From Chiloscyllium plagiosum (taxonomy: Eukaryota): a stretch of 55,517 nucleotides of DNA. Numbering within the stretch: position 1 is the first letter of the stretch; each line of letters opens with the position of its first letter. Location of the stretch: the NCBI RefSeq assembly GCF_004010195.1, contig NC_057740.1, positions 33,138,165 through 33,193,681 on the forward strand, read 5' to 3'. Positions 1-55,517 of this stretch are shown piece by piece. A program made the position numbers and the translations under genes. The notes under the pieces were generated by a model that was given only the letters and a program-made list of their open reading frames with translations, ran no database searches and was not told the origin of the DNA.

Positions 1-200
1 TATCTCAGTATTCTCCTGAACAACATTGCCTTTTTCTAGTGTGAATATGACTGAAAAATATTCATTTAGTGCTTCCCCTCTCTCCTATGACTCCACGCAC
101 AACTTCTAACTACTATCCTTGATTGGTCCTAATCTTAGGCTCGTCATTCCTTTATACCTGATATACCTATAGAAAGTCTTAGGGTTTTCCTTGATCCTAT
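1..200 (-). mobile_element. CR1-type LINE ORF2 fragment
   Basis: Resembles degenerate CR1 endonuclease-RT linker sequence; truncated by the window edge. Confidence 0.5.
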
Positions 201-1330
201 CCAAAGAAGGGACTCATTAGAATGCAAACAGTCACTACACTGCATTAATGTTGTCACACAGCACTTCTTTGAGGTATTGCCTTGCCTTATTGATACTCTA
301 TAACTAAATAACTGAGAAAGAATAATTATTAAGAACTTGCATATCACTAGAGAGGCTTTAGGCCAGCCTATGTCTATCAACCAGTTCTGAAAACTCTCTG
401 CTCATATTTTAAAGCTATGACAAATTCTAATGCAGCAGTCTAAAACAATAATATTTTAAATCAAACAATCCTCAACAAGGACAATTAAAATAGGCTGAGG
501 TAAATGTAACTTTTCCTAATAAATTACCAAGAATTAAATGTTGGTTTCTGTTACTATGCCACATATAAGGAAATCCCAAAATATTTAACTGTTAAAGTAC
601 AAATTAGATTCATGCTTAGTTGAAGTTGCAGCAGTTTAAATTTTATAGATTTTACCTTGCTTGAATTTGTATTGTTTTCTTATTAAACTTTTACTTCAGA
701 TTGTAACCATGTGCTCATTTTATATCCTGGCTGTGGCTCTCACTTTAGTTATTTCTGCACAGAAGTCATTGTAAACGATGGTAAAAAGAGAAAAGTGCAT
801 CGAATAACAACATTGACATATTCAATTGGTTTTTGCCCAAATCCGTTTTAAAGTTTGCAGATATTTTAGTCATAAATATTTTGGTCATATTAAGACAAAC
901 CAAGAAATGTATTATTTATTTTGAAACAGCAATTTAGTGTTCTATGTTTTGTATTCTATTTTTCTAAACCCAACTTGTTTCCATTAAATGCAGGAAATAC
1001 ATAAATGTACTGACATATTATTTCTTTTTAGATGTTAAATGTCTTTCTGGCATTTGCTGGTTCTATCTATTTGTACTTTTGTCAGCAGTAATGAATGAGG
1101 GAAATATTTAATTATAATTACGATCAGAAAAGAACAGTAATTTGGATAATTGCTTTTAAAGATCTTGGACAATCTTCTCTTTATAAATTATTCAACTCAT
1201 TTCAACTCTTAAAAATAAGCTACAATGCTCAGAAAATTTCTTGAATATTTGAAAATTACACAATAAAAAGAGAACAAGCAAATATTTTAATTCTAAACCA
1301 AAAACAGGAAATATTGGAAACACAACAAGA

Positions 1331-2232
1331 CATAGAGCTATAGAGCCACAGAGATGTAAGCACAGAAACAGACTCTTTGGTCCAACTCGTCTATGCTGAC
1401 CAGATATCCTAAATTAATCTAATCCCATTTGCCAGCACTTGACACATGTCCCTTTATACCAATTCTATTCATATACCCATCCAGATGCCTTTTAAATGTT
1501 AAAGTTGTACCAGCATCCACCACTTCCTCCGGTAGCTCATTCCATACATGCACCACCCTTGGTGTGAAAAAGTTGTCTGTTACATTTTCCCCTCACCCTA
1601 AACCTATACCTTCTAGTTCTGGACTCTCCCCTCACCCCTGCCAGGGATAAGACCTTGTCCATTTATCTTATCCATACCCCTCATGATTTTATAAACCTTT
1701 TGAAAAGGTCATCCCTTAGCCTCTGATGCTCCAAGGAAAACAACCACAGAGTATTCAGCCTCTTTCTATAGCTCAACACTTCCTCCCCATCCTTGTAAAT
1801 GTTTTCTGAACCCTTTCGAGTTTCACAACATTCCTTCCTATAGTAGGGAGACCAGAATTGTACACAATATTCCAAAAGTGGCCAAATGTCCTGTACAACC
1901 ACAACATGATCTTCCAACTGCGATACTCAATGCTCTGACCAATGAAGGAAAAAGCAAACACCTTCTTCACTGTCCTACGTACCTGAGATCCACTTTCAAG
2001 GAACTATGAACCTGCACTCCAAGGTTACTTTCAGCAACACTCCCCAGGACCTTACCCTTAAGTGTACAAGTTCTGCCCTGATTTGCCTTTCCAAAAATGC
2101 AGCACCTCACATTTATCTAAATTAAACTCTATCTGCCACTCTTTGTCCCGTTGGCCCATCTGATCAAGATCCTGTTGTACTCTGAGGTAACCTTCTTCGC
2201 TGTCCACTACACCTCCAATTTTGGTGTTATCT
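1331..2232 (-). mobile_element. CR1-type LINE 3' fragment
   Basis: Minus-strand ORFs with LEYCVQFWSPYY and KLERVQKTFTRM (CR1 ORF2 C-terminus); degenerate (catagag) tail at 1331. Confidence 0.9.
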
Positions 2233-2544
2233 TTTGTGGAGAGAGATACTGGGCAGTGGATCAGTTTTGGTTTTCTGTCATAAAGAACTCAATACTATCA
2301 CCAAAATAGCCACCTACTACGTTGCCTATAAACACTGGTAGTCCTGATTTTCTAATCATTTGCGTTTCTAAATAAACGATTGTATTTACTACACACAATT
2401 ATACCATTTGGCCCAACTTGTCCATTTCAGATTTTACACTCTACACAAACCACCTCTACTGTTCTTCATAAAATTCCATATGCCCGGATACATTATTCTC
2501 TCATGTGCTCAACTTGAGTCTCCATAAATTTTACATAGTACAGA

Positions 2545-2780
2545 ATTGCAAATGTTACTTCCTTGTTTAAGAATGTGTATAAGGTTAAGATAGTAACTAT
2601 TGATCATTCGTTTTAAGGTTATTGGTGAGAAAAAAAATCAATAATGCAGGACCCAATTAACAGTCTCTCAGAGAAATGCAAGGTGATTAAGGAAATCCAG
2701 CATGGAATTATGAAGGGCAAATTATTTCCAACTAATTAGACTAAGTGTTTTGATGAAGTAACAGAGAGAGTTGATGAAGA
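2545..2780 (+). mobile_element. Old CR1 RT fragment
   Basis: Degenerate ANVTxLFK and QHG(F)MKGK-type coding remnants. Confidence 0.55.
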
Positions 2781-2792
2781 CGTGGAATATCA

Positions 2793-2915
2793 CCTGATGA
2801 AGGAGCGTCGCTCCGAAAGCAAGTATGCTTCCAATTAAACCTGTTGGACTATAACCTGGTGTTGCGTGATTTTTAACTTTGTACACCCCAGTCCAACACC
2901 GGCATCTCCGAATCA
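2793..2915 (+). mobile_element. Short PLE terminal-repeat insertion with hammerhead-like core
   Basis: CTGATGA (2794), stem ggagcg/cgctcc, GAAA (2815); flanked by the 10-bp direct repeat tggaatatca (2783, 2916). Same family at 46270 and 54755. Confidence 0.75.
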
Positions 2916-2959
2916 TGGAATATCAACAGTAGTTTCAATTGGGCAACTAGTGTGTCAAT

Positions 2960-3133
2960 CACAGAATGATGCCGGAAATGTAGTTCTAACAAACGCATCG
3001 CGTAGTCATTAAGCGGATTGGAAGAAAGGTTTGAGAGTCAGCAGATTGGAAGATTAGTAGGAGATCTACAATAAACGGAACGTGTTGGGAGTCAGTAGTG
3101 TGTTCTGTTATTTTTGGTAATATTCATTACAAA
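2960..3133 (+). promoter_or_regulatory. Probable REEP6 proximal promoter / 5'UTR
   Basis: Local CpG enrichment in AT-rich DNA, ETS-like ccggaaat (~2972), and two inverted CCAAT boxes in a repeated gattggaaga (3016, 3044) just upstream of the ATG. Confidence 0.45.
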
Positions 3134-3248
3134 ATGCCGTCTTTGCGAGAACGCTTTGAGAATTTCCTGAACGAAAAGAATTTTATCACCAACATATTGG
3201 GGAAAATTGAGGAGAAGACTGGAGTGCGTAAATACAATCTAGCTACAG
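3134..3248 (+). CDS. REEP6: REEP6 coding exon 1 (MPSLRERFENFLNEKNFITNILGKIEEKTGVRKYNLAT-G)
   Basis: ATG at 3134 with A at -3. The peptide matches the REEP5/6 (DP1/Yop1) N-terminus (LRxRFExFLxEKNxxTxxLGKIEEKTG). 115 coding nt end at a phase-1 donor CAG|GTAGGA. Confidence 0.95.
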
Positions 3249-5239
3249 GTAGGACGTACAGGCTCGCTAGCAGCCATTGCGTTGTATTGTTGAATGTCAA
3301 GATGAGCTGGCTTGTATCGCAATTTAGCTTTTTTTAAAAAAAAACTTTGGATGCTGGTAATCCAGACATAAAAACAAATTGCTAGAAAAACTCTGGAGAG
3401 AAAACCGGTTTAACGTTTTGGGTCCAATGACCCCTCGCGTCACCCCTTGCATGTTGTTAAAGGTTGTAGTTGCTTTTTAGGAAAGTTAGATACAACATTG
3501 GATACAACTCAGTGAAACCGACAGAGTGGAAACTGCAGAGGTCACTTAAATACGTGTTTTCCCCGATCGGTGTTTGCCAAGCAGTTTTGTTTGCAAAACT
3601 GAGCTGTAATGACTTAAATTGCATTGTTAGCGCGTGGTCTTGGAGCTGAATGACATGTGATTTGTGTCAAAGGACAACTACAAATTGAAAGACTTAAAGG
3701 TTATTCTATGCGTATACTGACTGAATTGCTTTTTTAAAACCTGCTAACAATTTGGTTGGAAACTTAGTTTACTAAGTGGGAACCACAATTGAAATAACTT
3801 TCGCTTAATTGTGGTACATATAGGAAATTTCAGAACTTGGTTATCTGAAAGATTGTTATTTTGAAGTAGTAGGGCATGTATTATACAGACTAGAATGCTG
3901 GGGGATATGTGATGTACTGGGAATGTTACTGGATTATTAATCCATATTCAGGCTAATCCTCTGGTGCAACACAGGTTCAATTCAAATTCAATTAGTAAAA
4001 GCTGGAATTGAAAACTAGTCTCAATGCTGCCGTCGATTGTTGACTGACTGTTCTTTTTTTTAAAAAAAAGTGGCTTTATTCATTGACCACACTTGTGTAT
4101 GTGTAACTCATGTGACAGGAAAGTGGTTGATTTTGAAATAACCCAAAAAGCCATTCAGTTCAAAGGCACTTGAAGATGGGTAACAGACTTTGACTCTTGC
4201 CAGTAAAGCACATGTAAAACAATAAATTAAAACACTAATGACACTTCCTTTTTTGAAAAGGTAAAACAACAATGCCAGAATACAGAATTCAACGTATCTG
4301 GGAAAGATTGAATGCAAGGGGCTTCTTTTTCCTCTAGAAAGGAGAAAGCTGAGACGTGACCTAGTAAAAGTTTTGATGCAAGGAATCATCATAAATTTAT
4401 TTTAGAATTCTTTGATAGACAGTGTTCAGAAATTGGAATATAATAGTACAGGAAATTTGAGGTTAACAATAACTGATGCATTTGAAAAAGAAACTAGATG
4501 GACATACATGCAAAAGAGGTTATGCTATTAGAACTAAACTGAAGGAGGCAGATATGTACAAGCACTGTGAACCAACATCCAAGTTTCCCTGCTATATGCA
4601 AAAGATTTTAAAGACAAGATGTTTCCGATATTCTGTTCAAATCCCATGCCTTTCTAGATCTATCTGCACCTTCAAGAAGCTTCTTTTTAAAACTTATTTC
4701 CTGATGTTATATTGTTTTCTTGTCAGTCTGAAAATTTTCAATTTGAGTTCTGAAGTATGAGCTTCATATCTCTGAGATCAAAAGATATTTTTTGAAAGTA
4801 AGAATCCTCTTTTTATACTTGCAATACAAAGTGTATTCGCATGTTTTAGACATCCACAAATGTGCAGATTTTGTTTGACATTATGTTTTCAGTATGTGTA
4901 CAGGAACTTATTAATTTGTTTATTTGCACATGGTGGAAATATCTTTGCATTTCCAAATATCTTTGGACTTAGGCAGGAAAAACCAGGCAAGGGAATGCAT
5001 GAAGAATGTAACAACCTGAGGGATTGTTGAGGACCATAGAACTTCGATGTGCGTGTTCATCAGTCCCTTCAGGTTGCAGTGCAAGTACATAAAGTGGTTA
5101 AGGCATATGGATATTTGGCCCTAACTGTATTTAAAAAGTTGGTTACACCACAGCTATAGTGTGCAGTTCTGGAATCCACATTAAAGGTGGAATATGATAT
5201 CATTAGGGAAGGTGTAGAAGAGATTTACCAGGATATTGA

Positions 5240-5700
5240 ACAAAAAAGATGAAAGAACTGTGAATGCTTGTAAGCAGAAACAGGAACAGAGTGCTGGAAA
5301 AGCTCAAGCCTGGCAGCACCTGTGGAGAGCAGTCAGTCAACATGTCAGGTCCGGCAACCGTTCAGATCAGATTTTCCACATGAAAGAAAATCTCACCTTG
5401 GTGACTGAAGCATTAATGTGGTAATTCCCTTACACATCACACACCTTTTTATACAATTAACTCTGGAAAGAACCACAATCCATTACTGGATCCTCCCAGT
5501 TTGGATAATGGCTCAGCTACTTGCTGTCATTGAACTGAACAGCTGAAAAAAAACAATTATTGAAGATGCTGGAAATCTGAAACAGGAACTATGTGCTGGC
5601 AAAATACAACACAAGGCCTGGTAGCAGAGAAGAGTTAGTGTTTTAAGTCCAGTGACCATTCATCAAAACAAATGAACAGAATAGCAACTGTGCTGAAAAC
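5240..5700 (-). repeat. Two degenerate short PLE-type terminal repeats (related copies near 3340-3440, 31600-31710, 48790-48950)
   Basis: Shared gatgctggaaatctgaaaca...ctggcagca...gagttaac sequence. Confidence 0.55.
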
Positions 5701-6369
5701 ATTTCTGGGGTTGAGCATTTTAACTGTTATCACATGTACATACCATGTAACTAAGAAGAGCAAAATGTAATGCAAGTTCATAAATTGTAACTTGTATTGC
5801 CTGTCAACCTCGATACTAAATTCCTCTCTTAACTTAATCTTTGTAAGAGTTACCAATAAAAGTATTGTAGTGTGCTTGTGTTGTATTGCTGAAGGTGTTA
5901 CCAAACCAACTACTTCTGTTTAAAACTTGCATTATAACTAACCTTTGTGCTGTTTGATTTCTAGTGCCCAAAGGCAATTGCATTTGGCAAATAACAAGGA
6001 AAAGAAATTCAAATAAGCAATATTTCCATAATGTTTCTAAGGTGTAGCTCCATTGCAACTCTGTTAATTCTATACTAACTTCATTTTATCCATTTATAGC
6101 AAAATTAATGCTTCACAAGGAACAATTGTCTTTTTTGTTTGCCCATCTGGATAAATTGTCGGTGATTATATCACTGAGGTCAATTGAGAAGCAGCCAGGA
6201 CAGTTTAAACTTTGATCTGTGTCTGCAAGGTATTGATCCTGCATATATTAAAGCAGCTCTTCATATGGCCATTTTGGTGCCAGCAATTTCTTGCATTTTA
6301 TATCAATATTTAATCCATACATAGGTTTCCATATCTTGAGATGTGTTCCAGGATGGGAGAAGGAATTTG

Positions 6370-7220
6370 GAGGTAAGTTTGCAGATGACACCAAAATTGG
6401 AGGTATAGTGAACAGGTGAAGAAGGTTACCTCAACACTACATGATCTTAATCAAATGGGTCAAGGAGTGGCAGATGGAGTTCAATTTAGATACAGCATTT
6501 TGGAAAGGCAAATCGGGGCAGGACTTGTACACTTAATGGCCTGGGGAATGCTGTTAAACCGAGACCTTAGAGTGCCTTGAAAGTGGAGTCACAGGCTAGT
6601 GAAGAAGGCGTTTGGTATGCTTGCCTTTTATTAGTAAGTGCATTGAGTATAGTTGGGAGGTTATGTTGTGGTTATATAGGACATTAGTTAGACCACTATT
6701 GGAACACTCTGCAAAGCTGGTCTCACTGCTATAAAAAGGATGCTGTAACTCTTGAAAGAGTTCAGAAAAGATTTAAAAGGATGTTGCCAAGGTTGGAGCT
6801 GTAAGGAGAGGCTGAATACATCGGGGCTACTTTCCCTGGAGCCTCCGAGGCTGAGAGGTGACCTTTTATAGAAGTTCCTAAAATGATGAAGGGCATGGAA
6901 AGGGTGAATAATCAAGGTCTCTTTCCAGGAGTAGGGGAGTCCAGAACTGGAGGGCATCTTTAGGGTAAGAGGGGAAAGATGTGAAGGGGCAACTTTTTCA
7001 CGTGGAGGGTGGAGCATGTTTGGAATGAGCTGCCTGAGGAAGTGGTGGAGACTGATAAAATTACAGCATTTAAAAGGCATCTGGATGGGTATATGATTAG
7101 GAAGGGTTGAGGGGGATATGGTCCAAGTGTTGGTAAGTGGGACTAATTATTTTAGGATATCTGATCAGCATGGATGAATTGGACTGAGGGGCCTGTTTCC
7201 GTGCTGTACAACTCTGATTC
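6370..7220 (+). mobile_element. CR1-type LINE 3' fragment
   Basis: aagtttgcagatgacaccaaa (KFADDTK) and 3'UTR homologous to 1331-2232. Confidence 0.9.
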
Positions 7221-7699
7221 TATTTCACTTGAGCTACATATTGAAATATGGTCCAAGTTACAAAAATAAAATTCTGATCTGGGATCATGAAGGAAATCCA
7301 GTAACTTAAATTCTAGGATAAAACGTCTGTGTGCTTTTGCCACGCTTGTGCATATTGGCAATATGCTGTGAAGTATTGTCACCCAGAACAAAGGGAGTGA
7401 AAGAGTGATGTCTACATGTTAATGCCCATCCTGTTCAGGTTGGTGAGTGCCTTGGCTGCCATCACTTTCAGCAGTGAGTCTTGCATTTAGCGTGGGAGAG
7501 GAGGTGTAAGGTGCTACTGTGGAAAAATCAATTTTGACACGCTAGTCCATTGTCAGAGCTATATATCAGAGCCCAATAGACAGGACCTGGGCTTGGGGGC
7601 TGGGGGCTGCTGTGCTCAGGTTAAGGGATGGAGTTGATGGCTTGGACCACCAATAGCTCTGGGAACGATGATTTCCTTTCCTGCCCCTGCGAGTTGCAA

Positions 7700-7985
7700 C
7701 ATAATTGTAGCACTTTTTTTTGAGTCAAAAGTTTCCAGGTCCAACCCTCACTCCAGTATTTGAGCTAACAGGCCAGTGCAGTACGGAGGAATAGTCCATG
7801 AAGTCTTGACCGATATTTATCTATCCCACAGTTAACGTCAAAACGGATCATCTGGTTTTGCTACATTGTTTGAGGTATCCTTTGCACTAGTTAGCTGCTG
7901 CATTTCCTACATTTATGACTGACTGCTCTTTAAAAAGTAATTAATTGGCTGTGAAGCACAAATGTCAGGTAGCCATGAAATGCTA
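7700..7985 (+). mobile_element. Old tRNA-derived SINE, DeuSINE/SacSINE-like (related copy at 54310-54690)
   Basis: ctccagt..cagtgcagtac and gctgctgcatttcctacatt...aattggctgtgaagc motifs; family name from recall. Confidence 0.5.
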
Positions 7986-9969
7986 CAAATCACTTTCAAA
8001 GATCTAACAGCTCCCTGGTTTGGAGAATTCCAGTCATTCAAAACTCTCTAGGAGAAGAAATTTATTTGCATCTCCGTTTTAAATAAGTAACCTCTTATTC
8101 TATAACCTTAACTGTTCCCCTAAAAATTCTTTATCCATTATAGTGACCTGCTGACTATTTCATGCTTTTTCTGTTTGTATAAATCTGTTGTCAGGTTAAT
8201 CATAAAAAAACCTGTCAGTTTGGCTTTCACCAAAGCTTCAAGGATGCAGATATTTTGCTTGCTTGGTTAACTTTTTTTTTGCTAGGTGTTCATTCAAGTA
8301 AACATTCTGTATTCCAATTTGAGCAGATTAAAAGTTAGTTTGTTTCTGGAAAGTTATTCGGCTGTTAAATTTTAACTGTTAAACTTTGGTACAGTCTTGA
8401 TGCCTGAAGAGCCTCTTCTGTACTATATTGCTGTAGGACCTAAATATGGTGAGACTGATAGTAGCACTTATCTCTTTGTATTGGATTAATGTGTTGGCTA
8501 GCTACGATCTGATTTACCTTTAGATTCTTGTACCTGTACGTAGGTACTTGTACCTGAGATGGCTCCTTTTGTGGTGACATTATAAACTTTTCACAATACT
8601 CTTGTACTTTTGTCAGTAATGAGAACTATGTGCTCTTCCAACATCTGGTCACAACCATATACATTCATTATTGTACACATGACAATAAAAATCAAATCCT
8701 AATAGATTCTGATGGTTGATTATGTTATGAACATGTTATGACACACCTCTAAGCCAGGTGATACTTGAACCCTGGACCTTCAGGCCCAGGAGTAGGGACA
8801 GTCAATGTGCCACAAGAACACTCTATTTTAAATGCAGTCAAATCCAAAAAGAAAACAAGTTGACGAGCTCTGGGAAAATTAGTGACATCACTTCTTATCC
8901 TTCACTTTGTAACAATATTTGGCCCCTCCAATTTGCTCCACCATTCAACAAGATCATGGCTGATCTGCCCAAAGCTTCTACTCTTTTGTGCCACCTTATC
9001 ATAGTCTTCAACCTCATTGTTCCAAAGATCTTTCTATATCCTCCTTAACTAACTTCAATGATCTAACCTCCATAACTGAGTTTTTTTTTTCTGGAAGAAA
9101 GTCTCTTATCCCAGTTTAAATGAGTGCCCTCTTATTTTCAAAATATGTCCCTTATTTTTGAGATTTCCTACCAAGTGAACATTCAGCCTGTCAGAAAAAG
9201 TGTGAAATAGTCAGTAGGTCACTCTGTAATGGCACTTACTCTCTGGATAAAGAATGTTTTAGGGGAACAGTTGGGGTTTAGAATAAGTGAGAATCATATC
9301 ATATACATTTCAATAAGTGTCCAGCCGTTCTTGACAAGTCAGCTTCTTTCTTGAAACAGGCCGAATGAATCTCTTTTTTTTTTTAACTGCCTCCTATGCC
9401 AGTATACTTTTACTTTAAAATATGGGGACAAAAACTGCCCACAGTACTCCAGAGCAGACTTAATTACACATTATACAGTTCTCGCACAACTTCCCTATTT
9501 TCACACTCAGACTCCTGACAATGTGGTCAGAAAGAATCTTCAAATTTCTGTTCTAATGAAATCACTGTCTGAAAAAGATTTTTATTTAAAAATACTCCTA
9601 GATACAGCAGTTGCATATTATGAATAGTAAAATTTACAATGAATGTATATGGTTGTGACCAGATGTTGGAAGAGTGCACAGTTCTCATTACTGATAGTGT
9701 ATGAATGCTATAATAGCCTAAATAAGTGAAATAAATTGGGACTAGCTGGATTATTAGAATATTTGTGAAACTAATAAACCTGCCTTTCAAAAAAACAGTA
9801 CTTTTTTTGTTTTATTTTTGAAATCTTTTTAACAGATCTTTCTATAAAGATACATTTTGTTCTTTGATTTAGCACTGGGTGAGAATGTAACCTGTTGTCC
9901 TCTTAAAACTATTACTGGGCTATTGCTGTGCACAAGGCAAGCTTAATTAAAAACTTCCGGTAGTAGTGA

Positions 9970-10089
<120 letters not shown>

Positions 10090-11936
10090 TAAGTATGACC
10101 TTCAAGTTCTGTAAAAATGCATCAGTGTTCCATTGGTCATCGTTTTGACTTCATCTAAATCAACAGCTTTCCTTCTATTTTCCCTATTAATTTCCAACTC
10201 CACTTTCTGTCTTTGTCCTTAAATGTTGCTGCTTTTAAAAGCATTGCTTATTATGTTTGTAAGCTACAAAAGCACTAATTATTACCTCCGGTAAAGAAAA
10301 GCATATTATCAAACACTTTGCATTGCAAATGGAAGAAGTAGCTCTGGTCCACTGTGCAAAACATGGTCCTTTTGCTCAAAGAAAATTTTGTGAAGTTACA
10401 AAAGTTCAGTAAAGATGGTAAAAGCCTGATCCTGACTAAAATGCTCTGCACCAAAATGGGAGGTGTCAAAACTTATTTCCTAAAGCTGAGTTGAAGGACC
10501 TTTTTATTGCTATCCACTCTCAAGTTTACACATCAATGCGTTAAATATCACTTATGTGAACCAAACTTATGGTCAGATATTGGATCACTTTAAAATGTAA
10601 TCCTGATGCCTAATTTATAACTAATTGATTTCTCAATGATATCTTAAAAGAAAATACATGCTTGTAACTATTTTATGTTTAGGTTTCTGTGGATGACAAA
10701 AAGTGCCTTCAAAATTCACAAATTGCACCATATTCCTTTCTTTAACTCAAATGGTTTTATTTTTGTATGTAATTTTTCCTGTCCTTTCGTCTGTGGACAT
10801 TGCAGTGACTAGCTGTGGGCATCTGCTCCAGATTGTTCAGTGAGCCAAATTCATTTTTCCTAGCATTTTATTCTCCATTTGCTTTGGGGTATGTAATGAT
10901 TTCAATCTGCCTTTTATGTCTACGTTCCGCTACTCACCACATAAGGAAGCATGGCCCATGATGCACTGATGTTTAATTTATACTCAGCTAGGGTCCTTGA
11001 AAATTAGCATCAACTGAATTGCTCAGCAATATGTAAACTCTAAATTCACCATTCTAGTCCACAAACACTTCATGAAACTTATTGAGATTTTAAAAATCAT
11101 TTTGGTTTATATCTGTGGTGCTATTGTTTTATATGATCTCACATGATCATTTCAACCCTCTTGTCTCGCAGCCCTGCAGGCTTAAACACTGCTTGCATTG
11201 TTCATTTGTTCCTGTTTATCTAGAGCAACCTTGATGCTGTTTCTAAAGTGGCAATGAGGAGGTCAGAATTGACAAAATTCATCAGTAATTGGAGTCTCTG
11301 ATTTTTGTCAAAATACTATTGCCAGCTTCCTTGTTTTTAAAATGCTTACATTGGTACTTTGAATTTTCAATAAAAGAATGAAAATTACAGACAAAAAGTG
11401 TATCACTGACAAATGAAATTTTAGATTCCCTTGTATAATTGGTCTGTTTTTTCTAATTCAATTTATAGTTGCAGGATTGTTTTTTGTGTAACTGATGTAC
11501 CTTCTCTCCAAGGGTGGTTTTCAAAGATTTGATGATCTTGTTCAAGACAACCATTTGACAAGCTGCAATTTAAAAAAAGTCCTTTAATATTGGGCAAATA
11601 CTGCCCATTAGTCAAATGGAAAAAGGACTACAAATCTTTTTTTTTGAATCTTCCATTAATGGGATATCCAGTTTTGTGGCGAGTTTCTCATCTACCTAGG
11701 ATTAACATCTCATTATCTTTTATAATGAAAAAGCTTTGTGATGAAGTATCTCAATTTATGCTTATTGATGGGTGGAATTGAAATACTTTTACTTGGGCTG
11801 AACTGTAAAGTAGTACTCAACTCTTCTGCTTCAGTAGAGGGGGGGAAAAAAAGCTTGTCTAATGCTTCTAAAACAAAATTCTTTTAAATGTGACAAGCAA
11901 CTGCCTATACCTCAGCCTCTGCGCAAAGCTTGCATT

Positions 11937-12638
11937 GTTGTGGTTCTGTTCACCGAGCTGGGAATTTGTGTTGCAGACATTTCATCCCCTGTCTAGGTGA
12001 CATCCTCAGTGCTTGGGAGCCTCCGTTGAAGCGCTTCTGTGATCTTTCCTCCGGCATTTGTAGTGGTTTGAATCTGCCGCTTTCGGTTGTCAGTTCCAGC
12101 TGTCCGCTGCAGCGGCCGGTATATTGGGTCCAGGTCGATGTGCTTATTGATTGGATGAGTGCCATGCCTCTAGGAATTCCCTGGCTGTTCTCTGTTTGGC
12201 TTATCCTATAATAGTAGTGGTGTCCCAGTCGAACTCCTGTTGCTTGTCATCTGAGTGTGTGGCTACTGTCGCCACACACTCAGATGACAAGCAACAGGAG
12301 TTCGACTGGGACACCACTACTATTATAGGATAAGCCAAACAGAGAACAGCCAGGGAATTCCTAGAGGCATGGCACTCATCCAATCAATAAGCACATCGAC
12401 CTGGACCCAATATACCGGCCGCTGCAGCGGACAGCTGGAACTGACAACCGAAAGCGGCAGATTCAAACCACTACAAATGCCGGAGGAAAGATCACAGAAG
12501 CGCTTCAACGGAGGCTCCCATGCACTGAGGATGTCACCTAGACATGGGATAAAACGTCTGCAACACAAATTCCCAGCTCGGTGAACAGAACCACAACAAT
12601 GAGCACCCAAGCTACAAATCTTCTCCCAAACTTTGAAT
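11937..12638. mobile_element. Fold-back PLE 3' fragment forming a 330-bp palindrome
   Basis: Arms 11934-12263 and 12271-12600 with a 7-nt loop; 9-bp direct repeat gcttgcatt (11928, 12639); sequence matches the GIY-YIG C-terminal end of the 43276-45062 element. Confidence 0.92.
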
Positions 12639-13348
12639 GCTTGCATTCTTTGAGATCAATGATGCAGCCTTTCAATATTACGAATTGGGGTTGTGAGACT
12701 ACTTTTACTTATGATTTTTAAGGAGACAATTGCTTGTATAGTAATGGATAAAGGTGGGCGAAATTTAAGAAAAGTTGGATATAAAGTATATGGTAGAGTA
12801 AAAGCCGATCTCCTGTAAAAGTTGACCCCCTGTTTTTGACCAGGACATCTGGAATTTTCCAGATACCTCATGTAAAAGTCAATGCTCGTTCTTCGCAGAT
12901 AACAGATGAACATTTGAGTGACGGTATTATCGTATTTTAAAAAAAATGTTACGAGGAAATTTTTTTCATGCTATTATGTATACTCCTATTCAATTTGCAC
13001 CAATATGGCACAAAAGTTTAAAAATGCATCAGGCCAGAGTCAGGTGACAACTTAGTGCTTCGGCAGAACTAAAATTGCACAAAAACTGCCTACTGAACTA
13101 TAAGATATTACATTTCCACCAGTTTGTAATCAAAGACTACAAGTATCACTTTTGTTTCTATTGTCCTTATTCAGTAATTACTATAGTTCATTTGTGTTTT
13201 GTTTTATTCATTCATTTAGAGATCAGTTAGGCTTCTGCTAATGAAATGGTATTTTGGACTGTAGCACGAAATTCAGCCCCTCAAAAGTAGTGTCCATGTA
13301 ATAGTCGACCCATAAATTTTTAAAACAAAACAATTTGCCTTTTACAGG

Positions 13349-13458
13349 TGTGTGTGTGTGTGTGTGTTTTAGTTCGTACTCTCCTCTACATTAACTAGAA
13401 ATACTGAATTTCCAAGCTCTGTTTAAAACCTGCATTTCTATTAAATCATTTTTTTACA

Positions 13459-13514
<56 letters not shown>

Positions 13515-13594
13515 CTCCTCTCCTCTACATTAACTAGAAATACTGAATTTCCAAGCTCTGTTTAAAACCTGCATGTCTATTAAATCATTTTTTT
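13349..13594 (+). repeat. (TG)n microsatellites with a ~77-bp local duplication
   Basis: TG runs at 13349-13367 and 13461-13512, each followed by ctctcctctacattaactagaaatactg...aaatcattttttt. Confidence 0.9.
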
Positions 13595-13718
13595 TTTCTC
13601 TGTTGACAGATACTATGGTAATTGATATGACACTTAGTTTTACCATTATGACACTTGCATTTCAAGAGTACAGAACTGCATGTCAACTTTTAAATGGCTT
13701 GGTATTGCATTGACTTGA

Positions 13719-13997
<279 letters not shown>

Positions 13998-14163
13998 TAA
14001 GCTTTTTGGCACTAATTCCAAATATCCACATTTTATGGAAATCACTGTTTTGCATGCTGTAAAAAATGCTTGAACTTGAACTTGGACTATTTTCAGTTAT
14101 TTTGTGGACTATACTGTCTGGTGGCTAATATTGAGGATTTTTTTTTATTTTTGTTTCATGCAG

Positions 14164-14332
14164 TGTGTTTTTCTGTTGTGGTGCATGGCACCAGTTGCAT
14201 GGAATGGTTCTCAAATGATCTATAATCGAATTATCCGTCCTCTATTCCTCAAACATCATGCCACTGTGGATAGTGTTGTCAATAACCTCAGTGGGAAAGC
14301 TCTGGATGCAGCAGAAAACCTGACGAGAGAGG
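14164..14332 (+). CDS. REEP6: REEP6 exon 4 ([56 protein letters not shown])
   Basis: Acceptor tttgtttcatgcag, 169 nt, phase-1 donor GAG G|GTGAGT. WNG and LSGKALDAA are REEP6-type rather than REEP5-type. Confidence 0.97.
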
Positions 14333-15144
14333 GTGAGTAGAATATAACTGGAGAATGGAGCCCTAGTGTAATGATGCTCTACTGTGTTCCAGGGCAGATA
14401 AAGTGGAGAGTTGGTCACAGGAAAAAGAGTAGAACTGAAGTTGTCCCAACTTAAGTAAGGACGTTTTACTAAATCAGCTTTGCTATGATTGTGATGAATT
14501 CTTAATGCTGTGCATGGCCTTGATTCCCAGATATCAATAAAGTTTGATAAATTCACAAACTACCAGTGCCTCCTGGAATATTTTCAAAGTTTATTTGAAA
14601 CGCCTAAATTGTTCGTATCTCAGAATTATGCAGTCATTTGCCATTTAGATTAAACCTTTTTTAAATGCTTCCTGCCAAAGTGAACAACCTCATTTTTAAT
14701 ACACAAGACTCCATTTGTCAAACACCTTCATTTTTTTTTTTCCCTTAACCAATGTAGATTCCTCTGCATCCTTGTCATATTCTCAATATTTCCAGCTTAC
14801 CTTTGTGTCACCTCTAAATTTAACCACCGAGCTTTTGATCCCCCTCATCTCAGTAATTTTTCTCAAATGTGAAAAACATGTCAGTGCCTCACAATAAATG
14901 TGCAGTACACCTTTTAAGGGATATGAATATTATGTGTTTACATAATCTATAGTGAGATGAATGGTCTGAAGATCTGTCTCTATTTGACTAAGTCCTCTTG
15001 CAGCATGATATGTTGAGGGAAGTGTGTTACAGTATATTGAAATTGCTGAACTTGAGCAGAGACATGAGTTCCCATGTGTGCAATGTGTAAATGTTGAGAG
15101 CTGAAGTAAATTTCGTTTGAATTCTTCAGTTTCTGGTTCATACC

Positions 15145-15800
15145 ACCTTGAAGGTGGAGTCACAGCTAGACAGACAGGGTAGTGAAGAAGGCATTTGGTA
15201 CAAGTGCACTGGTCAATAAAAGGCAATGAGTACAGGAGTTGGGATGTCATGTTGCAAATGTACAGGACATTTGTTAGACCCTTTTTGGAATACTTGTTCA
15301 TTTCTGGTCTCCCTGCTATAGAAAAGATGTTAAAATTTGAAAGGGTGCAGAAAAGATTTACAAGGATATTGCTGGGGTTGGAGGGTTTGAGCTTTCAAGA
15401 GAGGCTGAATAGTCTGGAATTATTTTCCCTTTGTAGGCCAAGATGACCTCTTAAGGTTTGTAAAATCATGAACGGCATGGATAAGGTGAATAGCCAAGGT
15501 CTCTTTGCCAAGTTAGGGGAGTCCAAAACCAGAGGGCATAGGTTTCAGATGAGAGGGGAAATATTTAAAATGGACCTAAAGGGGCAACCTTTTCACGCAG
15601 AGGGTGGTATGTGTATGTAATGAGCTGCCAGAGGAAGCGGTGGAGGCTGGTACAACTAACAGCATTGAAAAGGCAGGTGGGTATATGAATAGGAAGGGTT
15701 TAGAGGAATAATAGCCAAATGCTGGCAAGTGGGACTGGACTATTTTAGGATATAAAGTTGGACTAAAGGGTCTGTTTCTGTGTTGTAGAACTCTGACTCT
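15145..15800 (+). mobile_element. CR1-type LINE 3' fragment
   Basis: ORF segment EYRSWDVMLQMYRTFVRPFLEY...ERVQKRFTR; homologous to the other copies. Confidence 0.9.
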
Positions 15801-16074
15801 GTTAGAGTTAATATTTATCTTGCCTCATCGCTGCAAATCATCAGAACCCTGCTGACCACACTGGCCACATTCTGCCAATTTGAAAAAGATGCACATATAC
15901 ATACTGTTTTGTCAGCTCGCTAATCTTTTCTCTTCTATTATCCTTGCAACATTGGTTCCTACTTTGCACAATAACATTTCACATGTAACTTTGCCAAATG
16001 TCTGAAAATACAGGTAAGTACATAAGTGGGCATGTTAATTTGAGTGTGCCAATATATTAGTTACACGTGATTAA

Positions 16075-16985
16075 TCAAAGGAACTTGCAGATGATGGTGT
16101 TCCCATCTATCTGCTTCCCTTGTTCTTCTAGGTGGTGGAGATTACATGTTTGGAAGGTGCTGCCAAAGGAGCATAGGTGACTTGCTATAACATCTTTTGT
16201 ATAAGAAGCAGTACTATATTTGGTGATGCATTTTGCCATTGAGTCAATGGTAGAGGGAGTGAACTTTTTGAAAGTAGTGGATGGGGTGCTGCTCAAGACA
16301 ACTTTGTCCTGGATGGTGTTATGCTTCTTGAGTGTTACTGGAGTTGCATTCATCTAGACCAGTGGAGAATATCCTATCACACTCCTGATTTGTAGATTGT
16401 AGATGGTGGAAAGACTTTGGAGAGGTTAGGATGTTAGTTATTTTCTGTAGGTATCTCTACCTCTGAACTGCTGTTGGTGCACCACATTTATATAGCTGGT
16501 CTGGTTTAATTTCTGGTTGTTAGTAATCTCAAGGATGTTAGTGGGGGATTCAGGGACAGTAATTCCATTTGAATGTCAATGGGGAATGGTTGGATTATTG
16601 GTTTGAAATGGTCACTGTATGTATGATGTGAATGTCACTTGCAATTTATCAGTCCAAGCCTGGGCCTTCTCCAGGTCTTGCTCATATGTGGACACAGACT
16701 GCTGCAGTATCTGAGTCATGAATGATGCTGAATTTTGTGAAATCATCAGTGAACATGCTCACTTCTGGTTGTGTGACTGAGGAAAGCTTATTGATGAATC
16801 GGCAGAGGATGGTTGGCTGATAACACTACCATATTCAGATGTCCTGGGATTGATATGTATGACCTTCAATAACTCCACCATCTATGCTAGGTCCAACTCC
16901 AACCAGTGGACATTCTTCCTCTTATTTGTATGGATCCCAGTTTTGCTCAGACACTTGTCAAATGCTGCCTTGATGGCTCTGACCC
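16075..16985 (-). mobile_element. Old non-LTR retrotransposon remnant of a different LINE family
   Basis: Degenerate minus-strand RT-type coding (TIQDK-like and DIKAAFD-like segments); clade not assignable by eye. Confidence 0.55.
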
Positions 16986-17781
16986 TAATTGCTCAGTTGA
17001 CATACTGTTCAACCAGCAGTACCCTGTACTATAATTGACTCAAAATCTGATTCTATTTTGCTATATTACACACAAATATCCTATTTGATTCTGTTCCTAA
17101 CCCATTACTCCTTTTAAAAAGCACTAAAAAGTCATTGAGACCATTTAATGCTCCCAACCATGTCTGTCTAGGCCAAGATTGGCTAATTCAATTCAAATGA
17201 ATTGCTAGTCTGTAAGAAGTGCTATATTTTGTGATGTATTTTGCCATTGAGTCATTATTGTCGTGTTGATAGCATGCATTTGAGTTGAAGTTTGATGCTG
17301 AAACAAATTTTCCTTAAAATAAGGAAGTCTGTTTATATCTGAATGTGATGCTAGTTTATATTTTTGTAGTATCTCTGGTTTGTGATGAATTGCATAAAAG
17401 ATGATCTTTAATAATAGATTTGTTTATTTCTAGCTTTTCAAGGATTAATGCTTTTTAAAACCATTTAGGAAGAAAATTAGTGATCTGATTTGGCATCAAA
17501 TTGAGTCTGTGGTATGGTTCAAAATCTTTTTTAAATGCTGCGATCACTCAAAACTGGCTTTGCATATCATAAGTATTTAAAATGGCTCAAATATTGCAAA
17601 ACCAGATGACATCAAATATTCTTCTCCCTCCATCCCCACTGCTACTTAACATTTTGATTGTCAATATTATATTAATAGTTTACTGTGTAAGTTAACCATT
17701 TGGTTTGGTCCATAAACTTGTGGGTTTTGAACGCATTATAGTAATTGCACAACTTCTGACTAGACTAAACACATACATGAA

Positions 17782-18493
17782 AGTGACAAATTTAAGTGAA
17801 GAATAACTGGGGGGGGGGGGGTGCAGAATAAAGAATTGATCAGTTTACTTTTAAATAAACTAGTTTCACATACATTTATGGAGTGGTCTAGTCCACCAAG
17901 CCAGCAGATCCAAAAAGTTAATAAGGAGACAGCCTAGAAAAAAATTCTTTAAAAATTATATTTATTATTAAAAGCAATTGTAAGGTGTCTGTGTTCCAGA
18001 TGTAATTTGATTGGTCTGCCACTAGGCTTTAAGCAAAGCATGCTTTGATCTTACTACACAGTTAAAATGCAAATGAAAAGAAGAACTGGCATAACTTTAT
18101 TGAAATAAGTAAGCTACTATGATTTAACCACTCATCCTCTATGCCAATATAGGCAGCATCCCATAAACACAACACATCATAACAAGGCAGTTTTTAGCAA
18201 AATAAGTTTATTCTCACATGCTGTCGTCTTTCTCAAATAGCTAGAGCTCTCTCTGCTGCTGGTTTCAAGCTGAAATCATCTCCCTAACTGAAATAAAATC
18301 TAGAAGTCTTTCTGGGTCTGAGAGGCTTGACCCCATTTGTTCATGCTTCTTTTGTCTTTTTAAGAAAATAGCACCCAGCGAGAATTCGAGATGTTAACCA
18401 ACTGCCTGTCTGAAGGAGAAATTTCAGTACCACTGTGGCAATACCTCTGCAAGAGGACCGAACATGTCTCTCTTTAAAGACAGTACTGTCACA
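17782..18493. mobile_element. Possible solo LTR
   Basis: Inverted termini (a)gtgaca...tgtcaca, ~710 bp, with an end (ctctctttaaag..cagtac) resembling the 39710 element. Confidence 0.3.
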
Positions 18494-18626
18494 CCACCTA
18501 TATTTTTTAAATAAAGAACCATCAACATATAAAGATCACTTCACTTTCCAAGCCTTTGGTCTCATGCTATTAGTACTCTCTATATACATTGTTTACATGT
18601 TTAGAGTTAGTATCTTCAATAATACA

Positions 18627-18960
18627 GGAAGAAAGTGAGGACTGCACGTGCTGGAGATCAGAGTTGGGTGTGTAGTGCTGGAAAAGCACAACCGGTCAGG
18701 CAACAGGAGAATTGACATTTCAGGCATATTCCTTTCTTCAGGAATGAGGCTTGGGGAAGGGGTTGGGGATGGGGCAACGTAACTGGGGATGTAATAGGTA
18801 GATGAAGGTGGGGGAGAAGGTGATAGGTCCGAGAGGAAGGTGGAGAGGATAGATGGGAAAGACACCCTTCCTGATGAAGGGCTTTTGCCCAAAACTTCGA
18901 TTCTCCTGCTCCTCGGAAGCTGCCTGGCCTGCTGTGCTTTTCCAGCACTACACTCTCTTG
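18627..18960. mobile_element. Inverted pair of PLE terminal repeats with degenerate hammerhead cores
   Basis: Minus copy 18627-18745; plus copy ctgatgaagggcttttgcccaaaac at 18871. Confidence 0.8.
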
Positions 18961-19499
18961 AAACATTCAATAATACACATTCAGTCTATTCCAGTCATTT
19001 CTTCTATCTCCAAACACAACATCCATCATTCGTCAAACTTGTGACAATGCATCAGCAATTACTTTCTCTTGACCTGTCATGTGTGTAATTTTTAAATGTA
19101 ACCACTAACCATGAACTGCATCTAATTGGTCTGGTATTTTTATCCACAAATTTCAACCTCTAACTTTTTTGTTGTTATGATCAGTGTACACAATTGTCTC
19201 CGATACGTTACTGGCAACATGAATGTTGAACTGTTACAACACCAAGCTCCGGGATCTTCTCTGGAATATTTCTTTTGATCAACTTTCTGGAAACCATTCC
19301 AGCCCCACTGCAACAGAAACCAGTCAGAACATATCTGAAAGGCACAGTACTATCATATGTAACAGGCTGGAAGTTTCTATGACAGTTGGTGGGCAGTTTG
19401 CTTCCAGTTCCATGTAAAAGCTACACTGAAACAACTTCTAAAAGTTATTGAGAACTTGTCTGTGCGCATAGATGCACTTCTCATTTTCAATGATGCAAC

Positions 19500-19735
19500 T
19501 AATTGATTCCATGTGGTTGGAGGGTCCCAAGATGAAAGATGAGGTGTTCTTCCTCCAGGCATCAGATGGTAAGGGTTTGGCGATGGAGGAGGCCCAAGAC
19601 CTGCATGTCCTTGGCAGATGGGAATTAGTGTTCCGCTAGGGGATGATGAGGTTGTTTTTGAGTGTGTCCTGGAGATGTTCTCTGAATTATTCCGCAAGGA
19701 CCCTCCAACCACATGGGATCAATGTGGAGAGGAAG
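19500..19735 (-). mobile_element. PLE fragment with short inversion
   Basis: gattccatgtggttggagggtcc is inverted as ggaccctccaaccacatgggatc at ~19698-19720. Confidence 0.5.
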
Positions 19736-20189
19736 GATGCTGGGGTGTGCCTGAGGTTGTTTGAAAGGCAAACTTCAAAAAAAAGTTTCCCGATGGAGAC
19801 TACTTCACAATACTAGAAACTTTATAAAAAGCTGTCCTGACCCCATGTTTATTGCAGAGTTAGCCAGGTAAGGAGTATCTAGTGTGGGCCTGTGACTGGG
19901 ACGAGCCAGCACTCTTAAAGTATTCCCAGTTGAAATGGGATTGGGAATCTATATTCACCTGCCATTTTGAAAAAGCTCCTGAGTCATCCAAGCTTGGCAA
20001 GAATCCAAACCAAGATATGGGTTTCAGAAATTTACTTCAGGTAAAATCAATAACTCAACATAGGCAGTGTTAAATTGCATTTATCCAATGTTTGAATGTT
20101 TATTTGCTGTGCTAAATGCAGTGATCTGAAATTTAATTCAGGCAGCTCTTTATAATTTTGTATCTTTTTTATTTTGTTTTTTGCTTTAG

Positions 20190-20263
20190 TCTTACAGACA
20201 TTATGTAGCAGCAAGAAGTTCGTAAGGACAGATGCAGGACCTAAACCATTACCTAATGTGTCT
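20190..20263 (+). CDS. REEP6: REEP6 alternative exon, REEP6.1-like (VLQTLCSSKKFVRTDAGPKPLPNVS)
   Basis: Long U-tract acceptor ttttgttttttgctttag, phase-1 compatible with exon 4. VLQTL resembles the start of the mammalian retina-enriched exon 5 (VLQVL, recalled). Best donor is TCT|GTATGT at 20263; alternatives at 20221 and 20267. Confidence 0.7.
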
Positions 20264-21532
20264 GTATGTAACAAAATAGGCCGGGGCTTCTGTTAGACCA
20301 GACAGTGATACTTTTTTGGATTATCATGACTTTTTTTTTCTAATTGGATCACATGGATTATATCTGCTCCAGCATTATTGAGAAATATGGTGTATGTTTG
20401 AGGTTTTTTCTCTTCTGCAACAGCCACATTTAAGATGGTCTGACAGAACATGACTCTTCCCACTTTTGAAGTGTTAAGATCAAATTAGCATCCTGAAATC
20501 AAAATTGTGACTGTAGAGAATAAGATCAATTGCTTTCCTCATTTTGGGTCACAGCACTGTTACTTAGCATATAAATTCAAATCATTAGAAAAATTGATTC
20601 TTAAACACAAAGATGAATTCCATTTGAATATTCTAAAATTAATCACAAAAACACATGACGACTGGTCTCCTACTCTTCCTTTGGTTTTCCATCAAATGTC
20701 ATGATAATCCAAATTCCCCTTTAGCTGACAACCTGCTGTCCATTTTTTTGTAATTTTGTTAGTTTCCATCAGCTCTTGTCCCTGTATTTTATAGCTTACA
20801 TTTTATGATCCCTTTTAAATGCTATTTTCAGCTATATCACAATTTATAAATCTTTGTAATATGTTGCTCATCTAGAAGTAATGCATTTTTCTTATTATAA
20901 TTGAAAGATTGATAGTAATAACTTAGTGTATTAATTTAGTCTTCACTAAGAGCCTTGCTTCTATCGCTGTCCTTTTACCATTTTTAACTGAGTGCCAATC
21001 ATCCACAGAGTATGAAAAAGCTACAAGTGGGGCAGCAGAGTTGGCTTTTAGAAAGAACAACTCTCCTATAAGATGATTGCTCTATCTGTCAGATGACAGT
21101 TTTTAGTTTTTTTTACAAAAATACAGTTGGTGCTTGCTAAAAGAATTAGGCTTCCAATCACTGCATCCAGTTTTTGTTCCTGTGGCATTTTTTTTTAATA
21201 AAAACTGCTTTTTTTGTATAACCTAAGGTTTCTAGTGTTCTCAAGTCAGCACTAGCATTCTCAATGCAGGACAAGTAGGAAAATGTGCAAATCTACCTAT
21301 GCCAATTAGCAATGGTGTTTTGCAATGTACAGATAAATGGAATGCCACCACATATTTTTTATTTTAAAAGGAACTTAATATCACCTGAGGCAATTACCTT
21401 CTGATGAAAGTTAGATGAGAAATGTTCTTGATTATTGACGCAAACGATTCTGTGACTTGGTAATAAAATTTATAAATACTTATTTGGCAGCCAATTTTCA
21501 CATTCATTCCAACTTTCTTTTCAAATTAATAG

Positions 21533-21544
21533 GAAAGAAAATTG
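21533..21544 (+). CDS. Candidate 12-nt microexon of REEP6 (GAAAGAAAATTG)
   Basis: Acceptor ctttcttttcaaattaatag, perfect donor TTG|GTAAGT, frame-preserving. No homology support. Confidence 0.3.
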
Positions 21545-23060
21545 GTAAGTTTTTTTTTCAAATACAAAGCATTGTTGCTTCACCTGGTGACCAAATGTTT
21601 GGAGCTGTCCTGCATTGGGGTTGATGTCCTAGATAGTTCTCTACTGGGACACTGTTTATTCTGTAATATCAAGCTTCCTTTTTCTAGGCTCATGTTTACA
21701 CTTCCTGACCCCTGTGATCCACTCCACACCGTCATCACCATCACAAACCCTCTTTTCTGTAACATATTGCTGAACATGTGATTAGCCAACTGCTGCTTTT
21801 TGATGAATTTCACCTGCATAAATTTATTTGTAAGTGAAGATAAACTGCAATGAGGTACTAAAAGTAGAATGTTAAACTTTAGAATATGAAGTTGCATAAA
21901 TATTTAAGTGGATTCTGATCAGGTTTCTGCACATTGCATCAAATGTGATGTTGATGTTTGTTTGCATCAAAGCCTACCAGGACTTTTGGAACCACAAGAT
22001 TTCTTCAAATGTAGTTATGATTGGATGTTTAAATTTTGTTTGTTTGTTATCACTTAACATCTCAGTGGACAAAGTCTAAAGTATTCACCATAAAATACCC
22101 ATTGTTCAAATGGTACTTAATAAAAACTTCAGGGCAGCCAACTATACTTATTTTGCAGCAAATATGGTGACCTACTTTGAAACCAATTCTTTCGTGAATG
22201 ATGTTGCCCTTTAACACAAGATGCATTATGTTTTGTAATTTTGTTGATAAGTTGATGTTTAATTGAATTGCTTTTTGTTTGTAAAAAAATGAGCTCCAAC
22301 CTATGCTGCTCATTGAGGCTTATACAGCAAATTCATTCATAAATGACCGGGTTTCAAACTTCACTTTTATTTACCTTTTTACCTTCGTCCTCCTAAGTAC
22401 CCTACTTAAGCTTCACTCCCCAATTTTCTGCGGAATTGATCTGAGAGGAGAGGCTTTATCCATGTTGCTAACAACAAATTTGTGTCGTTTTATGTCTTAA
22501 GTGTTTATGTATATGTTTCTGGTCAATTTTTTAAAGTTGCTTTATCCTACATTTTCAGACATTTTATTTTTGCGTTTGCCTTGACACTCACCCTTTTTGG
22601 TGTAACTTTTAAATATGACACATAGACATTAAACTGTATAATGAGTGTGGTAGGCAGGATCCACAACAAATGAGAATTAGAGCAGCATGGAATTGAATTT
22701 TAGATTTTACTATAATCTGTTATAAATTAAAAGAATAGTAACTGGAAGTAATTATTAACCACAACCCCCTCCATAAAAGTCAAATTTCACATGGATGAAC
22801 AGAAAATCTAGGAAAAAGAAAAGCAAACAAATAATTTTGAGCAGCAGCATTCCAGTTTTTGTATCACTAACATCTTACTTTGTAATATGTTTTCCATCGT
22901 TTTTATGAAGGAAAAACAGCTGAAATAGTATGGGTCATTGATCAGTAAGCTTTAGTAGAGCTAGTACAATACTTGATCAGCTTGTTGGTAGAAATGGGAT
23001 GTGTATGTATCCTGTTCTGTAACCTTTTATCTTTCCTTTTTTGCTGCTCAATGCCTTTAG

Positions 23061-23100
23061 AGTGAGCTGTCAGTAGATTGATAACAGCATACCCTTGCGG
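23061..23100 (+). CDS. REEP6: Candidate REEP6 cassette exon carrying the long-isoform stop (SELSVD*, TGA 23079-23081)
   Basis: Long pyrimidine tract with TGC motifs ending tttag, perfect donor CGG|GTAAGT, phase 0 matching the 20263 donor. Confidence 0.55.
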
Positions 23101-24338
23101 GTAAGTTGAACCTGGTATATAGAGTAATCCAATATTCTATCTGAGCCGAGCATTTAATTTGAGGGTTTTTTCAAAAAGAAGCATCAAATCCCATCCCTCT
23201 CCGTCCCCATTCTTCCCTGACCACCACCTCCCCTGCAATCTGTGTTCAAATGTGTTATTGTTACATTTCACTTGCTAGAATATACAAACACACTCACTTT
23301 AGGCTAATGCTAATCCAGTCATCCAAACAAAACTTTTTTGAATTATGCTTATTGTGGTAAATATTGACATGCAGGTCATTAATCTGATACTGTCTTTAAT
23401 TTTACTTAAGTCTATTTCATTTTTGATTGAAGCTCCACAGCCTGGTATTTCCTGTGTGTTAGATACACACATTGCGAGTGCAAACAAATCAAGACTGAAA
23501 GGTTTGGAGTTTTGGGTGTGATTGACTTACAAGTGCCAATACAGCGCACAGTTTTTTTTAACATCCATACATCTGTCAAATCATGACTCAGCTCTCCAAT
23601 GTGAGTTTCAGCCAATTACACATGTTCAAGGAGATCTCTGAACATTTTGCAACCAGATTTCAGCCAAGACTTTTAAAAGATCATTCTCATGGTCTTAGTT
23701 TTGAACAGAGACCTATTCACATTTTTGTTTTGGTTTCCTTTGGTATTCTTTTATTAATTGTGTATAATTTATTGCACTTAAATTTAAAAAGCTTTTGAAT
23801 AAGTGTTACTCTCTGTTTTAAGTGATTTTAAGAAATGGACTGGGTTTTAATTTTCTGAGGCTTTACTTGTTTGTAATGTCTTAAGCTGGTCGTTTTTAAA
23901 GTTTTTTTTTGATTTATATTCTAAGGCAAGTAGTAATCCATTGCTTATGATCAAGGAGGAACCTTGAGGTCGGTCTTTTGCCTCTTGGAAGTTTTGTTAA
24001 AAGTTTTATTGCTGGATGTGTTCTCTGCCTGACATTAGTTTTGTTCTCTTCAGAGTGTAGCTTTTCTTTGTTTCATAAATTCTTTTGGCTATTTTTAATA
24101 GCCTCCCTTTTCAGCTTGGAACAAAACTTAAACTGAAGTTTAAGCACCAGATTAATATTTCTAATGTGATATCAAGATTGGAAAGCAGGAAAAATATTTT
24201 GTCTGGTGATCAGTAATCAGAAAAAGTATTTTATTTTAGCATTCAAAAAATTCAGTGCCCTACCGATTCCTTTGTTCTTCCCTAAACTTTCACCTGTATA
24301 ATGGTCCCTTTTATACTAATTGATCTTCTTTATTTCAG

Positions 24339-24376
24339 CAATGAAAATATATCTTGAAAAAGACAAGAATAACTGA
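24339..24376 (+). CDS. REEP6: REEP6 terminal coding exon (AMKIYLEKDKNN*)
   Basis: Branch-like tactaat plus pyrimidine tract and tttcag, phase 1. Total CDS is 555 nt (184 aa), the recalled length of the human short isoform. KDK near the C-terminus as in mammalian REEP6. Confidence 0.8.
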
Positions 24377-25000
24377 CGTCTACAGAGTGAACAGGCAGCC
24401 TGCAAGATCAAGATACTGATCAACAGAAGAATTGCTGAAATTGATTGAAAAGCAACAATTTACTTAAAGTCACTGGTTAATCAGCATCTGATAAAAGATT
24501 GGACATTCGTTTTCCAAGTGGTATCCTCCATTGAAATCAGAAATTTTTCTTTCCTCTTTCTCAGATGCTGATCCTCTTTCTCTTTGTCATATTTTCCATT
24601 TCTAATTTGGATCCAGCCAGTTTTCTAGGTTATGTAAGTGATGTGCAGCAAGACCTTTATTGAACTGTCTGGAAAAAAAATCATTTTGTAACAACTGTGT
24701 GTTCTGGTCATTCCCATTTAGATTGCACATGATCCTGTACTTTCATTCCAATCTTTTACAGTTTTTATTGGGTGGCGAGGACACAGAACATTATAGCGCA
24801 GTACAGGCCCACCAGCCCTTGATGTTGCACTGACCTGTGAAACCAATCTGAAGCCCATCTAACCTACACTATTCCATTTTCATCCATGTCTATCCAATGG
24901 CCATTTAAATGCTCTTAAAGTTGGCGAGTCTACTATTGTTGCAGGCAGGGTGTTCCACATCCCTACTACCGAGTAAAGAACCTACTTCTAACAACTGTCG

Positions 25001-25335
25001 TCATAGAATCCCTACAGTGTGGAAACAGACCCTTCGGCCCACCAAGTCCACACTGACCCTGCAAAGAGTAACCCACCTCCACTTATAGGGTAGGGGAATA
25101 TTTACCTCTACTAATGCATCTAACCTACACATCCCTGAACACTATGGGCAATTTAGCATGGCTAATTCACCTAACCTGCACATCTTCTGGTTCTCCAGTT
25201 TCCTCCCACAATCCAGAGGAAACACACCCTGACATGGGGAGAACGTGCAAACTCCACAGTTGCCTGATGTTGGAATTGAACCTGGGTCCCTGCCACTGAG
25301 GTAGCAGTGCTAACACTGAGCCACCATGCTGTCCC
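25001..25335 (-). mobile_element. HE1-type shark SINE
   Basis: On the minus strand, tRNA-like A/B boxes (ggtggctcagtg...ggttcaattcc), V-domain gagtttgcacgttctcccc and a CR1-like tail. Confidence 0.88.
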
Positions 25336-25681
25336 GTATCTAGCATCACTCAAATTAAAGCTATGTCACCTCTTGCTAGCTATCACCATCCAAGGAAAAA
25401 GGCTCTCACTGTCCACCCTCTCTGATCATCTTTGTATGTCTCTAAAGTGACCTCTCAACTGTCTTCTCGAATAAAAACAGCCTCCAGTCCCTTTATAGGG
25501 AAAGGCTAAGACCATACCTCCATACCAGGCAACATCCTGGTAAATCTCCTCTGCACCCTTTCCAATGCTTCCGCATCCTTCCTCTTAATGTGGCAACCAG
25601 AACTGTACACAAAACCTTTGGTGCAGCTGTAACATGATCTTGTGGCTCTGAAACTCAATCCCTCTATCAATAAAAGCTAAC

Positions 25682-25950
25682 AAAGTTTGGGAGAAGATTT
25701 GTAGCTTGGGTGCTCGTTGTTGTGGTTCTGTTCACCGAGCTGGGAATTTGTGTTGCAGACGTTTCATCCCCTGTCTAGGTGACATCCTCAGTGCTTGGGA
25801 GCCTCCTGTGAAGCGCTTTGGTGATGTTTCCTCCAGCATTTATAGTGATTTGTATCTGCCGCTTCCGGTTGTCAGTTCCAGCTGTTAGGTCCAGGTCAAT
25901 GTGATTGAATCTGTGGATGAGTGCCATGCCTCTAGGAATTCCCTGGCTGT
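25682..25950 (-). mobile_element. PLE 3' fragment with intact hammerhead-like core on the minus strand
   Basis: Reverse complement reads cactgaggatgtcacctagacaggggatgaaacgtctg (~25756-25793). Confidence 0.85.
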
Positions 25951-26811
25951 TCCCAGGGAGGATTTGTCTCCTCTTTCACACTACCAAGAATCTTACCATT
26001 AGCCTAATACTCCCTTTGTATTACTCCTTCCAAAATGAATCCCCTCACCGTTTTAAACTCCATTTGCCATCTCTCAGCCCACGTCTGCAGCTTATCTATG
26101 CCCCTCTGTAACCCGGAACATCCTTCCACACTATCCACAACTTCACTGACCTTTTGTCATTGCAAATTTACCAACCCATCCTTCTACGCCTTCATCCAAG
26201 TCTTTTATAAAAAATGACAAACAGCAGTGGACCCAAAACACATCCTTGCGGTACACCATTAGTAACTGAACTCCAGGATGAGCATTTCCCATCAACCTCC
26301 ACCCTCTGTCTTTCAGCTAGCCAATTTCTCATCCAAACTGCGAAATCACCCTCAATCCCATGCCTCTGTGTTTTGTGCAATAGCCTACCATGGGAAGCCT
26401 TATCAAACGCTTTACTGAAATCCATATACACCTCATCATCCTCTTTACCCTCGTCCATAAGTAAGATAAATAAATATATACACGTACATACAAAAAACAG
26501 CAAGCAGGTTAGAGAGAAACCACAGATTGAATATTGAAGCAGCTTGGTTTTCAAAAGTTAATGCTCACGATTCAGAATATGTAATTGTTGGGTTAAAATT
26601 CAACATGATTACAAACATTCTCCGTAGAATTAGCTGGCAAAATAGCACGTTTGTCCAATTATGTATTTGATTAGTTTGACCAGAGACAAGTAATTAAAGA
26701 TTGAAAAGGTCATTTCTTGTTACTTGAATGATGGCTAGATTTGCAACAAGATCCTTCTAACATATTTGAAAAGGCGAGGTAATTGGACAATAGGCACTCA
26801 ACACTGGAATC

Positions 26812-27340
26812 TTATAGAGTCATAGAGGTGTACAGCACAAACAGATCCTTCGGTCCAACTCGTCCAGGCTGACCAGATATCTCAACCCAATCTAGTCCCA
26901 CCTGCCAGCACCCGGCCCATATCCCTCAACCCCACCTATTCATATACCAATCCAGATGCCTTTTAAATATTGCAATTGTACCAGCCTCTACCACCTACTC
27001 TGGTAGCTCATTGCAGACATGTACCACCCTCTGCGTGAAAAAGTTGCCCCTTGGGTCTCTTTTATATCTTTCCCCTCTCTCACCCTAAACCTATGTCCTC
27101 TAGTTCTAGACTCCCCCACCCTATATCCCTCATGATTTTGTAAACCTCTATAAGGTCACCCCTCAGCCTCTGATGCTCCAGGGAAAACAGCCTAGCCTCT
27201 TCAGCCTCTCCCTCTAGCTCAAATCCTCCAACCCTGGCAACATCCTTGTAAATCTTTTCTGAACCCTTTCAAGTTTCACAACATCTTTCCAATAGAAAGG
27301 GGACCAGAATTGCACGCAATATTCCAACAGTGGCCTAATT
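26812..27340 (-). mobile_element. CR1-type LINE 3' fragment
   Basis: Highly similar to 1331-1880. Confidence 0.9.
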
Positions 27341-27356
27341 CTTTAGAAGGCACATT

Positions 27357-27663
27357 TAGAATCCCTACTTTGTGGAAACGGGCTCTTCAGCCCAACAAGT
27401 CCACACCAACCCTCCAAAGGATAACCCACCCAGATCTATTCTCCTACATTTACCCCTGACTAATGCACCTATACTACACATACCTGAACACCCTGGGCAA
27501 TTTACCTAACCTATACATCTTTGGATTGTGGGAGGAAACCGGAGCACCTGGAGGACATCCACGCAGACATGGGGAGAATGTGCAAACTCCACAGTCGCCC
27601 AAGGCTGGAATTGAACCCAGGTCCCGGGTGCTGTGAAGTAGCAGTGCTAACCACTGTGCTACC
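27357..27663 (-). mobile_element. HE1-type shark SINE
   Basis: Homologous to 25001-25335 and 49016-49301. Confidence 0.88.
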
Positions 27664-28473
27664 CCTTCTATTTTCCCCCGTTGAAGAACAGCATTTTGTA
27701 GTTCCAACATTGCAATTTTCTCCTCCTACTCTTTTTTTTCTCTCTGAAGCTTGGCTGAAACAAACCAGGTGAGACTATATTACAAAAATCAGTGCTTTCC
27801 AAGCTTGAGAAGTTCTAATGAAATATTAAACCTTATTATTTTCCCAGACTGACCATGAGCTAAATACCTCAAATGTCTCGTTAGTATTTATATTATTGCT
27901 AGAAAAGTGCTAGTTTGTCAGATTTTAAACAAATGCAGAACAGGCATTTATCAGAACAGGACAAGATGTCTCACTTTTCATCTCCAAGTGCTAGTTGAAT
28001 AGCAACATTGATGTAACAATGTTTCTTGCCAACAGGACAGTACAGGCCAAACAGTACTCAACAGGGAACAGCCAGTGGATTAAATGAACTCCAAGTTCCC
28101 AAAGGTTTGAATTTGTGGGCAATGTGCAAAGTTGGAGTGTTGTTTTCATTCAACAAAGGATCATGGTTATGAAATTAATATAAATAGCAATGGGGCAGTA
28201 AATAGTATCAAAGTATATCCTTTAAGTTCAGACAAGATTGCTAAATGTAATTGTGTACAAGTATGCACTAAATTGAATATTTTTTAAATTACCCTTTGAA
28301 AATCTGTTTGAAATCTGTAGTCAGCAAACAGTAAAGATTTATGAGGAACAATTTGATTTTAAAGAATTCTAAGTGAAGTTTTGCAGAAAGTTTAAATTTA
28401 TTGCTATATATTGGCTCAAATTGAAAAAGTATCAGAATCTGCTTTTGACTTAAATGAGCAATTTCTCATTTTA

Positions 28474-28620
28474 GTTGAAACGTTTCGGGCACAGGCCCTT
28501 CTTCAGGCCTGTGCCCGAAACGTCGAATCTCCTGTTCCCTGGATGCTGCCTGACCTGCTGTGCTGTTCCAGCAATAAAGTTTCAACTTTGATCTCCAGCA
28601 TCTGCAGACCTCACTTTCTC
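28474..28620. mobile_element. Young short PLE insertion with 5' inversion
   Basis: 15-bp direct repeat caatttctcatttta (28459, 28621); nearly identical to 40234-40350; minus-strand CTGAAGA...GAAACGT core. Confidence 0.88.
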
Positions 28621-30380
28621 CAATTTCTCATTTTAAAATTGTATTTTCTGACTGGAAATTTCAGGTAATTGTATTTAAAGTGGACTTTTCAGAAAATTCA
28701 GGTGTTCTATCTTACTTAGCAAATTTTATACACAGGATAGTCATTGTTTTTGTATGATGTGCTCCAGTTATGTCTCCTAGACATATCTTGTTTCTTCTGG
28801 CCTTGAGGCATGTGTGATTTTATTGGTGTTTTTTCTTCTTCACATTGACAACTGGAATTGCACTGAGTCAGCTTTCCATCTCTGGTATAAGACTTCCAAC
28901 AAAATTTTATCTCGTTATTATTAAAACTTGCATTCTTGTCTTGAGTTATGACATTGGTTGGTTGGTTGTTTGTTTGTATGTATGTATTGTGCTGTTTAGA
29001 AGGAATGCAGATTCCTATTGGGACCAAAATTGGGCATTCAGTTATTCAAATTGCCTTGGTAGGGGAAAAAAACTATTTAATTCTTTAAATACAATGACTT
29101 AGTTGGACTTGAATGAGCCTGAATACCAATTACATCATGGCTGTTTTCTGGTATGGATGGAATAATTGTTTAGAGATAATGTTGAATTAAAAGCAACAAA
29201 CAGTCCCAGTTGTCCATGGATTGATGTGAACTGTGTTGAGAAAACTAAGATTGAGTAAATCTTTCCAGAGTTTTTTTTTCTTAAACTACAAGGATTCAAT
29301 ATGAGTCTTTAATTTGAATTTTCTTTAGGAAACTTTGTACATCCCTATTAAAGTTTTCTTTTGTATTTTTTTGAGTTTGTTCTCAGCAATTTCATGTTCC
29401 AATGATTTGAGAAGTGTGTGCCAGGTGAGTATTCTGTTTGAAGGTGAAAGTTCAGACCTTTGGGATGGAACCCACTGCAGTATGCCATCAGGTTGCAAAT
29501 GTAGTTTCTGTAATTTTCATGTTTACAAGTTGGGTATTTCTAAGGTCTTAATAAATATGATTAACTTCAGAAGGAGTGGAGAAGCAACTATGATAAACAT
29601 TGGAGAAGTTGGAAATGTCACAATTTAACATTTTAGCGAGCATTTCTTTTTGAGTATTAATCTTGAGTCAATAGAAAGAAAGGTTGATCTCAGCTAGCAA
29701 AAAAAAAAGAAATAAACTAAACATCAGGTTTTTAAAAGTGCAATTCACTGAGGAGTTTTCAACCTCAAATTAGCAATTGTGGGTTTCAAACAGCTAAACG
29801 GACAGACATCCTCACTTTAGAGGACAGTTTATAATTTGTTCCTCTCCAAAGGATGATGCTTTATTGATTGCAGGGTCAGTAGGTTTTAATAAATTGTTTA
29901 CTGTGATTACACAATGTGTTGCAGAACAATGAATGTGTTAGATGCACTACTTGTTACTTAAGCTCAATAAAAATATTGAACTAATTTTTATTTAGTTTTT
30001 TTGAATGAAGATTGATCTTGGATTTGTTCATTAAATAACGTTTTTGATCATTTGAACTTTTAGTCTGAAAATAGTTTTGGAGGAGAAATGGAAAATGAAA
30101 TAGAAAAGCCTGTATACTTCAGCACTTTTAACTGCATACTTTGATTTAACTTGACCATTGTTTCATTTGTGATGCTGAGCTCCAATCTTGTGTTGCCAAT
30201 GCCCTAGACTTCATGCAACATGCCCCTACATAAAACCTACAACAAAATCTCAGTTCTGACAACACAAATCCTTCTGTGATGTCATCAGATTCCTACTGTA
30301 GCTTAGAAACATATGACCAGCTACTGCTCACGATGTGTAACATTGTGGAGCTAAACAGAACAGATACTAAATGACCAACA

Positions 30381-30511
30381 ATGTCAATGACTGCAACCAG
30401 ATTCATTTTCACTCTGATAGTTTTGGCCACCCTGTATGTTCTGTTCTTATATGGAACTGCCTTGTTTCCCTTTATCAATACAATTATTTTTCTGTATCCA
30501 GCCTACTTCTC
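30381..30511 (+). CDS. REEP5/6-like paralog, first coding exon, homologous to exon 2 (MSMTATRFIFTLIVLATLYVLFLYGTALFPFINTIIFLYPAYFS)
   Basis: Ends YPAYFS with the same phase-2 donor TC|GTAAGTATG as REEP6 exon 2. LYVLFLYG aligns to [11 protein letters not shown] at 30381 has A at -3 and an in-frame TGA at 30372. The 5' boundary is uncertain (possible acceptor before 30421). Confidence 0.8.
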
Positions 30512-30859
30512 GTAAGTATGTGATGGTTTCTAAATCAATATCAGAAAAGTCTTCTCCAAGATGCTTGCAATTCTTTTCGTTTTGCATTCTTGCCTTTTTT
30601 TAAAATTAGGCTTGCCTTTTCTTTTTAGGGTCATCATTCTGTCTTGTTTCCCAACTTCTCCCCAAGCACACTGCTTTTTGGAGATTGTGTTGTGATCATC
30701 CAGCAGCTTAATCATGACTGTTAATTGATGTTCAATTACAACACTGTCATAAAGCAACTTTTGAAACCAATTCACTCAATACGCACATTCCATTGTGCTC
30801 TGATATAAATCCTCTGGTTGCCCCAATCACAAAGATAGTAAAAAGAGCTGAATTAAAGC

Positions 30860-31560
30860 CAAAGAGTGAAATTTTGCAGAAGAATAGGGCAACAAGTCAG
30901 GCAGCATCCAAGGAGCAGGAGAATAGGGCAGGCCTAACATACTAACTGAAGTTGCAGTGAAAGTGGAAATACAGCATAGGCTAAAAGTTAAGGGAGTGAA
31001 CTAGACTAATATTAGATTAAATTATAAAGGATAACCCCACCCTGAATGGACCAGGATACATGTGAGCATACTGAAGGAAGTGGAAATAGAAATTGGAAGA
31101 CTAGTTCCTCCCCAATTAGCCTTTAGATGTAGGAATGATACCAGAATATTGGAGAATGGCAAATATTTACACCCTTTATCAGAGAAGGGTGTAAAAGTAT
31201 GCACATCAATGTCAGAGCAAAGCTGCAGTGGTGTGGAAGCTTGATCAAGCAATAGCCTGGAATAACATTAACAGCCACTTTAGATTAAGAGAAATTGGAA
31301 TGGATTTGTTGTGGGGGAAAATAGTGTTTAACCAACTTGCTCGAGTTCCTAAATAAGGAGACATGATTAGGGCAATCCAGTTGAGACACACATGGACTTA
31401 AAAAGCATCTTGGCAGACTATCAGCAGAGTTGAAGACTGTATCCATCTTATTATTGACTCTTACTCTACAAAGTTTGATGTGTGACAGAAAACCAAACAG
31501 TAATTGTAAAAAGTCCTGCAGTCAGCATAAACAATGGAGTTCCCTTAGACTAACCAGTCT
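30860..31560 (+). mobile_element. Old CR1 RT remnant (further degenerate CR1 pieces at ~32650-34100)
   Basis: Degenerate GIHxRILKE, WRxANI and CLTNLLEF-type coding remnants. Confidence 0.55.
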
Positions 31561-32252
31561 GTAATTCCAAAAGCTGACTCTCTTGAATGCCACACGCTCC
31601 CCACATTCAGTTCTGGAAAAAGTCATACTGGACATGACGTTAGCTCTGTTTCTCCCTGTTGTTACTGCCCTGCCCTGTTTCTCCAGCATTCTGTGTTTGT
31701 TTCACACCATCAACACTTGTGTTCCCAGACCATGGTTTCTTTCCAAATTAACTTGTACCTTCAATTCTTCTTCCACCTACATTCATCATGAATCACAAAA
31801 AGCTGTAAAACATCCAAAGGTTATTGAGGAAAGAATTCTAATACTCAGTGCAAGATGTATTTGGTTAATATTTTAGACCTTTGTTCTGTTAATGAGTTAA
31901 GTTAATCATAAATGCTGCCTAAAAGTTAATGATACAGCTATCACTGTTGAATTGAGCAAGTTAATAGGTAATTGTTAAATACCCCATAAGCATGCATAGA
32001 ACATCAGTCTTAACTACAGACATCTTGTCTGTAAAGTGAAAAATGAGATTTTAATTTTGTTTTTCCACTTCTAAGCAAAACAGAAAACATCAATGGACAT
32101 TTTAGGTTTGTTGGTAAGATTGGTACACTCATGGAAGTTAAATATATCAAAGCAGCTTTGACCAACACTGTTAGTGAATAATTTAATTTATATTTGTCAA
32201 TTGTGCTCGACATGTTCAGATGAACTGTGAATCTGGACCTGCAAACATGCCA

Positions 32253-32480
32253 GGAGAAAGTGAAGACTACAGATGCCAGAGAGTCAGAATCAAAAAGGTG
32301 GTTCTGGAAAAGCACAGCAGGTCAGGCGGCATTGGAGAAGCAGGTGAGCCGATGTTTCAGGCATAAGCCCTTCCATCAGGAATGTTCCTAAAGAAGGGCT
32401 TATGCCCGAAACGTCGACTCTTCTGTTCCTCAGATGCTGCCTGACCTGCTGTGCATTTCCAGCAGCACCCTTTTCGACTC
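32253..32480. mobile_element. Inverted pair of PLE terminal repeats
   Basis: gtttcaggcataagcccttccatcagg facing cctaaagaagggcttatgcccgaaacgtcg. Confidence 0.8.
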
Positions 32481-35400
32481 CGCAAAGAAGCCAAATTGTT
32501 TTCAACTTAATAGGTTTAATTTGCCCTTCTATCCTTAACCCAGACACTTTTCTCTATATAAAATATGAAAACTTTTCTATTCATGAAGCAGCTTTTTAAT
32601 TCAAATAGCGATCCAGTTATAAAGCAATGTAGACTTTGGAATTTGTGCAACTTTTGTACAATGCACTATTTGCTATTTACTCAAATATAAAGGCCGGTTA
32701 ATAAGATAAATTTAATCTAGAACAATATGAAAGCTGCCCTTGCTATACAAGGGCAGCAGAGTAAGAAGTATAGATTTAGGAAGAACTATAGTACGGCAGT
32801 TGGAACAGATGGTTAATTTAAGACCTAATTCAATAATTACACACAATCTCAAACAATTTGCATGGTGTGCTACAGAAGATAACAGAAACCAATTACACTG
32901 TCCATAATGGGCTTTGCTTGAAAATACTTAGTTGGGTATATGGGTATTTTTACTCGGGGTGGTTTAGTTTTTACAGAAAAAAAAGTCACTGTGACTTTAA
33001 TGGGAAGCTCACAGAATTGAGTGTGATAATATTTCTAGATAGTTGGGGAAAAAATAGGTTGTTGGAAATATTTAAGAAATGAGTTAGCCCAGTGTACATG
33101 AGAACCATGTGGGATTATCCAACATAACCCTGCATCTCTTTTTCTCCAAGATCTCAGTGCATGAAGTCTTGGGTAGACATGAGGCCATACTTTAGATCCA
33201 GAAAGTAAAAATCAAGTGTTGTTTAAAATAAAAAGCAATTTAGGGACCCTGTATACAGAGCCTGTAGTCTAATGGGTACAAAAGTAGTTAAAAAATAAAG
33301 GCAATAGTGTGTTCCTCTTTAAAATCTAAATGGCTGATACATGAAGAGAGAGAGAGTTGTTGCATATGGAAAACCTAGGTTAGAGATGTGTTCTCAAAAG
33401 TTCAAAGAACTGCACCTTAGGTCTCCTATGTAACACTTTTCGTCAAAATGTTACCAAATCTCCAAGGGTTAAATTGAGGTCAGATTATATTTACTACGAT
33501 TGTAATGTCTTGATAGGAGGCATTTATAAAATTAAGGGTTATCCCCTTTAGGACAGCTGATTTTGTTTCTTGAGGGTTACGCAATTTTGGAACTCTGCCT
33601 CGGAAGGCAGTGGCAGAGATGGGAATCATTATTTTTATCAGTGAGAGAGATGGATGGATGATTATTAGGTGAGGTTATTGTGAGTAGCTGGGACTGTGAG
33701 AATTCAACACAACGAATCAAAAGCAAACTTGCTGTGCAGGCTCAAGGGGTTAAATGACCTACTCCTCCTCTAAGCCTATATATCTCTTTGAAATATAAAG
33801 GTAAAAAGGTGATTTCATGAAGCATTTAGTTTTTAGATTTTTGTTTTCTAATGCTGGATTAAGTTTTAAGGGGAATGATAATAAAATCAGAGCCAATCCA
33901 ATCTAGAGGGAAGTTGTAGGCAATAATTCTTCAAGAAAAGGATGCTTAGCATGTAAAATTCACTCCCACACAGAAGAAAGATTCTGTTGTTTTGCAAGAC
34001 ATGACTAAAAAAATGATATGGAGTCAAGATAAAGATGACCTGTGGTCTTACAGAACAATAGTACAGGTGCAGGGGCCTAAAAAGACTTCCACTTGGTCCT
34101 GTGAGAACTGAGCAGACTCCAATGTTAAGTCAGCTTTCATTGAGGGGAGGCAATGTGAAGAGAAAACTTGACACTCCATCAGACATAAACAGGACGTTTC
34201 CACTTTTGGTTAGAGCAAAACCAGGAACCATGAGGTAAGGGTATGAAAGCTAATTATATTGTCTTGATTTAAAATACACCAACTTATGACAGTCACCAAT
34301 AAATTTAAAAAGGAATTCATGCAAAACTGTGGCCCATGGTGAAGCTGTTAAAAAATTGTATTAATTTTATCTTGGGTTATAAATTTTGTTCCTTGCGCTT
34401 TGAAAGGCAGAGAAGATAGATCAAATTATTGAAGAATCTTGGTCAGATAGCATTGAAAAATCTTTTTCAACTGTTGAGTAGTTAATGTCAGAATATATTG
34501 CCTGAAACCATGGGGAAGGCTGTTTCAATTTGCACTTCTGAAAGGGAATTACTGTTCTCCCAAAAGGAATACTGTTCAGGATTGTGGGAAGAAGGTGTAG
34601 GAATAGTGCTAAGTGAATTCAGTGAACAACCAAGACTTTGAGAGTGATTAAAAATTCCAAAATATTTTTCTACTCATAAGCAATACAATTGAAAAACTGT
34701 TCTATTATAATCCTTAATATATTGGTATCTTAGACATGCATTTCAGTGTGTGGTATCTACTGTGTTACTGAGCCATAGCAGTCTGGAAGTTCCTAGATTT
34801 AATTTCTGGTCCGCACTGAGGTAGGAGTGGGCTGTTTACTTGGTGCATTAAGCTTGTTCTGCCATATATTGAGATCATGGCTGACCTGCAAACTATCCAA
34901 CTTTGTGACTTTCAGTCACAAAAATCTATCCATGTCAAATTTAAACTGGTGATTGTTTTTCAAATGACACTTGATAAACAATGATCCAAGTTTCTGCAAA
35001 CTTTGCATATAGGATTGTTTCTTAATTGCATTGCCCTAGACTAAGACTCCTCAAGTGGTAGAAATAGGTTTTCTTCTATCTACTCCATTTCCCATGATAT
35101 CATGAAAACTTTGAACGAACCATGTCTTAAGTTGGTGTATTTTAATCGAGGCAATACAATTAGCCTTATACCCCTAACACATGGGGTAGGGGGGTTGCAT
35201 GGCATGGAATGCAACCAGACTTTGCACTTCTGACTGATATCTAGAAGAAACCATCATGGCCAAACAATTTGTACAATTCATCAAGCTCATTTAAAAATTG
35301 TGCATTTCCATGTTTGGTGCTAATGGGTTGATGGCACCTGCTGAACCATGGCCAAGTTGGAAGCAACATCCTCAGGATATGGCCAAAGAAGAAAGGGAGA

Positions 35401-35502
35401 GATTTTTCAGATAGAAGATAAATTGATTAGTGTTCAGACTAATAATGTCCTGATGCAATCAAGTAGGAGTGATGTGACTGTCCTTAATCTTTGGCTTTCT
35501 AG

Positions 35503-35641
35503 AATTCTAGCTATCGAAAGTGACAATAAAGAGGATAAATTGAAGTGGCTTATGTACTGGGTGATATATGGAGTATTTTCAATATTTGAATGTGCAGCTG
35601 GCCTCCTTCTGTATCTGTTACCAGACTATCATAAAGTGAAG
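35503..35641 (+). CDS. REEP5/6-like paralog, exon homologous to exon 3 (ILAIESDNKEDKLKWLMYWVIYGVFSIFECAAGLLLYLLPDYHKVK)
   Basis: 139 nt like REEP6 exon 3, same phases, AG/GT intact, 24/46 residues identical by manual alignment. Confidence 0.9.
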
Positions 35642-35744
35642 GTACGAAACTGATTTTATCTCTGCCCTCCTATGATCATCAGTTAAATCTAGCTTATTAA
35701 GATCAGCCCATACCCATAAAATGTAGTACATTTATATAATTTCG

Positions 35745-36105
35745 GTAGTTGTGGGTATGTTCACTGAGCTGGGAAGTTGATTTGCAGACATTTCATCCCC
35801 TGTCTAGGTGACATCTTCATTGCTGTAGAGCCTCCTGTGAAGCATTGCTGTACTTGGGCTTCTGGATTTTCTTTGGTTCCGTTTCTGCTGCTTCCAGTTC
35901 CGGCTATTTGACTGTTGCAATGAACAACCAGAAGCGGCAGGAATGAAGCCAAATAAATTCCAGAAGAGACAGTACAGCAGCAGCATTCTAAAGCAATGAA
36001 GATGTCATCTAGACAAGGGCTGAAAGGTCTGCAAATCAACTGCCCAGCTCAGCGAACGTATCCACAACAGGCACTCAAGCTGCAAATCCTTATGCAAACC
36101 TTGAT
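35745..36105. mobile_element. Older fold-back PLE fragment
   Basis: Inverted arms related to the 11937 and 43276 family. Confidence 0.75.
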
Positions 36106-36760
36106 GTCCAATTTCTCTTTAATATTGAATGTATATTAGAAAATATGAGCTGAATAGATGTGCTTTTATTTCTCCTATTTTGCTGTTATAACTTGAACAA
36201 AAGCCAAAAAAGTGTACTTCTGAAATAGGTATGCAGGCAACATGAACTTTATTTCTCATGTGCCCTGGAACTGGTACATGCAGTGTTTAAAACCACTGCC
36301 TCAAGAAGCCATCAAACGTAAGAAACGTTGGGAGCTTCCTATCACTGAGGCAGCAAAATCAAAGCCAACAATGTCCAGGAACCATGGATAAGCCCTCTTT
36401 CTTCAGATGTTGATCATGAACTGATGTTCTGACCATATCATATGGCTTCAATGTGTGTAGGGGTCAGGGAAACCATTTTAGACTCTCCAACCAAACTTGC
36501 AAGTAACAGTGGGGCAGAAGGAAGCTATGCTGTATTGTTGCCTCAATATTGTTGGTATACCACTTATTACGTTGCCAAAACATAATTTATTATAATTATA
36601 CAGGGAAAGCAAAATACAACAAGTCACTGCTGGGAAAACTCAGATTCAATCTGGCTGAATTAGACTGCAACCCAAGAACAAGAAGCCACTGTTTAAGCAA
36701 TTGTATTAAAGTATCCCCAAAAGCTTGCTCCATAAGTAACAATTTTTTTTTATTCTTCAG

Positions 36761-36917
36761 AGTATCTTTCTGATGTGGTGCATGGCACCAATCGATTGGA
36801 ATGGTTCTCGTATAATTTACATGAATTTCATCCGTCCCTTCTTTTACAAGCATAAACCCATGATGGATGAACTTGATGAGAAAATTACAGAGGTTATTGA
36901 TAATGTGAAGATGGAAG
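36761..36917 (+). CDS. REEP5/6-like paralog, exon homologous to exon 4 (SIFLMWCMAPIDWNGSRIIYMNFIRPFFYKHKPMMDELDEKITEVIDNVKME)
   Basis: Acceptor ttttttattcttcag, WCMAPxxWNGS and IRPxFxKH motifs, phase-1 donor GAA G|GTAAAG. If the donor is read through, the stop is at 36950-36952. Confidence 0.88.
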
Positions 36918-37103
36918 GTAAAGCCAATACTGAAGTAAATATCAGAAGATGAACAAAAGATGGAACAGAACAGTGAGAAAGGTTTAAGTTTGCATGTAAC
37001 CCTGAACCAGTGACCCCCTGAAAGATTTGGAAACTTTGAAATGCAGAAGGAGGAAAAGCAAAAGGTTCCAATCATCCGCTAAGTCCATATAAGAAAGTAC
37101 ATA

Positions 37104-37322
37104 CAGTTGGTTCTGATATATTGCGATAGTTCCGTTCTCGTGCAATTTCGCGTTGTAAGACAGTCATGTAATAGCTGTGCTACATAAACTAATGGGGTCG
37201 GAATTGCATTATAGCCAATACAGGTAAGGACACTTTGAGTTCTACAAATAACTGTCTAAGTTCGTCAATCATGTTAAAGCTAATTGGCATTGGAGAAATG
37301 TGTGTTATAGCAGAACCAACTG
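37104..37322. mobile_element. Tc1/mariner(pogo)-type MITE
   Basis: 17-bp TIRs cagttggttctg(a/c)tata (16/17 match) with TA on both sides. Confidence 0.85.
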
Positions 37323-38342
37323 TACTAACTATAATCCAATGTGTTTATGAACTGGTAAAGGCAGTATTTGAACTCTGTCCTCATGAAACAACTGAATAAG
37401 AAAATCAGGACCTTGCTCACAATTTAGAAACAATTGCAGGTTTTAGAGGGGCCGAAAGAAGGTATGCTATATAATTGCCTCAATATTGTTGGTATATCAC
37501 TTATTTCATTGCCAAAACTTAAATTACTATAATTATACAGGAAAGGCATCTTACAAGGTGTCACTGCTAATTTAACCTCAGCTTGATATGCAGATCCAGT
37601 AATTTCCATAAAGCTATTGCTTGTGTCCATTTGACACCCATTCCCTGAAGTGTCAATAGATTACAGAAATCCCTATGTGTACTTGGACACTGCGCACACA
37701 CTCTCTCAAGACAAGTGGCCATGCACAAGGACACAGAAATGAGGTAGGCAGCCACACGGACTCCTCTGGGCAACATCTAGCCTGTACTGTCAAGTCCAGG
37801 AGAATAGCCACCAGGAGATCTTCCAAATTACTAGACTACAGCCACCATCCCCCATCCACCAGGATAGTGAAGATCAGGAGCCCAAGGATAATAACTAAAA
37901 ACGTTGAGGAGTAGCTCCTTCAAACAATTGAATAGAGGCACAAACCACCACCACCAGCATATCATATAAATTTAGACCATAACTCATCTAAACTGCAAAA
38001 GATGCATGCGGCAGAGGACTCTGAGAAGTAACTTGTGAATATGTTAAACATTATTGCTCAGAGCAACATTCATTACTCAAGTCTCCAATTGTACAAAGAT
38101 GGCTAAACCTCTTCAAACATGTTTATTTCATTAATAATATTTAAAATCTGTGTAACTAGCAATTAGAAATCTAAAATGAAATAATTATTTAAATTAAAAC
38201 TAAAAATTGAATCATATATTTAGCAATGACCATTTTATTGATTTATGATTGAATTGTTAACTTTTGAGTACCCTAGTGGGTATAGTAACAATCATAATCA
38301 AAGTGGATTGCAACAGCAAAGTCATGTGACTGTATGACTTAA

Positions 38343-38565
38343 CATGTCATGCAGTCTAATTGCATTAGCTCAACCAGGAATACTTTAACTAAGCTTTTTT
38401 ATGTTTTGGATGTAGGTTATTGTTTGTGTTCCGGTTAGATTCACACATGTATTGGGACATAATTTTTAACCGTTTCACCACACCATGTCATGCAGCCTGA
38501 TTGCATTAGCTCAACCAGGAATACTTTAACTAAGCTTTTTTATGTTTTGGATGTAGGTTATTGTT
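38343..38565 (+). repeat. 82-bp direct duplication, period 141
   Basis: catgtcatgcag...gtaggttattgtt at 38343-38424 and 38484-38565. Confidence 0.9.
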
Positions 38566-38711
38566 AAAGACTTTACAAATTACATTCTCTCCAAAAAAGA
38601 AGTGATTGAAACTGCAGTGAGGAGCTGCTCACTACTACCTTGTCTAAGCCTTTAATTTCTGTCAATGGCAAGCTGTGACCTTTAATTTGACACAAGAAGG
38701 AGCCTTTCAAA

Positions 38712-39070
38712 CTCATAGAGTCATACAACACGGGAACAGATCTTTCGGTCAACCAGTCCATGCCAACCATGTTGCCAAATTAAACTAGTCCCACCTGCCT
38801 GTGCTTGGCCCATATCCCTCCAAACATTTCTTATTTATGAACATATCCAAATGTCTTTTAAACGTTGTGACTGTATCCACATCCACTGCTTCCTCTGGAA
38901 GTTCATTCCACACACGAACCACTCTCTGTGTAAAACAATTGCCCCTAATGTCTTTTATAAATCTTTCTCCTCTCACCTTAAAAATATGCCCCCAGTCTTG
39001 AAATCTCCAACCCTAGGAAAAAGATACTTGCTATTTACCTCTATAAGGTCACCCCTCAAACTCCTACTCT
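38712..39070 (-). mobile_element. CR1-type LINE 3' end
   Basis: FTQRVVRVWNELPEE...FKRHLD motif and catagagtcata tail. Confidence 0.9.
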
Positions 39071-40134
39071 CATTGAATGTTTTATTCCTTTGCTTCTTTT
39101 GCTTTCTTTTTTCCTTTTTCTGTTTCCACTTTAGCGCGCACATTTTATTTTATGTTTCTATTTTATCTTTCTCTTCATTCTCTTCATCTTTTCCTTTTCC
39201 ATTACTTTTCAGCATCAGCTTTCCAAAGTGTGAGTCAATACTGGGTGTGAGAGTGGTGCAAGACCAATATGTCAAGAATCATTTAACTGCAAGTTAGTTT
39301 GGATAAATGAATATCTACAGCTTGGTTTGGCTTATCAAGTGACTTGAAATTATCCGACACATAAATAGAAGAGAAGGCACAATTACAGAAAGTACAACCT
39401 TTCCAATGATCCACCTGGTTTCTGCTAGAGAAAAAAATAGTTGAACACGTAGAGGAACAACATTAGCTGCTACAAATAGCCAGTTATGTCAAATCTCTAC
39501 AGGTCCTTGTAGTTTTCAACCAAAGTAACACTGAAATGCCAATTGGAACATGAAAGAACTACAACAGCCTTCAGGGCCAACACCTATACAACTGTAATAC
39601 AAAGCGTAGTTTATCATTCTTATAAATAGGTAAGGATTAAATGTTCAGACCATTTGGGGTGCTCTACAACTTGCTGAAACAAAGGCCTTGAGATTTTTAA
39701 GCACATAACTGTTATGACATGGGGTAAACCCTCCTGCTTTTAATTTGAACCAACAACACAGAAAAGATTTATCCCATGCAGTAACCTGTGAAAATTCGAG
39801 AGATCAAGAACTATTTAAAGTAAAATTTAATAACTTTATTTCTTAAAGTATAACAGAGAATAATTAACTGACAACTATTTACAACTCCTTTCTCTAACCT
39901 ATCTTTTACCTTCCCCTTCTATAATACTAGTCCGATAAAACTCCTGATTAAAATTTACAAAACAAAACTTCTTATCTCAAAACCAGGCAGCTTTCAGTTC
40001 TTTTCTGTATTCCTGTCTTCTTTTCTTCTTCTTGGGGATTCTGCCTCACCGCTTAATGATTGATGAAGGTACCTTTAAGTGAGTTGTGTTTTCTGATAGT
40101 TTCTGCATGCTGGCTTGGCAGTTCTCTCAATTGT

Positions 40135-40476
40135 TGAAACTTTATTGCTGGAACAGCACAGCAAGTCAGGCAGCATCCAGGGAATAGGAGATTCGACGTT
40201 TCAGGCACAGGCCCTTCTTCATTTCCTGAAGAAGGGCCTGTGCCCGAAACGTCGAATCTCCTGTTCCCTGGATGCTGCCTGACCTGCTGTGCTGTTCCAG
40301 CAATAAAGTTTCAACTTTGATCTCCAGCATCTGCAGACCTCACTTTCTCCTCTTGGGTCAGTTCTCCAGCTGGTGAGTAGGACCCCTGTTGTCTTCATTA
40401 AATGTCCCCCCTGGAATCATAATGGTACAGAAAGTCAGTTGGCTTATTAAATCTGCAGACCTCACTTTCTCCTCCA
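40135..40476. mobile_element. Fold-back PLE insertion with captured segment
   Basis: 15-bp direct repeat agttctctcaattgt (40120, 40477), ~90-bp inverted arms, intact + strand core at 40226-40253. Confidence 0.88.
40222..40260 (+). ncRNA. Minimal type-I hammerhead ribozyme motif (PLE-associated)
   Basis: CUGAAGA-a-GGGC cugu GCCC-GAAAC-GUC, with palindromic ACGU helix III and a GUC cleavage triplet. Activity is untested. Confidence 0.65.
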
Positions 40477-42355
40477 AGTTCTCTCAATTGTCCAATCCTC
40501 CCTGGTCTTAAACCCCCTGAGCATCAGATTGTGTCATTGGCTTTTAAGATTGTCACTATACTAAATTCAAACTTGATTGAGATTTAGTATTTTCGGAGGA
40601 TAATTTAAACTGATTGGCCAAATTCAAATTTGTTTTTGTCTCATAGCAACTCAGCCAGTGCTATCTGTTCTGAACCAAATGTTACATTGTAAATTCTCCA
40701 GCACTTGGTATGCTTGTCAAGTCCTTCACTCTCTTAAAGGTACAATACACTTCTACACCTTCATAACATTACCAGGTCCACAAATATTCTGTAATTAATT
40801 ACTTTATGACTATCACATAAATTCACAAGCCTATTTGTGCATAGCGAGATCACACAAGCAGTAAAAGAGATAAATCACGAGTTAATCTGTTTGGGTAGGA
40901 ATGGTGGGTAAATAATTTTAGAGTGGAGACCAGAATAAATGTTTTTCCTTGAATTATGCTATGGGATCATTACATTCACTACAGCAACTACCACCTCAGT
41001 TAAACATATCATCCAAAATGCACTATTGTATAATGGCACAGGCTGGAGGCTGGACGCTGGATGCTGGACTGGTACTATTCAGGGCAGTAAGATGATGTCA
41101 TGACAAGTGAGTTTCCAGATAAAAGATTAAGGTCACTAAACTCAGTGCAATGATCTTCATCTATTGTATTCAGTCTGTGTGTGTATGTGTGTGTTTGAGA
41201 GAGAGAGAGGTGTATCACTAAGTCAGTAAGCACAAAGTGCATGTGATTTATATGCACAAACTAAGTGTAAGGCTGAGATACCATTTCAATGTAATAGGTT
41301 AGTGTTGCTAACAAATTTCAGGACATCTGTATCAAAACACAGGAATTGTCTAGGAAATTGAAGATTCCAATGGGCAATTCCCTCTGAGATAACCTCTTAA
41401 TGACAGAATTCAGGAAGTTCCATTTCCATTAAGTTACTGGTTACCCAAAAAAAGTTAGACAATTAAAAGACTTGTCTATCTCCTGGGTAACTAATAAGTT
41501 GACCTCCTCCAATTTATACCCACTCCCCAACCACACACACACTTCCCAAATACTTCTTTCCAAGACCCCTGACCATTTGCTGAGAGAGAGGGGGAGAAAA
41601 ACAGGTGTTTAAAGATTAAGGGCTCATCTGCAAAGTTAGCTGGGCAATAAAATTCACTTCAGCCCAAATGGATCTGGTCCAGAACCCGAACTGTGGCTCC
41701 TATTCCTGTCACCACCCGTGAGATATCTTGAAAGACACAGATTAAGTGCTAATGTTTCACAAGTTTGATGATAGATTCCTGACAAATCACACTTGAAGAT
41801 TGGGAAATTGGTTAATCGTAAAAAACTCAGTGACACCTGTCGAACCAAACCTATGCAGATATCAGTAGCTTCAGGAAAGGAAGGGCGAGGTTCAAAGAAG
41901 AAGAATGAATGCTTCCCCTAGGTGGCTATCAAGAACAGTAACATGGCTAGAGTTCAAAAGGCTGATTTAATGATATGTAGACATGGGTTGAAATACCACC
42001 AGCAACTGGAGAATGTGAATTGACAAAACTATCATAATGATGATGATTTAACTACCTGATTGTTGTAAAAATATATCTAGTTCATTAATTCCATTTTGTA
42101 ACCTGCTGGTCTGTTCTATATTTGACATCAGCAACATGCTTGACTTTAAACGGTCTCCCGAAATGGCCTAGCAAGCCACTTAGTTATGAACAATAAATGC
42201 CAGCTTTGCCAGCAACATTCTCATTCCCGTGAGTGAATAAAGGAAAGTTAAGGGTTGATGAGGACAGCAGCAAGTCTCAATTGCAGATCCAAGACAGGGT
42301 GGATGATGCAGGTTTCCTATTGGTGCACCCTAGCTAATTCTATTCTTTCTTACAG

Positions 42356-42409
42356 TTTTCCCAACACCGGAACCAGAACCAGTCATAGCCACAACCTCAA
42401 GGCATAAAA
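42356..42409 (+). CDS. Probable paralog exon (VFPTPEPEPVIATTSRHK), symmetric phase 1
   Basis: Branch gctaat plus tctattctttcttacag, 54 nt open, donor A|GTAAGT, phase-compatible with 36917 and 49832. Confidence 0.55.
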
Positions 42410-43275
42410 GTAAGTTCAGGTTAAATGAAGGGCATTAATTAGAACACAAAAAGTTCAATTATAGAGTGATAGTATCATACAGCATGGAAACAGACCCCGC
42501 AGACCAAATAGTCCACACCAACTATGTTCGCAAACTCAACCCATCCCACTTGCCTGTATTTGGCCCTTATCCCTCCAAGCCTTTCCTATTCATGTACTTA
42601 TTCAAATGTCTTTTAAATGTTGTCACTGTACCTGCATCCATCACTTCCTCTGGCACTTCATTCCACATGAACCACTGTGTAAAATGGTTGCCCCTCATGC
42701 CCTTTATAAATTTTTCTCCTCTCACCTTACAAATATGTCCCCTAGTTTTGATCTCCCTCTCCCTAGGAAAATTACTCTTCTTGTTCACCTTATCTATATC
42801 CTTCATGATTTATACATCTCAATGTCAACCCTAAACCTCCTACGCTCCAGTGAAAAAGTCCCAGTCTATCCAGCATCTCCCTTGAATTCAAACCTTCCTG
42901 TCCCAGTAACATCCAGGTAAATCTTTTAGAACCCTCTCCAATTTAATAATATCCTTCCTATGACAGGGCGACCAGAACTGCACACAGTACTCCAGAAGAG
43001 GCTTCATCAACATCCTGTAAAACATGACATCTCAACTTCTGTATTCAAAGGACTGAGTAATGAAAGTAAGTGTGCTAAACACCTTCTTAATCACCCTGTC
43101 TACTGTCATGCAAATTTCAAAGAATTATGTACCTGAACCCCTAGGTCTCTGTTCTACAGCCCTCAAATGTATAAGTCCGGCTCTTATTTGTTTTACCAAA
43201 ATGCAAAACCTCACATTTATCCAAGTCAAACTCCATCTGCCTCTCTTCAGCCATTGACTCAATTGATAAAGATCT

Positions 43276-45062
43276 TCAAAGTTTGTGCAAAGATTTGTAG
43301 CTCGGGTGCTCGTTGTTGTGGTTCTGTTCGCCGAGCTGGGAATTTGTGTTGCAGACGTTTCATCCCCTGTCTAGGTGACATCCTCAGTGCTTGGAAGCCT
43401 CCTGTGAAGCGCTTCTGTGATCTTTCCTCCGGCATTTGTAGTGGTTTGAATCTGCCGCATCCGGTTGTCAGTTCCAGCTGTTTGCTGCAGTGGCTGGTAT
43501 ATTGGGTCCAGGTCGATGTGCTTGTTGATTGAATGAGTGGATGAGTGCCATGCCCCTAGGAATTCCCTGGCTGTTCTCTGTTTGGCTTGTCCTATAATAG
43601 TAGTGTTGTCCCAGTCAAACTCCTGTTGCTTGTCATCTGTGTGTGTGTGTGTGTGGCTACTAAGGATAGCTGGTCATGTCGTTTCGTGGCTAGTTGGTGT
43701 TCATGGATGCGGATCATTAGCTGTCTTCCTGTTTGTCCTATGTAGTGTTTTGTGCCGTCCTCGCATGGGATTTTGTACACTACATTGGTTTTGCTCATGC
43801 TGGGTATCGGGTCCTTTTGTCCTGGTGAGCTGTTGTCTGAGAGTGGCTGTTGGTTTGTGTGCTGTTATGAGTCCTAGTGGTCGTAGTAGTCTGGCTGTCA
43901 GATCAGAAATGTTCTTGATGTATGGTAGTGTGGCTAGTCCTTTGGGNNNNNNNNNNNNNNNNNNNNNNNNNNNNNNNNNNNNNNNNNNNNNNNNNNNNNN
44001 NNNNNNNNNNNNNNNNNNNNNNNNNNNNNNNNNNNNNNNNNNNNNNNNNNNNNNNNNNNNNNNNNNNNNNNNNNNNNNNNNNNNNNNNNNNNNNNNNNNN
44101 NNNNNNNNNNNNNNNNNNNNNNNNNNNNNNNNNNNNNNNNNNNNNNNNNNNNNNNNNNNNNNNNNNNNNNNNNNNNNNNNNNNNNNNNNNNNNNNNNNNN
44201 NNNNNNNNNNNNNNNNNNNNNNNNNNNNNNNNNNNNNNNNNNNNNNNNNNNNNNNNNNNNNNNNNNNNNNNNNNNNNNNNNNNNNNNNNNNNNNNNNNNN
44301 NNNNNNNNNNNNNNNNNNNNNNNNNNNNNNNNNNNNNNNNNNNNNNNNNNNNNNNNNNNNNNNNNNNNNCCGTTACATCGAATGAGACCATAGTTTCTTC
44401 CTTGTCTATGTGTATATTTCTGATGATGTCCAAGAATTCCTGTGTTGACTGTATAGAGTGTCTGGATCCACTGATCAGGTGTTTCAGTTTCTGCTGTAGT
44501 TCTTTAGCCAGTTTGTGTGATGGTGTCCCTGGTAGTGATACAATGGGTCTGAGTGGGATATGAGTCTGACTCATAACAGCACACAAACCAACAGCCACTC
44601 TCAGACAACAGCTCACCAGGACAAGGACCCAATACCCAGCATGAGCAAAACCAACGTAGTATACAAAATCCCATGCAAGGACGGCACAAAGCACGACATA
44701 GGACAAACAGGAAGACAGCTAACGATCCGCATCCATGAACACCAACTAGCCACGAAACAACACGACCAGCTATCCTTAGTAGCCACACACACACACACAC
44801 ACACAGATGACAAGCAACAGGAGTTTGATTGGGACAACACTACTATTATAGGACAAGCCAAACAGAGAACAGCCAGGGAATTCCTAGAGGCATGGCACTC
44901 ATCCACTGATTCAATCAACAAGCACATCGACCTGGACCCAATATACCAGCCACTGCAGCGGACAGCTGGAACTGACAACTGGAAGCGGCAGATTCAAACC
45001 ACTATAAATGTCGGAGGAAAGATCACAGAAGCGCTTCACAGGAGGCTCCCAAGCACTGAGGA
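43276..45062 (-). mobile_element. Penelope-like retroelement (RT + GIY-YIG), 5'-truncated with an inverted copy
   Basis: NVVYKIPC...YIGQTGR...RIHEH (GIY-YIG) and PLRPIVS...MVSFDVT (PLE RT); inversion at ~44565; 12-bp direct repeat tgataaagatct (43264, 45063). Confidence 0.93.
43947..44369. other. Assembly gap (N run)
   Basis: 423 N characters. Confidence 1.
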
Positions 45063-46269
45063 TGATAAAGATCTCTTTGTAATCTTAGATAACTTTCTTC
45101 ACTGTCCACTATAACACCAATTTTGGTGTCATTTGCAAATTTACTAACCATGCCTCTTATTTTCTCATTCAAGTCATTTATATAAATGACAAACAAAAGC
45201 GGACCCACTACTGATCCCTCTGGAACACCACTGGTCCCAGGCCTCAAGAGTGAAAAACGACCCTCCTCCACCACTCTGTCTCCTCCTATCAAGCCAATTT
45301 TGTATCCAATCAGCAAGGTCACCCTGAATCCCATGTGATACAACTTTGACAAGATTCCACATGGTAAACTAATTAGTGCAGGCTTTACTGAACAATGTGT
45401 ACTGCTCTGTCTTCTTCAATCTTTTTGGTTACTTCCTCAAAAAACGTCACCTTTGTCTCACAGACTTGACTATCTCATTTCATGCCTTTGCCCTCCTGAC
45501 TTCTCTTTTAAGAATACCATGGCATTCTATACTCTTGAAGAGATTCATTTGATTCTAGTTGTCTATATTTAATATGATTCTTTCTTATTCTTGACCAGAA
45601 CCTCAATATCTTTGTTCATCCAATCTTCCCAACTCTTACCAGCCTTGCCCTTCATTCTAACAGGAACATAATGCCTCTGAACTCTCATTATCTCACAACT
45701 GAAAGCCTCCCACTTGTCAGTCATCCCTTTACCTGCAAAATGTCTACTTCAGTTGACATTTGAAAGTTCTTGTCTCATACCATTAAAATTTGCCTTACTC
45801 CAATTAAGGACTTCAACTTTTATGGAAGGCTCATCCTTTTCCAAAACTATTTTAAAACTGTTATGATTATTAGTCCCAAAGTGTTTCCCTGCTAACACTT
45901 CAGTCACTTGTCCTGCCTTATTTCCTAAGAGAAGGTCAAGTTTCATTCCTTCTCTAGTGGGTACATATTTACATATTGATAAAGAAAATTTTGCTAAACA
46001 CATTTAACAAATTTTTTCTGACTATCCAAACCTTTATCACTATGGTAGTCCTAGTCCATGGTTAGAAAGAAATCCCCTTCTATTCCAACTTTATTATTCA
46101 TACATTTATTTGAGATCTCGCTACATATTTGCTCCACAATTTCTCTCTGAATATTGAGGGCCTTTTACAACCCCATTAAGGTGATCTTCCCTTTCTTATT
46201 TCTAATTTCTACCCGTATAGTTTCAGTGGATAATGTCTCAGAAATATCCTCTCTACTTACAGTAGTAGT

Positions 46270-46451
46270 CATGATGTAGAGATGCCGGTGTTGGACTGAG
46301 GTGTACAAAGTTAAAAATCACACAACACCAGGTTATAGTCCAACAGGTTTAATTGGAAGCACTAGCTTTCAGAGGAGCGACGGTCCAAAAGCTAGTGCTT
46401 CCAGTTAAACCTGTTAGAATATAACCTGGTGTTGTGTGGTTTTTAACTTTG
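46270..46451. mobile_element. Fold-back short PLE insertion (2793 family)
   Basis: ~75-bp inverted arms; 10-bp direct repeat tacagtagta (46258, 46452). Confidence 0.85.
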
Positions 46452-49015
46452 TACAGTAGTAATGTTTTCCTTAATCAAAAATGTCACTCCCCTTCCTGTT
46501 GTGTCTCCCTTTTTGTCTATCCCTCCTAAAGCATCTACATCCCAAAACATTGAGTTGTCAATCTTGTTCTCCTCTCAGTCAAGTTTCTATAATAGTTATG
46601 ATGTCCCATGTTTCCATACATATCCTGAGTTCATCAGCCTTACTTGTAAAACTCTCTGCATTGAAATAAATAGTTTAATTCTTCAGAATTACATCATTAC
46701 CTGATTTGCTCTTATCTGCCTTTTCTAATGAACTTGTCCTTTTCTGATTCAGAACCATTCCTTTCTGTGTTTCTACTTTTACTGCTGCTTAGTAATCTCC
46801 CCCTTACTAGTTTAAAATCTCTGAAATAGAATGAGCAAATCTCCCTGCCAGGATGTTGGTCCCTTTCCAGTTCAGGTGAAACCCATCCCTTTGAACAGGA
46901 CTTTCCTGCCCCAGAAAAGATCCCAATGATCCAAACATTTGAATCCTTGCACATTGCACCATCTCTTTAGCCACTGATTTATCTGCCCTATCTTTTTATT
47001 CCTACTCATTAGAATGTGGCACCTGGAGAAAACCAAACTACTGCCTTTGAGGTTATGCTTTTTCATCTTCTATCTAACCTCTTATATTCATTCTGCACAG
47101 CCTTAACCCTTTCCCTAATTATGTCGCTCCTACTAATGTGGACAACAACTTCTGGTTTCTCACTTTCCCCTGAGATAGTATGCTGCAACTGTTTTGAGAC
47201 GTCCTTCATCCCTGGCACCAGGAAGGCAACAATACTCTTCTAGATTCATGCTATTGGCCACAGAATCTCCTGTCTGTGCCCCGACAGGAGAGTCCCCTAT
47301 AACAATTATTCTTTTAAATCTTTACAAACCCCACTTAACCTAAGATTCATTCTTAGTGCCCATGATCTGACTGCTACTTCTATTTTTTTTCTCCAAGAGT
47401 CTGTCCCAAAACGGAATATCTATTTGAGAGAGGAATAGTTACAGGAGACTTTAGAATTACCTTTTTACCTTTTCTGTTGTCACCCATCTATCTGACCCTG
47501 CTGTGTAACCACCTCTCTGAATCTACTAACCATCACACTCTGCGTCTCTTGAATGTCCACAGTGACACTAAACCTAAAAAGATGAAGCTCTTAAAAGCAC
47601 CTCATATATTAAAAATACTACCTTTCCTTACCCACAGACTTTAATCATAAGCATGCAAACGATTTTTAAAAAGTAAACATTTAAACCTTTTTTTAAAAAA
47701 TCAAGCATTTAGCTGAAACTATCATCAACTGAAAAAAGACCTCATCGTCAAATCCTCTATCAGTCAACTTTCAAACCTCCACATAAACAAGAAAAGTCTG
47801 TCCAGAGCCATTGAACAAACATGTGGTGGGCCTTTCCCATAAACTCCATGTGTAAACTAATCTCACATTCTTTGCAATTTTTAAAACATTTTCATGTATT
47901 TCTTTAACTATAGAAGTTTCAAACAAGTGAAAACAAAACCCTCTCTAGATCAACACTTGACAAACACTTGGAGGTCTCTCCCACAAACTCTGTGGGGAAA
48001 AAATTCTCCTCCTTTGCACTTTCTTTTCTGTACCTTATTTTTTGGACTAGTAAAGTTTCAAAAACTGATTTAAAATAAAACTTTTCTGTTTCTGCTGTAT
48101 AATAACCATAAGAAATCCACAAGAAATGCCTGTAACTCAGGAGCAGCTGCAAGATCCAAGCTGCTCTTGTTTCACCTTTTTTTTTGGGAGGGGTACGTTT
48201 AGTATCATATCGACTCCAGCAGAGTTTTATTGAAACAGGGATCAGTGTGTTAACTATGAGCTTATATACATATTATATTCTAATATCTGCTATCATATCT
48301 TCCTTGTAATAATCAGTAAGTGGACATGCCTATAACATTTCTCAATCAATTTTCAAAGCCTAGGTATCATGGATAATGGGCAGACCCATTGCCCACCACA
48401 GAATTATGCTAAGCTAGTACATTTTCAGTCTTTGAATAATATACTTTTATTTATCAAGCTACGAATGATTTAAAACTCACTGACGTTAATATACAATATT
48501 TTTGAATGCAATCTATCCATTTGCCAACCTCCTAAAATTGAGAGCAACCTAAGGAGGAATACTACTTTGTCACTTGGTGGGGAAGCATGTTGCAGAGAAT
48601 GATCTGAAAGCAAACAATTTCCAGTTTCTATTCCTCAATTAAAAGTCCCTAATAAACAACATCACATCTAATATCACTTCTGACTCAGTCACTCTTCCTC
48701 AACTTAACTTACTCCAATTACTCCTGTATCAACAATGAATGTTACTCTATTGATACTTCTTAATTCAAATTATTACACTTCTTTACAATAAAACAAAGAA
48801 CTGCAGATGTTGGAAATCTGAAACAAAAGCAGAAATTGACCAAGAAACTCAGGAGGTCTGGCAGCATCTTTGGAGAGGAAGCAGAGTTAACATTTCAAGT
48901 CCAGTGGCCCTCTAGTTCTGAAGAAGTGTTTCTCCAACAATTTCTGTGTTTGATTAAATTTCTTTTTAGTTTCCACTTTCCTTTCTTTGAATTTTATTTC
49001 ATTCAAGCTAAGACA

Positions 49016-49301
49016 GGTGGCACAGTGGCTCAGTGGTTAGCCATAGTGCCAGGGTCCTGGGTTCAATTCCACTTGCAGGTAACTGTCTGTATTGAGTTTG
49101 CACATTCTCCCTGTGTCTGTGTGGTTTTCCTCCCACAGGCCAAAGATGTGCAGGTTAGGCGGATTGGCCACGCTAAGTTGCCATAGTATTCAGGCTCAGT
49201 GGATTAGCCATGGAAAATGCAGGGTTATAGGGATGCTGTTCAGAGGTTGGTGTGGACTCGATGGGCTAAATGTCCTGCTTCCACACTATAGGGATTCTAT
49301 G
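49016..49301 (+). mobile_element. HE1-type shark SINE
   Basis: ggtggcacagtggctcagtggttagc...ggttcaattcc...gagtttgcacattctcc and a gattctatg tail. Confidence 0.88.
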
Positions 49302-49443
49302 GTTTCATCCTATGAACACTGAGACTTTGCTGCAATGAATAAGTCTGCTACCTTTCAACAGAAATATTTCATTTTTTATAACAAATCCTGCAAATGCCTA
49401 AACTAATTGTTTATGATTTAGTTGCCTGCCCAAGCCTCAAAAC

Positions 49444-49708
49444 CATTTTGTTGAAGCTTTTCACTGTTTACTCATCGGGACAATTTGCAAGAAATACTAA
49501 TGTAAGGGGTAAGGAACATCTGTACTGAATGTGAGGAGGGTGCTGATTGGCTGGCAAGTGGATTGGTAGAGGCAGTGTTGTATTAAGAATCCACTGGCCA
49601 ATTAATCAGCATTCCCCTTTCATATGGTATAAATGTTGTTTTCCCTTTACATTCATATTTCTTGCGGGTTATCCTGACGAGTACAAGATGAAAAGCTTCA
49701 ACAAAATG
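49444..49708. repeat. Palindromic element with hammerhead-like core
   Basis: 20-bp perfect outer inverted repeat cattttgttgaagcttttca, imperfect pairing throughout, CTGACGA (49674)...GAAAAGCTTC. Confidence 0.7.
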
Positions 49709-49831
49709 TCTTTCTTCAGTAATGCTCAGACTCTGTAATTGGAAATGATTATTGACCTGGATAAGACTGAAATGCCTTGTTCAGACATGTTATTGAAGTG
49801 CCCCTTTTATTGTTGACCTTTTGTATTTCAG

Positions 49832-49881
49832 TGATCAAAAAAAACGTGAATTCAATCTTCAAAAGATCAAAGAAAAAGTGA
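49832..49881 (+). CDS. Probable paralog terminal exon ((M/V)IKKNVNSIFKRSKKK*)
   Basis: Acceptor cttttgtatttcag, phase 1, TGA at 49879-49881, AATAAA at 49937-49942. Lysine-rich tail similar in length to the recalled REEP5 last exon. Confidence 0.55.
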
Positions 49882-51269
49882 GAACCCCACAGTGAATGGG
49901 TCAACTCTAAGACTACATATGCCCCAAACTCTCTGCAATAAAATACACAGTGGCTACATGGATGAAGTTGATTGGCGACGCTTGTGGGCATCCTTAAACA
50001 GATCGTCCTAGAAGCAATATATTTTCAGAACAGGCTTTTCGCTGGCAGGAATTTTATACACAATTTGATTATTCGTGATCTGAAATAAATGATATTTTTA
50101 CTATAATCGCTATCATTAAAATTAGTAAGTGTAATGATACAGAAGTAAAGATCAGAAATTAAAAACATTAACCTTTTCCAGTTGTTCAGCTGCTTTGTGC
50201 ATTGTTTCCTGTGACACTGAGCAATGGACAACAGGAGGAGGTGATGTGCCAGAAATTAAACTTGTTGAATGGTATCAATTGCAAAATGGGCTGGAAAATT
50301 TCTTTCTGAGCAAGACCATTCCATGATTCTATGCAGTTAGTTCATCATAGTCAGTACCACAATATGACATACACTATTAACCTCATTGTCTATAATTAAA
50401 GCCATGCTGAAAGTGTACTTCTGTGGATGTTGAATGAGGGTAGGACTTCGCTCAGTTATGAGTCCCACAAAAGTCAAACCATATGCTAAGACTTGCTATT
50501 TCTGCCAGCATCTCATGATTACTTGTTTGAAGTGCTATACACTGGCCAGTCTCTTTGAACAGGCCACAAGCAAGACCACTCTGGAAAAAAATTTAAGAGG
50601 GAGAAAAATTAATTTATACATTTCAGAATTGCAATGTTGTACATCTACCAGCAGAGGCCATCAGAGTATTTACATAACCTGCTCAGAGCTGCTAAGGGCT
50701 GTTAGTGCGGAAATCATTGTCACAGTTTCGGGGTAGAAGGCATTTAGGAATGCTGTACAGAGATTAGCCTCCTTTTTCTCTTTACCGAGATGGCACAGTT
50801 TCCCCAGGGAAACAAAAACCTCCAGCTGAGACAAGGGAGAGAATTTGAACCAAACTCACTGCTGGGAAAAACCCAATGATTCAATTGAGATTTACACAAG
50901 ATTTAACTGGGGAAATCGATAGACAGCAAAATCACACAGGATGTGAAACCAACATTCAACGTGATTCAGTCAGTTTCCCAATGTTAGGTTCTGTTAAAGT
51001 TGCCCGATTTGCACTTTTTCTGGTTGGAAAGGCTGCTGACCGATTTGGGATTGATCTGCAATCCGCAGAGGGGAGAGAGAAAAGGAAATGAACAGGGTGG
51101 TCTTACCGAAGTGTACAAGATAAATCTGGCAGGTCTGTGCTATTCACAAGGTTAACTTTTTTTATTCATAGAGTGAAAAGTCACAGTCAACACATGATCT
51201 GTGTTTGATTACAAGGCTGCAGTGTTGGGCCTTTCTTCCTCTGGCTCCAGCTAGATTGCACACAACTGT

Positions 51270-51735
51270 TGTTCTATCTGGATGTAATTTTGTTCACTGA
51301 GCTGGAAGGTTTGTTTTCAAATGTTTCGTCACCATACTAGGTAACATCATCAGTGAAGCACTGGTGGTATGGCCCACGTTTTATTTATGTGTTTAGGTTT
51401 CCTTGAGTTGGTGATGTCATTCCCTGTTCTTTTTCCTCGGGGGATGGTAAATGGGATCCAAGTCAGTATGTTTCTTGATAGAGTTCTGGTTGGAATGCCA
51501 TGCTTCTCATGCGGTGTCTCTTGGCTTGACCAAGGATGGATGTGTTGACCCAGTCGAAGTGATATCTGTATGTAAAGATACTAATGAGAGTGGGTTGTGT
51601 CTTTTTGTGGCTAGTTGATGGTCATGTATCTTGGTGGCTAGTTTTCTGCCTGTTTGTTACAATTATTGCAAGGTATTTTGTAAATGACATTAGTTTTGCT
51701 TGTTGTCTGTATAGGGTCTTTCAAGTTAATTAGCT
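51270..51735 (-). mobile_element. PLE GIY-YIG / 3' fragment
   Basis: LKDPIQTTSKTNVIYKIPCNNC on the minus strand. Confidence 0.8.
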
Positions 51736-52839
51736 GTGAGCCAGCAGTGCTAACCACTGAGTCATCTTGCCACCCTGTCCTGGTTCTCAGTTTAGCATTG
51801 CCAAATTGGGAGAAACCAGTGCCTGTATGGAAGTATTGTAGCATTTCCAGAAGAGGAGGTGGAAAAAAAAATTAGTTCAAGTACATTTAAGAAGAAGTTA
51901 GATAATCAGATGAGGAATAGAAGATTATCCTGATGGAGTAAGACAAGAAAGAGACTTGATGGGACCATTAATGGTCTGGGCCAACTGGCCTATTTTGGTG
52001 CATCTATGTCATTCTATGAATCCTTGCATTTCCTTAGACTTGCATTTCCTACATTATCCTGACACTCTGACTTCATGACCAACAGGACCAAACAGCCCTG
52101 TAAACTGCCTAATGATTTTGAAGCTTTTTTACCCTATTGAGCCCTGGATTGGTACCTTTAAGGATATGAACATTAAATTAATCATTGGAGCAGAACTACA
52201 TGAAGCAACTGCATTGCAGTGGTGGAAAGAAGGTGAATGAAGGACATTGCAGAAAATGATTCTTGTCAGGCTGCCATTTATAACAGAGAGAGTGGACATT
52301 GAATCGGTATTAATAAGTGTGCAGAGAACACCGTGAAGAATGTTGGCTTATGTTGAATCTTAGGTGAGCTAATTTCAAAACCAGTTTATAATCAGATGGT
52401 GTTTTTCAGATAATAACCATTGTAAGGTGGCTTACTGGAGATGAGAAGGCAAGAGCAGGAAATGGGAAATGTATTAACTCTCGTGTCATTCCTATCTCCA
52501 TAAGTTCCAATCCCTGTAACTCTCTACCCTGTAACAATGTTTTTGCAACCAAGAAAACCCACAAAAACTGGTGAATGAAACATAGTGGTCCAATGGCTCT
52601 TGAATGATGATGGTCTCATAATGATGGTCCAGTCCAACCAGTGAATTATAACTTTTTTTTTCTTTTTTTTTCCCTCTGGATATGACCTCTTGTGCATTTC
52701 CACTTCCTGCCCTTCAACTCATGCCCAAACATTGGTAGCTGTGCCAAGGCACTCTAGACTATGATTGCTGAAATTTCCTTCCAAACAATATTTCCTTCCT
52801 GTTTGTCTTTAACCCTTTAATATCAGGGGGGACATTCAC

Positions 52840-53080
52840 CGAGTGGTTATATTGCTCGACGATTAAGCCAGAGACCCAGATAATGTTCTAATGATGACTA
52901 TGATAGTCAAGAAAAACCTATCTGGTTCACTAATGCCCTTTAGGGAAGGAAACTGCCATCCTTACCTAGTCTGGCCTATATATGACTCCAGACCCGTAGC
53001 AGTGTGCCTCTAAGCAGTTAAGGGTGGTCAATAATTGCTGGCCAAGACAGCGACACTCATCCCCTAAACAAATAAAAAAA
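52840..53080 (+). mobile_element. tRNA-derived SINE (related copies ~3915-4085 and ~41930-42240)
   Basis: Shared tctggttcactaat...ctggcctat...gactccagacc...gctggcc motifs and an A-rich end. Confidence 0.6.
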
Positions 53081-54018
53081 ACCATCAAGTCTATGTCTCT
53101 GACAAAGCTTTTGGTCACCTGTCCTAATGTCTCTTCTTTTTACTGAGTTACATTTTATCTGATTACACTCTTGTGATGAACTTTAAATGTTTATGACAAC
53201 ATGTGCCATGTAAATGTAAGTTGATGTTGTGTCCTACCAACCAGAAGGTTGTTCTGTAGAAAAAGAATTTGTAATGTGTTTTTCTGCGCAATTCTTATGC
53301 AACATATAAATATACTTACATCTATTGTCTTAGTAGTAAAAGTTTGTTTCTCAGCTTTAAAAGAATTAACCTTCCATTTTGTATATGCAGTAAGCATTAT
53401 CAGTTTTGGTAGCTTGGTAAACTTTTAAGACAATCCTTCAAAACACTGGATGGACATGAATGTGATTGTGCATCAGGAGTTTCGGAAGGTCTGTGGCAGC
53501 AAGTAAGCAGCTGGTGAAAACATTACCTGCTCTCGAAGATGGTTTTCACGATTTTCATAATGCTTTCAATAAATAATACTGAAATTAGCTCTTCAAATGA
53601 ACATTTACCTTAATTTGGAAGTGCTCATTCACAATGTTTAGTGGAAAAAACTGCATGGTGTGTGTAAAAGTTTTGAAAAAAACTCTTGATTTAACAAATT
53701 AGGATATCTGCAAAATGGTTCTAGCTAAATTTCTAAGAATAATAAAGCACTATTGAGTTTTAGGATAGATATAAGAATGACTGTATTGAAATTATTACGC
53801 ACAATAGTGAGCTGCTGAACCTGAGGAAATAGCCATGGGAGATGCATGATTTATAACAAATAATTTAAAGTTAATTTGACTTGGAAACATAATCAATTTT
53901 TGAAACAAGACTGGGTTCAAAGTCTGGCTTTGATAGCACTACACTGAGTGACTAGTCTTTCTCATTGATAAAGTATCACAGAATGGTTTCAGTACAAAAG
54001 GAAGCCTATTGTGCCTAT

Positions 54019-54110
54019 TCCTGAAGGCCTTTTGCCCGAGACGTCGATTTTTACTGCTCCTCGGATGCTACCTGAACTGCTGTGCTTTTCCAGCACCATT
54101 CTAATCTAGA
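54019..54110 (+). mobile_element. Truncated PLE terminal repeat
   Basis: Homologous to the 18871 and 32390 copies; imperfect flanking repeat ctatt(g/c)tgcct. Confidence 0.75.
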
Positions 54111-54754
54111 CTATTCTGCCTGTACCGACCAAACCCAGATGGTCCCAATGTTCTGCATTTTCACTGTCACCCTGCAAATTATTTTCTTCAGCAAATTAAA
54201 CAATACCTTTTGAAAGCTTAGCCTAAATCTCAAAACAAAGAGAAACATATGTGTAGTATTGTATTTTAAGTCAGTCATCATTCCAATGCAACACATCTGT
54301 TTTCAGCACCAGAGTGGCCTCAGTGGGTAGTGTCTTTGGTCATGAAATTATAGGTTCAAGATTCATTCCCAGAACTTGAGCCTAAAAATCAAAGCTGTCA
54401 CTCCAGTGCATATTGGACTGTTATAGGTGACATTTTTGGAATGACCATGAACGTGAGGCCCTGTCTGCTTTTGGGTAGATGTTAAAAATTGCACAGCACT
54501 TCTTACTGAGCAGGGAAATTTCCCCAGACGACCTGTCCCGACGTTTTTCCGTCGATCATTACTGGATTGCTGTTCAGTGGGATCTTGCTGTGCATGAATT
54601 GTTGCTGCGTCTCCCACTTCACACCTATTTTGAAGAAGGTGATTCATTGGGTTCCAAGTACTTTGGGGTGTGATGTCAATGCAGCACCTTCTCCTTGTTG
54701 CTCATTGTGCACAGACCGAGCTTTCTTCCAGGAATCTGTGAGTTAATAATATTG

Positions 54755-54960
54755 ATGATGTGGAGGTGCCACTGTTGGACTGGTCAGAAGTCACAATACA
54801 CCAGGTTATAGTCCAACAGGTTTATTTGAAATCACAAGCTTTTGGAGTGCTGCTCCTTTTTCAGAAGAAGACTTCACCTGACGAAGGAGCAGCACTCAGA
54901 AAGCTTGTGATTTCAGATAAACCTGTTGGACTATATTCTCGTGAACTGTGACTTCTGACA
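54755..54960. mobile_element. Fold-back short PLE insertion (2793-related)
   Basis: Inverted arms; CTGACGA (54878)-aggagcagcactca-GAAAGC. Confidence 0.8.
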
Positions 54961-55214
54961 TTAAAAATAATGATGTAGTCCCTGGCAATGTGTAAATATT
55001 TGTAGGGCCAAACCCACACAAATAAGCTTTTAAAATCGTATTTCTAGCTGACTCAGACCTCAGAGCAGTGGGAAACAAATTAAAACAATAATAAGTGCTG
55101 GATTAACAATTATAATTGTTCATTCTGGGGTCTCATAAATTGGGTCACTAACTTTGAGTATTTTGGGTTGTACAATGATATTGATAGGAGGGTGCAGCCT
55201 TGCTTTAAGGGGTG

Positions 55215-55460
55215 TGGCCAGGGGTGGTTTGATTGACGTGGTTCCGGCGGCCGCCGCCATTGGGGCGGAAGGGAACGGCTTCACGGTCACTCCGATAAAC
55301 CTCAAACCCCGGGGCCTTTCCGGTAAACCCAGCATCAGGGTCTCGCCGACAATCCCCTCCGGTAGGGTCCTGCCCGGTTCACTCGGATTGTGGTTAAAGA
55401 AAGATGAGCGGCTCGAGGCCCGGGGCCAACCTCCACCTCACCCGCCTCCTCCCCCCCCGC
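55215..55460. promoter_or_regulatory. CpG-island promoter of an unidentified neighbouring gene
   Basis: Abrupt GC and CpG rise with clustered tgacgtg, ttccgg, gccgccatt (YY1-like) and ggggcgga (Sp/KLF). Confidence 0.7.
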
Positions 55461-55517
55461 TTCACCATCTCCCCCACCCCCTCACCATCTCCCCCACCCC
55501 CTCACCATCTCCCCCTC
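55461..55517 (+). repeat. 20-bp C-rich minisatellite
   Basis: (c/t)tcaccatctcccccacccc about 3 times, running off the window. Confidence 0.9.

Follow-up and report, generated by a model that had tools for sequence, protein, structure and literature searches.

The window, meaning the whole 55,517-nt stretch of Chiloscyllium plagiosum (bamboo shark) DNA that was analysed, carries REEP6 and, directly behind it, a second gene of the REEP5/6 subfamily, called the paralog in what follows. Exons are numbered within each gene, so that paralog exons 1, 2 and 3 are the homologs of REEP6 exons 2, 3 and 4. The features are these (TM, transmembrane segment; APH-C, C-terminal amphipathic helix):

3134..3248, + strand: REEP6 exon 1, encoding the N-terminal amphipathic helices; 100% to P0182, the window's REEP6 copy; no counterpart in the paralog
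9995-10088, 13769-13907 and 14164-14332, + strand: exons 2-4 of REEP6, neighbour of the paralog
24339..24376, + strand: REEP6 last coding exon, 6.0 kb ahead of the paralog ATG
30381..30511, + strand: paralog coding exon 1, 131 nt; own ATG; encodes TM1 and TM2; matches REEP6 exon 2, with about 11 codons added at the N-terminal end
35503..35641, + strand: paralog exon 2, 139 nt as in REEP6 exon 3; cytosolic loop and TM3
36761..36917, + strand: paralog exon 3, 157 nt, which is REEP6 exon 4 minus 12 nt; TM4 and a shortened, more acidic APH-C
42356..42409, + strand: paralog exon 4, 54 nt, phase 1-1; flexible linker
49832..49881, + strand: paralog last coding exon, 50 nt; basic amphipathic tail with IF[KRG][KR] motif, stop TGA
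49937..49942, + strand: AATAAA, candidate poly(A) signal 55 nt past the paralog stop

Joined, the five paralog exons give 531 nt, that is 176 aa and TGA, with no stops and no frameshifts. GT stands at all four donors, AG with a pyrimidine tract at all four acceptors, and the intron phases are 2, 0, 1 and 1, the first three being those of REEP6 introns 2-4. This five-exon model is correct, and most of it was contained in the original prediction, which had named the intact splice sites and frame (re-derived here over all five exons), the 139-nt exon and intron phases common with REEP6 (three introns match), identities of 24/46 over exon 2 and 20/36 over the early part of exon 3 (exactly as claimed), and the two exons at 42356-42409 and 49832-49881 with an AATAAA (they join into the 176-aa model). 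Its statement that three exons mirror REEP6 exons 2-4 holds for the phases and the 139-nt exon, but the first exon measures 131 nt against 94 nt and opens with an ATG of its own, three codons after an in-frame stop, and the third is 12 nt shorter than its homolog (157 vs 169 nt). Exon 4 is likely a cassette exon, judging by the absence of the equivalent stretch from the whale-shark model and from catshark isoform X2.

The first exon was called rightly in the original prediction, while the RefSeq bamboo-shark model, XP_043577267.1, misses it. That model is letter-identical to the paralog from exon 2 through the C-terminus; exons 2-5 are present and exon 1 is absent. The first exon is missing as well from the whale-shark and chimaera RefSeq models, the latter having no credible one. 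A profile made from the first exons of six orthologs and run against six frames of the window finds paralog exon 1 at E 5.8e-18 and, as its second match, REEP6 exon 2 at E 8.6e-6, with nothing further below E 0.28. Against residues 1-44 of the basking-shark ortholog, paralog exon 1 shows 54.5% identity (E 1.5e-9). The N-terminus that RefSeq gives to XP_043577267.1 was not accepted: it consists of intron sequence lying in frame ahead of exon 2, contains no TM and matches no ortholog.

Orthologs of the paralog are found in 11 chondrichthyan species, among them sharks, skates, rays and a chimaera (3/4 and 10/67 candidates passing, plus their cluster members). No bony vertebrate is present among these candidates and cluster members, nor among the 1.84 billion representatives searched with a profile, where three paralog clusters score 218-306 bits and the next best match 163. 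Within these searches, then, the gene is chondrichthyan-specific, as had been suggested. It was also said to be hidden, and this it is not: RefSeq and UniRef predict it in the same 11 species, as REEP6-like, REEP5-like, unnamed REEP or hypothetical, and XP_043577267.1 covers four of its exons. Other RefSeq models of the paralog's orthologs are XP_078412474.1, XP_038633695.1, XP_078279767.1, XP_055514920.1, XP_069784210.1, XP_062888679.1, XP_048470213.1 and XP_007896914.2. The REEP6-like and REEP5-like names are automatic only and do not set true REEP6 apart from the paralog, which deserves a name of its own, as the bamboo-shark model, without TM1 and TM2, deserves correction. All six paralog proteins scored against Pfam TB2_DP1_HVA22 (PF03134) reach 73.8-81.5 bits (cut-off 27.2). 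A literature search found no paper describing the paralog. What support there is for transcription comes from the four catshark isoforms listed by RefSeq, and isoforms of this kind usually rest on RNA data. A search of sequencing runs with the 157-nt exon 3 found the stretch or part of it in 13 of the 24 listed runs, none on record as RNA, and is neutral on expression.

The paralog is very probably a functional gene. Of 52 columns conserved in REEP5/6, 22 are invariant among the nine paralog rows; of the 46 other columns, 4 are (Fisher p 1.8e-4). The ortholog sequences are protein only, and column conservation and the comparison of the paralog with REEP6 were used in place of ortholog dN/dS; over 112 codons pN (0.32) is below pS (0.63) in 500 of 500 bootstraps. 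When a neutral copy was simulated at 0.3 substitutions per site, it remained intact in 0 of 3000 trials. Together with orthologs in 11 species across a split dated at 300-420 Mya (PMC6238376), these results uphold the claim of an old, selected member of the REEP5/6 subfamily. The paralog evolves faster than REEP6, as judged by its lower identity to the chimaera ortholog (57/97, REEP6 86/102) and to that of Mobula (53/98, REEP6 88/102).

The paralog likely descends from REEP6 rather than REEP5, a view that rests on its tandem position and on weak evidence from synonymous sites. Paralog and REEP6 records lie on equally long contigs in all five species where both are comparable. Synonymous third positions are shared with REEP6 rather than REEP5 by 14 to 5 (p 0.064). 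The diagnostic protein sites, four columns only, carry no signal. The position behind REEP6 stands as originally predicted, but protein trees cannot place the gene. In the free tree, paralogs form a separate clade (100/100) nested in REEP6 (96/95), and yet the tree with the paralog held beside REEP5 has a log-likelihood 5.89 above it. Seven of 58 rows, judged incomplete, wrongly modelled or redundant, had been kept out of the trees: Daphnia, a second lamprey, Nibea, the whale-shark paralog, one unnamed REEP5, Stegostoma REEP6 and one rodent-like REEP6.

An older origin is the alternative that survives best, though I consider it unlikely: the same gene would predate the split from bony vertebrates, or descend from the REEP5 side, and have been lost later in bony vertebrates. 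When six placements of the paralog were compared under two models by fast searches, none was rejected (p-AU 0.17-0.71 and 0.31-0.70), and with either model the likelihood was highest when the paralog stood outside REEP5+REEP6. The window's paralog, moreover, is nearly as close to REEP6 as to REEP5 (0.48 vs 0.48). But its stem branch is 1.21 substitutions per site long, and a branch of that length is expected to be pulled towards the root. The tandem position, the synonymous sites and the lack of bony-vertebrate members in the candidate and profile searches speak for REEP6 as well. So, weakly, do gene models of paddlefish, sturgeon and Lucifuga, which go from REEP6 to the UPF0449 gene without any paralog sequence on the way, since models can skip genes. 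Two other assignments were rejected. The paralog is not the REEP6 ortholog of its RefSeq name, for its clade is separate (100/100) while true REEP6 is present in the same species, and the second REEP6 copy of teleosts is not its ortholog, for it groups with teleost REEP6.

The paralog is predicted to have four TMs, TM1 included, by hydropathy and by AlphaFold2 (helices 5-21, 25-49, 53-81 and 86-98). The AlphaFold2 model of the basking-shark ortholog (mean pLDDT 82) has four helices of TM length, a long one for APH-C and a short one at the end; its 116-row alignment is dominated by ordinary REEP5/6, and a model from the 12 paralog rows alone, at pLDDT 51, was set aside. A homodimer prediction scored 0.00 with the alignment not taken into account, and is neutral. 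Relatives of solved structure were found neither by sequence (0 matches at E up to 1) nor by fold (none at E 0.001 or better). The residues known from Yop1 to serve the dimer and the helix bundle (P71, A72, S75, Y93, W94, E104 and K121; PMC11555649, PMC10162974) were located in the paralog by motif and spacing, Yop1 itself not being in the alignment. Their equivalents are kept: P71 in 7/7 rows, A72 in 6/7, S75 in 7/7, Y93 in 8/9, and W94, E104 and K121 in 9/9. The first five make up the TM2/TM3 dimer core, and E104 and K121 form a pocket. None of the paralog rows, on the other hand, retains several residues that hardly vary in REEP5/6 (C58, G62, D82, T83, D103 and W108 in REEP6 numbering).

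Then there is the N-terminus. Before the GYG motif stand 20-22 residues in 7/7 full-length ortholog records, which begin shortly ahead of TM1, and 47-50 in 11/11 chondrichthyan REEP6. Read from these alignments, the paralog is without the N-terminal amphipathic helices of REEP5/6. Removal of the N-terminal helices leaves Yop1 able to rescue ER shape and to form tubules in vitro (PMC10162974). REEP5 lacking residues 2-51 shifts from ER tubules to vesicles (PMC11455953), an analogy that is partial, as this deletion takes out TM1 too, which the paralog keeps.

After TM4, the model shows APH-C as a helix over residues 105-142. Its distal moment is 0.46 (REEP5 0.44, REEP6 0.32); it is four residues shorter than in REEP5/6, weak in the chimaera and Mobula rows, and more acidic, with a net charge of -3.0 against -0.7 and -1.1. 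Among the four residues deleted is the equivalent of REEP5 V156, a position at which proline is known to inactivate the helix. With that residue gone and the helix more acidic, the curvature activity of the paralog may be weaker.

The last coding exon encodes a conserved basic tail. IF[KRG][KR] stands exactly 8 residues from the end in 7/9 paralog rows, the Narcine and chimaera models being without it, and in 0/112 REEP6-type matches. The last 14 residues bear a net charge of +4 to +7 in 8/8 paralog records, whereas 3/112 REEP6-type matches have at least +4. The amphipathic moment of the tail is 0.27-0.60, and the four-TM topology would put it on the cytosolic side. It may resemble the tail of STIM1. 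It might perhaps anchor the protein to acidic membrane, an idea I hold tentatively. KKxx is the classic ER-retrieval signal; it was set aside for this tail, since the shark rows have a residue other than lysine at position -4 and batoid tails end differently. This basic tail and the loss of the exon-1 amphipathic helices are distinctive points that the original prediction did not contain.

I propose, with a probability of about 0.62, that this intact five-exon gene, conserved in sharks, rays and chimaera, likely arose from an incomplete tandem duplication of REEP6 that left out exon 1, and that its 176-aa product with four predicted TMs is likely an ER-curving dimer, targeted differently from REEP5/6. 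TM2 and TM3 would pair into the usual REEP dimer, and APH-C would wedge into the cytosolic leaflet and curve it. With the N-terminal helices gone, the protein would be less tied to bulk ER tubules, and the basic amphipathic tail, on its optionally spliced linker, would bind an acidic membrane surface and so place curvature at a specialised ER site. The ER-shaping role stays an inference, and that the paralog is still a curvature protein is probable.

The paralog might instead be a modulator or cargo adaptor: a protein that shapes no membrane alone but uses the conserved TM2/TM3 core to pair with REEP5/6 and alters their behaviour. Its dimer core is conserved, in contrast to the remodelled cytosolic loop (DDT to [DE]K[LM]), luminal end of TM3 and APH-C, and the efficiency with which Yop1 makes tubules depends in part on the cytosolic loop (PMC10162974). 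But APH-C is still amphipathic and, in the model, helical, and Yop1 curvature does not need the N-terminal helices. I regard this reading as improbable.

Less probable again is that the paralog exons serve REEP6 as an alternative 3' cassette, joined to REEP6 exon 1 in a full-length protein that keeps its N-terminal helices. RefSeq XP_072340019.1 of S. torazame joins a REEP6-identical exon 1 to paralog exons, and within paralog exon 1 a pyrimidine-rich AG opens at 30421; its phase, 1, would fit the donor of REEP6 exon 1. The torazame junction, however, falls at another position than this AG, and the window's REEP6 (P0182) has a complete 3' end of its own. Seven full-length records from six species each have a Met of their own 20-22 residues ahead of GYG and share a conserved MSxx(V)SRF start; intron would not be so conserved. 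A decaying or neutrally drifting duplicate would account for the faster evolution but is hardly credible, given frames open in 11 species across 300-420 Mya (PMC6238376), the non-random conservation, pN below pS and the simulated copies (0/3000).

If the preferred reading, a curvature protein copied from REEP6, is carried further, cartilaginous fishes would possess a third REEP architecture: a four-TM curvature protein that traded its N-terminal helices for a STIM/Ist2-like basic tail, bending the ER and tethering it to the plasma membrane at once, the optional linker exon setting the gap. This is speculative and rather unlikely; if true, it would be a natural delta-N experiment roughly 400 million years old and a combined shaper and tether.

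The paralog is a lineage-restricted member of a known family, not a new kind of system, of interest to specialists in ER shape and in shark genomes. With REEP6 (DP1/Yop1 family, PF03134) it shares three intron positions and phases, the 139-nt exon, the four-TM core, the YPAYxS, YW, WCMAP and WNGS motifs, and 48/98 identity over exons 2-3. An optional exon ahead of the last coding exon recalls exon 5 of human REEP6.1 (PMC5142109), though the sequences show no likeness. It differs in lacking the exon-1 helices (22 vs 50 residues before GYG), in a 2-aa insertion between TM1 and TM2, in its remodelled DDT, EFFSD and WFPFYY motifs, in its APH-C and new basic tail, and in its faster evolution. REEP5 and Yop1 likewise have four TMs, APH-C and the dimer-interface and bundle residues, and the engineered, functional Yop1 delta-NT mutant (PMC10162974) has an architecture equal to the paralog's; here the helix loss is natural, the IF[KRG][KR] tail is added, and REEP5 lies on a different chromosome (G000 C2).

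The REEP family is described as two subfamilies, REEP5/6 with four TMs and N-terminal helices and REEP1-4 with three TMs and none. REEP1-4 also lack the N-terminal amphipathic region (PMC11455953), but they lack TM1 too and have a long disordered tail, whereas the paralog has TM1, the introns and sequence of REEP5/6, and a short tail. An ortholog query of genome G000 matched exons of the paralog, REEP6 and REEP5 only (6/15 candidates). In nature the paralog stands between the two subfamilies: TM1 is present, the N-terminal helices are not, and this state has lasted hundreds of millions of years. Because the published human REEP5 deletions removed helices and TM1 together, it lets one ask which part holds REEP5/6 on ER tubules. 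The tail may find its likeness in the lysine-rich tail of STIM1/2 and the yeast Ist2 signal, also short, basic, amphipathic cytosolic C-termini of ER membrane proteins, although the linker in the paralog is only about 10-30 residues. Binding of PIP2 by polybasic tails is described in PMC8944985. If the paralog's tail binds acidic lipids, ER shaping and contact-site tethering would be joined in one small protein.

The five exons that the original prediction assigned to a REEP5/6-family paralog directly behind REEP6 are all in place, and they join into a frame of 531 nt (176 aa) ending in TGA. Each of the four introns is GT-AG with a pyrimidine tract, an AATAAA follows at 49937, and identity to the upstream REEP6 is 24/46 in exon 3 and 20/36 in the first part of exon 4, again as predicted. 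The two genes lie on the same strand, the ATG of the paralog 6.0 kb past the REEP6 stop.

3134-3248, 9995-10088, 13769-13907, 14164-14332, 24339-24376, + strand: REEP6 coding exons, by match to the named REEP6 protein (P0182)
30381-30511, 35503-35641, 36761-36917, 42356-42409, 49832-49881, + strand: the five exons of the paralog

The gene was not, as supposed, hidden, for RefSeq already carries an automatic prediction of it. XP_043577267.1 is letter-identical to the paralog from exon 2 through the C-terminal end and so predicts three of the four junctions. Its N-terminus is rejected as the true start, since residues 1-52 come from intron sequence that happens to be in frame. The first exon in the window matches residues 1-44 of the basking-shark ortholog (E 1.5e-9) and a profile of six orthologs (E 5.8e-18, background no better than 0.28), and this comparison supports it as the putative start. 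An assembly gap of 423 N (43947-44369) in the last intron is flanked by an inverted 495-bp segment, 95% identical; nearby frames resemble a Penelope-type retroelement. The gap could conceal sequence; the RefSeq model and the orthologs require no extra exon.

About 10 kb separate the end of the paralog from the next gene found downstream, a homolog of UPF0449/C19orf25 (L019:4626-4763 and L020:6728-6952, stretches beyond the window). The window ends (55200-55517) in a GC- and CpG-rich segment that contains a 20-bp tandem repeat and is probably where the promoter or first exon of that homolog lies. REEP6 is fused to this homolog in draft gene models of paddlefish, sturgeon and Lucifuga, and a Chiloscyllium punctatum model fuses it to the paralog's third exon. 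REEP6 itself has an alternative exon of 74 nt at 20190-20263 (96% to zebra-shark isoform X1), placed where human REEP6.1 has its retina-specific exon 5 (PMC5142109); it breaks the frame into the exon at 24339 and therefore must join a different last exon. A near-perfect (98%) palindrome of 669 bp occupies 11933-12601 within REEP6 intron 2, and palindromic elements, related and other, lie at 35748-36068, 40133-40315, 46302-46455 and 49444-49708.

Searches with the third exon gave three proteins of four candidates, and with the basking-shark ortholog ten of 67. Cluster members included, orthologs come from 11 species, all chondrichthyans (Chiloscyllium plagiosum, Chiloscyllium punctatum, Rhincodon, Cetorhinus, Scyliorhinus canicula, Scyliorhinus torazame, Rhinoraja, Leucoraja, Narcine, Mobula and Callorhinchus), in records mostly labelled REEP6-like or REEP5-like. 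When 1.84 billion cluster representatives (50% clustering) were searched with a profile, three paralog clusters scored 218-306 bits and a partial Narcine isoform 155, and no other representative exceeded 163. The non-paralog matches examined (47 of 150 listed, 10 looked up) belong to the ordinary REEP5/6 type and come from bony fish, tetrapods, lamprey and further animals; no bony-vertebrate paralog was seen among the matches examined, where 50% clustering could conceal one. Within the bamboo-shark genome, a Pfam search (10 matches from 58 candidates scored) found REEP6, the paralog, REEP5 (contig C2), one broken REEP5 fragment and five REEP1-4-type exons spread over four contigs, and the ortholog query (six matches among 15 candidates) found no second paralog copy. 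A lone REEP5 exon 3 copy with a stop codon (L018:4773-4913 on contig C3, 81% identical over 133 nt) adjoins a repeat, with no further REEP exons found in the 10 kb examined there.

What sets the protein apart is its two ends. In seven full-length ortholog records the GYG motif is preceded by 20-22 residues, versus 47-50 in 11 chondrichthyan REEP6; the part absent is REEP6 exon 1, with its two amphipathic stretches (moment ~0.65), and the first transmembrane segment (TM1) is retained. The tail at the other end is basic: its last 14 residues carry a net charge of +4 to +7 in 8/8 records tested, and in sequence it may resemble the STIM1 tail. IF[KRG][KR] stands exactly eight residues from the end in 7/9 rows; it is missing from the models of Narcine and the chimaera, where the last exon does not look orthologous. 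The motif never occurs in 112 REEP6-type hits (four fused or aberrant rows left out), of which three reach a charge of +4. Between the ends, AlphaFold2 predicts helices at 5-21, 25-49, 53-81, 86-98, 105-142 and 165-171 of the basking-shark ortholog (116-row alignment, mean pLDDT 82). The C-terminal amphipathic helix (APH-C) is four residues shorter, the REEP5 V156 equivalent being among those missing in a gapped alignment; it is still amphipathic and more acidic. The linker after it is encoded by a phase-1-1 exon, which neither the whale-shark model nor isoform X2 of the catshark contains. REEP6 C58, G62, D82, T83, D103 and W108 are substituted in all paralog rows, some sites carrying new invariant residues such as K82. 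Equivalents are kept of Yop1 P71, A72, S75, Y93 and W94, the dimer interface (PMC11555649), and of E104 and K121, the bundle pocket (PMC10162974). The predicted Scyliorhinus canicula isoforms X3 and X4 (P0013, P0014) have short alternative first exons and would lack TM1 and TM2.

I propose, with a probability of about 0.7, that the paralog is a natural delta-N form that would still dimerise and curve membrane. REEPs dimerise through TM2 and require APH-C for curvature (PMC7835363), and deletion of the N-terminal helices does not stop Yop1 from rescuing ER shape or forming tubules (PMC10162974). REEP5 without residues 2-51 (both helices and TM1) shifts from ER to vesicles (PMC11455953), and the paralog protein may be held less tightly on bulk ER tubules. 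A more doubtful suggestion is that the tail docks it on an acidic surface, as lysine-rich STIM tails dock at the plasma membrane (PMC8944985). Alternatively, the protein could act as a modulator of REEP5/6.

Then there is the question of origin. The tree with REEP5/6 called for by the original prediction (51 rows, 134 columns) makes the eight paralog rows a single, distinct clade (100/100, stem 1.21); its position relative to REEP5 and REEP6 is unstable, and its nesting within REEP6 (96/95) does not hold up. Neither grouping with chondrichthyan REEP6 (p-AU 0.40) nor with REEP5 (5.89 log units above the free search, p-AU 0.71) is rejected, nor is any of six constrained placements under two models, among which an older origin finds room. 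A REEP6 duplicate is favored because of tandem position, synonymous third positions and a synteny proxy. The paralog shares 14 such positions with REEP6 versus 5 with REEP5 (42 codons, p 0.064), a bias to which GC3 of 0.42, 0.41 and 0.47 may contribute. By the proxy, paralog and REEP6 records sit on contigs of equal size in 5/5 comparable species of the 11 (bamboo shark, whale shark, small-spotted catshark, Rhinoraja, Mobula); the Scyliorhinus torazame pair has unequal sizes, apparently from different assemblies. The simplest history would be that, in the chondrichthyan stem, REEP6 was duplicated in tandem without its exon 1, a new start being taken just before TM1.

Might the exons instead be a REEP6 read-through cassette? 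The Scyliorhinus torazame RefSeq model XP_072340019.1 (P0012) fuses REEP6 exon 1 to paralog exons, and a phase-1 AG lies at 30421; but the paralog's own start is conserved, which argues against read-through as the main form. The fused model may be an artefact of gene prediction, or else it reflects a transcript that reads through.

That the gene is old and selected, as first suggested, is supported by orthologs with open frames, found in these searches only in chondrichthyans. Of the family-conserved columns 22/52 are invariant in nine paralog rows versus 4/46 others (p 1.8e-4). The chimaera-elasmobranch split dates to 300-420 Mya (PMC6238376).

Identities of the window's paralog and REEP6 proteins, each to its own ortholog, over exons 3-4
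Species; paralog; REEP6
Whale shark; 89/98; 95/102
Catshark; 74/98; 88/102
Rhinoraja; 64/98; 87/102
Mobula; 53/98; 88/102
Chimaera; 57/97; 86/102

The lower identities mean that the paralog evolves faster than REEP6, yet is constrained. Between the two (112 codons) pN is 0.32 and pS 0.63, a corrected ratio of ~0.31 that is near saturation and averages both branches. A decaying copy is the weakest alternative; with 0.1 substitutions per site a simulated neutral copy kept frame and splice sites intact in 1.3% of runs, and with 0.3 in 0/3000.

No published description was found in the literature searched (listings and abstract openings, most subscription papers lying outside it), nor papers on "REEP6-like" or "REEP6 + cartilaginous fish" in those listings, and a term search of a REEP superfamily review (PMC9437294) gave no hit for shark, cartilaginous or REEP7. 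Gene-family tables in shark genome papers may already include it. This, then, is a real, conserved third REEP5/6-type gene, predicted automatically and apparently undescribed in print, its function inferred, and its architecture sits between two known REEP subfamilies.
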